The position numbers and the translations under genes are program-made. Below the pieces are notes generated by a model, which saw only the letters and a list, made by a program, of their open reading frames with translations, was not told the DNA's origin and made no database searches. This document shows, piece by piece, positions 1 through 64,000 of a DNA stretch of 64,000 bases; the first letter of the stretch is position 1, and every line of letters starts with the position of its first letter. Location of the stretch: the NCBI GenBank assembly GCA_965228735.1, contig OZ245838.1, positions 2,912,001 to 2,976,000 of the forward strand, in the 5' to 3' direction. The stretch comes from Planctomycetota bacterium (GTDB lineage Bacteria; Planctomycetota; UBA1135; UBA2386).

Positions 1-1418
1 CCGTCACCGTTGATCTGGTTGTCGAACTCCTGGAGCGCGCAGACCCAGCTGAATGCGTTGCCGCCCTCGGCGACCTTGTTGACCGACGGCCGCTCGCAGT
101 CACGCGTGACGATGCCGCGGATCGTGAACGGCGAGCCGAACGTGCCGTCGGGGCCGGACGCGGGCGCGAAGAGCACGCCGCGGACCTGGCTCGTCGGCGT
201 GTTGTGGAACGGATTGCCGCCGTGGTCGTCGGTCTGGAACACGACGAGCGCTTCGTCGCCGCTGCGGTAGGCCTCGACGCCGCCCACGTCGGGCCGCCAG
301 TCACTCTGACCGACGATCCGCGGCAGGACCTCGTAGTTGGTCGCGAGCACGGTGTCGCCCGACGCATGCGCGTGGCAACGGACGCCGGCGTACGGCGTCG
401 TGGCGTTGCGGAACAACCGCTCCATCGCGATCACCCAGTGGTCGACGCCGCCGACGAACGCGCACGACGGCGAGTTGGTGTCCCAGATGTTCGAGATGTC
501 GGTGTAGACCGTGGTCGACCCCGAGTGGTCGTCATCGGTGAGCCGCGCGTAGAGGTCGCCGTCGAGCGCCGAGACGTGGCGCACGTAGGCGAACATCACG
601 TTGTGCGCCGTCGCGACATCGTCCCGCGCGATGTCGCACGCGGTGAGGTGCGCGCCCGACGCGATCTGGACGCGCGTCAGCAGCGGATCGACGACGACGG
701 GCAGCACAGCACTCTCGAGCCAGCTGCCCGGCACCCGCAACGTGATCTCGCCGGCCTCGTAGCCGGTCGTGAGCGGCAGCGTCTGCCCCGCTGCATCGAT
801 CGCGTAGGCCTTGCCGTACTGCGTGATCGCGTTGCCCTGGTCGTCGGAGAACGTCAGCGCCTGGTGCGCCGGCGGCACGTCGGCAGCGACGAGGTCGGAA
901 GTGATCGCGCCCGTGATCACGAGATCGCCGACCACCGGCAGCCGCGTCACGACGAACGTCTGCTCGAGCCCTTCGGCGAGCACGTCATAGGCCTCCGTGA
1001 TGCCGCCGAAGCGGTATTCGACCCGATGATCCGTATGGACCCGGCCAGGCTGGCCCGTGGCGAGTTCGACCCCACCGATCCGCGCCGACGTCGTGCGCCA
1101 CGACAGCGGCTGGTTGCGCGGGTAGTCCTTGCCGAGGTACGGCACGAAGGTCATGTCGCCGTGGAACGAAGCCTTGTAGTCCGCACCGGCGGCCCAGAGG
1201 CCATAGTCGAAGCCGCCATCAGCCGCAGCCGTGTGGACGGGCGTGACCGCGGCGGTCAGCGCCGAGCTACTCGCGGCCATCGTGGCCAGCGTGGCGTCCG
1301 CGGCGGGCGCCGGCCCGGCTGCGAGCGCCGTGCCATCGGGGTTCTGGGCGAAGGCCACGGGCAGCAGCAGGCCGCTGCCGAGCACGAGGGCCGGGATCGA
1401 GATGCGGAGGGAGTTCAT
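1..1418 (-). CDS. Large secreted protein, partial (runs off left edge)
   Basis: Not in the ORF track because its stop lies outside the window. ATG at 1418 reads MNSLRISIPALVLGSGLLLPVAFAQ (signal peptide), then ...YGLWAAGADYKASF...EAYDVLAEGLEQTF...LPVVVDPL, with strong GC3 bias. Confidence 0.8.
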   Translation of the reverse strand, partial: MNSLRISIPALVLGSGLLLPVAFAQNPDGTALAAGPAPAADATLATMAASSSALTAAVTPVHTAAADGGFDYGLWAAGADYKASFHGDMTFVPYLGKDYPRNQPLSWRTTSARIGGVELATGQPGRVHTDHRVEYRFGGITEAYDVLAEGLEQTFVVTRLPVVGDLVITGAITSDLVAADVPPAHQALTFSDDQGNAITQYGKAYAIDAAGQTLPLTTGYEAGEITLRVPGSWLESAVLPVVVDPLLTRVQIASGAHLTACDIARDDVATAHNVMFAYVRHVSALDGDLYARLTDDDHSGSTTVYTDISNIWDTNSPSCAFVGGVDHWVIAMERLFRNATTPYAGVRCHAHASGDTVLATNYEVLPRIVGQSDWRPDVGGVEAYRSGDEALVVFQTDDHGGNPFHNTPTSQVRGVLFAPASGPDGTFGSPFTIRGIVTRDCERPSVNKVAEGGNAFSWVCALQEFDNQINGD

Positions 1419-1574
1419 GGCTGGATCAAGGTCGGAGTCAGGTCATCTGCAGGGTGTCTCCCCTGACCTCGACACGCCGATCCCGACCGCACCGCCGAGC
1501 ACTGGTTTTTTGGAGCAGTGGTGCCGCGCCGCCGGCTGCTCGTCGGCGACCGCACGCGGCACGCGCAGGCGGGG

Positions 1575-2756
1575 TCAGGCGCGGCGCACGCCGAAGCGAA
1601 TCGCGGCGTAGGAGCCGGCCTGACAGATCGCGGCGAAGACCAGCACGCCGTTGAAGCCGAGCTCGGGACCGAGCTCGCGCGCGACGAGCGCGAAGCCGAC
1701 GACGCCGAACTGCATCGCGGCCGTGCGCAGCCCCATGAGCGTGCTGAGCTGCGATTCGGGCACGAGCCCCGAGATCAGCGCCTGCAGCGGCCCGGTCCGC
1801 GCCGCGGCCGTCAGCGCGAGCACGAGCCCGATCGAGAGCAGCGCGAGATCGCCCGGCCCCCGCGCCAGCAGGACGAAGCAGCCGACGAGGACGATCGAAC
1901 ACCAGAGGACGAACGTGCGCTTGCCGAGCCGATCGCTGACCTTGCCGAACCCGGCGCTGCCGACGACGGACAACGCGCCGAGCGCGATCCACAGGTAGAT
2001 CTGCTGCTCCTTCGGCACCCGCCCGGTCTCGTCGAGCCAGCCGGTCGCGAGTTGGACGACCGTGAGGAACGAGCCGACGTGCAGCAGCGTCGCGAGCAGA
2101 CCGGCCGCGACCTGACCGTTCCCGAGCACCGCGCGGTAGCGCGCGTGCTGCTCGTCGTCCGGGATGTCGGGCACGCTGCGAATCGCGAGCACGATCGCGG
2201 CGACACCGATGAGCGCCTGGGCGACGAAGATCGACTCCCAGTGCCCGAAGCGGGCGAGCGCGACGGTCACCGGCATGCCAACCGGGATCGCGAGGAACAT
2301 GCCCGCGGAGAACCAGCCCATCGTCGCGCCGCGCCGTTCGTAGGGCGTGATGCGCGACGCGAGCGCCGACGCGGACGAGTACGCGAGTCCGGCCGCGACC
2401 CCGGACAGCACGCGCTGCGTGGCGAACCACCAGAACCCGAGATCGAGGACGTGCAGCGCGCTGGCGACGACGAAGACCAGCAGCCCGAGCTGCAGCGCCC
2501 GCCGCCGCCCGAGCCGCCGCGCCGCGGGCCGGACGGCGAGCGCGCCGAGCCCCATTCCGATCGCCGTGCCGGCGACGAGGATCTCGGAGTCGCCGCCGGC
2601 GAGCTGCAGCTCCGTGCGCAGGAACGGCAGCAGCGCGCCGAGCACGTTCGCGTTGAGGTTGAGCACGAACGCGGCCCACACGAGCGCGAGCACGGCGAGG
2701 CGCTCGGTCGAGCGCGGCAACTCGGAAGCGGCGGGCGGAGCGGGGTCGGTGGCCAA
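1575..2756 (-). CDS. MFS transporter
   Basis: 393 aa with about 12 hydrophobic segments; motif-A-like ARRLGRR and GKVSDRLGKR. Confidence 0.9.
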   Translation of the reverse strand: MATDPAPPAASELPRSTERLAVLALVWAAFVLNLNANVLGALLPFLRTELQLAGGDSEILVAGTAIGMGLGALAVRPAARRLGRRRALQLGLLVFVVASALHVLDLGFWWFATQRVLSGVAAGLAYSSASALASRITPYERRGATMGWFSAGMFLAIPVGMPVTVALARFGHWESIFVAQALIGVAAIVLAIRSVPDIPDDEQHARYRAVLGNGQVAAGLLATLLHVGSFLTVVQLATGWLDETGRVPKEQQIYLWIALGALSVVGSAGFGKVSDRLGKRTFVLWCSIVLVGCFVLLARGPGDLALLSIGLVLALTAAARTGPLQALISGLVPESQLSTLMGLRTAAMQFGVVGFALVARELGPELGFNGVLVFAAICQAGSYAAIRFGVRRA

Positions 2757-2876
2757 GCACCGGCATCATGGGAGGTCGGGATCTGTTTTCCACGTTCTGC
2801 AGCTCGACCTCGACGCCCGCCGCCGGAGCGGGATAGATTCCCCTGCCCCCATGCAGACGATGTCGGAGCTCAGCGC

Positions 2877-4214
2877 GTGAAGATCGCGATCCTCGGCGGT
2901 GGAATCTCCGGCACGGCGCTCGCGCGGATGCTGGCGGGCGACGGCCACGACGTGGCCGTGCTCGAGCGCAGCGAACGCGCTGGCGGGCTCTGCCAGAGCA
3001 GCCGGTTCGGCGACTTCACGTTCGACAACGCCGGCGGGCACATCCTGTTCTCGAAGAACCAGAAGGTGCTCGACTGGCAGCTCGAGCGCTGCGGCGGCGA
3101 CGACGGCACGGTCCGCACCGAGCGCAACACGAAGATCCGGTGGCACGACCGCTGGGTGCCGTATCCGTTCGAGAACGGCGTCGGCCACCTCACGAAGGCG
3201 GCGATCGTCGAGTGCATGGCCGGCTACGTCGAGGCGTTCGCCGACCGGCGCGCCGGCGCGGAGTGCCCGCCCAACTTCCACGACTGGGTACTGTGGCGCA
3301 TGGGCGAGGGCTTCGCGAAGCACTTCATGCTGCCCTACAACGAGAAGATCTGGGAGTGCGACCTGCACCGCCTGTCGAGCGGCTGGGTCGCGGGCCGCGT
3401 TCCCGAGGCGCCGATCGAGGACATCCTGAAGTCCGCGATCGGCCTCGACACCGACGGCTACACGCACCAGTCGGTCTTCTGGTTCCCGAAGCACGGCGGC
3501 TTCGAAACGCTCGTCCGCGGCACCATCGCGGGCGGCGGGTTCGCGCTCCACACGGGCGTCGCGGTCGAACGCGTCGAACGCAAGGGCAACGGCTTCGCGG
3601 TGAACGGCGAGGACTACGACCTCGTGGTCAACACCGTGCCGCTGCCGCTCATCGAGGGCGCGATCGCCGACATCCCGGACGAGGTGCGCAGCGACATCCG
3701 CGCGCTCGAACCGATCTCGCTCGTCAACCTGATGATCGGCGTGAAGCTCGACGAGCCGCTGCCGCCGCTGTCGTGGGTCTACCTGCCGTTCCCCGAGCAG
3801 GGTCCGGTCAACCGCGTGACCTACTACAGCAACTACGCGCCGGGGAACGCGCCGGCCGGACACGGCTCGTTCCTCGCCGAGGTCACCCACCGCGGCGACC
3901 TGCAACCGGACCGCAAGTGGGCGCGCGAGGTCACCGCGGCGCTCGGCCGCGCCGGCATCCTCGAACCGGACAACGTCGTGCTGCTCGAGTGGTGCGACAA
4001 CACGTTCGCCTACATCGACCAGGACCTCGAGTTCGCGGATCGGATCGGGCGCGTCCGCGGTTGGTTCGACACGAGCGGCTACATCACGTTCGGGCGGTTC
4101 GGGCGCTACGAGTATCACAACAGCGACCAGTGCATCGCGCGGGCCATGGAGGTCGCCGAGCACGTGCGGGAGATCGCGGCGAGCGGGGCCCCGGCCGCGC
4201 CCGTCTTCGCCTGA
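2877..4214 (+). CDS. FAD-dependent oxidoreductase (protoporphyrinogen oxidase / UDP-galactopyranose mutase-like family)
   Basis: GTG at 2877; KIAILGGGISG Rossmann motif, GGLCQS, FDNAGGHILFS, PYNEKIW and GRFGRYEYHNSDQ. Confidence 0.85.
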   Translation: MKIAILGGGISGTALARMLAGDGHDVAVLERSERAGGLCQSSRFGDFTFDNAGGHILFSKNQKVLDWQLERCGGDDGTVRTERNTKIRWHDRWVPYPFENGVGHLTKAAIVECMAGYVEAFADRRAGAECPPNFHDWVLWRMGEGFAKHFMLPYNEKIWECDLHRLSSGWVAGRVPEAPIEDILKSAIGLDTDGYTHQSVFWFPKHGGFETLVRGTIAGGGFALHTGVAVERVERKGNGFAVNGEDYDLVVNTVPLPLIEGAIADIPDEVRSDIRALEPISLVNLMIGVKLDEPLPPLSWVYLPFPEQGPVNRVTYYSNYAPGNAPAGHGSFLAEVTHRGDLQPDRKWAREVTAALGRAGILEPDNVVLLEWCDNTFAYIDQDLEFADRIGRVRGWFDTSGYITFGRFGRYEYHNSDQCIARAMEVAEHVREIAASGAPAAPVFA

Positions 4215-4280
4215 GCGACCGCGGCCGCGTGACGCTCGACCGGATCCCGATCCGATTCGTCGAAAATTCGTTTCCACTAC

Positions 4281-4310
4281 GGAACCCCGGAACCCGACGC
4301 CGCCGTCCAA
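4281..4310 (+). promoter_or_regulatory. Putative ECF sigma-type promoter
   Basis: GGAACC (4281-4286), 17-nt spacer, CGTCCAA (4304-4310), directly upstream of the first hairpin of the candidate ncRNA. Confidence 0.5.
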
Positions 4311-4314
4311 GGGG

Positions 4315-4570
4315 TGTTCCGCGTGGACCATGCCTCTGCGCGGAGCATTCCTGTCTCCAGGATCCCCAGACGAGCATCTTCCGGACGCCGAGACGGCATC
4401 GCGAATCAGAGGGGTCTGTTCCAGGGTGAAAGCCCGAGGTGCAGCTGGCCAGTCAGCGAGTGGCCAGCACGTCTCGCGCTCGTTCCCGGCGGGTTCTGGA
4501 GGCAGGGTCCATTTTACTCTCAGTTCTCATGCAGCAGCGGAGTGCGTTCGTAAGAGCGTGCTCCGCGCTC
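4315..4570 (+). ncRNA. Candidate structured non-coding RNA, family unassigned
   Basis: Stems at 4315-4326/4336-4347, 4350-4365/4491-4506, 4370-4375/4478-4483, 4389-4395/4470-4476, 4444-4451/4461-4468 and 4537-4549/4554-4566. The non-Watson-Crick positions are G-U on the + strand. GAAA and GUAA tetraloops are present. Confidence 0.7.
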
Positions 4571-5170
4571 ATTTCTGGCGACTCCGACCGAACCGGAGCC
4601 GCCCGCTGCGGCCCCGGCCGCCCCCATGGGACGGGGCGCACGACCCGACTCGGGCTGCCGCGCGGGCAAATCGCAGCGGAAAAAGCCCGTGATTGGGTGC
4701 GCCATTCGGTCCCCCTGTTCGTTACCAGAGGGCATCGTGCACTATGGTTGTGCATCCGGAAGGCCCGTTGCGGACGAAGTTCGCGCAGGTCGAGCGCCGT
4801 CACCACCACCACCCGCGGCGTTCTCCGGTCGATTCCCTGACACTTTGACCCCGACCCCGACACGAACGGGGCGGGCCGGACCCGGCGGACCCGAGGTTCC
4901 CGAGAACCCTGGGTTCCGGAACACCCTGGTTTCAGGGTTCGGCCCGACGCACTAGACTTTCTTCCTGGCGTTACGCCGCTTCCGCCGCCGGTTCGCCGGC
5001 GACCAGACCACCCCAATGCCCGACGTCGTGCCCCACCACTGCACGTCTCGGCCGAGCGCGCTGGCTCGGCCCGGGGGCGGACTGGCCGGACGCGGGCTGC
5101 CGCAATGCCGATCCACCCGAGCGGCGCCCCCCTCGAGGGCACCGTCTGCACCCTGGGAGGGGGTGCTCTG

Positions 5171-5518
5171 ATGCCGGAACCGACGATCGAACAGGCCCGG
5201 ATCGAACCAATCCCGAGCGGTCGCATCGACCGCAACCAGGTCCGCGCCGACTGGGCGCGGGACGGCTACAGCTGCGAACTCTGGGTCGATCCCCCGGAGC
5301 GTGTGTGGAGTGACTTCGTGCACGACGCCGACCTGCGGCTGTTGCTGCTGCAGGGCTCGATCCAGGTCGCGCTACCGGACCGGACCGTGCAGCTGACGAC
5401 CGGCGACGAACTCGACGTCCCGGCGCACACCCGCTTCACGATCCGTCACCTCAGCGACCAATCGGCCCGCTGGCTGCACGGCTACCGCCAGCCCGCGCGC
5501 ACCACCCGCGCGTCGTGA
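5171..5518 (+). CDS. Cupin domain protein
   Basis: WVDPPERVWSDFVHDAD...LTTGDELDVPAHTRF cupin pattern; ATG at 5171 preferred over 5105. Confidence 0.8.
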   Translation: MPEPTIEQARIEPIPSGRIDRNQVRADWARDGYSCELWVDPPERVWSDFVHDADLRLLLLQGSIQVALPDRTVQLTTGDELDVPAHTRFTIRHLSDQSARWLHGYRQPARTTRAS

Positions 5519-5533
5519 ACCTACGGGGGATGT

Positions 5534-6061
5534 TCACTCCCGCAGCGTCCAGACGCCGCGTTGGCCCGGGGTCTCCTCGACGCCGACGCTGAGGGAGCGG
5601 ACCGCGAGGTCGGGCCAGATGGGTCGCATGCGTTCGCGCAGCGTGCGGCCGAACCACGCCGCGAGGTTCTCCGCGCTCGAGTTGCTGATCGGCAGGACGA
5701 TGACCTCGTCGGTCGGGATGCGATACCAGCGCTCGCGGTAACGGATCTCCGTCGTGCCGTCGTCCATGGGTTCGGCGGTCAGGACCGGGTGCTCGCCCGG
5801 CAGCAGCAGGTGCTCGTCGAGCTCGTCGCAGAGCGCCCGCACGAGCGGCTTGATCTCCTTGAAGTTGACCACGAGGCCGTGCTCGTCGAGCTCGGTGTGC
5901 AGCTCGACGAACACCTTGTAGTTGTGCCCATGGAGCCGCTCCGCGGTGCCGTCGGGGAAGATCAGGAAGTGCGCCGCGCTGAACTTGAGGTAGTCCTTCT
6001 CGACGAGGATCGACCAGCTCTCGGTCGGGCGTCCGGACGGGCTGTCGCTGGGGCCTTTCAT
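5534..6061 (-). CDS. queD: 6-pyruvoyl-tetrahydropterin synthase / 6-carboxytetrahydropterin synthase family
   Basis: FSAAH, ERLHGHNY, SSAENLA and EETPGQ motifs. Confidence 0.85.
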   Translation of the reverse strand: MKGPSDSPSGRPTESWSILVEKDYLKFSAAHFLIFPDGTAERLHGHNYKVFVELHTELDEHGLVVNFKEIKPLVRALCDELDEHLLLPGEHPVLTAEPMDDGTTEIRYRERWYRIPTDEVIVLPISNSSAENLAAWFGRTLRERMRPIWPDLAVRSLSVGVEETPGQRGVWTLRE

Positions 6062-6120
6062 GGTTGCGGGTCTTGCAGAGGATAGCGGGGGCCCGGCTGG
6101 AGCCGGTATATGGTGTCGGA

Positions 6121-6459
6121 ATGGACCTCTCGAACGTGCCGTGGCAGCAGACGCGCTACTCCGGGATGGCGATCCACTTCTACCGTTCGGGTCGAAAGGA
6201 CGGGGATCGCAGGTCGCAGCGGGTCGTCGCGTTGATCCGGATGGATCCGGGCTGCGGCTACCCGCGTCACAAGCACCAGGGCACCGAGGAGGTCCTGGTG
6301 CTCCGCGGCGCGTACGCCGACGAGTTCGGCGTCCACCGGGCCGGCGCGTTCGTCACCTACGACGACGGCACCACCCACACGCCCGTCGCCGTAGAGGACT
6401 CCGACGAGCCGTGCGTCCTGCTCACCGTGGCCCACGAGGGCATCCGGCTCGAGCGCTGA
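6121..6459 (+). CDS. ChrR-like cupin domain protein
   Basis: MDPGCGYPRHKHQGTEEVLVLRG...HTP; ATG at 6121 lies 6 nt after a TATGGT box. Confidence 0.8.
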   Translation: MDLSNVPWQQTRYSGMAIHFYRSGRKDGDRRSQRVVALIRMDPGCGYPRHKHQGTEEVLVLRGAYADEFGVHRAGAFVTYDDGTTHTPVAVEDSDEPCVLLTVAHEGIRLER

Positions 6460-6488
6460 CGGCGGGGCGGCCCAACGCGGCCCCGCCG
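6460..6488. terminator. Hairpin between convergent cupin and fusA genes
   Basis: CGGCGGGGC / GCCCCGCCG inverted repeat; no U-tract. Confidence 0.4.
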
Positions 6489-6506
6489 GACATCGGCGGC
6501 CAGGGC

Positions 6507-8636
<2,130 letters not shown>

Positions 8637-8799
8637 TGGCGGAGGGCCTCGGATGAGGCGCGGAAAAAATGAAGACAGACCGTGAGCAGATCGTGAGCCC
8701 ACGGCCAAGAGCTTGAGTCGGAACCGCCGAAAACACCGGCAGTTTCCGCGACTTCGCTCGCCGGCAGCAGTGCACCGCGGCCGGTTTTGAAGGCGAAAT

Positions 8800-8827
8800 A
8801 GCTTAGCGGCGCGCGCTCGGCGGTCAA
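8800..8827 (-). promoter_or_regulatory. Putative sigma70 promoter of fusA
   Basis: Minus strand TTGACC-N16-TAAGCT, about 160 nt upstream of the start codon. Confidence 0.55.
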
Positions 8828-8977
8828 CAGGGGTCCGGCCCCACCGGTGCGATCCGGGGCCGGAACGCACGGCCCGACCCGGCGATGGCGCCGACCCGTC
8901 CGCCGCGCCGTCCAGTTCCCCGACAGTCGCGCCCGATGACCGCGGGAGATTTCGTCGCTCCAGGAGAACACGCCATC

Positions 8978-10954
8978 ATGACCGCTCCGCTGATTCGGGC
9001 CCGCGCCGGGCTGGCCGCACTCGCCGCCCTGGCCGTGGCGGCCTTCGGCCTCAGCTCGCCCGCCGCCGCCCAGAAGACGCCCGAGGAGGCGCTGCTGGCT
9101 CTTACCGAGGGCAACCGACGCTTCGCGTCCGGGCGCTCGGTACCGCAGCCCGTCGGCGAAGGGGTTCGACGCACCCTGGCCCGCGGCCAGAGCCCGTTCG
9201 CCGTCGTCGTCTGCTGCGCCGACAGCCGCGTGCCGCCGGAGCACGTCTTCAACTGCGGCCTCGGCGAGCTGTTCGTGATCCGCGTCGCAGCCCATACCTG
9301 CGACCGCGCGACGCTGGCCAGCATCGAGTACGCGGTCGAGCACCTCAACGCGCCGCTGTGCGTCGTGCTCGGCCACGAGAAGTGCGGCGCGGTCACGACC
9401 GCGATCCGCCAGCTGCTGCCGCCCGCCGAAGGCTCCGACCACGATGCGGGTCGGGCGCCCGCCAGCCCGGCGATCCGCCAGCTCGTCGAACAGCTCGAGA
9501 CCGCGGTGCGCAAGGCCACGAGTCGCGACCTCGGGGGCAAGGCGCTCCACGACGCCTGCGAGGAAGAGCACGTGCACCACACGGTGCAGCACGTTCTGCG
9601 CACGAGCCCGCTGCTGCGGCGCTACGTCAAGATCGGGCGACTGCAGGTCACGGGCGCGCGCTACCACCTGCAGAGCGGCCTCGTCGAGTGGCTGCCGTCG
9701 CGACCGCTGCCGAACGAGCACGACACGAACTACGATCCGGACCGTCACGCGGTGCCGGTCAGCACGCCGCCACACGTCGCGCTGCGCCTGCTGCAGGCCG
9801 GCCATCGGCGCTTCCTCGGCGACAGCCTGCCGACCGCGGACCTGTCGGCCGAACGGCGCGAGGCGCTCACCCACGGGGAGCAGCCGCTCGCGATCGTGCT
9901 GACGGACGCGGACTCGCGGATCAGCCCGGAGCACGTGTTCGACGCCGGACTCGGCGAACTCGTCGTCGTTCGGCTCGCGGGCTCGGTGGTCTCCGACAAC
10001 GTGCTCGCGACACTCGAGCTCGCGGCGACCCGTACCGGCGCATCGCTGCTGCTCGTGATGGGCAACACGCGCGACGAAGCGATGCAGCAGGCTGCCGCGC
10101 GCCCCGACAGCCAGGAACTGTCGCCACACCAGCGCGCGCTGCTGACCCAGCTCGAACCCGCGATCGAGGTCGCGCGCCGCCACCACGGCCCGAACAAGGA
10201 CCCGCGCGAGCTCGTGCCGCATGCGGTCGCCGGCAACGTGCTGCGCACGGTCGGGAACCTGCGCGCCCGCAGCAAGGTGCTGCGCGACCTCGAACGGCGC
10301 GGTCGCTTCGCGATCCTGCCGACGGTCTACGACGTCGGATCCGGTGACCTGGCGTGGCTCAAGAGCGACGGCACGATCGTCCCCGATCACGAGCCGCACG
10401 CCGCGCCGGGCGGCGAGACCGCCGTGCATGGCGAGCCCGCGGTGGAGGGCGGCCACGGCGACGGCGATGGCCACGGCGACGGCAATGGCGACGGCAATGG
10501 CCACGATCACGGTCACGGCCACGGCCATGACGCGGGGCACGGTCACGGCGACGATCACGGTCACGGCGGTCACGGCGACGATCACGGGCACGGCGACGGC
10601 GACGGCCACGATCCGGCGCCGGTGCTCGATTGGGGCGCCGCGATGCCGACCGCTTCGGACTTCGGCCACGGCGATTCGCACTCGGGGCACGCTGGCCACG
10701 GCAGCCCCGGCGATCACCCGGGCCACGGTGACGGTCACGACGGGTACGGTGGCCACGGCGACGGGCACGGGGACGAGCACGGGCACGGGCACGGCGACGA
10801 TCACGACCCGCACGCGGCGCACGAACCGCATGCCGCGCGCCACGGCGGCCACGGCGAGCGCGGCGAGTACGGCATCTTCCACCCGATCACGTTCGTCGGG
10901 TTCGGCGGCATCCTGTCGCTGCTGCTCGCCGCCGTGATCGCGATGAAGAAGTAG
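8978..10954 (+). CDS. Exported tandem beta-carbonic anhydrase with His/Gly/Asp-rich linker and C-terminal membrane anchor
   Basis: AGGAG RBS; signal peptide ending AAAQ; domain 1 has CADSR and HEKC; domain 2 has DADSR and NTRD; C-terminal hydrophobic helix followed by KK. Confidence 0.9.
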   Translation: MTAPLIRARAGLAALAALAVAAFGLSSPAAAQKTPEEALLALTEGNRRFASGRSVPQPVGEGVRRTLARGQSPFAVVVCCADSRVPPEHVFNCGLGELFVIRVAAHTCDRATLASIEYAVEHLNAPLCVVLGHEKCGAVTTAIRQLLPPAEGSDHDAGRAPASPAIRQLVEQLETAVRKATSRDLGGKALHDACEEEHVHHTVQHVLRTSPLLRRYVKIGRLQVTGARYHLQSGLVEWLPSRPLPNEHDTNYDPDRHAVPVSTPPHVALRLLQAGHRRFLGDSLPTADLSAERREALTHGEQPLAIVLTDADSRISPEHVFDAGLGELVVVRLAGSVVSDNVLATLELAATRTGASLLLVMGNTRDEAMQQAAARPDSQELSPHQRALLTQLEPAIEVARRHHGPNKDPRELVPHAVAGNVLRTVGNLRARSKVLRDLERRGRFAILPTVYDVGSGDLAWLKSDGTIVPDHEPHAAPGGETAVHGEPAVEGGHGDGDGHGDGNGDGNGHDHGHGHGHDAGHGHGDDHGHGGHGDDHGHGDGDGHDPAPVLDWGAAMPTASDFGHGDSHSGHAGHGSPGDHPGHGDGHDGYGGHGDGHGDEHGHGHGDDHDPHAAHEPHAARHGGHGERGEYGIFHPITFVGFGGILSLLLAAVIAMKK

Positions 10955-10975
10955 GAGCCGGCGCCGTCCCGGCGG

Positions 10976-12691
10976 TCAGCGCAGCCAGGCCGCGATCGCT
11001 GCCTGGCGGCGCGGGTCGTCGTGCCAGCGGAAGTAGACCTGCTCGAGCGCGCTGAACGTCGCCTGCACGATCGGTTTCTCGGCCTTCGGTCGCGTCGCCA
11101 ACCCGGCGATCAGATCGTCGATCATCGCGTCGAGATCGGTCGCCTGGACGTCCGGCGCGGCGATCAGCGGCGCCATGACTTCGCGGTCCCAGCGCACCAG
11201 GGTGAACGTGAACCCGCCGAGCTCGACCTTCATCCACGGGAACGGGCCGGTCCACGGCGGGTGGTCGAACAGCAGCAGGTGGACGCCCTGCGTCCGCAGC
11301 GCATACTCCGTGATCTCCGGGCTGCTGAACAAGCCGCGTTCGTGCCCGACGATGCCGCGCTCCGGGACCGGCTGCCGCGCGAGCCAGTGATCGGTGAGGC
11401 CCGCGACCGATTCGAGGGCGTAGCGCACCGAGGACTCGTAGACGAGCATCGCCTGGGTGCCCGAGAACGCGACGCGCAGATCGGTCTCGCCGCAGAGCTC
11501 GCCGAGACGACGACCGGCCGCGCGGATCCTGTCCGTGCGCTCGGTCGGGTACTGCGCGCGTTCGTCGGCCACGCCGTCGACGCTCTGCCCCATGACGTAG
11601 AGGTCGGGCCGCTGATGGAAGAGCAGCGTCGCGAGTCCGACGAGCAGCACGGCGACCCAGCCGGAGAGGCCGCGCAAGAAGCGCCGCGCCACGACCTCGA
11701 GTGCCAGGTACAGCAGCGGCGTGACGGGCAGACAGAAGCGCGCGAACATGAAGTCGCCGCCGACCCAGACGACGAACGCCAGATAACCGAGCACGATCGC
11801 GCCGAGGCGCAGCAGCCCGGGTCGACGCCGGGCGAACAGGAACGCGGCGGCCGCGACGAGACCCGGCAGCAGCACCCAGTAGGCCTCGAAGTAGAGCTGC
11901 AGGTAGTAGACGCCCTGCCCGAGGTAGGGCTCGTGCGCCGACTTCGCGTACGCGGTGTTGGGCAGCAGTTCGCCGTAGTAGAGGACGCGCCAGCCGAGGA
12001 ACGGCACGAACAGCAGGAAGCCCGGGACGCCGAACGCGAGCGCCGGCGCGAGCGACCGGCGGCGGATGCTCGCGAGCACGGCGAGCAGCCCCGCGAGCGC
12101 GCCGACGAGCGCGCCGTCCGGGCGGGTGACCGCCGCGAGGCAACACAGCAGACTGGCGACCGCGAACGGGCGATTGCCGTCCGCGCGGGCGAGGACGCCG
12201 ACGATCAGCGTCACGAGCAGCACGAAGCCGAGCGTCTCGAGCCCGCAGCTGCTGAAATCGCGCAGGTGCTGGTGCAGCGCGACGCCGACCGCGGCGAGCG
12301 GCAGGAAACGCGCGCCGGTGTCGCCGTCGTGGGCCCCCGCCTCGCCGCGCTCGCTGCGGCCCGCGAGCCGGTTGCCGGCCCACCACGTCGCGGGCACGAG
12401 CGCGCCGTAGCAGACGATGCCGAGTCCCTGGCCGAACGTCACGGGATCGAGGCCACAGCGCACCGCGAGGGCGCAGAGCCAGACCCAGAGCGGGTTGCTG
12501 TAGCCCTCGACGCGTTCGCCCGCGTTGTAGACGAGGCCGAGGCCGCCCGCGAAGTTCTCCGCGTAGCGGAAGGAGATGAACGCGTCGTCGCAGACCCACG
12601 CCCGGCTCCAGGCCCAGGCCATCGCGAGGACGCTGAGCGCCGCGAGCGTGACGACGCGGACCACTCGCGGACTCCCGGCCCCGCCGGTCAC
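10976..12691 (-). CDS. AftB-like GT-C fold membrane glycosyltransferase
   Basis: WVCDDAFISFRYAEN...YNAGERVEGYSNPLW, TRPDG, LPNTAYAK and GGDFM; many TM helices. Confidence 0.75.
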   Translation of the reverse strand: MTGGAGSPRVVRVVTLAALSVLAMAWAWSRAWVCDDAFISFRYAENFAGGLGLVYNAGERVEGYSNPLWVWLCALAVRCGLDPVTFGQGLGIVCYGALVPATWWAGNRLAGRSERGEAGAHDGDTGARFLPLAAVGVALHQHLRDFSSCGLETLGFVLLVTLIVGVLARADGNRPFAVASLLCCLAAVTRPDGALVGALAGLLAVLASIRRRSLAPALAFGVPGFLLFVPFLGWRVLYYGELLPNTAYAKSAHEPYLGQGVYYLQLYFEAYWVLLPGLVAAAAFLFARRRPGLLRLGAIVLGYLAFVVWVGGDFMFARFCLPVTPLLYLALEVVARRFLRGLSGWVAVLLVGLATLLFHQRPDLYVMGQSVDGVADERAQYPTERTDRIRAAGRRLGELCGETDLRVAFSGTQAMLVYESSVRYALESVAGLTDHWLARQPVPERGIVGHERGLFSSPEITEYALRTQGVHLLLFDHPPWTGPFPWMKVELGGFTFTLVRWDREVMAPLIAAPDVQATDLDAMIDDLIAGLATRPKAEKPIVQATFSALEQVYFRWHDDPRRQAAIAAWLR

Positions 12692-14424
12692 CGCAAGAAC
12701 TCCTCGAAGCGGGCCTGCCGCTCGGGGTCGTCGTTCTGATCGAAGTAGTAGCGCTTCAGCGCGGCGTAGTCCTTCCGGACCTGCTTGCGGTCCTTGCCTG
12801 CGAGCCCGGCGAGGTACTCGTCGAGCTTCTCGTCGATCGGCGTGAACACGACGACGTAGTCACGTTCGTGCAGCGCCTGCATCAGCGCGCGGTCGTAGCG
12901 CATGAGACGCGCCGGGATGAGCGTCGGCAGCCCCGGCACCTCGAACCAGACGTCGCGCCAGCCGTCCGTGAGATCCTTGACGCGGTAGTCCCTGTCGAAC
13001 GTGATCTGCACGCCGCGCTCTTCGATGATGTAGTCGAGCACCCGGCGGTAGCCCTTCTCGTGGCCCGGCACGCCGCGGGCCGCGACCTCCTGGTGCGCGA
13101 TCCGCGCGTCGGTGAGCCCCGTGGCGCACTCGATCGCGACCGGCACCTGCGCGCGATACGCGAGGTTGGCCTGGCTGCCGACGATCGCGATGCGCACGTC
13201 GAGCCCGTCGAACACGTCGTGCAGCCGCTCGCCCGTGAGCCGCATCGCCTCGCTCCAGGTCAGGTCATCGAGCCCGGACGGCGCCAGCGTGATCGCGCGG
13301 TTGTCGGAGAAGTGGAACGGGTTCGGGTGCTTGCCGAGCCACGGCGGCTCGACGCGCAGCAGCAGGCCGGCGACGAGTCCGGCGGCGAGCACGACCTGCG
13401 GCCAGCGCGGCAGCCATCGGTTGGCGCCGACGTCGAGCCCGAGCAGCAGCGCGGGCAGCACCGGCACGAGGAAACGGCCGAACATGAAGTCACCGCCCAC
13501 CCAGATCACGAACGCGACGTAGAGCCCGACGAACGCGACGATCGCGAGATGCGGTCGGCGGCCGAGCCACGGCGAGACCGACACCGCGAGGTCCGGCCGC
13601 CTGAGCGCGTAGACGAGCGGCAGCAGGGGCGTCGCGAGCAGCACCCAGTAGCACTTCACGAACTCCCAGACGTAGACCAGCCCCTGCGACGGATACGGGT
13701 CGCTCGCGGACTTGGCGTAGAACGTGTTGGGCACCCAGTAGCCGTAGTAGAGCCGCCGCCACAACAGGTACGGGACGAAGCAGACGAGGAACGGCAGCAC
13801 GTAGGCGAGCAGCAGCCGCGGCGCGCGCCGCTGCCACGCATCGAACAGCACGAAGCAGCCGGTGATCGCGACGAACAGCCCGCCGTCGGGCCGTGTCATC
13901 GCGAGCAGCACGCCGACGAACCCCGCGAGCCTCGCGGCGCGCGCACACCGCAACCGGATCGCGAACGTCAACAACGCGGTCACGAGCAGCGCGAACATCG
14001 CGGTCTCGAGCCCCGCCGGCGCGAGCGACGCCGCGTGGTGCAGCACCGCATAGCCGCACGCTGCGATCGGCACGACCGCGCGGCCCCCGCTCGCCCGCCA
14101 CGCGAGCACCGCGAGCAGCAGCACCGTGCCGGCATGGGCGACCGCCCCCCAGAACGACGCCCAGCTCCCGATCAGCTCGCCGCTGAACCCGACGGTCATG
14201 CCGACCGCGAGCCACATCGTCCACGCGAAGTTGGTGTAGCCCTCGACGGGCGCCTCGTTCGGGTCGCGGTTGAACACCAGTCCGTGCCCGTCGACGAGGT
14301 GCTCCGCGTACCGCATCGAGATGAACGCGTCGTCACACGTCCACCGCAGCGCCCACGCCTGCCCGAACGCGACCGTGACGCAGAGCGCGGTGAGGATCCA
14401 GAAGACGAGACGACTGCGCGGCAT
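12688..14424 (-). CDS. AftB-like GT-C fold membrane glycosyltransferase (paralogue)
   Basis: WTCDDAFISMRYAEH...VEGYTNFAW, TRPDG, VPNTFYAK and GGDFM; 4-nt overlap with the downstream paralogue. Confidence 0.75.
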   Translation of the reverse strand: MPRSRLVFWILTALCVTVAFGQAWALRWTCDDAFISMRYAEHLVDGHGLVFNRDPNEAPVEGYTNFAWTMWLAVGMTVGFSGELIGSWASFWGAVAHAGTVLLLAVLAWRASGGRAVVPIAACGYAVLHHAASLAPAGLETAMFALLVTALLTFAIRLRCARAARLAGFVGVLLAMTRPDGGLFVAITGCFVLFDAWQRRAPRLLLAYVLPFLVCFVPYLLWRRLYYGYWVPNTFYAKSASDPYPSQGLVYVWEFVKCYWVLLATPLLPLVYALRRPDLAVSVSPWLGRRPHLAIVAFVGLYVAFVIWVGGDFMFGRFLVPVLPALLLGLDVGANRWLPRWPQVVLAAGLVAGLLLRVEPPWLGKHPNPFHFSDNRAITLAPSGLDDLTWSEAMRLTGERLHDVFDGLDVRIAIVGSQANLAYRAQVPVAIECATGLTDARIAHQEVAARGVPGHEKGYRRVLDYIIEERGVQITFDRDYRVKDLTDGWRDVWFEVPGLPTLIPARLMRYDRALMQALHERDYVVVFTPIDEKLDEYLAGLAGKDRKQVRKDYAALKRYYFDQNDDPERQARFEEFLR

Positions 14425-14467
14425 GCGGGCTCTGCGGAACCTACCCTACCCAGCCTCGAGATGGCAC

Positions 14468-15217
14468 TCAGAGGCGGCCGAGCAGCCCCGCCGACGGCGG
14501 CAACGCGCGCGCCGTGAGCGAACCCGGGTCGATCGACCATTCGCCCGCGATCCGCAGCACGAGCGCCTCGTCGGGCCACCACTTCATCGGATCGTCGGAG
14601 CGGTCGCGCGGATCGTCGACGTAGCAGCCGAGCAGCTGCTCCGTATCCGTGATCTCGCCCTGCCACAGCACGTTGCCGTCGGTCTCCGTCCACGCGAATG
14701 CGCGCACGAGCTCGCCGTCGTGGGCCACCCCCCAGCCGTGGTGCTCGAGTCCGTCATGGGTGTGGAACCACGCGGCGCGACCGAACGTCCGGCTCAGGCG
14801 TTCGAGGAGGGCCGGCACGATGCGGGCGTAATCGCCGTCCCCGTAGAGGTCCGCGCCGACGGCCAGGACTACGCCCGCGACCGGCGGCGTGACGAACACA
14901 CCCTCGCTCGCCGCGGCCTCGAGACCGGCCTGCCAGTTGGCGGGCAGCACCGTGCGCAGACCGAGCTCGGTGGCGACGCGATCGGGATCGTCGGTCGCGA
15001 GCGCGAGCCACGTCGCGCGCCGCCCGAACGAGCGCGGCACGTCGGGTTCTGCCGCCGGCCGACCGGCCAGCGGACGTCCCGTCGAACTTCAGGTCGGCGT
15101 GGCGAGTTCGGCGCGGCGCGCGCGGATCATGCGGTCCATTCCCCGCAGGCCGAACCACAACAGACCGGCGAGCGCCGCGAGCGCGAGGAGGAGGAGGACG
15201 ATCTGCAGGACGATCAC
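14468..15217 (-). pseudogene. Membrane-anchored hypothetical protein interrupted by an in-frame TGA (or two adjacent genes)
   Basis: GTG 15217 opens a TM helix (VIVLQIVLLLLALAALAGLLWFGL). TGA at 15089-15091 is followed in the same frame by ORF 14468..15040 (PDVPRSFGRRATWLAL...). Confidence 0.55.
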
Positions 15218-15292
15218 GGGCCGCGCGACGATAGCAAGTCGGCGGCCGCGCGAGCCAGAACAGAGGCCAGCCCGAGGTCAGTCAGCCGAAGG

Positions 15293-17053
15293 TCAGCGCC
15301 CGCTCTTGAAGTGCCGGCTGCCGACCCACTCCTTCCAGGCGTCCTCGAGCTTGGTCCAGTCCTCGTCCGTCATGTCGCGGAACGCGATGTCGACGCCCTT
15401 CTTCGTGTCGCCCTCGAGGATCGCGACCTTGCCGTAGATGTCGAGCGCCTCGCCCCACTGCTTCTCGAACCCGCGCTGCACGTTGCCGCGCCGGAAGAAG
15501 TCGATCATCGAGTACGCCTGCGCGTACCGATAGGCCGGACGGTTGGTGTAGAAGAGCTGCCGCGGCCAGCGCACGAGCTCCTTGAACGGGATGTAGTCGC
15601 CGACCCGGACCATGTTCTTGACGTCCTGGTAGCGCATGTCGGAGCCGACGTACTTCCAGCTCGAGCCGGTCCATTCGTGCGAGCCGAAGTAGTCGCCGTG
15701 GCCCTCGTCGAACCAGCGGTGCAGGCTCGCGTGCTTGGGGCTCGCCGGGTGGTGGAAGTAGAGGTCGGCGAACTGGTGCCAGCCCTCGTGGTAGGTGACG
15801 GTCTCGGTCGCGCCAGGCCCCATCATCGTGTCACCGCCGAGGAAGACGACGAGCTCCTTGCTGCCCGGCGAGTACCAGCCGACGACGCCGCCGCTCGTGC
15901 CGCCGTACTTGCAGAACTGGTCGTACGTCGCGCAGAGACGGAACACCGAGTACGGCACCTCGCCCTCGGCCTTCTCGGCCTTCGCGACCATCTCGGCGTC
16001 GGTCGGTTCGGCCTTCTCCGCGGCGCTCTTCGGGCCGGTGACCGGAACGTTGTCGAGCGCCGGCACCGTGCTGGCATCGGGCCACACGGCCTTGGTGCCC
16101 GACTCGTCCATCGGGAAGCTCTCGATGTAGAGCTTGCGCATCTTCTCGAGGCGGTCGCTGTAGAACTCGGCCTGCTTCTTGGCCTTGTTGCGGTCCTCGC
16201 GGCCCTTCGAGAAGTCCCAGGAGTAGAGCACGATGTAGTTGGGCATCGTGAAGTAGTCCCAGCCCTTCAGGCCCTCGATGTTCTTCTTGGCCTTGGCCAG
16301 CGCCTTCTTCTTGGCCGGCGTGTCCGCGAACTTGTCGCGCTTGCCCGCGTCATCTTCCTTCGCGATGTCCTCGGCATCGAGCTGCTTGCCGCTGCGGATC
16401 ATCTTGCGGATGGTCCCGGTCCACTTCGTCTTCGGCTTGCCGCCGGGTTTCTCGACCGGCATCTCGATCACGAGCGCGACCTCGCGATCGCCGAAGTCGT
16501 AGACCGCGGCCTCGCACCAGCACTCGCCGACCGGCCCCCACTTGTTGTCGATGCGCCAGACGTAGTGCTTGTAGTCGGCCTTGCCGTTGCGCCCGCGCTT
16601 GTCCTTGCCGTCCGTGTAGATCTCCATGACCTCGTCGGAGCTGTCGAGCCACTCCTTGAAGCTCTTGTGCGACTTCTTGCCGAAGCGCGCCATCGCCTCC
16701 GCGAGCTGCTTCTTCACCTCGGGCGGCGTGCCCTCGGGCAGGTCGACGTCGGGGCCGTCACCCTCCTTGCCGCCGGCACCTGCCTTCCTGAACTCGTAGA
16801 CGTCGGCCTGCCACGTCCACTGCGCCCGGATCATGTCGTTGCGGTCCTTCGACATGAGGCGCGCGCGATGATGAATGCCGTTCTCGCCGAGACGCATCGG
16901 CAGCCGTTCGAGCCGCCCCGGCGCGTCGATCTCGAGCCTGGCCTCGCGAATCTGCTCCGTGCGCCACTTCTGCGCCGGCATCGCCGTGGCCAGGGCCCCG
17001 GCCATTCCGGCAAGCAGGAACGTTGCAGTGAGTCGACGGCTCATTGGATGCAT
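15293..17053 (-). CDS. Secreted DUF1570-like gluzincin metallopeptidase
   Basis: Signal peptide ending MPAQ; YHEGWHQF (HExxH), WFDEGHGDYF and YAQAYSMIDF. Confidence 0.8.
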   Translation of the reverse strand: MHPMSRRLTATFLLAGMAGALATAMPAQKWRTEQIREARLEIDAPGRLERLPMRLGENGIHHRARLMSKDRNDMIRAQWTWQADVYEFRKAGAGGKEGDGPDVDLPEGTPPEVKKQLAEAMARFGKKSHKSFKEWLDSSDEVMEIYTDGKDKRGRNGKADYKHYVWRIDNKWGPVGECWCEAAVYDFGDREVALVIEMPVEKPGGKPKTKWTGTIRKMIRSGKQLDAEDIAKEDDAGKRDKFADTPAKKKALAKAKKNIEGLKGWDYFTMPNYIVLYSWDFSKGREDRNKAKKQAEFYSDRLEKMRKLYIESFPMDESGTKAVWPDASTVPALDNVPVTGPKSAAEKAEPTDAEMVAKAEKAEGEVPYSVFRLCATYDQFCKYGGTSGGVVGWYSPGSKELVVFLGGDTMMGPGATETVTYHEGWHQFADLYFHHPASPKHASLHRWFDEGHGDYFGSHEWTGSSWKYVGSDMRYQDVKNMVRVGDYIPFKELVRWPRQLFYTNRPAYRYAQAYSMIDFFRRGNVQRGFEKQWGEALDIYGKVAILEGDTKKGVDIAFRDMTDEDWTKLEDAWKEWVGSRHFKSGR

Positions 17054-17239
17054 CACGGTTCGGTTCTCCTGTTCGGACTCTCGGGTCTTCCGGGTTTCCG
17101 GGTGTCTGAAGCTGCTGATCCTAGGCGAACGGGCCACGCAGTGCGTCCCCCCCACCGGTCGAGGACGCGTTACGGTCCCATCGGGGAAATTGCCCGCACG
17201 GCGGGTCGCACGGGACGTCGGCGGACGGGATCACCTCGC

Positions 17240-17388
17240 CCAACGCAGGATCCCCAACGCAGGATCCGCCGAACCGTTCCTGGCTCGCCATCGGTTTCTT
17301 GGTGCCCACCGCCGGTCCCATCCTGTCGGTCCCCGCGCCGGATTCGTCGACGCTGGGATTCCTCGACGCTGGGATTCCTCGACGCAGG
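17240..17388. repeat. Short tandem repeats (14 bp x2; 16 bp x3)
   Basis: CCAACGCAGGATCC x2 at 17240-17267; GATTCSTCGACGCWGG x3 at 17341-17388. Confidence 0.85.
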
Positions 17389-17501
17389 TCGGATCACGAC
17401 GGGCGCTCGCCACGACTCCCCGATTCGGACCGCGGACATTCTCGTTACCACGAACCGCGCGGGTGGCCCGGCCCCTCGGGCCGGCCACCGATCCGCGACG
17501 T

Positions 17502-17846
17502 TCACGTCGCCGGGGGCACCGGATCCTGACCATCGCTCACCCGGCGCTCCAGTTCGGCGAGCGGCGGGATGCCCCACTTGCTGCGTTCGCTGTCCGTCGT
17601 CCCCGCCTCGACGGGCCACAGCTCGCGCCGGCCGTCCCGCTGCCGCACCTGGGTGCCGAACTTCTGCGGCTCCCCGGCGAGGACGCGCATGCGATCGAAC
17701 GCGGCGGCCGCGAGCGGCGGCACGCGCGGGTCGCTCGAGACGTGGCGGACGAGCCCGCGGTAGGCGTCCTGCACGGCGTCGAGGCGGTCGCGCTCGAGGG
17801 CCGCGCGCATCGCCGCCACCGCGTCCTCGATCTCCTCGCCGGTCAT
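17502..17846 (-). CDS. Hypothetical protein (DUF6624-like C-terminal motif)
   Basis: FDRMRVLAGEPQKFGTQ...ERSKWGIPPL. Confidence 0.65.
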   Translation of the reverse strand: MTGEEIEDAVAAMRAALERDRLDAVQDAYRGLVRHVSSDPRVPPLAAAAFDRMRVLAGEPQKFGTQVRQRDGRRELWPVEAGTTDSERSKWGIPPLAELERRVSDGQDPVPPAT

Positions 17847-17859
17847 CGTCGCCGCTCTC

Positions 17860-19410
17860 TCACTGCATGAGTTCCACGATCTGGGTCGCGAGCCGCTGTG
17901 CCAGGTCGTCCCACGCATCGTCGCTCCCGGCCCCGTCGCCGCCCGCCATGTCCACGAACCGCACCGGTCCGGCAGCGCGATCGCCCGCGACGCTCAGCAT
18001 CACGTCCACGTCCGCACGCGACGCCTGGGCGGCGAACAGCACGAGCCCGACATCGTTCTCCGCGCACCACGCCGCGACCTCCGCGAGGGTCGCCTCGAGA
18101 GGCTGTCGCCGCCGCCGTGGCGCGCCGAACGGATCCACGTTCTCGAACTCGGACACGCCGAAGACGAGCACGTCGGGCCGGTAGCCCGTGTAGAACCGGG
18201 AGAACATCGCCCACTGCTGCTCGCTCCAGCCGTCGAACGTCGGCAGGCACGGCACGTCGACGAACGCCGGCGCGCGCAGACCGAGCAACGCGGCGGCGCG
18301 ATTGCCGACGAGCAGTTCGAGGTGGCGTTCCTTCGGCTGTTCGAGCGGCCGGCCGTAGAGCATCTGGCCGCCGAGCAGGAAGACGCGGTGGTCGGCCTCC
18401 TCGGCGGTGTGGATGACGAACGGGCCGTCCACGAGCTGCGCGTGCGCCTGCACGAGCTGCGCGCCGGCGGCCACGCCGAACAGCCGGTCGAGCTGCGCGG
18501 TCGAGCGCTGCACGGGCGGCGCCACGACGATCAGCAGCGCCCCGACCACGGCGAGCAACCGCATGCCGCGAACCAGCAGCAGCGCGATCGCCGCGGTCCC
18601 GGCGAGGTAGGCGAGCAGCGTCGCGGGCGGCGGGTGCCAGAGCGGCGGCCCCGACTGGGAGCCCGCGAGCACCCACGCCGCGAGCGCGAACGCGAGCCCG
18701 ACCGACGGCTGCGCCCCGCGCAGGCGGATGATCACCGCGAGCAGTCCGCCGACGACGATGCCGAGGCCGACCCAGAACCAGCGCGACCACAGCCACGGCG
18801 TCGCGAGCCCGAGGGGCGTGATCGTGAGACTGCGGACGACGGCCGTGCCGCCGCGCGCGACGAGGAGGAACGAGCCGTGGATGTCGTCGGCGAAAAAGCG
18901 CTCCAGCTTCCTGCCGGCGACGTTGGCGTCGAGCGCGCGCCCGCGCCCCTTCACCCAGACGGTCGCGGAATGCCCGGGCGACAGGTCGACGCCGCCGGCG
19001 TCGCGATCCCCGAGCAACGCCTGGTCGCGCGACAGCCACGGCGAACCCGCGCGATCCGCGGACAGTCGCAGCACGCTGAAGCGGCCGTGGAACGGTTCGA
19101 GCTCGGCGCCGATCGTGCGGGGCTCGACGCGCCGCACGACGAGATCGACGATCGCGCCCTCACCGAGTTCGACCTCGAGCTGCAGGTCGAAGTCACCGAA
19201 GGCGAACGGCACGGGCAACCGGCGCGCGTCGTTGATGACGAACGGCTCCTCCTCCCAGCGACCCGTGTAGGGCTGATCGCGCAGCGCGACGCCGCCGGCC
19301 GCGATCGTCGGGTGGATCAGGCCAGCGCAGAACCACCCTGCGACGGCGCCGAACACCAGCATCAGGAGGAGCGAGACGGCGAAGCGATCGTTGGGCTGGC
19401 GTTCGGGCAT
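17860..19410 (-). CDS. Multi-pass membrane protein with a degenerate SGNH-like C-terminal domain
   Basis: ATG 19410; N-terminal TM, soluble beta-rich region, about four TMs, then RVFLLGG...YRPDVLVFG. Confidence 0.7.
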   Translation of the reverse strand: MPERQPNDRFAVSLLLMLVFGAVAGWFCAGLIHPTIAAGGVALRDQPYTGRWEEEPFVINDARRLPVPFAFGDFDLQLEVELGEGAIVDLVVRRVEPRTIGAELEPFHGRFSVLRLSADRAGSPWLSRDQALLGDRDAGGVDLSPGHSATVWVKGRGRALDANVAGRKLERFFADDIHGSFLLVARGGTAVVRSLTITPLGLATPWLWSRWFWVGLGIVVGGLLAVIIRLRGAQPSVGLAFALAAWVLAGSQSGPPLWHPPPATLLAYLAGTAAIALLLVRGMRLLAVVGALLIVVAPPVQRSTAQLDRLFGVAAGAQLVQAHAQLVDGPFVIHTAEEADHRVFLLGGQMLYGRPLEQPKERHLELLVGNRAAALLGLRAPAFVDVPCLPTFDGWSEQQWAMFSRFYTGYRPDVLVFGVSEFENVDPFGAPRRRRQPLEATLAEVAAWCAENDVGLVLFAAQASRADVDVMLSVAGDRAAGPVRFVDMAGGDGAGSDDAWDDLAQRLATQIVELMQ

Positions 19411-19450
19411 GCGCTGGCGCGGCGGGCGCCGCGATCCTACAACACGTGAC

Positions 19451-20617
19451 GTGCAGGAAAACGAGTGGATCGTCGACCGCGTCGTGCTGCCCGATCGGGT
19501 CTGGCACGAGGCTCGCATCGCGGCCGTCGACGGCCTCGTCTCCAGCGTGGATCGCCCGGCTGGGGATCGCCCGGTTGGGGATCGACCGGGGGCCGAACGC
19601 CTGCGCGGCACGCTGCTGCCGGGCTTCGTCGACCTGCAGGTCAACGGCGCCGGCGGTCGCGGCGTCGACGAGGCGACGCCCGAGGCGCTCGACGTCGTCG
19701 CGCGCGCGGTGCAGTCGGGCGGCGCGATCGCGTTCCTGCCGACGCTGATCACGGCGGAGTGGTCGAAGCTGCTCGACCAGACCGCGGCCGTCGCGCGTTG
19801 GATCCGCGCGTTCGACGCCGGCACGCGTCCCGACGAGGCGACGCCGCTCGGGCTGCACCTCGAGGGCCCGTTCCTGTCCGCGCCGGGCGCACACCCCGAA
19901 CAGCACTTCCGCGACCCGACCCCGGAACGCGTCGACGAGCTGCTCGCCGCGGCCGACGGGCAGCTGCGACTCGTCACGCTGTCGTCCGCGCGCGCCGGTG
20001 CCGCCGCCGCGATCGAGCGACTCACGGAGAACGGCGTCACGTGCGCCATCGGGCACTGCGACGACCCCACGGGGTTCACCGCCGCGGTCGACGCCGGTGC
20101 CACCGCGGTGACGCACCTGTTCAACGCCATGGGGCGCATCCACCACCGTGACGCAGGCGTCGCGGTCCTCGCCCTCGACGACCCGCGCGTCACGTGCCCG
20201 CTCATCGTCGACGGCGTGCACGTGCAGCCCGCGATGGTCCGGCTCGCTCTGCGGCAGAAGGGGGCTGACCGCATCGTGCTCGTGACGGACGCGGTCAGCG
20301 CTGCGGGCATGCCGAACGGCGACTACACGTTGTCGGGCATCTCGGTCCGGCTCGAGGACGGCATCGTCCGCGACGGCGAGGGGCGGCTCGCGGGCTCGGC
20401 GCTGACGATGGCGCAGGCGGCGCGGAACGTGCTGCGCTTCGCCCCGGAGATCGGCCCGTGGACGCTCGCGCGGCTCGCCAGCACCAACCCGGCCCGGCTC
20501 ATCGGCCAGGACGGTGATGCCGGCTACGGCGCGATCCAGCCGGGCGGCCGCGCCGCGTTCACGTTCCTCGGCGACGACGGGTCGATCCGCGTCGTGCGCG
20601 GTCAGTCCCCAGAGTGA
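19451..20617 (+). CDS. nagA: N-acetylglucosamine-6-phosphate deacetylase
   Basis: PGFVDLQVNG, GLHLEGPF, GAH, THLFNAM, DGVH, VTDA and LAGS motifs. Confidence 0.95.
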   Translation: MQENEWIVDRVVLPDRVWHEARIAAVDGLVSSVDRPAGDRPVGDRPGAERLRGTLLPGFVDLQVNGAGGRGVDEATPEALDVVARAVQSGGAIAFLPTLITAEWSKLLDQTAAVARWIRAFDAGTRPDEATPLGLHLEGPFLSAPGAHPEQHFRDPTPERVDELLAAADGQLRLVTLSSARAGAAAAIERLTENGVTCAIGHCDDPTGFTAAVDAGATAVTHLFNAMGRIHHRDAGVAVLALDDPRVTCPLIVDGVHVQPAMVRLALRQKGADRIVLVTDAVSAAGMPNGDYTLSGISVRLEDGIVRDGEGRLAGSALTMAQAARNVLRFAPEIGPWTLARLASTNPARLIGQDGDAGYGAIQPGGRAAFTFLGDDGSIRVVRGQSPE

Positions 20618-22494
20618 GGATCGGCTGATTGAGAATCGGGCGGGCGCACCTCGACCTCCGTGCCGCCGGTGACGCCGACCGCGACGGGCACGAGGTAGCA
20701 CCAGTCGCGGGTCTCCTGGTCGCCGGCCTCGCTCACGCGAACGATCGCCCGCACGCGCACGCGCAACACCCCGTCGCCGCGTTCTTCGATCGGCACGAGC
20801 ACGGGCGCGTGCTCGGCTTCGAGCTCGACCGTCGTGACGCGCGGCGTCGCGAGCACGGGATCGCGTTCGTCGACGATCACGACCTCCGCCGGCGCGGTGC
20901 CGTCCAGTTCTTCGCCGGCCTCGACCGGCAGATGGATCCGCAGCAGGACATCGCTGAACTCGAGCGCCGCGATCGCCGCCGCGACGACGACCTTCGCGCG
21001 CTCCGGCACGGTGGCCGCATCGGCCGCGGCCGATCGCACCGGCGCGGGCAACGATCGCCCCGCCGCCGGCAACACCGTTCGCGCGACGAGCGGTTCCCGC
21101 GCGAGGTCGAACGCGAACACCGCGTCGGCGCCCGCGTCCGCGACGTAGAGCTCGCCGTCGTGGAACGTCAGACCGACAGGCTCGATGAGACCATGGCTCG
21201 CATCGAGCACCGGCTCCGGCCGACCGTCGCCGCCGGGCGCGATGCGAACGATGGCGGGGCGGTAGCTCAGCGCCGCGTAGACCGCCTGCTCGCCACCGTC
21301 CTCGGCGGCCGGCCCGAACGCGACCGCGACCGGGCGGTCGAGTCCCTGCGCGATCGTCTCGCAGAAGTTGTGGCCGAGCTCGACGATCCGCACCCCGTCG
21401 TTGCCGGCATCCGCGACGGCGAGCAGGTGATCGTTCCCGGCGATGCCGCGCGGTTCCGAGAACTCGGCCTCCTCCCCGCCGTCGACGAGCCCACGCGAGC
21501 CCGTGCCCACCCACGCCGATGCCGCGCGCGTCTCGGGGTCGAACTGCCAGATCTGGTGCGTCCCGGCCTGCGCGAAATACGCGCCCGTCGAACCGCCCGC
21601 ACCGGTGAGCCCGCTCGGCAGCGCGAGTTCCTGCTCCTCGCCGAAGCCACCGCCGTACGGATCCGAGCCGCACTCGCCGGTGCCGAGCACGATCTCGGCC
21701 GTGCCCGCGCGTTCGACCGACCAGAGTGCGTGCCGCCCCCAATCCGATACGAGCACGTGGTCCTCGGTCGCGACGATCGCGGTCGGCCAGCGCGGCCCGG
21801 CGATCTCCGCCGCGACCTCGCCCTTCACGGTTACCGCGAGCACCGATCCACGCGATCGCGAGCCGACCCACAACGTGTCGCCATCGCTCGCGATCGCCGT
21901 CGGCGCGAGCGCAGCGGCCGGCTCGTCCACCACCCCGGGCCCGCGCGGCGTGCCGAAGAGCACCAGGTCGTGCCGTTCGACGCGCCCCTCGTCACGCGCC
22001 CCGCGATCGTCCGCTTCGCGCAGGAGCTGATCGACGGCGGCGAGCAACCGCCGCGGCTCGAGCAGCCCGTGACCGACGAAGCGGATCGCACCGATCGCGT
22101 CGACGAGCACGACGGCCGGCAGTGCCCGCAGTCCACAGCGGCGCACGAACTCCCGCGACTCGTCGATGGCGATGGTGACCGAAGCGCGCGCGAACCGCAC
22201 GGCGCGGGCGAGCCGCGCCGGGTCGCGTTCGGCCGCGAGCACCGGCGAATGCACCGCGAGCGCCGCGATCGTCGGTCGCTCGGCAGCGAGCTCGGCGAGC
22301 AGTCCGAGCGCGACCTCCGAGACGGCGCAGCCGAGCCGCCACGGCAGCACGATCGCGACCGAATCGCGCAGCGCGGTGTGGACGACGAGCGGCGGCCGAT
22401 CGAGGCACGACAACGTGAGCGAGAGCTCGGACAGCCTGGTCGGCGCTTGCGCGGGCACCCACGCAGTAGACCGACAGCCGGGACTCGGGTCCAC
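20602..22494 (-). CDS. Thioredoxin-like plus NHL-repeat protein (NHLRC2/SOQ1-like)
   Basis: VHSP and LPAVVLVD...G (Trx-like); NHL repeats including AGTHQIW and FSEPRGI...VADAGN. Confidence 0.75.
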   Translation of the reverse strand: MDPSPGCRSTAWVPAQAPTRLSELSLTLSCLDRPPLVVHTALRDSVAIVLPWRLGCAVSEVALGLLAELAAERPTIAALAVHSPVLAAERDPARLARAVRFARASVTIAIDESREFVRRCGLRALPAVVLVDAIGAIRFVGHGLLEPRRLLAAVDQLLREADDRGARDEGRVERHDLVLFGTPRGPGVVDEPAAALAPTAIASDGDTLWVGSRSRGSVLAVTVKGEVAAEIAGPRWPTAIVATEDHVLVSDWGRHALWSVERAGTAEIVLGTGECGSDPYGGGFGEEQELALPSGLTGAGGSTGAYFAQAGTHQIWQFDPETRAASAWVGTGSRGLVDGGEEAEFSEPRGIAGNDHLLAVADAGNDGVRIVELGHNFCETIAQGLDRPVAVAFGPAAEDGGEQAVYAALSYRPAIVRIAPGGDGRPEPVLDASHGLIEPVGLTFHDGELYVADAGADAVFAFDLAREPLVARTVLPAAGRSLPAPVRSAAADAATVPERAKVVVAAAIAALEFSDVLLRIHLPVEAGEELDGTAPAEVVIVDERDPVLATPRVTTVELEAEHAPVLVPIEERGDGVLRVRVRAIVRVSEAGDQETRDWCYLVPVAVGVTGGTEVEVRPPDSQSADPHSGD

Positions 22495-22510
22495 GGCCGA
22501 GCGCCGTGGC

Positions 22511-22574
22511 GTCAGTTCACCGGGGTGTCAGTTCGGGGCGGCGTCAGCTCGCTGGGGCGTCATTTCGCGGCGGG
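22511..22574. repeat. Degenerate 16-bp tandem repeat x4 overlapping the glpD stop
   Basis: Units starting with GTCA at 22511, 22527, 22543 and 22559. Confidence 0.7.
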
Positions 22575-24176
22575 GGCGCCGCGCCACGAATCGAGCGCGC
22601 CGCGCATCACCTCCGCCTCGGCCTCGACCTCGACGATCTCGTCCGCGCCGCGATCGTGCTGCGCCACGCGGCCGAACAGCGCATGCGCCCGCCGCAGACA
22701 CGAACGTTCGAGACACGGTCCGCGCGGGTCGACGAGGCGCCGCAGCAGCACGTCGGCGAGCTTGACGACGCCGGTCTCCGCCGTCGCGTAGAGCAGTTCG
22801 GCCGCGAGGAACGGGCGGTGCGGGCAGAGCGGCTCGGCGAGCGTGCGGTCGCGCGCGGCGATCTCCCAGACCCGGCTCGCGAGCGCCCCGTGGCGCCACC
22901 ACAGCGGATCGTCGAACTCGCGCGGTCCGTCGCCGCCCGGCAGCGCGACCGTGCGCGTCGGCGATCGGCGCGACTTGCCGAACAGGCTCGCGACCGTGCG
23001 CTCGGCGAACGCGCGGTGCGTCGTGAGCTTGCCGCCGACGACCGTGTGCATGTCGCCGCACGCGATCGATTCGGTCACCGTGAACGCCTCGCGGCTGACG
23101 CCGCCGGCCGGCCCCTCGACCGCGGGCAGCGCGCGCCAGCCCGCATACGCGAACTCGAGATCGTTCGCACGAGGCGCGGGCTCGAGCAGCCAGCCCAGTG
23201 CAGCCTGCAGATAGTCGAGGTCCGCGGCCGGCGGCCCGGTCTCGTCGCCGTCGAGCTCGTCATCGACGTCGGTCGTGCCACAGATCGTGCCGCCCGGATG
23301 CGGAATGACGAACTGGATCCGGCCGTCGGGCAGGAACGCCGTGAGCGCGGTCTCGCCCAGGCGCGCGGGCAGGATCACGTGACTGCCGCGCGTGAGCCGC
23401 ACGAGCGGGTCGCCGTCCAGCCCTGCCGTTCTGCGCACGGCGTCGACGGCCGGACCGGTCGCGTTGATCACGTGCTTGGTCGCGAGGTGGACCTCGTCGC
23501 CCGTGATGCGGTCGAGCAGCCGCACGGAGCCCCGATCGACGCCGAGGAACCCGCAGTGGTTGACGACCCGCGCGCCAGCGGCGGCCGCCGCCATCACGTT
23601 CGCGAGCGTGAGGTCCGTGTCACGCGTCGCCGCGTCGAAGAACTCGAGCGCCGACTTCAGCCCCGTCGTTCGCAGCCCCGGGAACGCGCGCGCCGCATCC
23701 GCGGCGCGCACGAGCCGCGGCCCGGGCAGCGTGCTCCTGCCCGCGAGCTTGCGGTAGAGCTTGGTGCCGAACCACATCAACCACCGCGGCGACGGCGAGG
23801 CTCGGCGCACGGGTTCGCCGAACGGCGCGAACTCGACGGCATCCGCACCCCGTTCGCGGAAGAACGGCATCAGCATCGGCAGCGGCCGGACGAGATGCGG
23901 CACCTGCCGGAGCAGCCGTTCGCGTTCGACGAGCGCCTCGCGCACGAGCGCGAACTGGGCATCACGCAGATACCGCAGACCGCCGTGCACGAGCCGGGAG
24001 CTGCGCGAGCTCGTTCCCGCGGCGAAATCGCGTGCATCGCAGAGCACGACGGACAGCCCGCGCATCGCGGCATCCCGCGCGATCGCCGCGCCCTGGATCC
24101 CGGCCCCGATCACGAGCAGGTCCGCGCTGGTGTCGTGAAGCTCTCGCGGATCGGTACGCACGCCCGTAGTAAGCAT
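22560..24176 (-). CDS. glpD: FAD-dependent glycerol-3-phosphate dehydrogenase/oxidase
   Basis: IGAGIQG, GTSSRSSRLVHGGLRYL, INATGP, GTTD and GGKLTTHR motifs. Confidence 0.9.
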   Translation of the reverse strand: MLTTGVRTDPRELHDTSADLLVIGAGIQGAAIARDAAMRGLSVVLCDARDFAAGTSSRSSRLVHGGLRYLRDAQFALVREALVERERLLRQVPHLVRPLPMLMPFFRERGADAVEFAPFGEPVRRASPSPRWLMWFGTKLYRKLAGRSTLPGPRLVRAADAARAFPGLRTTGLKSALEFFDAATRDTDLTLANVMAAAAAGARVVNHCGFLGVDRGSVRLLDRITGDEVHLATKHVINATGPAVDAVRRTAGLDGDPLVRLTRGSHVILPARLGETALTAFLPDGRIQFVIPHPGGTICGTTDVDDELDGDETGPPAADLDYLQAALGWLLEPAPRANDLEFAYAGWRALPAVEGPAGGVSREAFTVTESIACGDMHTVVGGKLTTHRAFAERTVASLFGKSRRSPTRTVALPGGDGPREFDDPLWWRHGALASRVWEIAARDRTLAEPLCPHRPFLAAELLYATAETGVVKLADVLLRRLVDPRGPCLERSCLRRAHALFGRVAQHDRGADEIVEVEAEAEVMRGALDSWRGAPAAK

Positions 24177-24337
24177 AGGTTCCTTCCCCCCCTCGGGTCA
24201 CTACCGGACAGCGGTCGGTCGTCGGCTTCGGCGAGACACTCCGGGGCGCGGGTTTGGAAGCGCTCGCGCCTCGGGGGGAGGAACGACGTGGCAGCCTGGG
24301 GTGAGCGGGCGGCCGGCCGCTGTTTCTGACCGGTCGC

Positions 24338-25282
24338 CTACTCGGGCTTGCGGGCGATCAGGTGCAAGTCCTCGCCGCCGCGGCAGAAGCGGCAGAGCCG
24401 GTGCGGCCACAAGCCGTTGCAGACGAAGTAGGCCCAGCGGGTGCGGTTGAGGAAGTCGATGTACGGCTGGGGTTCGAGCCGGCCGCCGGGCGGAACGCCG
24501 CAACGCCGAGCGAGCCAGCGCGACAGACCGAAGCGGGCGCAGAGATCGTGCAGCAACCGGGGGTCGTGCCAGTAGCTCCAGGTCTCGACCCGGGCGACGT
24601 GAAAGCCCGCGTCCTGCACGAGCCGCCGCAGGTGCTTCGTCGAGAAGTGCGAGACGTGCTCGTCCGTGATGCCGTAGCCGAAGTGCTTGCCGAACAGCTT
24701 CGCCTTCCACGAGCCGTGGTTGGGCAACGACTGGTACATCACGCCGCCCGGCGCGAGCACGTCGAACACCTGGCGCACGACCCGGTCCGGCTCGGGCACG
24801 TGCTCGAGCGTGTGGTGCATGAGCACGGCGTCCATCGACGCCGGCTCGAACCCCGCGCGCTCGAGCGGCTCGTCGCGGACGTCGAGGCCGTGCCGATCGC
24901 GCGCGACGGCAACGGCCGCGGCCGACAGCTCGATCCCGAACGGCTCCCAGCCGCGCTCGCGCGCGACGACGAGCGACGTGCCGATCGAACAACCGACGTC
25001 GAGCAGCTTGCCCCGCGCCCGACCCGGCGTCCCGTGCGACTCGATCGCGGCCAGGATCGTCGCGAACCGTTCGAGGTTGGCCTCGTGATCCTGCTCGGCG
25101 GCCGCGGCGCTGAGCGTGTCGGCGGCGTAGAACCGGTCGAGGTCACCGTCGCCCGGTCCCGCGTCCGCCATCCGCGAGAAGCCGCACGCGCGGCAGCGCT
25201 CGAACCGATGCCCGACCGCTTCGAACGTCGCGCGAAACGTCGTCCCGCGGCACACCGGGCATGGTTCAGCGTTCGAAGTCAA
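24338..25282 (-). CDS. Class I SAM-dependent methyltransferase with N-terminal zinc ribbon
   Basis: CPVC...CRAC; LLDVGCSIG, HTLEHVPEP and LAPGG. Confidence 0.9.
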   Translation of the reverse strand: MTSNAEPCPVCRGTTFRATFEAVGHRFERCRACGFSRMADAGPGDGDLDRFYAADTLSAAAAEQDHEANLERFATILAAIESHGTPGRARGKLLDVGCSIGTSLVVARERGWEPFGIELSAAAVAVARDRHGLDVRDEPLERAGFEPASMDAVLMHHTLEHVPEPDRVVRQVFDVLAPGGVMYQSLPNHGSWKAKLFGKHFGYGITDEHVSHFSTKHLRRLVQDAGFHVARVETWSYWHDPRLLHDLCARFGLSRWLARRCGVPPGGRLEPQPYIDFLNRTRWAYFVCNGLWPHRLCRFCRGGEDLHLIARKPE

Positions 25283-25511
25283 GGCTCGTCAGGACGGTAG
25301 CGCGAACCTCCGGCGACGGGACTGCTCTTGTCATGGAAATCGGCGGCATCCGAGGCGCCGCGACGTGCTACCGCTGCCTCCAAGGTCTTGCCGCCGATCA
25401 CGTTTTGCGAATCGACGAGCGCAACGTGAACGGTTTTTCGCGAAACGGGCTGCGGGCCGGGACCACGAACGGCGCGTTGCGGTTGCCAGTTCGGCAAACG
25501 AGCAACCCACC

Positions 25512-27227
25512 ATGCCCATCACGCAACCCCTCTCGTTCCGTTTCGCGATCTCGAGTCTCCTCGGTCTCGCGGTCCCCCTCTCCGCCCAACAGACTCTGCA
25601 CCGGCTCGAAGGGCTCACGGCCGGCGATCGGATCGGCCATTCGGTCTGCGGGTTCGACAACGCCAACGGCCAGCACGTCGTGCTCGCCGGCAGCCCGACC
25701 GGAGTCTACTTCGGAACGCCGGGCGGCCTGGTCCAGGCAACGGCGATCACCACGACGACCAAGAGCACGCTGTTCTGGCCGCTCAATGGCCTGAGCGGCG
25801 ACGACTACGGCGAGGTACTTGCCCTCGGTGAGCCCGGCACGTTCCTCGTGAGCAAGCCAGGCTATGACGGCGGTGGCGGAATGGGCAGCGGTGCCGTCGA
25901 ACTCTGTGATCGCGCGTCCGGTGCGACGATCGCAGTGCTCGACGGCACGATCGCGGGAGCGGCCTTCGGGCGCGATGCCTGCTTCCTTGGAGACGTGAAC
26001 AACGACGGGATCTCGGACTACGCCCTTGGATCCGACGATCAACCCATACACTACTGCACCTACTCATCACGCCCGCGAGGCGCAGCGATGGTCGTCTCTC
26101 ACACAGCCGGAACGGTGTCGATTCTGGGCAACATCTTCGGCAACTGCGGCTGCTCGTGGGGCTACGCATGGTCCCACATCATCGGTGACGCCATCGCGGC
26201 GCCCGGCGACCTCACCGGCGACGGTGTGGACGACATCCTGCTCGGCTCGCAAGATTGCGACGCCGTCTACGTGGCAACGTGGGACGCGACAGCCAACGCG
26301 TTCACGTGGCATGGCACGGCGATACCCGGTCCCAACTTGTTCGGCGCCGAGATCTGCGTCCTCGGCGACCTGAACGGCGACGGCGTCAACGACTTCGCCG
26401 TCGGCGCGCCCGGAGCCGGAGAGGTCCAGATCATCGACGGTAGCGCCCGCACCGTCCTGCGGTCCTGGACCGGCGCGGGCTCCAACACCGAGTTCGGCAC
26501 GGTGATGAGCCGCCTCGACGACCACGACGGCGACGGTCTTCCCGAACTCGTCGTCGGCGCGCCCGGCGTCGATGGCGGCCGCGGCGAGGTCTACGTCCTG
26601 TCCACGGGCACGGGGCAACTGCTTGCCGTGCTGCGCGGCAACGATCCGACGGGACGCTTCGGCGCCAGCGTCGCGACGATGCCGGACGTCACGGGCGACT
26701 CGCTCGACGAGGTCCTCGTGGGCGCTCCCGACGCGGATCCCCAGGGCCGCACCGATGCCGGCGAAGTCACCGTCCACACGTTCGACACTTACATGCCCGG
26801 CCTGCGGGTCGAGTTCGGCGCCGGGTGTACGCCGCCCCCGTTCGCCGGACCTGCGCCGCTACTGAGCACATCGCTGGGCCAACCCCGTCGCGGCGAGCTC
26901 TGGCGATTCGGCGTCCGCCGGGGCACGCCCGGCCGACTCGCGATCTTCGCGCTGGACATGGCTGCGCTGCCGATCCCGACGCCGTTCTGCACGTTCTCGC
27001 CGGTGTTCCCGTGCAACTGCCAACTGTTCGTGAATCCAACCCTGACCGGCAACATGCCGATCACGTCGCCGACCACGGATCAATCGGCGGGCGCGGGCAT
27101 CGGCGAATACGAGATGGCGATTCCGAGCAGCACGACCCTGCAAGGCCTGCCGGTCTATTGGCAGTGCTACATGCTGACGGGAATCCCGGGTCCGCTGACA
27201 CGCGGGATGGAAGTGTTCATCCAGTGA
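25512..27227 (+). CDS. Secreted FG-GAP / integrin-alpha-like beta-propeller protein
   Basis: Signal peptide ending LSAQ; repeated GDxxGDGxxD..VGAP units. Confidence 0.9.
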   Translation: MPITQPLSFRFAISSLLGLAVPLSAQQTLHRLEGLTAGDRIGHSVCGFDNANGQHVVLAGSPTGVYFGTPGGLVQATAITTTTKSTLFWPLNGLSGDDYGEVLALGEPGTFLVSKPGYDGGGGMGSGAVELCDRASGATIAVLDGTIAGAAFGRDACFLGDVNNDGISDYALGSDDQPIHYCTYSSRPRGAAMVVSHTAGTVSILGNIFGNCGCSWGYAWSHIIGDAIAAPGDLTGDGVDDILLGSQDCDAVYVATWDATANAFTWHGTAIPGPNLFGAEICVLGDLNGDGVNDFAVGAPGAGEVQIIDGSARTVLRSWTGAGSNTEFGTVMSRLDDHDGDGLPELVVGAPGVDGGRGEVYVLSTGTGQLLAVLRGNDPTGRFGASVATMPDVTGDSLDEVLVGAPDADPQGRTDAGEVTVHTFDTYMPGLRVEFGAGCTPPPFAGPAPLLSTSLGQPRRGELWRFGVRRGTPGRLAIFALDMAALPIPTPFCTFSPVFPCNCQLFVNPTLTGNMPITSPTTDQSAGAGIGEYEMAIPSSTTLQGLPVYWQCYMLTGIPGPLTRGMEVFIQ

Positions 27228-27239
27228 CGCCCGACAGCG

Positions 27240-30005
27240 TCACTTCGCTTCGACCGTGACGCGATAGACCCGCATCGTCGTCTCACTCGCCTCCGCGAGC
27301 CGCAGTTCGAAGACGTGCGGCCCGGGGGCGAGCCACGGCGACAGCACGATCTCGATCGACGTCGGGCCGCGGGCCGGGGTCGCCATGGTCTGGACGACTT
27401 CGCCGTCGAGCAGGAACTCGAGTGCGACGCGACCGGTGCGCGGCAGCCGCGTGCGGCTGCCCTTCTGCAACTCGACCCGCACGCCGACCTGCTGGGCTGG
27501 CGGGCCGGGAGCTTCGAAGGCCATGACGATGGCGGAGCGGCCAGCGACCGGCAGGCGGCAGTACCCGCTCCTCAAGCCACCCGGCTCCGCGTCGATCGTC
27601 GCATCCGTGAGCCAGGCGTCGACGTTGCCAACCCCACTCAACTGCGCCGGCTGTGGCAAGAAGTCCGCGACCACGCGAACCGAGTCGTCGACCGGGGCGG
27701 CTCTCACCCATCGGGGAGCCGAGAACCGAACGGGCCGGACCAGCGCCGCGAGACCCGAATCCCGGTCGGGTCGGTCTTCCGCATGATCGCCCGCGACTCG
27801 CGCGGCAGCCCGTTCCACTCCTTCGTAATACATCCGCAGAGCGGACTCGCCGCTAAAACGGTGCTCGGCCGCCGCGTCCTCGACGAGCGCGCGGCCGCGC
27901 GCAATCGCTTCCGACCCCGGCAACAACCCGAGCCGGCGACCGAATGCCCGGCAACCCCAACTGAGCGCGATCGTGCGCTCGAGCGAGGGCGGAGCAACCA
28001 GCGCAACCGTGTTGAATGCAGGTCCGGCAGCGAGCAGTTCGTCGCGCACGGATGCCCCACCGATGGCTGCGCGCAGTTCCAGCGGCATCTCCGCCGGCGC
28101 CGGCCACTCTGCGGGCAGGGCTTCGCCGCACCGGCGCAACGCCAGGACCCAATCGACCGCGAGCTGCGTGACGGCGTGCCCGACCACTTCCGTAGCGCTC
28201 GCGCCGAAGTCGTCGCCCAGGAGATCGAGGAGCGAGGGTCGGGAGTCGACCAACCACGGACGAGCCGCGGCCCCAGCCCGTCGCACCACCGCTGCCGCCG
28301 CTTCGATCATGACCCGCGCGCACTCCAAGCGCTCCTCGTCCCCGCGATGGTCCATGAGGTCGTCGCGGACCATGCCGAGCAGGCGCACGAACGCACCGTC
28401 CGCCGCTGCACCGCCGATCGCAGCGGCCGCGTACGCGCGGAGGATCGGCCGCTGCTCGCCGGCGAGGACCGACCAACACGCGGCAACGATGGCCGCGTAG
28501 GCCGCGGTTTCGCGGCTGTCCTCCGGCGGCCGCTCATAGAGCAATCGCGCCGCCATCGCGGTTGCAGCCAGGCCACGGTCCCCGCCGGCCGCGATCTCGA
28601 AGGCGAGGAACCGAACCAGCTCGGGTGCCGCCGCCGGACCGTCTCGTCCGATCCAGGCGGCGGCTCGCCGAAGTGCCGCATCGAATCGAGCCGGCTCACC
28701 GAACGGGACGTCGCGCACGATCGCGCGCCACTCCAAGTCGCTCGCCACGGGCTCGGGCAGGTGTTGCCGCCACCACCAGCTCGACCGGGCAGCGGCAATC
28801 GTCGCAAGGTCGCCGACGTCGAATGCCCGCTGCAGCCGGCAGGACTCGAGCCACGTGACAACGCCAATCACCGCAGCCAGCAAACCGAGGATCGCCAGCG
28901 CGACCAGCGTCCGACGCCTTCCCCTCGAGCCGGCTCGACGGTCCAGCGCCCGGGGGTCGATTCGAGAGCCGGCCGCGACGGGCAGCCCCGCGAGCCAACG
29001 CTCGAGATCGGCCGCGAACGCGGCACCATCCCGGTATCGGTGGTCGAGGTCGACGGCCGTCGCACACCGCAGCACCGCCGCGAGCTCGGATGGCACGTCG
29101 GCGATGACGCCACGCTCGGTGTCGCCAGCGCGCGCGCGCCCCAGTAGCAGATCATGCAGCGTCAGTCCGAGCGCGAAGACGTCGGCGCGGGGATCGACGC
29201 TACGACCCTCGCGCTGCTCCGGCGCCGCGTAGGCCAGCGTCGCCGCCGCCGTGTGGGTAGTCGATGTCTCGAATCTGCGTGCGAGACCGAAATCCACGAG
29301 CACTGCCGAGTCGCGCCACGGTGGTGCGATGCTGCCGCCCTCGAGCAGAATGTTGGCCGGCTTGATGTCACGGTGCACGAGACCGACGGCGTGCATCGCG
29401 CCGGCGCCGAGGGCCACCTCGATGATCCGGCGCACGAGATCCGCTCGTTCCGGTCCGGTCGGGGCTCGACCACGAGCAGAGAGGTGCTCCAACACACCCT
29501 GGAGCGTCGGCCCGTCGACGAATTGCATCGCGCACCATGACAGGTTTCGCGCCGTGTCCACGCCCGCCGCGTAGACCGGAACGAGATGCGGGTGGGCAAC
29601 CCGGGCGGCGAACTCGGCCTCACGTTGCGGGCGCGCACCGTCGGATCGCTGCGACGTCACGACCACGGGCACGACCTTGAGCGCCACCTCGCGACCGCCG
29701 ACCGACAGTTGCCGAGCACGAAAAACAACACCGCGACCGCCGTGCGCGTGATATCCAGTCAGTTCGAAGTCATCGACCCGCTCGCCCGGCCCGAGGCCCA
29801 GGTGCGTCGGAGTGGCGATGGGCCCGTCTTCGAGAAAGCCGTCGAGACGCGCGTGCCGCTCGAACATCTCCAGCACGCGCGCGCGCGTCTCGGGATCCGG
29901 ACATTGCTCTCGCAGGAAATCCGCTCGTTCACCCGGCGGCAGTGGGAACGCGGCGGCGAACAGATCGTGGAGCGATCCAGGGCGACGAGAGCTCATCGTG
30001 AGCAT
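27240..30005 (-). CDS. Membrane Ser/Thr protein kinase
   Basis: GGRGVV, VALK, HRDIKPANIL, DFG, YAAPE and DVFALG; TM helix, then a long C-terminal region. Confidence 0.92.
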   Translation of the reverse strand: MLTMSSRRPGSLHDLFAAAFPLPPGERADFLREQCPDPETRARVLEMFERHARLDGFLEDGPIATPTHLGLGPGERVDDFELTGYHAHGGRGVVFRARQLSVGGREVALKVVPVVVTSQRSDGARPQREAEFAARVAHPHLVPVYAAGVDTARNLSWCAMQFVDGPTLQGVLEHLSARGRAPTGPERADLVRRIIEVALGAGAMHAVGLVHRDIKPANILLEGGSIAPPWRDSAVLVDFGLARRFETSTTHTAAATLAYAAPEQREGRSVDPRADVFALGLTLHDLLLGRARAGDTERGVIADVPSELAAVLRCATAVDLDHRYRDGAAFAADLERWLAGLPVAAGSRIDPRALDRRAGSRGRRRTLVALAILGLLAAVIGVVTWLESCRLQRAFDVGDLATIAAARSSWWWRQHLPEPVASDLEWRAIVRDVPFGEPARFDAALRRAAAWIGRDGPAAAPELVRFLAFEIAAGGDRGLAATAMAARLLYERPPEDSRETAAYAAIVAACWSVLAGEQRPILRAYAAAAIGGAAADGAFVRLLGMVRDDLMDHRGDEERLECARVMIEAAAAVVRRAGAAARPWLVDSRPSLLDLLGDDFGASATEVVGHAVTQLAVDWVLALRRCGEALPAEWPAPAEMPLELRAAIGGASVRDELLAAGPAFNTVALVAPPSLERTIALSWGCRAFGRRLGLLPGSEAIARGRALVEDAAAEHRFSGESALRMYYEGVERAAARVAGDHAEDRPDRDSGLAALVRPVRFSAPRWVRAAPVDDSVRVVADFLPQPAQLSGVGNVDAWLTDATIDAEPGGLRSGYCRLPVAGRSAIVMAFEAPGPPAQQVGVRVELQKGSRTRLPRTGRVALEFLLDGEVVQTMATPARGPTSIEIVLSPWLAPGPHVFELRLAEASETTMRVYRVTVEAK

Positions 30006-30115
30006 CGCCCCCTTCCGGCCCCACTCCCGGTCTCGTAATGTGATCGGCGCGCGGCGTCAGGCCAGCCAGGGTCGGGCCAGCCAGCCTCAGACCAGCAGAC
30101 CGAGGAGTTCCTGAG

Positions 30116-30685
30116 TTGACGATTGCGACGGGACCGAACCACGAGGTAACCAGCCTCCTGACGATGGTAGAGCGCGGTGACCGCGACGCCATCGAACTGC
30201 TCTACCCCCTCGTCCTCGACACGCTCCACGCCCGCGCAGTCGAGTTGCTCGCCGGGCGCCGGGACGGAGGTCAATGGCAACCAACCGCAGTCGTCTCCGA
30301 GGCCTACTGGCGACTCATCGGGCAACGGGCCACGACGTGGCAGAACCGCCAGCACTTTCACCAGATCGCAGCCATCGCCATGCGACGAATCGTCTCTGAC
30401 TGGGCGCGGCACGAGCTCCGGCAGAAGCGGGGTGGCGGTCGGCGCGTCAGCTTGCCCGCCGGCCTGGCAGCCAATGGGTTGTCGGTCGATCAGGTCGTCT
30501 GCCTCGACGAACTCCTCGAATTGCTCGGCGAGGAGCACGCCCGCAGTGCAAAGGTCGTCGAACTGCGCTGTTTCGGCGGAATGCTGATGCCCGACGTGGC
30601 GGAGGCGCTGGCCGTCAGCCAGCGCACGGTCGAAATCGACTGGCAGTTCGCACGAACGTGGCTGCATAAGCGAATCGTGGGCTGA
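30116..30685 (+). CDS. ECF sigma factor, kinase-associated (TIGR02999-like)
   Basis: QPTAVVSEAYWRL, NRQHF...AMRRI, QKRGG, VVELRCFGG and DWQFARTWL. Confidence 0.92.
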   Translation: MTIATGPNHEVTSLLTMVERGDRDAIELLYPLVLDTLHARAVELLAGRRDGGQWQPTAVVSEAYWRLIGQRATTWQNRQHFHQIAAIAMRRIVSDWARHELRQKRGGGRRVSLPAGLAANGLSVDQVVCLDELLELLGEEHARSAKVVELRCFGGMLMPDVAEALAVSQRTVEIDWQFARTWLHKRIVG

Positions 30686-30837
30686 TCACCTCGCACTCGA
30701 TGCGGGAGTCTGGCACCCGCCACTCTCCACGCGACGGATCCAGGCTAGAACCGCAGTGATTCTCGCGAGTCGAGTCTCGCGAGCCCGTGTTTCACGATTC
30801 ACAGGTGATGCCAGCCCGACCGCTGCCCACCACCCGC

Positions 30838-32559
30838 CTACAGGTTCTGGTAGTTCGGGCCGCCGCCGCCCTCGGGCGTGACCCAGTTGATCACCTGGTA
30901 GGGATCCATGATGTCGCACGTCTTGCAGTGCACGCAGTTGCTCGCGTTGATCTTGAGGTCGATGCCGTGCTTGCTGCCCGACTTCTCCTCCATCTCGTAG
31001 ACCGCGGCCGGGCAGAAGTGCTGGCACGGGTTGCCGAACTCCTCGACGCACCGCGTCGAGCACAGGTCCGGCTGCGTCACGACGAGGTGACACGGCTGAT
31101 CCTCCTCGTGCATCGTGCCCGAGCTGTAGACCGACGTGAGCTTGTCGAACGTGAGGTTGCCGTCCTCGGCGAGCTTGCTCGGCTCGGGCTTGCCCGAGTC
31201 GCCGAAGTACTCGGACACCTTCTGCATGTAGGTGTGGCCCGCGTTGCTCTTCAGCTCGTCGGACCAGAACGTGCCCTTGCCAGAGAACAGCTGGGCGAAG
31301 CCCGCGTTCACGAGACCCGCGAGGCGCCCCTTGTGGAACCCCTGGTGGAAGTTGCGGCACGCCCACAGCTCGTCGTGGATCCAGTCCTGGTCCATCGCGT
31401 CGCGGTACGACTTCGTCGCGCTCTCGGAGAAGTCGCCGCTCTTCAGGCACGACACCGCGGTCTCCGCCGCGAGCATGCCGCTGCGCATCGCGAGGTGGAT
31501 GCCCTTGAGCCGCATGCTGTTCATCAGGCCCGTGCTGTCGCCGACGATCACGAAGCCGTCGCCGTAGTTCTTCGGCATCGAGTAGAGCCCGCCCTCGGGC
31601 AGCGACTTCGCGCCGTAGTGCAGCATCTTGCCGCCCTCGAGGAACGCGCGGATCTTCGGGTTGAGCTTCATCCGCTGCAGCTGGCGGTGCGCGTCCATCG
31701 ACGGGTCGGGGCAGTCGAGCCCGACGACCAGACCGATCGACACCATGTTCTTGTCGCCGCCGTCGGTCTCGCCCATGCCGTAGACCCAACCGCCGCCGAA
31801 CGTCTTGCCGTCGAGGGGGTAGCCCATCGTGTGGACGACGAGACCCGGCGCGCACTGCCCCTTGGGCACCTCCCACACCTCCTTGACGCCGATGCCGTAG
31901 ACCTGCGGGTTCTTGCCCTCGAGCTGCAGGTCCGCGATCAGCTGCTTCGTCATCGAGCCGCGGCTGCCCTCGGCGAGCACGACGAGCTTGCTCGCGAGGA
32001 TGCCGCCGAGCTCGTGGTTGCCCTTGGGCTCACCGTTCTTGTCGACGCCCGAGTCCTGCAGCTGGACACCCGTGACCTTGCTGCCCTCGCGCTCGAGCTT
32101 CGCCCCAGGGAAGCCGGGGAAGATCTGGATGCCCTTCTGCTCCGCGATCTCGCCGAGCCACTGCACCATCTTGTTGAGCGAGATGACGAAGTTGCCGTGG
32201 TTCTTCAGCGGCGGCGGCGTGACCGGCAACTTGAAGCCGCCGTTCTGCGTCAACCAGAGAGCGTAGTCGGTGTGGACCTCCGCCTCGAGCGGCGGCTTGG
32301 GGTCCATCTCGCGCCAGCCCGGCAACAGCTGATCCAGCGCCTTCGGATCCATGACCGCACCGGAGAGCGAATGCGCCCCCAATTCGGGCGCTTTTTCGAT
32401 CAAACAAATCTCCGGTTCGAGGGTCTCACCCTGGCCCGAACGCTCGACCTCGGCGTTGTGCGCGTCGATCTGGTTTGCCAGGTGGATCGCCGTGGCAAGG
32501 CCCGCAGGGCCCGCTCCCACGACGACAACGTCGAATTCCATCACATCGCGTTCGGTCAT
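30838..32559 (-). CDS. Electron transfer flavoprotein-ubiquinone oxidoreductase
   Basis: GAGPAG, HSLSGA, KGIHLAMRSG, HEEDQPCHL, FCPAAVYE and NCVHCKTCDI. Confidence 0.96.
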   Translation of the reverse strand: MTERDVMEFDVVVVGAGPAGLATAIHLANQIDAHNAEVERSGQGETLEPEICLIEKAPELGAHSLSGAVMDPKALDQLLPGWREMDPKPPLEAEVHTDYALWLTQNGGFKLPVTPPPLKNHGNFVISLNKMVQWLGEIAEQKGIQIFPGFPGAKLEREGSKVTGVQLQDSGVDKNGEPKGNHELGGILASKLVVLAEGSRGSMTKQLIADLQLEGKNPQVYGIGVKEVWEVPKGQCAPGLVVHTMGYPLDGKTFGGGWVYGMGETDGGDKNMVSIGLVVGLDCPDPSMDAHRQLQRMKLNPKIRAFLEGGKMLHYGAKSLPEGGLYSMPKNYGDGFVIVGDSTGLMNSMRLKGIHLAMRSGMLAAETAVSCLKSGDFSESATKSYRDAMDQDWIHDELWACRNFHQGFHKGRLAGLVNAGFAQLFSGKGTFWSDELKSNAGHTYMQKVSEYFGDSGKPEPSKLAEDGNLTFDKLTSVYSSGTMHEEDQPCHLVVTQPDLCSTRCVEEFGNPCQHFCPAAVYEMEEKSGSKHGIDLKINASNCVHCKTCDIMDPYQVINWVTPEGGGGPNYQNL

Positions 32560-32735
32560 CAGAGATTCATCCGGTCTGCACTTGGTAACCCCAATGCGGA
32601 GTCACACTAAAGAATGTCAGCGGAACGCATGCAACTTCCTGCGGCGTTCCACGTTCTAGACCAGAGAGAAACAGCTCGGCGGACCCCATCGTCCACTGAA
32701 CGGTCAACGGCTACTGCCCCAATCAGGAGGCCATC

Positions 32736-33152
32736 ATGAAGCGCACCTACTCACTTCCCGAAGCGAACCACGCGATGAAGCTCGTGGCCGTCATCGCCGG
32801 TGAGTGGCTCGAGCGCCGTGAACTGCGCCGGACCCTCGATCGCCGCCGCCGGCTGCTGGAGCGCGCCACGACGCCCGAGGGGCTGCGGGACGAGCTCGCC
32901 GAGCTGGATGCCCGCATCTGGGAGCAGGACGAGGGCATCTCGGCCTGTCGCCAGGAGTTCGAGGACCTCGGCATGACGGTCTTCCGCGTCAACCCGCTGA
33001 CGATCCACATTCCGGGCAACAGCAAGAACGGCCCGGTCGTGTTCTGTTGGCAGGAAGGCGAGGGCGACCACGTCTGCTTCGGCCACCCGATCGGCGAAGA
33101 GCAAGAGCAGCGCCGACCGCTCAAGGTCAGGTCGAAGTCGACCGAGGCCTGA
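32736..33152 (+). CDS. DUF2203-like protein
   Basis: AGGAGG RBS; YSLPEAN...coiled coil...VFCWQEGE...H. Confidence 0.75.
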   Translation: MKRTYSLPEANHAMKLVAVIAGEWLERRELRRTLDRRRRLLERATTPEGLRDELAELDARIWEQDEGISACRQEFEDLGMTVFRVNPLTIHIPGNSKNGPVVFCWQEGEGDHVCFGHPIGEEQEQRRPLKVRSKSTEA

Positions 33153-33168
33153 GGTTCGGCGCGGCCAC

Positions 33169-33221
33169 GAGACCGGGCCGTTGAGACCGGGCCACTGAGA
33201 CCGGGCCATTTTGGCCCGGTC
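33169..33221. repeat. 14-bp-period repeat x3 plus an inverted copy (possible bidirectional terminator)
   Basis: GAGACCGGGCC at 33169, 33183 and 33197; GGCCCGGTC at 33213; lies between convergent genes. Confidence 0.8.
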
Positions 33222-33227
33222 GACCGG

Positions 33228-34730
33228 CTACCGGAGTTCGAATTCGACCTCGACTTCGACGCCCGGCAACAGCGCTTCGATGCGCGCCGGCGCCAGTCGC
33301 GCGATCGTCATTCGCAGCAGCGCCAGCCGGTTGGCGGCGCGCAGCGGTTCGAAGTCCTCGGGCGCGAGCACGCTGGCGCCGATCGAGAGCTCGCGCAGCC
33401 CCGGCGCCCGAGCCACGGCCTCGAGATCGCCGCGCTCCGCGCTCTCGAGTTGGACCGTCCGGAGCATCGACGCCTCGGCGAGCGCGGCGGCGAGTTCGGG
33501 CAACATGGGCCAGTGGTGCGTGAACGACGCGATCGGCAGGACACGCAGTAGTTTCGCCTGCGCGCGGTCGACGGCCTGCTGATCGGGCAGCCCGAGTCCG
33601 GGCTCATCGGCGTTGGCTCCGGTGACCACGCCGACGAACGGACCGGCCGCCGTCGTCGACGAGGTCCGGCCGAGCTGCAGGTGCCTGAGGTCCTCGAACC
33701 GGCCGAGGGCTTCGTAGACCGTCGCGTCGGCGTCGGGGCACGCGAGGATCGAGATCCCGGTCAGGGTCGCGGGCAGCGCGGCGATCGCGGCCGCCGAGAC
33801 GGCGCACGTCTCGAGGCGCAGTTCGCAAAGCTCCGGCAGGTCGGCGAGCGCGGCCGCGACCGCGGGCGACAACCCGGGTGAGCTCTGGATCCGGCGGCGA
33901 CGCTCGTTGCGGACGAGCTCCCAGTCGGCCGGGGGCTCCCCGGCCTGGAAGACCGCGCCGACCGCGTCGACGCCGATGGCCGCTTTCGGCACCCCGACGA
34001 CCTCGGGCATGCGGCCGAGCCGCACGGCGACCGGCTGCGCACCCAGCCGCTCGAGCTGCAGCCGCCGCAGGGACCGCAGGTTCCGCAGTTCGCCCAGGAC
34101 CTCCTCGGAACACCCGCCGAGATTGCCGAGCGTCAGCGAACGCAGGCTCGGCAGCAGACCGAGCGCCCGGATCGCGGTGCGGTCGACGCGGCCACCCTCG
34201 CCGAGCACCGACCCCGTGATCGAGAGGCCGACGAGGTGCGGCAGCTCCTGCAGCGCCGTGACGTCGGCGATCGTCAGCGCACGCATCACCGAGAGCTGGA
34301 GGAAGCGCAGCTTCGGGGCGTCGCGCAGCGGCCGCAGAACCTCGGGTCCGAGTTCGGGCGGCACGACCAGGTGCAGCACGGCGAGCGCGGGCAACTTCGC
34401 GACCGGCGCGAGGAAGTCCGCCGGGTAGTCCGCGCCGTCGGCCTTGCAGTCGAGGCTCAGGTGCAGTTCGACGAGTTCGGTATACGGCTCGAGGACCTCG
34501 AGCGTGCCGCTCTCACGGACCGGGCAGGACATGCCGATTCCGCGCGCGTCGACCTTGGGCGGCATGCCGCCACTCCCGACCGACCAACCGTGGACCCCAC
34601 CGATACGCGGCGGGTCGAGATCCGCCGCCGCGTCGCGTTGCGCGCCGGGGCGATCCTGCGCGGCCGGCGCTGCGATCAGCATCGCGAGGGCGACGAGTGA
34701 CGACAGCCGGCGAACGATGGGTGCGTGCAC
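33228..34730 (-). CDS. Secreted leucine-rich-repeat protein
   Basis: Signal peptide ending PAAQ; repeated LxxLPxLxxLxL units. Confidence 0.85.
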   Translation of the reverse strand: MHAPIVRRLSSLVALAMLIAAPAAQDRPGAQRDAAADLDPPRIGGVHGWSVGSGGMPPKVDARGIGMSCPVRESGTLEVLEPYTELVELHLSLDCKADGADYPADFLAPVAKLPALAVLHLVVPPELGPEVLRPLRDAPKLRFLQLSVMRALTIADVTALQELPHLVGLSITGSVLGEGGRVDRTAIRALGLLPSLRSLTLGNLGGCSEEVLGELRNLRSLRRLQLERLGAQPVAVRLGRMPEVVGVPKAAIGVDAVGAVFQAGEPPADWELVRNERRRRIQSSPGLSPAVAAALADLPELCELRLETCAVSAAAIAALPATLTGISILACPDADATVYEALGRFEDLRHLQLGRTSSTTAAGPFVGVVTGANADEPGLGLPDQQAVDRAQAKLLRVLPIASFTHHWPMLPELAAALAEASMLRTVQLESAERGDLEAVARAPGLRELSIGASVLAPEDFEPLRAANRLALLRMTIARLAPARIEALLPGVEVEVEFELR

Positions 34731-34787
34731 GCCGCCATCGTTCGGGGATCCCGTGCGGGCGGCAAGACCCCGACGTCAGGAGCACGG

Positions 34788-36284
34788 TCAGTTCTCGACG
34801 ATCACCCGCACCCCGGGCAGCTGTTCGCGAAGCCAGGCCGGGCCGGCCGATCCTCCGACCGTCCAGCGCAGACGCAGCTCCTGCAACGACTTCGCCCGCT
34901 GCAGGGGCTCGACCTGGAATCGCCCGCACGAGATCAGCTCCAGTCGGGTCAACGCGGGCGCGGCGGCCGCGGCCTCGATCGTCGTGCCGCCGGCGTGTTC
35001 GAGTTCGATGCTCACGAGGCTCGCCGCATCAGCGAGCGCGGCCGCGAGCTCGACGGGCATCGGGTATTCGTAGCGCAGCTCCGTGATCGGCACGGTGCGC
35101 ACGAGCTTGGCGAGGGCGCGGAAGACGGGCTCCTGAGGCGGCATGTCGAACTTCTCGGCTTCCTCGGGCGTCGGCGGCGCGCCCATCGGGGTCGTGAACG
35201 GACGGGCCGGGATCGCGCGGCTGAACCCAACGCGTCGCAGGTTCGGCAACGCCGCGATCGCCTCGATCACATCGGCACCGGCGTCCGGCGCGAGGGTGAG
35301 TTCGAAGCCCGAGAGCCGCTCGGGCAGCGCGCGGATCGCCGCAGCGGAAACCGCGACCGACTCGAACCGGATCTCGTCGAGCAGCGGCAGTTCGGCCAAC
35401 ACGCGCGCGAGTTCGACGGTCAGGCCACTCGAACCCGGCGCCGGCTTCCAGCCCAGTCGGGTCGCGGCGGGTTGCGGGCCCATCAACGTGAGTTCGAGGC
35501 GGCGCAACCGATGGAACGCCCGAAGCTCGGTCAGCGCGGTCGCGTCACAACCGGCGAGCGCGTTCAGACCCAGCGCCCGCAGCCGCGGCAGGTCGGCGAG
35601 CCGCCGCAACACCTTGGCGTCGACGCCACTGTGTGCCCCCGCGGTCACGCCACGCAACTCGAGCCGCACGATCTTCTCGAGTCGGCAAAGTACGTCGACG
35701 TCCGCGTTGGTCAGCGGCCGCGCGAGGTTGAGCGTGAGGTAGCGCAGCTGCGACAGCTGTGACAGTGCCGCGAGCTCGACGGCCTCGAGCCCGGGTGGCA
35801 CCGCGAGTTCGACATGCTCGAGTCGCGGCAACTCCGCGAGCGGCGCGAGCAGGTCGTCGGCGAACTCGCCGCCATCGCCGAGCATGAGGTTCAGGAACCG
35901 CAGTTTCGTGCACCCCGCCAGCGCGTTGAGATCGCTGTCGTAGAGCCGGTAGAGCAGGCTCTCGGGGTCACCGGTGAGCTCCACGCCGCGTTGGACCACC
36001 GCGACGATCGGCAACGGTCGCGGGGCATCGAGTTCCGCCGGCGACTGCAGCTCGTGAAGGCCACCCGAGCCACCCTGCAACGCCACGGCGACGGTGATCG
36101 TGAGCGCGAAGATCACGACGGCAGCCGCGAGCCAACCGCTCCAGGCGGCGTTCACCCGGGCAACTCCGACGGGCGCCGTCACGTTGTCGATATCGACGTC
36201 CAATGCCGCCGCGAGTTCACTGTCGAACAGGCGCTCCTCGGCCGCTGCCCGGAGCCGTTCGTCCGTCGTGGTATCACTCGTCAT
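34788..36284 (-). CDS. Putative anti-sigma factor: short N-terminus, TM helix, LRR domain
   Basis: ATGA overlap with the upstream ECF gene; WLAAAVVIFALTITVAVAL TM; LRRs. Confidence 0.8.
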   Translation of the reverse strand: MTSDTTTDERLRAAAEERLFDSELAAALDVDIDNVTAPVGVARVNAAWSGWLAAAVVIFALTITVAVALQGGSGGLHELQSPAELDAPRPLPIVAVVQRGVELTGDPESLLYRLYDSDLNALAGCTKLRFLNLMLGDGGEFADDLLAPLAELPRLEHVELAVPPGLEAVELAALSQLSQLRYLTLNLARPLTNADVDVLCRLEKIVRLELRGVTAGAHSGVDAKVLRRLADLPRLRALGLNALAGCDATALTELRAFHRLRRLELTLMGPQPAATRLGWKPAPGSSGLTVELARVLAELPLLDEIRFESVAVSAAAIRALPERLSGFELTLAPDAGADVIEAIAALPNLRRVGFSRAIPARPFTTPMGAPPTPEEAEKFDMPPQEPVFRALAKLVRTVPITELRYEYPMPVELAAALADAASLVSIELEHAGGTTIEAAAAAPALTRLELISCGRFQVEPLQRAKSLQELRLRWTVGGSAGPAWLREQLPGVRVIVEN

Positions 36285-36790
36285 CCGTTCTTCCTCCGTG
36301 ATCCGAGCCGGCGCTCCACGCACTCCTTGAGCCCATCACGCACGCGCCGCAGCGCCGACTTCACGCCTTCGGGCCGTAGATCGAACTCGCGCGCGAGCGC
36401 GGTGCGATCCGCGCCATCGCGATAGCGCCGGTCGAGCAGCTGGCGGCTGATCGCCGGCAGGCCGTCGACGCACGCGCGCAGCGCCGCGACCCGATCGTCG
36501 CCGTCACCGTCTCCGCAGCGCTCGCGCCACACCTGATCGGCGAGCTCGACCTCGCGCCGCTGGGCAGCGGTCGTCCGCTCCCGCAGCACGAGGTTGCGCG
36601 CGATCCCGCGCAGGAACGCGCCGCTGCGCTCCGGGTCCGCGTCCTGTTCGATCTTCTGCAGCGCCACGACGATCGCGTCCTGCACCAGATCGTCGACGCG
36701 ATCGGCCCGCACCCCGAGCACGAACAGATACCGCCGCAGCATCGGGCGGTGCGCTGCGAGCGTTTCGCGAGGATCGGACACGACCGTCAT
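36281..36790 (-). CDS. ECF sigma factor
   Basis: DDLVQD, AFLRGIARN and GVKSALRRVRDGLKECVERR. Confidence 0.9.
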   Translation of the reverse strand: MTVVSDPRETLAAHRPMLRRYLFVLGVRADRVDDLVQDAIVVALQKIEQDADPERSGAFLRGIARNLVLRERTTAAQRREVELADQVWRERCGDGDGDDRVAALRACVDGLPAISRQLLDRRYRDGADRTALAREFDLRPEGVKSALRRVRDGLKECVERRLGSRRKNG

Positions 36791-36895
36791 CGTTCCCTGG
36801 GTTCTCACGAGTAGCCCGAACGGGGTCGAGAAATCCGGCCCTCGCCACGCCCCCGCCAGCCCGCTACCTTCGCCGGCCCCCCCGACCCCGCCCCG

Positions 36896-37201
36896 ATGTT
36901 CCACTGCGTCATCCTGTTCCAGCTCAAGCCCGACATCGCGCTCGATCGCGTGCGCGCCGCGCGTGAGGCGCTGCAGGACCTCGTCGAGACGATGCCCGGC
37001 GTCGAGCACCTCACCGTCACGCACAACCTCGCGAAGGATCGGGCCGGGTTCAACCTGGTGCTGTTCTCGGGGTTCGAGAGCAAGGACGCGTGTGACATCT
37101 TCCTGCGGCACCCCGAGTACGTGCGGGTCCGCGAGGAAGACCTCGGGCCGATCATCGAATCGCATCTGATGGCGCAGGGCGGCGACGACGACACGATCTG
37201 A
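36896..37201 (+). CDS. Dabb family (stress-responsive A/B barrel) protein
   Basis: HCVILFQLK...MPGV...FES...HPEY. Confidence 0.85.
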   Translation: MFHCVILFQLKPDIALDRVRAAREALQDLVETMPGVEHLTVTHNLAKDRAGFNLVLFSGFESKDACDIFLRHPEYVRVREEDLGPIIESHLMAQGGDDDTI

Positions 37202-37244
37202 CGCCGTGGCTTGAAAGCGGCCGGGCCGCGGCTGGAATGGGTCG

Positions 37245-38234
37245 ATGAGCCAAGTGAAACGTGTCGCTGTCACCGGTGCCGCCGGGCAGATCGGTTATTC
37301 GCTGCTGCCGATGATCGCCGAGGGCGGCATCTTCGGCCCCGACGTCGAGGTCCACCTCCAGCTCCTCGAGATCACGCCGGTCCTGCCGGCGCTCGAAGGC
37401 GTCAAGATGGAGCTCGAGGACACGGCGTACCCGCTGCTGCGCAGCATCACGTGCAGCGACGATGCGAAGGTCGCGTTCAAGGATACGGATCTCTGTCTGC
37501 TCGTCGGCAGCAAGCCGCGCGGGCCGGGCATGGAGCGCAAGGACCTGCTGCAGGACAACGGCAAGATCTTCATCGGCCAGGGTCAGGCGATCGCCGAGGC
37601 CGCCGGGCCCGACGTGCGCGTCGTCGTCGTCGGCAACCCGTGCAACACCAATTGTCTGATCGCGATGCACAACGCCGCGGGCGTGCCGTCGGATCGCTTC
37701 ACCGCGATGACGCGCCTCGACCAGAACCGCGCAAAGGCGCAGCTCGCCAACAAGGCGGGCAAGCACTGGTCCGAAGTGAAGAACGTCACGATCTGGGGCA
37801 ACCACAGCAACACGCAGTACCCCGACTGGCACCACGCGACGATCGCGGGGCAGCCGGCCGCCGCGGCCGTCAACGACGAGGCGTGGCTGCAGGGCGAGTT
37901 CATGAAGACCGTCCAGGAGCGCGGCAAGGCGATCATCAACGCGCGCGGCAAGTCCTCGGCGATGTCCGCGGCGAAGGCGGCGTGCGATCACGCGCAGAGC
38001 CTGTTCCACACGACGACCAAGGACGACTGGGCGTCGCTCTGCGTCGTCAGCGACGGCAGCTACGGCACGCCCGAGGGCATCATCAGCGGCTTCCCGTGCA
38101 CGACGGACGGCAAGGGCAACTGGGAGATCGTCCAGGGCCTCGAGATGAACGAGTTCAGTCAGGAGAAGGCCAAGGTCACCTGGGACGAGCTCGTCTCCGA
38201 GCGCGAGATGGTCAAGGACCTGCTCGGCAGCTGA
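37245..38234 (+). CDS. mdh: Malate dehydrogenase
   Basis: [42 protein letters not shown] and IWGNHS. Confidence 0.97.
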
Positions 38235-38238
38235 GTCG

Positions 38239-38997
38239 ATGATCCTCGCCATCGCGATCACCATCCTGCTCGGGATCGCGATGGGCGCGATCAACAACCT
38301 CGCCGGCGGCGCGGGTGTGCTCGGGCTGATCGCGTTCGAGTATCTGTGGGGCCTGCCGCTCGTGGAGGCCAACCCGTCGACCCGCATCGCCGCGGTCGCC
38401 ATCGGCAGCTTCGCGGCGCTCGGCTTCTTCCGCGCCGGCCACCGCGTGCCGCTGCGCGCGTGGCTGCAGGGCCTCGCCGCGGTGCCCGGCGCGATCGCGG
38501 GCGCGCAGCTCGCGACGCGCCTGCCCGACATCGTCTTCCGCAGCTATCTCGCGGTGATCCTCGTGCTGCTGCTGATCCAGCAGCTCATGCCCCAGAAGGC
38601 GACCGAGGGCGGCACGGCCCGCCCGAAGTGGCTCGCATTCCTCGGCTGCTTCTTCATCGGCGCGCACATGGGCTACGCCCAGGTCGGCACCGGGCTCGTC
38701 GCGACGTTCGTCCTCGTCGGCGTGTACCAGCGCGACCTCGTCGCGGTGCTCGCGGCCAAGGCCGCGGTCGTGATCCTGACGTCCACGACGAGTGCGGCCG
38801 TGTTCATCGCGGCGGACGCGATCGACTGGTCGCCGGCCCTCGCGCTCGCCGTCGGCTGCGGTCTCGGCAGCTACCTCGCGAGCCATTGGGGCGTGAAGAA
38901 GGGCACGGCCGCGATCCGCCGGGTCGTCATCGTCATCGCCGCGCTGTGCCTCGCCGATCAGCTGCGGCACATCGTCGTCGCGATCGTCGCCGCCTGA
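38239..38997 (+). CDS. TauE/SafE sulfite exporter family protein
   Basis: GAINNLAGGAG; about 8 TM helices. Confidence 0.85.
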   Translation: MILAIAITILLGIAMGAINNLAGGAGVLGLIAFEYLWGLPLVEANPSTRIAAVAIGSFAALGFFRAGHRVPLRAWLQGLAAVPGAIAGAQLATRLPDIVFRSYLAVILVLLLIQQLMPQKATEGGTARPKWLAFLGCFFIGAHMGYAQVGTGLVATFVLVGVYQRDLVAVLAAKAAVVILTSTTSAAVFIAADAIDWSPALALAVGCGLGSYLASHWGVKKGTAAIRRVVIVIAALCLADQLRHIVVAIVAA

Positions 38998-39012
38998 CGT
39001 ATCGTCGGCGCC

Positions 39013-39780
39013 ATGAGCCGTCACGTCGTCATCACCGGCAGCAGCTCCGGCATCGGCCGCGCCTGCGCCATCCAGTTCGGCAAGCTCGGGGATCGCCTGT
39101 CGCTCGGCGCGCGCCGGGCCGAGCGCCTCGACGAGGTCGCTGCCGCCGCCGCGGCGGCGCCGGGTGCGGCCAAGGAGAACCCGTTCTGCAGGGCGCTCGA
39201 CGTCACGGATCCCGCGAGCGTGACCGCGTTCGTCGAAGGCGCGATCGCGGCGCACGGCCCGATCGACGTGCTCGTGAACAACGCCGGTCTCGCGCGCGGC
39301 ACGGAGACGATCGCCGAGGGCACGGGCGTCGCGTGGCGCGAGATGATCGAGACCAACGTGGTCGGGTTGCTCGAGGTCACGCGGCGTGTCCTGCCCGGCA
39401 TGATCGAGCGCGAGCAGGGCCAGGTCGTCGTGATCGGCTCGATCGCGGGGCACAAGGCGTATCCGGGCGGCGGCGTCTACTGCGGCAGCAAGCGCGCGCT
39501 GCAGCCGATCTGCGAGGCGATCCGGATGGAGACGCTCGGCAAGGGCATCCGCGTGACGAGCGTCGACCCCGGCATGGTCGACACCGAGTTCTCGATCGTG
39601 CGCTTCGCGGGCGACGAGGAGAAGGCCAGGAAGGTCTACGAGGGCACGCAGCCGCTCGTCGCCGACGACGTCGCCGAGTGCGTCGTGTTCGCGGCGTCCC
39701 GCCCCCCGCACGTCAACCTCGACACGATCCTCGTGATGCCGACGCACCAGGCGTCGCCGTATCACGTGCACCGCGAGTAG
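39013..39780 (+). CDS. SDR oxidoreductase (YdfG-like)
   Basis: TGSSSGIG, NNAG, YCGSK and PGMVDTEF. Confidence 0.92.
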   Translation: MSRHVVITGSSSGIGRACAIQFGKLGDRLSLGARRAERLDEVAAAAAAAPGAAKENPFCRALDVTDPASVTAFVEGAIAAHGPIDVLVNNAGLARGTETIAEGTGVAWREMIETNVVGLLEVTRRVLPGMIEREQGQVVVIGSIAGHKAYPGGGVYCGSKRALQPICEAIRMETLGKGIRVTSVDPGMVDTEFSIVRFAGDEEKARKVYEGTQPLVADDVAECVVFAASRPPHVNLDTILVMPTHQASPYHVHRE

Positions 39781-39786
39781 CGGCCG

Positions 39787-41850
39787 TCAGCGCCGCAGCC
39801 GCAGGCTCGCGAGGATCCGGTCGATCGCGCGCTGGGCGCTCGGTGGCGCTTCGTGGCTCTCGAGCAGGTTGGTGGTGATGTGCAGAACGCAAACGTCGCG
39901 CACTGTCGGAACCGCGAACAGGTCGTGGCGAACGGTGAACCCCTCGTCGACCGAGGTCAACCGCCGCCCGGTCCGCTCGCTGCCGGCAAACTCGATCGTG
40001 ACATCCCCCCGTTCGATCGTCGCCCCCGTCGCAGTCTCGGTCGTCGCGAGCTCCTCGAACCGACGGGCGAGCAGCCCGACCGCCTCGTGGACCGCATGCC
40101 GCTCGATCGTCAGCGTGCACTCCTCGCCTTCGATCATCCACGACCGAACGGCGTCCTCCTCCCAGAAGTAGAACGCGAACTCGCGCGGGTAATCGAGCAC
40201 GAGACTGCCGGCGCGCAAGCGACGCTGCGGTCCGGCCTCGACCCGCAGAGCGAGCTCGCCGGCATCGACCGGAACCCGAACGAGCTCGCCGAGTTCGATC
40301 TCGCGCGCCTCACCGGCGACCTCGAGCACGAGTTGCAGCGGCGGCTCACGCCGGTCCTCGTAGGTCTCGAAGTCCAGCACGCGCATCGACACGTCGAGCG
40401 CTCCGACCCACGACAGATCGCGCTCCCCTTCGCTGAGTTTGATGTGTCCCGCATCGACGTAGACCTGGTTCCAGGTCGGGTCCACCGCGACCCAGCTCGC
40501 GCCATCGTGGACCTCGGCCCAGGCGTGCCCCCAGAACTTCGGCCCGTCGCCGGCCGAATAGACCAGCCCCGTGACCGGGCGCGCCGGAATGCCCGCCGCT
40601 CGGGCGAGCGCGACGAACAGCTGGGCGAACTCCGAGCAATCGCCGCTCTCGTTCGCCAGCACATCGAGGGCGTTGTCGGCGTTGTGCACCTTGCTGTACG
40701 CGAGGTTGTCGTAGACCCACTGCTGCAGGCGCGACGCCTTCCTCAACGCGCCGTCGTCGGCCCCGGCGATCTGCGTCGCCAACGCATTCATCTTCGGGTC
40801 CGCGGCCGGCAGCTGCTGCGTGCTCGCGAGGTAGCGTTCCCGGTCGGCGGCCGATAGCGGCGCGGAGTGCGGCTCGATCGGGCCGTTTCGCACCTCCAGG
40901 CGAACCGCGTCGGGCGCCGTGACCGTGACGCGCTGCTGGGATGACGTCGGGAAGCGATCGCAGCCCGCCCCGCTCACCTCGAGCGTCAGCACGGCCAGGT
41001 TCGTCGGATCCCCGAGCGACTTGTCGACCGGGACCGCAATTGCAAGCAGCGTGTCGACGCGCGCGATCGTCGCGCGGTCCTTCGCCGTCGCCTCGTCCTC
41101 ACGCCGGACCTCCATGCCGAGCCCGAGCCCCATGCTGATCACGAGTCCGCTCGACTCCAGCCGGGCACGAAGCGGCGCGCCATCGACCGTCAGCGTGATG
41201 CGATGAACCGTTTGCTCGTCGCCGCCCAGGTCGAACAGCTCGGGACCGAGATACTCGTAGGATCGCCGTTGATCCACGTCGTCGCGCTCCCAGTCCGTCT
41301 CCCAGGTCGCGAACTCGTCGCCGCGCTGTCGGGGCGCACTCAGCCAGCGCGAGAGCCGCACCTGCTCGGCCAGGTTCTCCTTGGGCACCGGCACCTGGCG
41401 CAGCGTTCCGTCCACGCCAGGACTCCGGCGCGTGACCGCCATCCGATCGCCCGAACGCGTCACCGTGATCCGGGTCGTACGGCCCTGCTCGGTCACGCTC
41501 TCCTCGGCCCATTCGATGTTGCCGGGCCACAGCAAGGCGAAGTCCGTCACGCTGCTCACTCGCGTGGTGACGACGTCACCGCCGACCAGCTCGTACATCT
41601 CCACGGTCTCGGTAAGGCGATGGACCGGGCGGCCTCGCGGCGAGACGATCGCGCGCTCCTGGACCACCCAGCCAACCTTCTGATCGCGCAGGTACATGGC
41701 AAAGGCGATGCGCCCGGAGCGGGCCTCGGCGAACTCTCTCAGGTCGACGCGCTCCACCGCCGCGCCGGTCACGGGCGGCGCCTCGGTCTGGGGCAATGCC
41801 GCGTGGACCAGCGCGAGGGCGGCGAGGATGACTGCGAACGAGAATCGCAT
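39787..41850 (-). CDS. Secreted transglutaminase-like protein
   Basis: Signal peptide; Cys-His-Asp triad in GDCSEFA, GHAWAEV and VDPTW. Confidence 0.88.
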   Translation of the reverse strand: MRFSFAVILAALALVHAALPQTEAPPVTGAAVERVDLREFAEARSGRIAFAMYLRDQKVGWVVQERAIVSPRGRPVHRLTETVEMYELVGGDVVTTRVSSVTDFALLWPGNIEWAEESVTEQGRTTRITVTRSGDRMAVTRRSPGVDGTLRQVPVPKENLAEQVRLSRWLSAPRQRGDEFATWETDWERDDVDQRRSYEYLGPELFDLGGDEQTVHRITLTVDGAPLRARLESSGLVISMGLGLGMEVRREDEATAKDRATIARVDTLLAIAVPVDKSLGDPTNLAVLTLEVSGAGCDRFPTSSQQRVTVTAPDAVRLEVRNGPIEPHSAPLSAADRERYLASTQQLPAADPKMNALATQIAGADDGALRKASRLQQWVYDNLAYSKVHNADNALDVLANESGDCSEFAQLFVALARAAGIPARPVTGLVYSAGDGPKFWGHAWAEVHDGASWVAVDPTWNQVYVDAGHIKLSEGERDLSWVGALDVSMRVLDFETYEDRREPPLQLVLEVAGEAREIELGELVRVPVDAGELALRVEAGPQRRLRAGSLVLDYPREFAFYFWEEDAVRSWMIEGEECTLTIERHAVHEAVGLLARRFEELATTETATGATIERGDVTIEFAGSERTGRRLTSVDEGFTVRHDLFAVPTVRDVCVLHITTNLLESHEAPPSAQRAIDRILASLRLRR

Positions 41851-41941
41851 GCGTGGAGGTTCCCCGACGAGCCCCGGGGGTCAAGACGGGAGCCCGACCC
41901 TACCGCCCTGCGAGCCGCGCAGGCTGCGCCCCGAAACGAGA

Positions 41942-41973
41942 AACGCCACCGACACGAGCGTGTCGGTGGCGTT
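41942..41973 (-). terminator. Intrinsic terminator-like hairpin
   Basis: AACGCCACCGACACG / CGTGTCGGTGGCGTT perfect inverted repeat 45 nt after the upstream stop; TTT follows on the minus strand. Confidence 0.75.
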
Positions 41974-42018
41974 CTCCACGGCAATCACGGGGCGAGTCCC
42001 GTGAATCCGATCACCGGA

Positions 42019-43686
42019 TCAGTAGAGGCAGATCTCGTCGATCGCGATGTCGCCCGTGAACGTCCCGCCAGCCACGTAGTGGAACTGGAACTGGACGTTG
42101 CCGGTCGCCGGCGCCGTGAACGGCAGGTTGACGAGGTTCCACTCGCCGGCCACCGGGCCGGTGAACGTCGCGAGGACGGTCGGGAACGTGCCCGTGCCGT
42201 CGCCCATGCGAACCTCGAGGGTGCCGATCGAGGCACCGACGCGGCTGAGATCGAACTTCAGGTTGCTGATCCCGGCGGCCGAGTAGACGGCGCTGTCCAT
42301 GATGAACGTCGCCGTACCGCCCGAGCCGCTGGTCTCGCAGTACATGTAGTTCGCAGTGGCGTTGGCACCGGTGTTCGGGCCGGTGGCCGTCGAGGTCGTG
42401 CCGCCCGAGTCACAGGTCCAGGCGGTGCCGCCCGCACCCGTGGCCCAGCCGAGCGGGTAGCTGCCGAGACCGTTCGCCACGGCCTCGAAGTCTTCCGAGA
42501 TGCTGCACGTCGCGTTGAAGCGGCGGAACAGGTTGATCGTCTCGCCGGTCGCGAGCGCCGGGATCGGCGAGAGCGTCGGCTCGAGCGTCAGACCCTGGAT
42601 GCGGATGCCTTCGGCAAACCCGAAGAAGCCGGCCGGGACCTGGAAGCTGTGCTGGTTGCCCACGATGTACGGGGGCAGGATGACCTCGGCGCCCGGGTGG
42701 CCGGACAGCGTGTTCAGCTGGTTGAAGCCCGGCAGACCCGGGGTCACGCCGGTCGGCGTCTGGCCGTTGGCGAAGTTGGCGACGACCGCGCAGATGACGG
42801 CCGTGCTGCTGCCAGCACCCATCTCCCAGCGGAGGAAATCACCGTCGTCGAACTCGACCAACGGGCCCGCGCCCAGCGTGCCGGTGTTCAGCGTCGGCTC
42901 GGCGACCGCCGTCAGGACGGCCGGCTGCGGCGAGTTGGGGTCGACGTTGAAGGCGACGATCGTGTCCTGACCCGTCGCGCATACGTAGACGATGTTGTTG
43001 ACGAACGCGAGGCCTTCACCCGTGCCGAAGCCGTAGAAGGCCGTCCCCGGGATCGAGCCGATTTCGACGAACGAGGCGTCGTAGTTGCGGATGCTGTCGG
43101 TGCCGCTGTCGTACACCCAGAAGGTATTGGTGTTGACGTCGTGGGCGATGCCATCGAGCGAGCTCCCGTTGACCGGGTAGGTCATCACGTGCACCGGCGG
43201 GGTGACGTTGAGGTCGTACTCTTCGATCTCCGACGCCGTGCCGTCGACGACGTAGAGGTGGTTGTTGATGAGGCTCCAGGCCACACCCTCGGGGAAGGTC
43301 GTCTCGGTCGCGACCGGGATGCTGGAGATGTACACGCCAGCGGTGTCGTAGATGTCGACGTCGTCGTCGGTCGTGTCGGTCACGTAGACGTTCGTGACGT
43401 CACGCGTGATGCCGATCGGGCTGCCCGTGTTGGGCGCAACCGAGATCGTCGGACCCGTTGAGATGCCCGTCGAACCATTGACGGTATCCCAGGTGTCGTT
43501 GGCGAGATCGACGACGTAGATGTCGGGGCCGACACCCGCGATGCTGGTCGAGTCGAGACCGACCGGCGTGGTGGCGTTGGCAGGAGCCGGGAAGCTGAAG
43601 AGGACGGCGCCGTACTGCTGCGCAGAGGCGGCCGAGGTGACGAGACCAGCGGCGAGGCTGGCGAGGGCAAGCGAACGGATTTGCAT
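42019..43686 (-). CDS. Secreted beta-propeller protein with C-terminal MAM-like domain
   Basis: Signal peptide ending ASAQ; propeller repeats (PEGVAW, YVVDG); TSTATGP...YMYCETS...GDIAIDEI. Confidence 0.8.
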   Translation of the reverse strand: MQIRSLALASLAAGLVTSAASAQQYGAVLFSFPAPANATTPVGLDSTSIAGVGPDIYVVDLANDTWDTVNGSTGISTGPTISVAPNTGSPIGITRDVTNVYVTDTTDDDVDIYDTAGVYISSIPVATETTFPEGVAWSLINNHLYVVDGTASEIEEYDLNVTPPVHVMTYPVNGSSLDGIAHDVNTNTFWVYDSGTDSIRNYDASFVEIGSIPGTAFYGFGTGEGLAFVNNIVYVCATGQDTIVAFNVDPNSPQPAVLTAVAEPTLNTGTLGAGPLVEFDDGDFLRWEMGAGSSTAVICAVVANFANGQTPTGVTPGLPGFNQLNTLSGHPGAEVILPPYIVGNQHSFQVPAGFFGFAEGIRIQGLTLEPTLSPIPALATGETINLFRRFNATCSISEDFEAVANGLGSYPLGWATGAGGTAWTCDSGGTTSTATGPNTGANATANYMYCETSGSGGTATFIMDSAVYSAAGISNLKFDLSRVGASIGTLEVRMGDGTGTFPTVLATFTGPVAGEWNLVNLPFTAPATGNVQFQFHYVAGGTFTGDIAIDEICLY

Positions 43687-43918
43687 GAACCTGATGCTGG
43701 GTTGGGAAACAGAGCTGAGATTGCGCTCCTGGGGGGAGCAGGAGCGCGGTGAACCATACAACGCTGTTACCGGTTGTGTGAGACCCTGGGACACGCGCGA
43801 TCTGCCCGTGTTTCGGCGTAGCGCGCAGGCGGCACGGTGAGCCGACAGCGAGATCGTCCGTCCGACTCGACAGGAACGGGTTGGTGTCGACGCCGCTCAC
43901 CGCGAGACTGTCCCCCTG

Positions 43919-45871
43919 ATGCCGACACGACCGTTCTCGTGCCCGCCCTGGTGTGCCGCAATCGCGATCTGCGCCATCGCGCTCACCGCGTACTGGGCGA
44001 CGATGCCGGACACCGTCACGCTCGAGGACTCCGGCAGCTTCCTCGTGAGCGCGTATCACTTCGGGATTCCGCATCCGCCGGGGTATCCGACCTACACGGC
44101 GCTGGCCGCCCTGGTGAGCAGCTGCGTCGCCCCGGACCACGTCGCCACCGCCGTGCACGGACTGAGCGCGACGTGCGCCGCACTCGCGAGCGTTGCGCTG
44201 TATGCGGTCGCGCGCATGATCGGCATCGCACCGGGTTTCGCGATGGTCTCGGGCCTGCTGTTCGCCCTGTCCCCCGGCCTCTGGTCCCAGGCGATCGTCG
44301 CCGAGGTCTACACGCTCAACGCCGCGTTCACGTTCGGGCTGATCGCACTCGCGCTGCGCTACCGGGAGCGCGGCGGGCGGCAACGCGCCGTCTGGTTCGC
44401 GTTCGTCTTCGGGCTGAGCCTCACGAACCAGTGGCCACTCATCGCGCTCGCGTCACCGTGCCTGCTGCTGCTCGTCTGGCCGCGCCGACGGGAACTGCTG
44501 CGTGCGCTGCCGCTGATGGGCATCGCGGTCCTGCTCGGGCTGCTGCCCTACGGCTTGATGCTCGCCCGCTCGCACGCCGATCCGTTGGTCAGCTTCTCGG
44601 GACCGATCGAGGATCTCTGGGCGTTCGTCAGCCGACGGGACTACGCCGCGGTCGAGAACAGTCCGAGTGCCGGCATCGCGGACAAGTTGCAGTTCCAGTG
44701 GTTCCTCGGTCGTGAGTTCGTCGCGCAACACTCGTGGCTCGGGCTCGCGCTCGCCGTGGTCGGATGCGTGACACTCTGGCGCAGCGCCGCGCGGCCGGTC
44801 ACGGTCGCACTGGTCTGCGGTTGGGCCGGCACCTCGACCGTGCTGTTCGCGCTGCTCAACCTCGACTACTCGTTCGCTGCCGAAGCGGTCTACCGGACCT
44901 ATCCGTTGCCTGCGTTCGGCATCGGAGCGCTGTGGATCGGAGCCGGGCTGGCCGCGATCTCGACGAAGCTCCGACGTGGCGTGGTCGTGAGCTCCGTCCT
45001 CGCCGCGATCACGCTCGGCTGGGTCGGTTGGACCGGTCTGCAGCGCAACGATTGCCGCACACTCGACTATGCCGAGGACTACGCGACGACGGTCCTGGCA
45101 ACGGTCAAGTCGAATGCCGTGGTCTTCACGACCGGCGACACCAACCTCGGACCGCTCGCGTTCGCCCACCACGTCCTCGGCGTCCGCCCGGACATCACGC
45201 TGATGAACGCCGAGGGCTACGTCTTCCGCAACCGGTTGTTCGCCCCCACGACCCCGCGCGAGCAGAAGCGCGCGATCATCCGCGAGTTCATCGCGACCAC
45301 CGAGCGACCCGTCTACTTCATGGCGCCGTACGATCACGGCTTCGGCATGATCGACTTCGGCCTCTATCACGAGGTCCTGCGGGACAACGAACGTCAGCAG
45401 GTCGCGATGCACCAGAAGATCCGGGCGTTCCTGGACCGCGCTCTCGAGCTCGACGACCGCGGCGATCCCGGGCTGATCGCGCATCGTGCCACGCTGATCC
45501 GGCGGCAAGCGTCGGTCCTCGCGCGCATCGGAGCTGGCTCGAGAGACGCGGACACCACGCGGCGAGTCAACCAGGACCTGCACCGGCTCGCGACGTCGTT
45601 CTTCGGACAACTCGGCGCCATCGAGGGCGCCCTGGGCCAGGGGGAGCCAACCCTGATCGGCAAGTGGATCGACGCGGCCGCAGAACTCGCGGGGACGAGC
45701 CCGGTGGTGTCGAAGCGCGAACGGGCGCGGCTGCACGAACTGCGTGGCCACCTGCGCCTGCGCGAGAACGACCGCGCGGGCGCGCAGGTCGCGTTCCAAC
45801 GGGCGTTCGACGAATGGCCCAACCCGCGCAACCCGGCGGCGACGCTGCTCATCGAGACCCTGCGGAAGTGA
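43919..45871 (+). CDS. DUF2723 / TMEM260-like protein O-mannosyltransferase
   Basis: EDSGSF...GIPHPPGYP, WSQAIVAEVYTLN and GDTNLGPL...GVRPDI; C-terminal TPR-like helices. Confidence 0.85.
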   Translation: MPTRPFSCPPWCAAIAICAIALTAYWATMPDTVTLEDSGSFLVSAYHFGIPHPPGYPTYTALAALVSSCVAPDHVATAVHGLSATCAALASVALYAVARMIGIAPGFAMVSGLLFALSPGLWSQAIVAEVYTLNAAFTFGLIALALRYRERGGRQRAVWFAFVFGLSLTNQWPLIALASPCLLLLVWPRRRELLRALPLMGIAVLLGLLPYGLMLARSHADPLVSFSGPIEDLWAFVSRRDYAAVENSPSAGIADKLQFQWFLGREFVAQHSWLGLALAVVGCVTLWRSAARPVTVALVCGWAGTSTVLFALLNLDYSFAAEAVYRTYPLPAFGIGALWIGAGLAAISTKLRRGVVVSSVLAAITLGWVGWTGLQRNDCRTLDYAEDYATTVLATVKSNAVVFTTGDTNLGPLAFAHHVLGVRPDITLMNAEGYVFRNRLFAPTTPREQKRAIIREFIATTERPVYFMAPYDHGFGMIDFGLYHEVLRDNERQQVAMHQKIRAFLDRALELDDRGDPGLIAHRATLIRRQASVLARIGAGSRDADTTRRVNQDLHRLATSFFGQLGAIEGALGQGEPTLIGKWIDAAAELAGTSPVVSKRERARLHELRGHLRLRENDRAGAQVAFQRAFDEWPNPRNPAATLLIETLRK

Positions 45872-45879
45872 CTGCGACC

Positions 45880-47574
45880 ATGCCCTGCCCCCGTCTTGCC
45901 GTGTTCTCGTTGGTGCTTCTCTCGGCGTTCGGCTGCCGGACCGCGGACCGGCGCACCGAGCCGATCACGGGCGATCTCGTCGCCCGACTCGTCGCCTGGA
46001 ACGACGCCGCGATGCCCGCGCGGCTCGCGCGCCAGCAGCGGGATCGCTCGGCGAGCTCGTTCGGCGGCATCCGCGCCAGCAACGGGCTCTACCACGCGGG
46101 CGCGGCCTCGGGCTTCGTCCGCGATCTCGCGGCCGCCTACGTGTCGCCGGCGAGCCGCTACGCGGGCAGCGGCGAACTGCTCGCCGCGATCGACGACGCC
46201 GCGACGTTCCTGCTCCGTTCGCAGCACGACGACGGCACGATCGACCTCATCACGACGAACTTCCACTCACCGCCCGACACGGGGTTCGTGCTCGAGTGGG
46301 TGTGCACCGCGGCGACCGTGCTGCAGCAGGCGAACGACGCCGCCGTCGAGCCCGTGCTGCAGAAGCTCCTGACGTTCATCCGCCGCGGCGCGGACGCGCT
46401 CGCGGTCGGCGGCATTCACACGCCCAACCACCGCTGGGTCGTCTGCATGGCGCTCGCGCGCGCCAACGCGCTCCTCGAGGACCCGCGCTACGTCGAGCGC
46501 GTCGACACGTGGCTCGCGGAGAACATCGACATCGACCCCGACGGCCAGTTCACCGAACGCAGCACGTCGATCTACTCGCCGCTCACGAACCGCTGCCTCA
46601 TCACCGTCGCGCGCCTGCTCGACCGACCCGCGCTGCTCGACGCCGTGCGCCGCAACCTCGAGATGTCGCTCTACTACATGCACAAGGGCGGCCAGATCGC
46701 GACGGAGGGCTCACGCCGCCAGGACCAGTACAAAAGCAGCACGATGCTGCGCTACTACTACCCCTACCGCTACTTCGCGCTGCACGACGGCGACGCGCGC
46801 TTCGCGGCGGTCGTGCGGCAGATCGAGCGCCGTGAGCCTCAACGACTGACCGGCCAACTCGCGTTCTTCCTCGAGTCGCCGGAGCTCGCGGACCCGCTGC
46901 CGAGGAGCGGCGAACTGCCGACCGACTACGAACGTCACTTCCCGCACTCCGACCTCGTGCGGATCCGGCGCGACGACCTCAGCGCGACGATCCTCGCGGA
47001 CAACCCGACGTTCTGCAGTCTGCACATCGGCAGCGCGGCGGTCGCGATGCGCTTCGCGTCGGCGTTCTTCGGCAAGGGCCAATTCGTCGGCGGAGAACTG
47101 CACGAGGATGGTGACGCCTGGGTCATGCACCAGGACCTCACGGGGCCCTACTACCAGCCGATCGACGCGACGCTGCGGCGGCCGGACGGCGACTGGCATC
47201 GGATGCCGCGGGACCAACGCCCGCAGAGCGAGGTGCAGCACCTGCGATCGACGGTCCGCATCCGCGAACGGGACGGCGGCCTCGACGTCGAACTCGAACT
47301 CACGGGCACCGAGGGGGTGCCCGTCGCGATCGAGCTCGCGTGCCCGGCCGAAACGACGATCGCAGGCGCTCTCCCGGTCGACGGCGACCCCGAACGCCTC
47401 CTGCTGCCGGACGCCGCCACGCTCTCGATCGGCGACGATCGCATTCGCGTGCGGGGCGGCCAGGTCGAGCACGAGTGGGTCGACATCCGCGGCGCCCTGC
47501 CCAAGGTCCCGGGCCGCAGCATCTACGTGACGGGGTTCACGCCGCTGCGCCGCACGCTGGAGTTCCGGCGATGA
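45880..47574 (+). CDS. Lipoprotein, alpha/alpha-toroid plus beta-sandwich (heparinase/lyase-like) hypothetical
   Basis: Lipobox AFGC; GGIHTPNHRW, IDIDPDGQFTERS and SRRQD. Confidence 0.7.
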   Translation: MPCPRLAVFSLVLLSAFGCRTADRRTEPITGDLVARLVAWNDAAMPARLARQQRDRSASSFGGIRASNGLYHAGAASGFVRDLAAAYVSPASRYAGSGELLAAIDDAATFLLRSQHDDGTIDLITTNFHSPPDTGFVLEWVCTAATVLQQANDAAVEPVLQKLLTFIRRGADALAVGGIHTPNHRWVVCMALARANALLEDPRYVERVDTWLAENIDIDPDGQFTERSTSIYSPLTNRCLITVARLLDRPALLDAVRRNLEMSLYYMHKGGQIATEGSRRQDQYKSSTMLRYYYPYRYFALHDGDARFAAVVRQIERREPQRLTGQLAFFLESPELADPLPRSGELPTDYERHFPHSDLVRIRRDDLSATILADNPTFCSLHIGSAAVAMRFASAFFGKGQFVGGELHEDGDAWVMHQDLTGPYYQPIDATLRRPDGDWHRMPRDQRPQSEVQHLRSTVRIRERDGGLDVELELTGTEGVPVAIELACPAETTIAGALPVDGDPERLLLPDAATLSIGDDRIRVRGGQVEHEWVDIRGALPKVPGRSIYVTGFTPLRRTLEFRR

Positions 47575-48593
47575 AGGTCGGCGCGACGATCGCCTTCGGC
47601 CTGGGGCTCCCGTTCGCCGGCTGCGCGATGCAGAACGGCGCCGACGCGCGGGCCCTCACGATTCACGAGTCCACGGCGGCGATCGTGATCCGCTGCGGTG
47701 ACGCGCACGTGCTGACGTATCACAAGACCGAAGTGCCGCCACCGACCGGTGCGTCGGCGCTCTATCGCCGTTCCGGGTTCATCCACCCGCTCACGGCGCC
47801 AGGCGGCGATCCCGTGACCGGGATGCACCCGCGCGATCACCACCACCACCTCGGCCTCTGGCACGCGTGGGTGAAGACGCAGCACCGCGGCCGCGCCGTC
47901 GACTTCTGGAACCTCGGCAAGGGCGAGGGCACGGTGCGCTACGCGGCGACCGAGAGCCTCCGGCGCGGAGCGGCCGGCGTCGGCTTCACGGTCACGCAAC
48001 ACCACGTCGCGCTGGCGACCGAGGCGCGCGCCGAGGAGACCGTGCTCACGGAGACGTTCTCGATCGACGTCGCGGTGCATCCGAACGGGCACTACCTCGT
48101 CGACTACGTCGCGGAGCAGATGAACGTGACGGATGCGCCGCTGCAGCTGCCGGCGTATCGCTACGGCGGCGGCATCGCCTACCGCGGCCCCGCGCACTGG
48201 CAAGCGGACAACAGCGCGTATCTGACGTCCGCGGGCCGCGGCCGCGCGGACGGCCACACGACCCGCGCGCGCTGGTGTCTGCTGTCGGGCGCGACCGAGC
48301 CGGCCGCCGACGACCGGCCCACGTCCGATTCGGCCGCCCCCGATTCGAGCAGCGCCGCGGTCGCGATCCTCGGCGACCCACGAAACCACGACGCCCCCCA
48401 ACGCCAGCGCATCTGGCCCGCGACCGCGAACAACGGCGGCGCGGTGTTCTTCAACTTCGTGCCGACCCAGGAAACCGCCTGGGCGCTCGAACCCGGGGTG
48501 CCGCAGACCATGCGCTACCGCCTCGTCGTCGCGAACGGCACGCCGACTCCCGCGCAGGTCGATCGCTGGTTCGCGGAATACGCCCGGCGATGA
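47571..48593 (+). CDS. DUF6807 ('PmoA'-named family) lipoprotein
   Basis: Lipobox FAGC; RSGFIHPL, PRDHHHHLGLW and YRYGG; ATGA overlap with the upstream gene. Confidence 0.8.
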   Translation: MKVGATIAFGLGLPFAGCAMQNGADARALTIHESTAAIVIRCGDAHVLTYHKTEVPPPTGASALYRRSGFIHPLTAPGGDPVTGMHPRDHHHHLGLWHAWVKTQHRGRAVDFWNLGKGEGTVRYAATESLRRGAAGVGFTVTQHHVALATEARAEETVLTETFSIDVAVHPNGHYLVDYVAEQMNVTDAPLQLPAYRYGGGIAYRGPAHWQADNSAYLTSAGRGRADGHTTRARWCLLSGATEPAADDRPTSDSAAPDSSSAAVAILGDPRNHDAPQRQRIWPATANNGGAVFFNFVPTQETAWALEPGVPQTMRYRLVVANGTPTPAQVDRWFAEYARR

Positions 48594-48660
48594 CGCGCCT
48601 CACCGGAATCGCCCCCGGATTCCATGAATAGCATCGGTCGCCGCGGGCGACTGTAGGTCG

Positions 48661-49182
48661 ATGCCCCGCGCCATGGCGCCAACCGAAGCCGATCCCACCT
48701 CCGAACCACCGGAGTGGGTCGGACACCACCATGCCGCCATCTGGCGCTACCTCTGCATGTTGGGCGCCAGGCCCGACGAAGCAGACGACCTCGCGCAGGA
48801 GACGATGCTCATCGGCTGCGCGAGTCCAGCACCCGACGAGGAACGCGCCGCAGCGTTCCTGCGGGGAGTCGCGCGCAACGTCTGGCTGCGATCGCGCCGT
48901 TGGTGGCAACGCCGGCGTGAGCGCGAGATCGCGATGGCAGTCGAAGAACTGTGGATCGCGTCAGCCGAGAAGAGCGCCGGAGACGACCTGCTCCGGCGGC
49001 TGACGGAGTGCCTCGAGACGCTGCAACCCAGGGCGCGACGGGCGCTCGAACTGCACTACCAAGACGGTCTGCCCTGGCGGGACGCTGCGCGCCTACTGGG
49101 GCTGCGCGAAAACGGCACGAAGACCCTGGTGCAACGCGCCCGGCGCGCGCTGCGCGAATGCATCGAACGGAGAACGACATGA
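48661..49182 (+). CDS. ECF sigma factor
   Basis: EADDLAQE, AFLRGVARN and GTKTLVQRARRALRECIERR. Confidence 0.9.
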   Translation: MPRAMAPTEADPTSEPPEWVGHHHAAIWRYLCMLGARPDEADDLAQETMLIGCASPAPDEERAAAFLRGVARNVWLRSRRWWQRRREREIAMAVEELWIASAEKSAGDDLLRRLTECLETLQPRARRALELHYQDGLPWRDAARLLGLRENGTKTLVQRARRALRECIERRTT

Positions 49183-50393
49183 CCAACGCGATGGAGAAGG
49201 CCAAGGATCGGAGATTGGAATGGTTGCTGCGCGAGGCAGTCGGCGGCCGCGGACCGAGTTCCACTCGAACACCGGTGCCGCAAACGAGCGCGCCAGCGCA
49301 CCGATGGCTGCTTGCCGCAGTGGCGCTCCTCGCACCGCTGGTGGTGTATGGCGTCGCGACGCTCGAAGACTCGGAACAGCACGCGTCGCCGGCACCGGCT
49401 TCGCCCCAGGGTGCACCGGTCTGGCACGACGTCCGCGACGCTGGCGATATCGCGAACCTGCCCGCCGACGCGATCAACCTCCGCTGCTACGGCTTCGACG
49501 ATGCGGGACTCGCCGCCTTGTCGCAACTCACCCGAATCAAACGACTGGATCTCGGCCCGGTGAACCGGAGCGGCGCCAACGAGCCGCCGGCCATCTCCGA
49601 CGCGGGAGTCGCGCTTCTTGGCGACCTGAAGCTCACCGACCTTTCGCTCCGCGGCTGCGCCGCGCTGACGGACGACATCGGAGCGACCCTGTCGAGAATG
49701 GTGACGCTGCGGCGACTCGACCTGGCCGCCATGCCGAAGATCACGGCCGCGCTGCTGCCGCAGCTGCCCGCCGGACTCGTCGCGCTGGCCCTGGACGGGA
49801 ATCACCGCCTCAGAGGGCGCGGCCTGCGACGCCTTCCCGAACTCCCCAACCTGCTCGAGCTGTCCCTCGACGACGTCCCGGCGATCACCGATGACGACCT
49901 CCGACTCATCCTCGAAGGCCGCGGTCTTGCCGTGCTCCGTCTCGGCGGCGGCCACCCGGTTCACCGGAACGGAGCGGTCATGATCCCCACCGACTCCCAA
50001 CTGACGTCGGCGGCTCGCGAGTCGATCTCGGCTCACACCAGCCTGACCGAACTCGGGTTGTCGGGCAGCGTGCCGTGGCTCGATGCCAGCGTCATGGCAT
50101 CCATCGGCGGGCTGCCTGCCCTCCTCGAGCTGGATCTCGCGGGGAACAACACGATCACCGGCGAGCTGCTTGCGCCGCTGGCGACGTCGCGCTCGCTGCA
50201 CACGCTGCGGTTGACGAACTGCAAACGGGTTCGAAGCGACGCCCTCGACGGTCTGGCGGGCCTCGCGCTTCGCCGGCTCGATCTCGACGGCACGAACCTG
50301 ACGGAGGCGGCCGTCAAGGCGGCCGCTCGGGCATGGCCTGGCTGTCAGGTCACGATGCCGGATGGCAGCCGCTACCAAGTCCCGGTCAAGTAG
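49179..50393 (+). CDS. Putative anti-sigma factor: short N-terminus, TM helix, LRR domain
   Basis: ATGA overlap with the ECF gene; WLLAAVALLAPLVVYGVA TM; ISDAG/LTDD/ITDDD-type LRRs. Confidence 0.82.
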   Translation: MTNAMEKAKDRRLEWLLREAVGGRGPSSTRTPVPQTSAPAHRWLLAAVALLAPLVVYGVATLEDSEQHASPAPASPQGAPVWHDVRDAGDIANLPADAINLRCYGFDDAGLAALSQLTRIKRLDLGPVNRSGANEPPAISDAGVALLGDLKLTDLSLRGCAALTDDIGATLSRMVTLRRLDLAAMPKITAALLPQLPAGLVALALDGNHRLRGRGLRRLPELPNLLELSLDDVPAITDDDLRLILEGRGLAVLRLGGGHPVHRNGAVMIPTDSQLTSAARESISAHTSLTELGLSGSVPWLDASVMASIGGLPALLELDLAGNNTITGELLAPLATSRSLHTLRLTNCKRVRSDALDGLAGLALRRLDLDGTNLTEAAVKAAARAWPGCQVTMPDGSRYQVPVK

Positions 50394-50405
50394 CCGACAG
50401 CGAGA

Positions 50406-51710
50406 CTAACGAATCACGGCCCCGCCCCGCCACGGCTCGGGCTTCGGCAGCTCCGGCATGTTGAGCGTGAGGATCGCCATCGCGGTGCCGTAGCCGGCCG
50501 AGCGCGGGAACTGGCGGTCGTTCCAGCTGCCGTCGGGTTCGATCGAGCGCGCGAGCACGACGCGCATCCGGTCGCGCAGCTCGTCCCGCAGCCTCTGGTC
50601 CTCGATCTGCTCGATCGCCTGCGCGGCGTAGACGTGACCGAACATGAAGTAGTACGGCGCGATGCCGTAGGGCCGCACGTGCGTGCCGCGCTGGCTCTTG
50701 CGCACCGCGAGCTCGTCCCAGTTGTCGAAGAAGCTCTGCACCGCGCGCTCGAGCCGCGCGTCGTCGCCGCGACCGGCGAGCTTCAGCGTCGTCTCGCAGA
50801 GCGCCGCGCGCGCGGCGGCGCCCGGCGTCTTGTCCATCATCGACAGCTTCTCCTCGGGGACCTCGTTGCGGTTGCCGGGGCCCGCGCCGTAGGCGTAGCC
50901 GCCGGCCTGACTGCGCGCCCGTTCGAGCGCATCGAGGGCCTGGTCGACGACGTGCTTCGGCACCTCGTGACCACGCGCCTCGGCGTGGAACAACGCCTGC
51001 AGCGCCGCCGGCGTCATGAACGTCGACGCGCGGTTCTTCGGGCTCAGGAAACCGGCGCGGCGCGAGTAGTTCCAACCGCCGCTCTCGGGGATCGCGGACT
51101 CGACGAGCGACTGCACCAGGAACGTGGTCTTGCTGCGCACCCCGTCCGCGTGCGCAGCGGGCACGAGCCCCTGGTCCTGCAGGTGCAGGAACAGCTGCAG
51201 CGCGTAGATCTTGCCCCAGTTGCGCACGTCGTAGCGGCCCTCGAAACCGATCGTCATGCGCTCGACCTCGAGCGTCTTCAGCACGAACGCGACCCCGCGC
51301 TCGACCGCGGACTGCCGTTCGGTGTCGCGCTCGTAACCCGGCGCGGCGATGAGCCCGAGGCAGACGATCGCCGTGCCGCCGACGCGGTAGCCGACGGGCA
51401 GCTGCCCGCGGTCTTCGCGGTAGACGCCTTCGTAGGGCCACTGGTCGCCATCGCCTTCGGGCAGCGCGAGCAGCGCCGTGACGGCCCGCGCGTTCGCCGC
51501 CTCGACCGCGAGCGGCGCCGGATCCGCGACGGGCAGCTCGTCGCGGTCGAACAACCGCGGCGCGGACGGCGAGTTCTTCGGCCGTTTGCTGGTGACCGGC
51601 GGATCGACCGCCCGCGGGTCGCCCTTCTCGGACTTGCTCTGGCCCGGCAGATCAGCAGCGACCTGCCCCAGGGTCAGGAGCAGAACGAACGGCGCGAGAC
51701 GAGCGGTCAT
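50406..51710 (-). CDS. Secreted prenyltransferase/squalene oxidase repeat protein
   Basis: Signal peptide; GGWNY, STFMT, GGYAY, YYFMFGHVYAA, DGSWND and YGTAMAIL. Confidence 0.8.
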   Translation of the reverse strand: MTARLAPFVLLLTLGQVAADLPGQSKSEKGDPRAVDPPVTSKRPKNSPSAPRLFDRDELPVADPAPLAVEAANARAVTALLALPEGDGDQWPYEGVYREDRGQLPVGYRVGGTAIVCLGLIAAPGYERDTERQSAVERGVAFVLKTLEVERMTIGFEGRYDVRNWGKIYALQLFLHLQDQGLVPAAHADGVRSKTTFLVQSLVESAIPESGGWNYSRRAGFLSPKNRASTFMTPAALQALFHAEARGHEVPKHVVDQALDALERARSQAGGYAYGAGPGNRNEVPEEKLSMMDKTPGAAARAALCETTLKLAGRGDDARLERAVQSFFDNWDELAVRKSQRGTHVRPYGIAPYYFMFGHVYAAQAIEQIEDQRLRDELRDRMRVVLARSIEPDGSWNDRQFPRSAGYGTAMAILTLNMPELPKPEPWRGGAVIR

Positions 51711-51781
51711 GGGACCGATCGGAACCCCCGATCGCTCGGAGCACAAGTGTCGCGGCCCGGATGGTCGATTAGGGTGACGTG

Positions 51782-52567
51782 ATGCGCCTCCGCCCCCGCA
51801 TGTTCGTGTTGCCGCTGATCGCGCTCGCGGTCGGGATCCTGTTCTGGCAAACCGCGGAGCCCGCGGGTGCGGCGCCGGCGTGCACGTGGCGCGTCGGGCG
51901 CGGCGTCGACTTCGTCCAGGGCGCCAACTACGACACGCTGCCGGCCGAATCGCCGCTGCGGCTCTCGGTCGTCTGCCCGAGCCCGCGCTACCTCTACGTC
52001 TTCTCGCACAGCCAGGAGGACGGCACGGTCCTGCTCTTCCCCTCGACCGGCCTGAAGACCGACCTCACCAACCCGCTGCCCGAGGGCCGCTCGGTGCTGC
52101 CCGGGCAGAACGGCGGGGATGCGATCTACTGGACGAGTCGCGCGCGCATCGCCGCGATCACGACGTTCATCGCGGTCGCATCCGAGGAACCGATCGCGGA
52201 ACTCGACGCGCTGCTGCCGCGACTGCGAAGCTGGACCAACTCGGTCTTCCCCGACGGCTCGATGGCCGTCACGCAGCCGGCCGAGAGCGCGGACTTCCTC
52301 GGCAGGCCGCGCGCGCCAATCCCGAGCGGCCTGCTGCAGAAGGTCGCCGAGCTGAGCCTCGAGGCGACGCTGACGAACGGGCCGATGACGGCGATCCCGG
52401 GCCGCACCGGCATCTGGGGAGCGAGCTGGCGCATCAAGGAGAAGGCGGGCACCGCGCCGAAGCAGGCGAAGCAGAACGGCGTGCCGACGCCGACCGTGCC
52501 GAACCCCGAGAGCCTGATTCCAAAGACCGGCCCCGCCAACCCGAAGCCGGCCGGCGGCAAGAAGTAG
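51782..52567 (+). CDS. DUF4384-like exported protein
   Basis: N-terminal TM or signal; YLYVFS..EDGTVLLFP motif. Confidence 0.7.
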   Translation: MRLRPRMFVLPLIALAVGILFWQTAEPAGAAPACTWRVGRGVDFVQGANYDTLPAESPLRLSVVCPSPRYLYVFSHSQEDGTVLLFPSTGLKTDLTNPLPEGRSVLPGQNGGDAIYWTSRARIAAITTFIAVASEEPIAELDALLPRLRSWTNSVFPDGSMAVTQPAESADFLGRPRAPIPSGLLQKVAELSLEATLTNGPMTAIPGRTGIWGASWRIKEKAGTAPKQAKQNGVPTPTVPNPESLIPKTGPANPKPAGGKK

Positions 52568-52569
52568 GC

Positions 52570-53145
52570 CTACTCGGCCAGCGCGTCCTCGACCGCGGCG
52601 CACAGCACGTGCACGCAGGCGAGGTGGCTCTCCTGGATGCGCGCCGTGTTGGTCGACGGCACGTGGATCGCGACCTCGGTGAACTCCGTCGCCGCGCCGC
52701 GCTTCTCGCCGCAGAGCAGCGCCGTATCGATGTTCATCGCGCGCGCCTGCCGCATCGCGGCGACGACGTTCTTGCTGCCGCCCGACGTCGTGATGCCGAT
52801 GAGCAGATCACCGGGCTTGCCGATCGCCTCGACCTCGCGCGCGAACACGTGCTCGTACCCCGCGTCGTTGCCGATCGCCGTGAGGCTCGGCACCTGGTGC
52901 CCGAGCGCGATCGCAGCGTAGGGGCGCCGGTCCTTGTGTTCGAACCAGCCGACGAGCTCGCCCGCGGCGTGCGACGCGTCGCACGAGCTGCCGCCGTTGC
53001 CGCAGAGCATGATCTTGCCGCCGCGCTGCAGCGTCGCGATCGCCAGGTCGCAGAGCTGCCCGAGCGCCGGCAGGCACACCTCGAGGAACCGCTGCTTGGT
53101 CGCGATGCTCTCCTCGAACGTCGCGCGCATCTTGTCTGAATCCAT
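52570..53145 (-). CDS. gmhA: Phosphoheptose isomerase (SIS domain)
   Basis: CGNGGSSCDASH, TAIGND, TTSGGS and ARIQESH. Confidence 0.92.
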   Translation of the reverse strand: MDSDKMRATFEESIATKQRFLEVCLPALGQLCDLAIATLQRGGKIMLCGNGGSSCDASHAAGELVGWFEHKDRRPYAAIALGHQVPSLTAIGNDAGYEHVFAREVEAIGKPGDLLIGITTSGGSKNVVAAMRQARAMNIDTALLCGEKRGAATEFTEVAIHVPSTNTARIQESHLACVHVLCAAVEDALAE

Positions 53146-53326
53146 CGTCACGGCGTCCGATGCTACTGGTCCCCGCCAGAAGTTCGCCACATATGTCGCC
53201 GGCCCTGCACGCCGCTCGCGCCGTTGCAGCGTCCTCCACATATCCACCGATATGCCTGCGGCGCTGCCCCTTGCGAGCATCGCGCATTGCTCGCCGACAT
53301 CTGCACCGAACCTCTGGCGGGGACCA

Positions 53327-54481
53327 CTACTGTCGCGCCGCCGCGAGCGCGCTGCCGATATCGGGTCGTTGCCCGGCCGCGGTCAGCGCGTCGCCGAACG
53401 CCGCGAGCGCCCGCAGCACGTTCTCCGGCCGGGCGCCGTGGCCCATGAGCCCGACGCGGAACGCGCGGCCCTGCAGCGGCCCGAGCCCGCCGCCGACCTC
53501 GATGCCGTGACGCTGGCGCAGGTGGGACCGGAATGCGCCATCATCGACGCCATCGGGATACCGCACCGTCGTGAGCATCGGCGTCGCGTGTTCGACCGGC
53601 ACGAGCGGCTCGAGCCCGAGCTCGGACAGCCCGGCGCGGAGTGACCGCGAGACCTGCCGGTGACGTTCGGCGCGGGCGGCGAGGCCCTCGTCGAAGACCT
53701 CGTCGAGCGCCGCGGCGAGCGCGTAGATCATGCTGACGGGCGCGGTGTAGTGATACGCGCGCTCGGTGCCGAAGTAGCCGTTGAGCAGCTTGAGGTCGAA
53801 GTAGAACGGCGCGGGCCGGTCGCGCGCTTCGGCGCGCTCGACCGCGCGCGGCGAGAACGTGACGGGCGCGAGGCCGGGCGGACACGACAGACACTTCTGC
53901 GTGCCGCAGAACGCCGCGTCGACGCCCAGCGCGCCGAAGTCGAGTTCGAGCCCGCCGATGCTCGTCACGCAGTCGACGACGAACATCGCACCGTGCTCAC
54001 GCGCGCTCGCCGCGATCGGCTCGAGGTCGGTCAGCACGCCCGTGCTGGTCTCGGCGTGCACGACCGCGAGCAGGCTCGTCGGCCCGGCCGCGACCGCCGC
54101 CGCGATGGCGTCCGGATCGAGCGGCGTGCCGAACTCCGCGGTGACCTCGACGACCTCGGCACCGACGCGCCGGCACGAGTCCGCAAAGCGCCCACCGAAC
54201 ACGCCGTGCACGCCGACGACGACGCGTTCGCCCGGCGCGACGAGGTTGTGCACCATCGCCTCCATGCCCGACGAACCCGTGCCGGCGAGCGGCAGCGTGA
54301 GCGGATAGTCGACGCCGAACAGCGTGCGCAGCCGCGCCTGCACGAGATCGAGCAGCGGCAGCAACGTCGGGTCGAGGTGCCCGAGCAACGGCATCGCCTG
54401 CGCCGCCCGCACGGCCGGGCTCGTCGGCGACGGGCCCGGCCCGAGCAGCAGGACCTCGTCCGGTCGGAAGCCCATCGTCAT
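53327..54481 (-). CDS. Alanine/serine--glyoxylate aminotransferase (class V PLP)
   Basis: LLGPGP, GHLDP, VHAETSTG, DCVTS, TQKCL and YHYTAP. Confidence 0.93.
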   Translation of the reverse strand: MTMGFRPDEVLLLGPGPSPTSPAVRAAQAMPLLGHLDPTLLPLLDLVQARLRTLFGVDYPLTLPLAGTGSSGMEAMVHNLVAPGERVVVGVHGVFGGRFADSCRRVGAEVVEVTAEFGTPLDPDAIAAAVAAGPTSLLAVVHAETSTGVLTDLEPIAASAREHGAMFVVDCVTSIGGLELDFGALGVDAAFCGTQKCLSCPPGLAPVTFSPRAVERAEARDRPAPFYFDLKLLNGYFGTERAYHYTAPVSMIYALAAALDEVFDEGLAARAERHRQVSRSLRAGLSELGLEPLVPVEHATPMLTTVRYPDGVDDGAFRSHLRQRHGIEVGGGLGPLQGRAFRVGLMGHGARPENVLRALAAFGDALTAAGQRPDIGSALAAARQ

Positions 54482-54834
54482 TCGGCGAGCGGCTTGGCGA
54501 TCGCGAGCCAGACGGCGGTCCCGCCGAGCGCGAGCGCGAACAGCAACGCGACACCCCAGGGCACGATCTTCTTCTTCGCCAGCGTGGGCAGCACCGCGAT
54601 GACGAGCCAACAGCCGATCTTGAGGATCAGCCACATCGGCCACCCGTAGCCGAGCTTGTGGGCCTGCCCGATACCGGCGACGATCATCACGAGCAGCCCG
54701 ACGCCGTGCAGGATCGAAAACAGCGCGGGCGCCTTGGCGCCGTCCTTGCCGGCCGCGGCGAACATCGCGCCAAGGCCGAGGAACAGCATCAGGACTCCAA
54801 CGATGTGGGCGATACGATAGAACTCAGCGGACAT
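54478..54834 (-). CDS. Small four-TM membrane protein (SirB-like)
   Basis: YRIAHIVG, HGVGL and WLILKI; overlaps the aminotransferase start. Confidence 0.8.
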   Translation of the reverse strand: MSAEFYRIAHIVGVLMLFLGLGAMFAAAGKDGAKAPALFSILHGVGLLVMIVAGIGQAHKLGYGWPMWLILKIGCWLVIAVLPTLAKKKIVPWGVALLFALALGGTAVWLAIAKPLAE

Positions 54835-54975
54835 GGCCGGCCATTAGAGCGGCCACCGCGGCGGTTTCCCCCTCAGAACCGAAGCGGAGCGCCGAAGGCG
54901 CTCGGCGAGGTCCTGAGCAAGTTTGCCCGCCGCGCGGGCAACCTTGCTCAGAACGGAATCGGCCAGCCGACCTTC

Positions 54976-55758
54976 ATGCCGGAGAACGAGAACCCGTTCG
55001 AGCGCCTGCGCGCGCTCGCCGCAGCCAGCCCGGTCGTGACCGCTCACCGCGGTGACAGCGGGCGCCTGCCCGAGAACACGCTGCCCGCGTTCGCCGCGGC
55101 GACGGCGCTCGGTTGTGCGATGCAGGAGTTCGACGTCCGCGAAACGCGGGACGGCGAGCTCGTATGCATCCACGACGCGACGCCCGATCGCACGACGAAC
55201 GCCGCGCAGCTGCTCGGGCCGGATCGGCCGATCGTCGCGACGGACCTGGCAACGCTGCGCACGCTCGACGCCGGCGGTGGCGCGGTCGTTCCGCGCCTCG
55301 ACGAAGCGCTGGCGGCGATCCGGCCCGGCATCCCGATGATCGAACACAAGGCCGGCGACCCCGCGACGTTCCTCACGCTCTTGCGGCAACGCGGTGAACT
55401 GGCGCGCTGCATCCTGCAGTCGTTCGACTGGGGTTTCGTCGCCGCGGTGAAGACGGCCGCCCCCGAAGCCGCCGTCGCGCTGCTCGGCCCCGGCCCGTTC
55501 GCGGCCCGGCTGGACGCCGAGGCGATTGCCGCAGCACGGCGTCTCGGCGCCGGCATGCTGCACTGGCGCGAGCGCGACCTCGACGCGGCAACGGTGGCAC
55601 GAGTTCACGCCGCCGGGCTGCTCGTCTGCAGCTACACGACGGATGACGCCGACGGGATGCGCCGCGGCGCCCGGATCGGAATCGACGCGATGTGCACGAA
55701 CGAGCCGGGCCGGATGCTCGAACTCGCGCGCGCCGGCGAACTGCACCGCGCGCGGTGA
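54976..55758 (+). CDS. Glycerophosphodiester phosphodiesterase
   Basis: AHRG, PENT, EFDV..TRDG...CIHD, IEHK and QSFD. Confidence 0.92.
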   Translation: MPENENPFERLRALAAASPVVTAHRGDSGRLPENTLPAFAAATALGCAMQEFDVRETRDGELVCIHDATPDRTTNAAQLLGPDRPIVATDLATLRTLDAGGGAVVPRLDEALAAIRPGIPMIEHKAGDPATFLTLLRQRGELARCILQSFDWGFVAAVKTAAPEAAVALLGPGPFAARLDAEAIAAARRLGAGMLHWRERDLDAATVARVHAAGLLVCSYTTDDADGMRRGARIGIDAMCTNEPGRMLELARAGELHRAR

Positions 55759-55822
55759 CGGCGCCCGGATGGAGCGGGCGCCACTGGCATAGCCCACTCG
55801 CAGGGGCCCACTCGCAGAGGAT

Positions 55823-56266
55823 CTAGTGGATCGTCAGCGTCGCCGACGTGCCGTCGTGGCTGATCTGCAGGCGGATGCGGTAGCCCTTGAGCGTCTCGTC
55901 CACGATCACGATCTCGACGAGCCGCACGTTCGCGTTCCGGAACCCGGCGATGACCGTGCTGCTGAGCGAGACGTCGCGGCCCGCGACCGGCAGCGGCACG
56001 ATCAGACCCGAGAGCGGATCACAGGCCGTCGCCACCACGGCGCCCATCGATTGCGGCACGCGCAGCGTGAAGTCGCGGTCGAGGCTGGCCAGCTGTCGAC
56101 TTGCCCCAAGGGCCGGGCCGACACCCGGCGTGCCGACGTTCGCGCACGCCGGCAGGATCCAGACCCCGGTGCCCCCTGCGTTCTCACCGCCTTCGTTGCC
56201 AGTCGTCGGCGCGGCAAGCCACATCGCAGCGAGCGCCACGAGCAGGAAGCGGAGGGATTGTTTCAC
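55823..56266 (-). CDS. Small secreted hypothetical protein
   Basis: GTG 56266; KQSLRFLLVALAAMWLAAP signal; GGENAGGTGVWILP. Confidence 0.7.
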   Translation of the reverse strand: MKQSLRFLLVALAAMWLAAPTTGNEGGENAGGTGVWILPACANVGTPGVGPALGASRQLASLDRDFTLRVPQSMGAVVATACDPLSGLIVPLPVAGRDVSLSSTVIAGFRNANVRLVEIVIVDETLKGYRIRLQISHDGTSATLTIH

Positions 56267-56389
56267 GGCTGGTTTGGGGAGGAAGCGAAGGTCTAGAGGA
56301 TACCGTCGGGGCGCCCGGAAGGAAGGGCCCGCGCGGGGAAAGACGCTGGACCGAACATCGGCCATCGCCCCCACGGGGCTTTACGGCGG

Positions 56390-57574
56390 CTAGCCCGCCT
56401 CCGCGAACCAGACGGGCAGGGTTTCCGCAAACCGCCCCCGGATCCCGGGATGGCTCCGGACGATGTGCAGGAACTGACTGCGCCGTTGCAGCTCCCGCGC
56501 CACGACGCCGCGCCGGTGCGGCAGTTCGTCGTGCAGGCGCTGGAACCAGCGCAGCGACTCGTCGAACTCGCCCTTGAGGCCGTAGGCGAGCCCGAGGTTG
56601 AAGTAGGCCATGCCGAGGCGCGGCTGCTCGGCGACGACCCCGGACTCGACGACCTCGAGGAGGAGTTCGGCCGCGCCGTCGCAATCGCCCTCGTCGAGGT
56701 GCAGGTTGCCGAGGTTGAGAAGCGCGTAGCCACGCATCACCGGCTCGTTCGTCCCGGCGAGAACCTGGGAGAACTGCTGCTTCGCGAGCGTGCGCTGCCC
56801 GCGCACGTGGTGCACGAGCCCGAGGTAGATGCGGGACTCGTGGGAGTCGGGGTCGAGGGCGAGGCACTCGGTCAGCAGGCGCTGCCCCTTCGCGAGCGCC
56901 TCGGAGGCCGAACACCACCGACCATCGAACAGCTCCTTGGCCGCGACCCAGGGCGCGCCGGCCGGACCGGCGGACTCGCCGCCCGCGTCGCTCCCAATCG
57001 CCGAGTGCCCAATCGTGGAGTGCTCGCTCGCGGGGTGCTCACTCGCGACGTGATCGTTCGCCGCCATCGCCGCCTCGGACTCGGCCGCACGCGCGACCTC
57101 GTCGAGCAGGTGCCGACCGCGCTGCGCCATATCGGGCATCGGCACGGGCTCCTTGGACACCTCCTTGGAGAAGTCCGGCGACAGCCCCATGAGAACGAAG
57201 CAACGACCGAGCTCGTAGAGGATCTTCGAGAGCTTCTCGCGGTTGTCCGTGAGCTGCTGCCGCAGTCGCATCGCGGCTGCCGAGCTGTCGCTGTCGCTGT
57301 CCGCCGCGGCGGCTGCGGTCGGCCCGCCGACCCGGTCGCGAACCCCAGCGGCCAAAGCCCCATCAGCCAGCTTGGCCAGCGCGAGTTCGCGGTGCATGCG
57401 CACCTGGCTCCGAATGCCCTGCAGGAACCCACGGCACGACGAGCACGCGTCCGAATGCACCATGACACGGCGCACCGAGGGCGCGTCGAGCTCACCGTCG
57501 AGCATCGCCGACAGATCCACCTGGATCTGCATGCACGGATCGTGCTCGCGATCGAGAGCTGGCAAAGGCGGCAT
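56390..57574 (-). CDS. Soluble zinc anti-sigma (zf-HC2) plus TPR protein
   Basis: LSAMLDGEL...HSDACSSC; TPR motifs (YALLNLG, AYFNLGLAY); no TM helix. Confidence 0.85.
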   Translation of the reverse strand: MPPLPALDREHDPCMQIQVDLSAMLDGELDAPSVRRVMVHSDACSSCRGFLQGIRSQVRMHRELALAKLADGALAAGVRDRVGGPTAAAAADSDSDSSAAAMRLRQQLTDNREKLSKILYELGRCFVLMGLSPDFSKEVSKEPVPMPDMAQRGRHLLDEVARAAESEAAMAANDHVASEHPASEHSTIGHSAIGSDAGGESAGPAGAPWVAAKELFDGRWCSASEALAKGQRLLTECLALDPDSHESRIYLGLVHHVRGQRTLAKQQFSQVLAGTNEPVMRGYALLNLGNLHLDEGDCDGAAELLLEVVESGVVAEQPRLGMAYFNLGLAYGLKGEFDESLRWFQRLHDELPHRRGVVARELQRRSQFLHIVRSHPGIRGRFAETLPVWFAEAG

Positions 57575-57603
57575 CTTGGCAGGGACTAGCAGGCGGACGC
57601 GAC

Positions 57604-58569
57604 TCAGTCACCCGGAACGCCGAAGACGATCGGCGATTGAGGCGATTTCGCGACATTCGAACGAGGATGGCCGGCGGGCGGTGCAACCTTCCGCGGCGAA
57701 ACTCCGCGGCCGGGGCGCGACGGCCCCCCAATGGACGACGCGCCGATGGACGACGCGGCGGTAGCCGCGGACGCTGCCGAGCGTGCCGCGAGGTCACCGA
57801 GCGTGCGCTCCATGCCGCGGTAGATCTTCCGCCGGCCGCGGAAGATCACCATCTTGAGGTTTTCGAGGCGGATGCCGAGGTCCGCGGCGGCGTCGCGATA
57901 CGACGTCCCGTCGACCTCGACGAGTGTGAGTGCGCGGCGCTCGCGCGGCGACAGCTTGCCAAAGTGCAGCAGGTAGAGCTGCAGGTAGAGCACGTAGGCC
58001 GTGTTCACGACCTTGGCGCTCTCGGCGTCGCTCACCGCGCGGTCGGGCCGGCGCGACCGCAGGTCCTCCGGCGGCGCGACGTCCTCGTCCATGCCGCGGA
58101 ACACCGCCAGGCGCGTCGCGCCCTTCAGGAACTTCAGCAGCGTGTTGCGCGCGATGCGGTGGCCCCAGCCGCGGAACGCATCCGCCCGGTCCGGGTGGAA
58201 CCGATGCGGGTAGCGGTAGATGTTGAGGAACACCTCCTGCAGCACATCGTTGCTGTCGATGTGGTGGAACGACCGCCGCAGCTTGGACTGGATCGCCTGC
58301 AGGAAAGAGGCGCGGTTGAGTTCGTACAGCAGCGCGAAGACCTGCGGATCGCCGCTGGTCTTGTAGCAGTCCATGAGGCTCGTGCTGACCCAGTCCTCGT
58401 ATTGCTGATCGGTCGCGACCGACACACCGTCGCGCGGCGACTGCCCGTTCGCGAGGCGATGCAGCGCGCTGTCGCCGGTACGCTCCCAGAGCTCTCCGAG
58501 GCGGAGGGCGAGCGCTTGCCGGTCTGCGGTTCGGCGCGACGCTGCGGAGCTGTGACGTTCTTGCGACAT
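57604..58569 (-). CDS. ECF sigma factor with N- and C-terminal extensions
   Basis: DSNDVLQEVFLNIYR, FRGWGHRIARN and SYRDAAADLGI..ENLKMVIFRGRRK. Confidence 0.88.
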   Translation of the reverse strand: MSQERHSSAASRRTADRQALALRLGELWERTGDSALHRLANGQSPRDGVSVATDQQYEDWVSTSLMDCYKTSGDPQVFALLYELNRASFLQAIQSKLRRSFHHIDSNDVLQEVFLNIYRYPHRFHPDRADAFRGWGHRIARNTLLKFLKGATRLAVFRGMDEDVAPPEDLRSRRPDRAVSDAESAKVVNTAYVLYLQLYLLHFGKLSPRERRALTLVEVDGTSYRDAAADLGIRLENLKMVIFRGRRKIYRGMERTLGDLAARSAASAATAASSIGASSIGGPSRPGRGVSPRKVAPPAGHPRSNVAKSPQSPIVFGVPGD

Positions 58570-58766
58570 GACGGGAAGCGGAGGTCGGCCAGTCGCTTGG
58601 CCAAGGTCAAATGGGCCGCGGCGGGGCCGCGGACCAGTCACATCTTGCCATAGCCGAGCCCGTTCGGGAAGTCACGACCACCGGAACGCTATACGGCTAG
58701 CCGCAAATTATCCCGGAGCCGCACTTCGCCACGGATCGGGCTCCCGCCGGATCCACACCCAAGGCA

Positions 58767-59534
58767 TCAGTCCCGCGGCGAAGCCGGCAGCGCGAGCACG
58801 AAGCCCGTGCTGGCCGGACCGAGCGCATCGGCCCAGACCCGCGCCCCGAGCCGCTCGGCCGCCTGGCGGAACGTGCGGACGATCGTCGGATCGACGGAGC
58901 TCGCCGGCTCGCCCGCACCGGCGATGTGCAGCTGCGGCCCCTGGCGATCGCGGTCCGGGTCGCCGCCGCCGGCCGAGTCGATCTCGATGACGAGGGTGCT
59001 CGCATCGCGACAGCGCGCGGCGACGAGGTCGAGGCCGGCGTGCACCGTCTCGGCGAAGCGACCCATGTCGCCCCACCACAGCCGGTCCGCGTCACCGCGA
59101 ACGTGAACGGTCCGATTGCTGCCCGCCCACTGCATCGCGAGATCGCTGCAGCTGGCCGCGAGGTCGATCGGCTGCAGCCCGCGGTTGGCGTGATCAGCCT
59201 CCTCCGCCAGTTCGCGCTGCACGGCGTCGCACCACTCGAGCACGCCGAGTGCCGACTGCAGCGTCTTCTGCAGCCGCGCCCGACCCGCTTCGGCGACCGA
59301 GTCCGTGGCGTCCTCGAGGCGACTGCGCAGTTCGGTGAGGAACTGATCCTGACACGCGGCGAGCGTCGCAATGCGTTGACCGAGCCCACGCGCGACGTCC
59401 GCATCGCGATGCCAGCGGTGCGTCGGCGCCGTAGCCACGACGAGATCCCCAGCGCCGCGGCCCGGCTTGGGCAGCACGTACTCGCCGGCGGCCGCCGGCG
59501 GCCCGACGGGCGCTTCCACAGGAGGTGTCGACAT
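58767..59534 (-). CDS. Hypothetical protein resembling a degenerate histidine kinase core
   Basis: ATG 59534; helical hairpin FLTELRSRL, LQPIDLA, WGDMGRFAETV and terminal GFVLALP. Confidence 0.6.
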   Translation of the reverse strand: MSTPPVEAPVGPPAAAGEYVLPKPGRGAGDLVVATAPTHRWHRDADVARGLGQRIATLAACQDQFLTELRSRLEDATDSVAEAGRARLQKTLQSALGVLEWCDAVQRELAEEADHANRGLQPIDLAASCSDLAMQWAGSNRTVHVRGDADRLWWGDMGRFAETVHAGLDLVAARCRDASTLVIEIDSAGGGDPDRDRQGPQLHIAGAGEPASSVDPTIVRTFRQAAERLGARVWADALGPASTGFVLALPASPRD

Positions 59535-59588
59535 GCCCGTGGCATCGGCCGCCCGGGGCCCGCGGCTTGAGGGTAGCATCCGCGGGCC

Positions 59589-60734
59589 ATGCCGCGCCCC
59601 CCGCTGTCCCCGACCGAGATCCGCGAACTGGCACACGACCTGGGGTTCGAGCTCGTGCGGTTCGGCCCAGCCGGGCCCGGCGCGGACGGCGAGCGGTTCC
59701 TGGACTGGCTCGAAGCCGGGCGCCATGGCGAGATGGAGTATCTCGCGAAGAACCGCGACCGCATCGTGGAGCCGACCCGGTGGCGCGCCGGGGTGCGGTC
59801 GACGATCGCCGTCGCCGCGGACTACGGCGGGCCGCCCGGCGAGCTGCCCGGCGGCGGCCGGGTCGCGCGCTACGCGGTCGGGCGCGATTACCACCGCTGG
59901 CTCGGCACGCGGGTGACCGCGTTGCGCGATCGGCTCGAAGGCCTGGGCGTGCCGCGCGGCACGATGATCGGCGGCACCGACGCCGTGCCGGCCCTGGAGC
60001 GCGCGCTCGCGCAGCGCGCCGGGATCGGCTTCCTGGCCAAGAGCGCGATGGTGATCTCGCCGACGCACGGGCCGTACCTGCTGCTCGGCGAACTGTTGAC
60101 CGACATGGAGCTGCCCGTCGATGGGCCGGCAGCCGGCTCGTGCGGCACGTGCACCGCATGCCTCGACGCCTGCCCCACCGGCGCGATCACGGCGCCGTTC
60201 CAGGTCGACGCGCGCCGCTGCCTCAGCTACACGACGATCGAGTTGCGCGGCTTCGTGCCGGAGGCGATGCGGCGCGCGCAGGGCGACTGGCTGTTCGGCT
60301 GCGACGTGTGCCTCGAGGTCTGCCCGTTCACGCGCAAGAGCCCGGCTCTGACGCGAACGGGCGACGACCGCGACCCCGACCTGCGGCCGCATCGCGTCGT
60401 CGCGACGTGGACGATCGTCGACGTCCTGGCGATGGACGCCGACAGGTACGACGCGGAGGTGACGGGGACGGCGATGCGGCGCGCGACGCACTCGGGCCTG
60501 CGGCGCAACGCCGCGATCGTGCTCGGCAATCGGCGCGATCCAGCCGCGTTGCCGAGCCTGTCCGACGCGCTGCGCGACCCCGACCCGATCGTGCGCGGTC
60601 ACGCGGCGTGGGCGATCGGTCGCATCGAGCCGCGACACACGGCGCTCGCGACGGCGCTGCGCAACGAAGACGACACGCGCGTGCGGGCCGAGCTCGAGCA
60701 CGCACTCGCCGGCGGCGCGCAGTCGGACGAGTAG
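59589..60734 (+). CDS. queG: tRNA epoxyqueuosine(34) reductase
   Basis: ARYAVGRDYH, CGTCTACLDACPTGA, CLSYTTIE, FGCDVCLEVCP and RRNAAIVLGN. Confidence 0.96.
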   Translation: MPRPPLSPTEIRELAHDLGFELVRFGPAGPGADGERFLDWLEAGRHGEMEYLAKNRDRIVEPTRWRAGVRSTIAVAADYGGPPGELPGGGRVARYAVGRDYHRWLGTRVTALRDRLEGLGVPRGTMIGGTDAVPALERALAQRAGIGFLAKSAMVISPTHGPYLLLGELLTDMELPVDGPAAGSCGTCTACLDACPTGAITAPFQVDARRCLSYTTIELRGFVPEAMRRAQGDWLFGCDVCLEVCPFTRKSPALTRTGDDRDPDLRPHRVVATWTIVDVLAMDADRYDAEVTGTAMRRATHSGLRRNAAIVLGNRRDPAALPSLSDALRDPDPIVRGHAAWAIGRIEPRHTALATALRNEDDTRVRAELEHALAGGAQSDE

Positions 60735-60738
60735 TCCG

Positions 60739-60761
60739 ATTCGGGCGACCGTCGCCCGAAT
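60739..60761 (+). terminator. Hairpin after queG
   Basis: ATTCGGGCGAC / GTCGCCCGAAT inverted repeat. Confidence 0.5.
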
Positions 60762-60949
60762 GCGACGTTCGCAGTGATTCACCCATCGCATCGCCGGCTG
60801 CGAATCGCCCGTCGACCGCTGCCGCCCCGACCGTCTACGTCGGCCGACGGTCGTTGCCGTTCGACGGCAGGCCGGCACCGGTGGTCGCATGCACGGTTCG
60901 CGCCGATGCCATGGCGCGTCCGGCGACAATCACGCGCCGATGACGCCAG

Positions 60950-60966
60950 TTGGCAAGCGAGTTGCT
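60950..60966 (+). promoter_or_regulatory. Sigma54 (-24/-12) promoter
   Basis: TTGGCAAGCGAGTTGCT = TGGCA...TTGC with exact GG-N10-GC spacing. Confidence 0.7.
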
Positions 60967-61015
60967 CTTCACCGATCGAAGCCTGACCACCGGCAGCAAG
61001 AAGGAAGAAACGAAC

Positions 61016-61201
61016 ATGGGCACCTGCGACTACTACAACGAGACGAAGTACTGCGACGAGTGCAAGGGCTACGTCCGCTTCATGATGAGCGTCAACCATT
61101 CCTACTGCGTCGACTGCGGCAACCGCGTGCGGTTGTTCAGCCGCGAGGACAAGGAGAGCTTTCAGGAGCGGGTGCAGCGCCACAAGTGGCAGGCTTCGTA
61201 G
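61016..61201 (+). CDS. Small zinc-ribbon protein (61 aa)
   Basis: AAGAAGGAAGAAA RBS; YCDEC...YCVDCG; strong GC3 bias. Confidence 0.8.
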   Translation: MGTCDYYNETKYCDECKGYVRFMMSVNHSYCVDCGNRVRLFSREDKESFQERVQRHKWQAS

Positions 61202-61412
61202 TCGCCACCACCCCCCGAATCGCTTCGGCCCCCCCCGACGCCGAACACCACACCGCTCGCCACCACGAGGCAAGGCGAGCACCGACCGCTACCCTGATCC
61301 CCGCAACGGCCCGCCGGCTACCCAACCGGCGGGCCGCTTGCGTTCGGCGCGATGGGACCGAGCCGCGCGATCCGTGCTGGCGCCCTCGTCTGCCGCGCGT
61401 TCCAGTTCTCGG

Positions 61413-63317
61413 GTGCCGCCGCTCCCCCGCCCTGACTTCATCGCGCGCCATCGCCACCTGCTCGCGCTCGAGCGCGACGCCGAACGCGAAGCGGCCGAAC
61501 GGCTGCTGCGCGACCGCTCCGACCAGGAGTTGACGGCCCGCGGCACGACGCTGCTGCGGCTCGAGGTCGTGGACCTGTTGCCCGGTCTCGGCGGGGCCGT
61601 GCAGGCCGTCGTGCGCAGCAGCCGCAGCCAGGACGAACTGCCGGCGCACCGGCTCGGGCCCGGCGACCTCGTGGCGTTGCGCGAGCACCGCGACCGGGAC
61701 CCGGTCGCCACGGGGGTGATCGCGCGCGTGCGACGTGACACGTTGACCGTCACGCTGGACCAGGACGACGCGGATCTGCCACCGCTCGTTCGCCTCGACA
61801 AGCTCGCATCCGACGTCACGTGGCAGCGGCTCGAGGCTGCGCTCGACGACCTCGCCGGGGATCCCGAAGTCGACCGGCGCGATCTCGTCGCGACCCTGTT
61901 CCACGAGCGCGAGCCCGAGTTCGCCGAGGTTCCCGAGCCCGCGTGGTTCGACGCCACCCTCGACGATTCCCAGCGCGACGCGATCCGCCACGCGCTCGGT
62001 GCGCGCACGGTCGCGCTCGTTCATGGTCCGCCCGGCACGGGCAAGACGACGGCGCTCGTCGAGTTCATCCGGCAGGTGACGTCACGCGGCGAACGCGTGC
62101 TCGCGACTGCACCGTCGAACGTCGCGGTCGACAACGTCGCCGAACGGCTCGCGGCTGCCGGTCTGCGCATCGTCCGACTCGGTCACCCGGCGCGCGTCAG
62201 CGACGCGGTGCTCGCCACGACGCTCGCGGCTCAGGTCGAACGCGCTCCGGAACAGAAGCTGCTCAAGACGGTGCGGCGCGAGGTGGAGCAGGGGCTGCGC
62301 GCCGTGCAGCGCGCGGACGGCCGTCGGTCGCGCCGCGAGGCGCATGCCGAGGTCCGCGCCCGCCGCCGCGAACTGCGCCAGCTCGAGACCGCAATCACCC
62401 GCGGCATCGTGGACGGCGCCGAGGTCGTGCTCGCGACGAACACGGGCGCAGCCGACCGCCTGCTGCGCCATTCGACGTTCGATCAGCTCGTCATCGACGA
62501 AGCGGCGCAGGCGATCGAGGCGTCGTGCTGGATCCCGCTCGCCCGCGCGCGGCGCGTGCTGCTCGCCGGCGACCACCGGCAGTTGCCGCCGACGATCCTC
62601 TCGGCCGCGGCCATCGCCGGCGGCCTCGCGACCACGTTGTTCGAACGGTTGGTGCACCACCCCATGACCGCGGTCTGCGCGCGGCAGCTGACGCTGCAGT
62701 ACCGCATGCACGAAGCGATCATGAGCTTCTCGGCCCAGCGCTTCTACGACGGCCGGCTCCACGCCGCGCCGGCGGTCAAAGGGCACCTGCTGACGGACCT
62801 CGACGGCGTCGCGGCCAGCGCGGCGACCGCGGTGCCCCTGCGCTTCATCGACACGGCCGGGTGCGGTCACGAGGAGACGGCCGGCGACGACGACGGCTCG
62901 AAGGCCAACCCGGGCGAAGCGGCGCTCGTCCAGACGGTCGTGGACGGCCTGGTCGCGGCCGGCGTCGAGCCGGCGGCGATCGCGGTCATCACGCCGTACA
63001 ACGCGCAGGTGCAGCTGCTGCGAACGCGACTCGACACGAAGATCGAAATCGGGACGGTGGACAGCCTGCAGGGCCGCGAGCAGGAGGCCACCGTCGTGTC
63101 CCTCGTGCGCAGCAACGCAAACGCCGACGTCGGGTTCCTGCGCGAACTTCGGCGCCTCAACGTCGCGTTGACACGGGCCCGTCGGCACCTCACGGTGATC
63201 GGCGACAGCGCGACGCTCGCGGGTGACCCGGACCTCCTCGCGCTCGTCGATCATCTGCAGGAGCGCGCCGAGTATCGCAGCGGCTTCGAGTTCGAAGGCG
63301 GCGCCGACCTCGGCTGA
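61413..63317 (+). CDS. IGHMBP2/Upf1-like SF1B helicase
   Basis: GPPGTGKT, APSNVAVDN, DEAAQ, GDHRQLPP, QYRM, TPYNAQ, TVDSLQGRE and RRLNVALTRAR. Confidence 0.93.
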   Translation: MPPLPRPDFIARHRHLLALERDAEREAAERLLRDRSDQELTARGTTLLRLEVVDLLPGLGGAVQAVVRSSRSQDELPAHRLGPGDLVALREHRDRDPVATGVIARVRRDTLTVTLDQDDADLPPLVRLDKLASDVTWQRLEAALDDLAGDPEVDRRDLVATLFHEREPEFAEVPEPAWFDATLDDSQRDAIRHALGARTVALVHGPPGTGKTTALVEFIRQVTSRGERVLATAPSNVAVDNVAERLAAAGLRIVRLGHPARVSDAVLATTLAAQVERAPEQKLLKTVRREVEQGLRAVQRADGRRSRREAHAEVRARRRELRQLETAITRGIVDGAEVVLATNTGAADRLLRHSTFDQLVIDEAAQAIEASCWIPLARARRVLLAGDHRQLPPTILSAAAIAGGLATTLFERLVHHPMTAVCARQLTLQYRMHEAIMSFSAQRFYDGRLHAAPAVKGHLLTDLDGVAASAATAVPLRFIDTAGCGHEETAGDDDGSKANPGEAALVQTVVDGLVAAGVEPAAIAVITPYNAQVQLLRTRLDTKIEIGTVDSLQGREQEATVVSLVRSNANADVGFLRELRRLNVALTRARRHLTVIGDSATLAGDPDLLALVDHLQERAEYRSGFEFEGGADLG

Positions 63318-63477
63318 GCGAGGGGGCTCGGACCTGCTATGCTTCTGCGGCGCGCGCGCCCGCCCGCCACCTCGCAGAACCCCGCTGCACCTTCGCCGTC
63401 CGCCTTCCGCACGCCACCCCAGCGTGCCACTCCCTTGTGCCACCCTCGCATGAAGGGAGCGTGTAGCCAGCTTGAAC

Positions 63478-64000
63478 ATGACCCGATCCGTCCTCCTCGC
63501 AATCGTGCTCGCCGCGGGCACGGCGCAGGCCCAGCTGCCGTGCTGGATCGCCGACTACGGCACCAACCTCGCACTCGGTGACGAGTCCGTCTCGGCGCCC
63601 CAGGCCCTCGGCTTCAGCTTCGCGTTCGATGGCGGCACGTGGACGGCCATCCAGGTCTGCGACAACGGCTACGTCACGCTCGGCGGCGGCGGCGGTCAGG
63701 CCGACCCCGATCCCGATCCCGTCGCCCTCAACGGCGCGGCGTTCGCGCGCATCTGCCCGTTCTGGGTCGACCTCGACCCGAGCGCCGGCGGCAGCGGCAA
63801 CGTCTGGTTCAACGCGGTCCCGGCCAACGGCACCGACCCCGCGCACGCAGTGATCACGTGGCGCGGCGTCTACGAGTTTCGCGGGCTCACGCCGCACACG
63901 TTCCAGCTCGTGCTGATCGATGGCGGCGCGATCCGCTGCGCCTACGGTCAGGACATCGCGCACAACACGTCGCCGTGGCTCGTCGGCGCGAGTCCGGGCG
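63478..64000 (+). CDS. Secreted protein with NIDO-like domain, partial (runs off right edge)
   Basis: MTRSVLLAIVLAAGTAQAQ signal; LGFSFAF, CDNGYVTL, ICPFWVDL and TFQLVL; open to the end of the window. Confidence 0.8.
   Translation, partial: MTRSVLLAIVLAAGTAQAQLPCWIADYGTNLALGDESVSAPQALGFSFAFDGGTWTAIQVCDNGYVTLGGGGGQADPDPDPVALNGAAFARICPFWVDLDPSAGGSGNVWFNAVPANGTDPAHAVITWRGVYEFRGLTPHTFQLVLIDGGAIRCAYGQDIAHNTSPWLVGASPG

Follow-up and report, generated by a model that had tools for sequence, protein, structure and literature searches.

Characterized sigmaE regulons include small RNAs that repress envelope mRNAs, among them FoxI of the Hfq-lacking genus Fusobacterium (PMC9546586). The RpoE envelope response is defined by RseA and RseB, and ECF promoters are usually assigned via autoregulation (PMC8103513). 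A structured RNA encoded by an uncultured member of the Planctomycetota (assembly GCA_965228735.1, contig OZ245838.1) resembles MicA, RybB, and MicL of enterobacteria and their Vibrio counterparts in being a stand-alone gene with a GGAAC-type ECF promoter and in its predicted tie to an autoregulated rpoE-rseA-rseB-like operon (PMC8103513 and PMC9546586). It differs from them in its length (~260–270 nt), its multi-helical fold with strong covariation, and the lack of any Rfam similarity. MicA, RybB, and MicL are short and lightly structured. They use Hfq (PMC9546586), whereas a search of the single-contig genome that carries this RNA, which is 93% complete, found no Hfq (PF17209). FoxI of Fusobacterium nucleatum likewise depends on sigmaE in an Hfq-lacking lineage (PMC9546586) but comprises only 87 nt and has a known seed as well as established targets, whereas the RNA described here is three times longer and has repeated loop motifs. 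No similarity between the two RNAs was detected.

The RNA gene occupies positions 4314–4575 (+) of the window, i.e., of the entire 64,000-nucleotide stretch that was analysed, and encodes a structured RNA of ~260 bases. If the downstream cupin gene starts at 5171, the gene-free gap extends from 4215 to 5170; an alternative in-frame ATG at 5105 is possible. The + strand folds with a z score of −6.85 (0 of 200 shuffles as good) and the − strand of the same region with −4.01. Every helix previously claimed for the three domains of the RNA was recovered at its position, and the roughly ten non-Watson-Crick positions, all said to be G-U on the + strand, turned out to be 12 G-U pairs without a single mismatch across the eight helices checked.

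All elements of the RNA lie on the + strand. The promoter recognized earlier just before the first stem, GGAACC-N17-CGTCCAA, consists of a −35 box GGAACC (4281–4286) of the ECF (sigmaE) type and a −10 box CGTC(CAA) (4304–4310) whose CGTC begins at 4304; its spacing predicts that transcription would start at about 4312–4315. The 5′ hairpin P1 (4314–4348) exposes the loop CCAUGCC (4328–4334), and 71 of 93 homologues contain CAURC within their 5′ portion. It is followed by a pyrimidine linker (GCAUUCC, 4345–4351), which is degenerate in this genome compared with the family consensus GCUCUYU; G[CU]UCU[CU]U occurs in 80 of the 93 homologues. The core domain (4350–4506), supported by covariation among 59 sequences, comprises P2, P2b, a one-sided bulge, P3, and a junction to P4 and P7. 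Its 16-bp closing stem P2 (4350–4365/4491–4506) delimits a domain of 157 nt and continues into the helix ACGAGC/GCUCGU (4370/4483), a 13-nt bulge with GGACG (4376–4388) opposite a single nucleotide, and the helices CGAGACG/CGUCUCG (4389/4476) and GCAUC/GGUGC (4396/4442).

The apex of the core carries, on helix P5, the invariant hairpin tip AGA-GGGG-UCU (AGAGGGGUCU, 4408–4417); only the GGGG of this decamer is predicted to be unpaired. Next to it is the P6 hairpin GGGU-GAAA-GCCC (4424–4435), whose GNRA-like loop is present in 87 of 93 homologues and which is swapped for UUCG hairpins in some deep homologues. The P7 hairpin (GCUGGCCA/UGGCCAGC, 4444–4468) has a variable loop on a stem in which all eight pairs change on both sides. 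The CU-rich 3′ linker (4507–4536) is predicted to be single-stranded in this genome and holds a second CAUGC (4528–4532); most homologues have a hairpin at this position, with CCAUGC or GUGCGAGC as its loop, and 81 of 93 contain either motif. The RNA ends in a 13-bp hairpin with a GUAA loop (4537–4566) and a U-rich tail (to 4575), which by its score resembles an intrinsic terminator, and 83 of 93 homologues end in an equivalent hairpin followed by a U-run or UGUAC. Neither the terminator score nor the decamer, the most conserved element of the RNA, featured in the first-pass annotation. Homologues have a median length of ~270 nt and share a common plan: 5′ hairpin, GCUCUYU linker, long irregular stem, a junction bearing the AGAGGGGUCU tip and the GNRA-like hairpin, variable hairpin, 3′ hairpin, and terminator.

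Covariation among homologues, proposed earlier as a check on the fold, is pronounced. In a MAFFT alignment of 59 distinct cores, from which duplicates, two promoterless loci, and one homologue with a long insertion were left out, 89.7% of the cells pair, with changes on both sides in 38 of 53 pairs. This level was reached by none of 500 shuffles, a count that is not equivalent to a probability because the aligned sequences are related to one another and the structure was derived from the window; slid controls pair at 33–43%. The conserved elements are located in loops and linkers, and the unpaired ones among them are the AGAGGGGUCU tip, the GCUCUYU linker, and the repeated CCAUGC/GUGCGAGC loops; YCAURC is unpaired in 125 of 147 cases. 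Although the set of 93 homologues was chosen by decamer and promoter, the decamer is exact also in all 15 deep homologues, which were reached via gene order or the covariance model and not via the decamer itself. The tip shows no covariation, and its flanking pair is broken in 14 of the 93 homologues, which argues that the decamer is maintained for its sequence rather than for pairing. The GGACG bulge is present once in 71 of 93 homologues. Two other arrangements of this region were rejected: an alternative register that pairs GGACG with CGUCU is without covariation, and a local hairpin CUCGG-ACG-CCGAG is weakly supported, as an alternative fold among near homologues only.

None of the covariance models of Rfam 15 matched the RNA up to E = 10, nor did any reach its gathering score elsewhere in the window; over the RNA in eight diverse homologue loci, there was no match up to E = 1. 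The claim of a new motif is supported. No description of the RNA was found in abstract-level searches of the literature available without subscription. The main text of bioRxiv 10.64898/2026.10.21.760802 mentions neither Planctomycetes nor ECF, and its cluster tables might contain the family. The sequence GGACGCAAAG of some homologues, which presumably resembles c-di-GMP-I riboswitches, receives no support from Rfam. This family-wide structured RNA is genuine and, as far as searched, undescribed.

Within one family of uncultured Planctomycetota, the RNA is a core gene, whereas searches of other families did not find it. A core model derived from 37 diverse sequences (R2) matches 50 of the 53 genomes of the family but none of 97 from the rest of the order; in a sample of the phylum, it matches all three genomes of the family and one of 147 from outside, and this lone outside match is without the motif. 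Model R1 matched 1 of 131 other genomes, falsely and in a coding region. BLAST yielded matches in 22 of 36 same-family genomes, some of which proved spurious when inspected. As a guard against circularity, the region beside the oxidoreductase gene was inspected in 16 family genomes that BLAST had missed or falsely matched: the RNA lies beside this gene in 14 (on the same strand in nine, inverted in five) and elsewhere in one, and in the remaining genome the contig stops 83 bases past the oxidoreductase gene. A search with the core pattern retrieved 61 loci among species genomes, most of them titled Planctomycetota, 43 loci in metagenomes, and none in viral contigs. Outside the family, none of 28 loci with the decamer pattern has the promoter, and none of 28 loci with promoter plus linker has the core words; very remote relatives could be missed because the homologue searches score few candidates per genome.

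Both BLAST and the covariance model recover a single copy of the RNA in the genome, which argues against the dispersed copies expected of a MITE or repeat. The FAD-dependent oxidoreductase gene (2877–4214, +; Pfam Amino_oxidase), a synteny marker outside the RNA, adjoins it in 55 of 60 near homologue loci. A role as riboswitch or leader was rejected, because the cupin gene follows the RNA in only 45 of these 60 loci, the RNA is inverted relative to the oxidoreductase gene in five deep homologues, and a separate promoter-like motif lies downstream. This motif, GTTACC-N16-TATGGT (4721–4748, +), has similar counterparts (GTTAC...TAG/TAT) in the corresponding position of 10 of the 14 near homologues compared and is probably a housekeeping-type promoter of the cupin gene; if real, it renders this gene independent of the RNA. 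Further downstream are a stand-alone gene for a ChrR-like cupin (6064–6459, +), which accompanies queD in many homologue loci, and an EF-G gene (6507–8633, −). The genes for tmRNA, SRP RNA, and RNase P RNA are present elsewhere in the genome, as is a selenocysteine tRNA (2825088–2825186, −; ARAGORN). Two 405-aa ORFs (2435324–2436541 and 1604086–1605303, −) have identical first 110 residues and resemble what we take to be group II intron reverse transcriptases.

Transcription is indicated by metatranscriptomes. In two of them, from two studies, contigs are identical to the window over 4327–4506 and 4329–4503, and a third run, which we guess to be RNA, has a contig over 4343–4518; homologue contigs occur in three further metatranscriptomes. 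In the same three runs, the rest of window positions 1–20000, including the EF-G gene, is unassembled at 95% identity. The RNA is apparently abundant; missing contigs over neighbouring genes in RNA runs are no proof of silence. The runs were located using the stretch 4150–5250, and 6 of the 24 listed were compared, with depths of 3–6. The contigs show neither the strand nor the ends of the transcript.

The motif GGAAC[CA]-N17-CGTC is located at this fixed spacing 5′ of 77 of 84 distinct core matches, i.e., of all intact homologues. The other seven comprise three chance matches, one truncation, and three loci (L013, L114, and L137) in which the 5′ part of the RNA is replaced by unrelated sequence past a sharp junction; the latter are probably chimeric contigs joined at short shared words. 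The genome has 141 matches to Sigma70_r4_2 over the cut-off, many of which sit in open frames of 700–1600 residues. Among five RpoE-like proteins picked by motif from 124 such matches mapped to crude gene calls, one is encoded by a gene (4462731–4463357) that has the promoter motif upstream, just before its GTG start. The motif precedes this candidate sigma factor in all 30 of the best orthologue loci, at the spacing of the RNA promoter in 25, with a spacer one base shorter in four, among them the genome studied here, and with a spacer one base longer in one. Among proteins of solved structure, the closest to the candidate in sequence are SigE, sigma-H, RpoE, and SigW; related sigma factors with 47–54% identity are also encoded in other families, in which searches did not find the RNA.

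The candidate sigma factor is the first gene of an operon (4460734–4463357, −) that also encodes a predicted membrane anti-sigma factor with a zinc motif and an RseB-like protein. The operon is conserved across the family, and its GTG start is apparently leaderless. The product of its second gene contains HxxxCxxC in 19 of 30 loci, and its translation from this genome shows a hydrophobic segment. All but one of the 30 loci include the third gene; its product is RseB-like by virtue of an Atlas score of 0.95 to MucB/RseB clusters, and searches of NCBIfam and of PDB sequences returned nothing, nor did Pfam with a 300-aa part of the protein. In 13 of the 30 loci, a second motif overlaps codons toward the end of the anti-sigma gene. 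Genome-wide, the promoter motif is not enriched over other spacers. No conserved regulon members were found beyond the sigma operon and the RNA, and Tex, the single further candidate checked, was rejected, with the motif kept in just 3 of 27 cases.

Two hallmarks of sigmaE-dependent small RNAs are thus in place, namely a promoter common to the RNA and a predicted autoregulated rpoE operon, and the presence in that operon of a predicted membrane anti-sigma factor and an RseB-like partner. Because the same motif precedes the sigma gene in all 30 orthologues of the rpoE/anti-sigma/rseB-like operon, the RNA is most likely a member of an envelope-stress regulon of the sigmaE type. As judged from these sequence features, it is highly probable that the candidate sigma factor reads the RNA promoter, and the RseB-like partner points to envelope stress as the probable trigger.

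The RNA is likely to represent the RNA arm of the envelope-stress response. Under such stress, the candidate sigmaE-type factor would switch on the RNA, whose scaffold would present the CCAUGC loops, the CUCUYU linker, and the GGGG tip as seeds. The loops are complementary to start codons and the linker to purine-rich ribosome-binding sites, so that the exposed elements might pair with the start regions of mRNAs without the aid of Hfq and repress their translation. Since conserved unpaired words complement start codons (CAU) and ribosome-binding sites (CUCUYU), we tentatively favour such Hfq-independent repression by pairing over the titration of a protein, which is a close rival. GGAGG, GGAGA, and GAGAG are enriched 5′ of start codons in this genome. 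Two features speak against the favoured mechanism: the 5′ linker of this genome is itself degenerate, and only the GGGG of the decamer is predicted to be accessible.

Searches for targets relied on crudely called gene starts and signal peptides and have low power for regulation of few targets. The 13-nt core has no perfect antisense match except within the RNA gene itself, decamer complements are not enriched in leaders, and pairing with the rseB-like leader is no better than that of control windows. The 33 predicted outer-membrane genes pair with the tip no better than average (−10.6 vs −10.9 kcal/mol). GCAUGG-type starts are rarer among predicted secreted-protein genes (15/766 vs 41/762). 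C-runs occur in the leaders of 35% of predicted secreted-protein genes vs 23%, but C-rich leaders were dismissed as targets because the same enrichment (83/155 vs 53/151) is found in 1.6 Mb of a genome (G040) where the RNA was not found. The odds of C-runs at most 30 bases from the start codon are ~1.8–2.1 times higher for genes of predicted secreted than of cytoplasmic proteins in both genomes, and the excess may be a feature of the lineage or an artefact of crude start calling.

The next possibility, held with less conviction than repression by pairing, is that the sigmaE-induced RNA titrates a protein, with the CCAUGC (or GUGCGAGC) loops and the invariant tip sequestering an RNA-binding regulator such as an RRM protein. 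CsrB, RsmY, and RsmZ are RNAs of this kind, protein sponges with multiple GGA loops. The RNA shares with them a short motif repeated in hairpin loops, a stand-alone gene, and an expandable copy number, but its motif is CCAUGC instead of GGA and is usually present in two copies beside a large structured core. Two or more copies of YCAURC are found in 56 of 96 RNAs but in none of 96 upstream controls, although the motif is missing from nine of these RNAs; in one homologue (G336:C2:44700–45400), the motif has expanded to four copies, with three tandem CCAUGC units in the 3′ hairpin. The lack of covariation in the invariant tip would suit a protein ligand, as would the absence of an mRNA target signature in the searches above. 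Against a protein partner, CsrA was not found in the genome, no such hairpin was found upstream of the genes for its two RRM proteins, and intergenic CCAUGC hairpins are few and scattered.

In another reading, which we consider rather unlikely, this large and abundant RNA would be the principal conserved product of a sigmaE-type regulon and would work as a stoichiometric decoy rather than by seed pairing. Its invariant tip would then grip the 16S rRNA tail or a protein, and its AUG loops would mimic start sites, so that translation is throttled under envelope stress. If true, this would place the RNA in a stress-RNA class of its own, different from MicA/RybB, 6S, and CsrB. The specific version in which AGAGGGGUCU is an extended Shine-Dalgarno mimic on the 3′ end of 16S rRNA and the AUG loops mimic start codons, so that small subunits are retained during stress, is doubtful. 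It is kept because the decamer pairs with the 16S tail (9 bp with one bulge, −11.3 kcal/mol; 1.5% of 2000 shuffles as good), a post hoc test of a G-rich word; AGGAGG reaches −9.2 on the same tail. An invariant partner would explain the invariant sequence, and the RNA is the sole piece of 20 kb that was assembled in three runs. However, tRNAs and other sites of the rRNA operon reach better scores, pairing is predicted for the flanks of the decamer, and no reading frame is conserved downstream.

Fainter still are the prospects of a 6S/Ms1-like decoy for RNA polymerase, which would shift the competition among the ~140 ECF sigma factors. 6S RNA is a rod with a symmetric central bubble that mimics an open promoter. 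The RNA resembles 6S RNA (RF00013) and Ms1 in size class, in its long, bulged closing stem, and in its apparent abundance, and the 141 Sigma70_r4_2 matches would provide the competitors. It differs from them by the one-sided 13-nt/1-nt bulge, the branched apex, and the ECF promoter. Several homologues have this bulge paired or are without it, and the CGUC on the 3′ strand, a possible −10 mimic, is lost in deep homologues. A separate rod-shaped locus (1961557–1961747, −; z −3.4) scores 28 bits to RF00013 against a cut-off of 46.4 and is likely the 6S RNA of this genome, apparently missed by the Rfam cut-off. The existence of this 6S-like locus and the absence of a symmetric bubble argue that the RNA is not 6S. 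The interpretation in the first-pass annotation is thus partly supported: the ECF-controlled non-coding RNA with a new motif is upheld by the conservation of the promoter, the covarying pairs, the single copy, the contigs from metatranscriptomes, the lack of an Rfam match, and the candidate for a cognate sigma factor, whereas the suggested kinship to 6S/Ms1 is not supported, also in view of the missing Rfam matches to either up to E = 10.

The notion that there is no functional RNA at all, only a repeat, MITE, leader, or small ORF, is extremely improbable and already largely refuted, because, although GC-rich intergenic DNA readily folds and the ATG of the 5′ loop opens a 120-codon frame in this genome, the locus is single-copy and absent from viral contigs, covaries in 38 of 53 pairs, has its own terminator, occurs in both orientations relative to its neighbours, and shows ATG-to-core distances spread over all three frames, so that the frame is not conserved. 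Functions beyond those named here take the remaining probability.

Assigned to the sigmaE-type regulon, the RNA would extend the sigmaE RNA arm to a lineage of Planctomycetota where neither Hfq nor CsrA was found, with a member that is far larger and more structured than those known. The predicted cognate sigma factor, its anti-sigma factor, and the RseB-like partner would assign the promoter to one of ~140 ECF factors. Despite the uncultured hosts, both the promoter–sigma pair and the partners of the RNA are open to heterologous testing, and the RNA model may serve as a marker of the family in metatranscriptomes.
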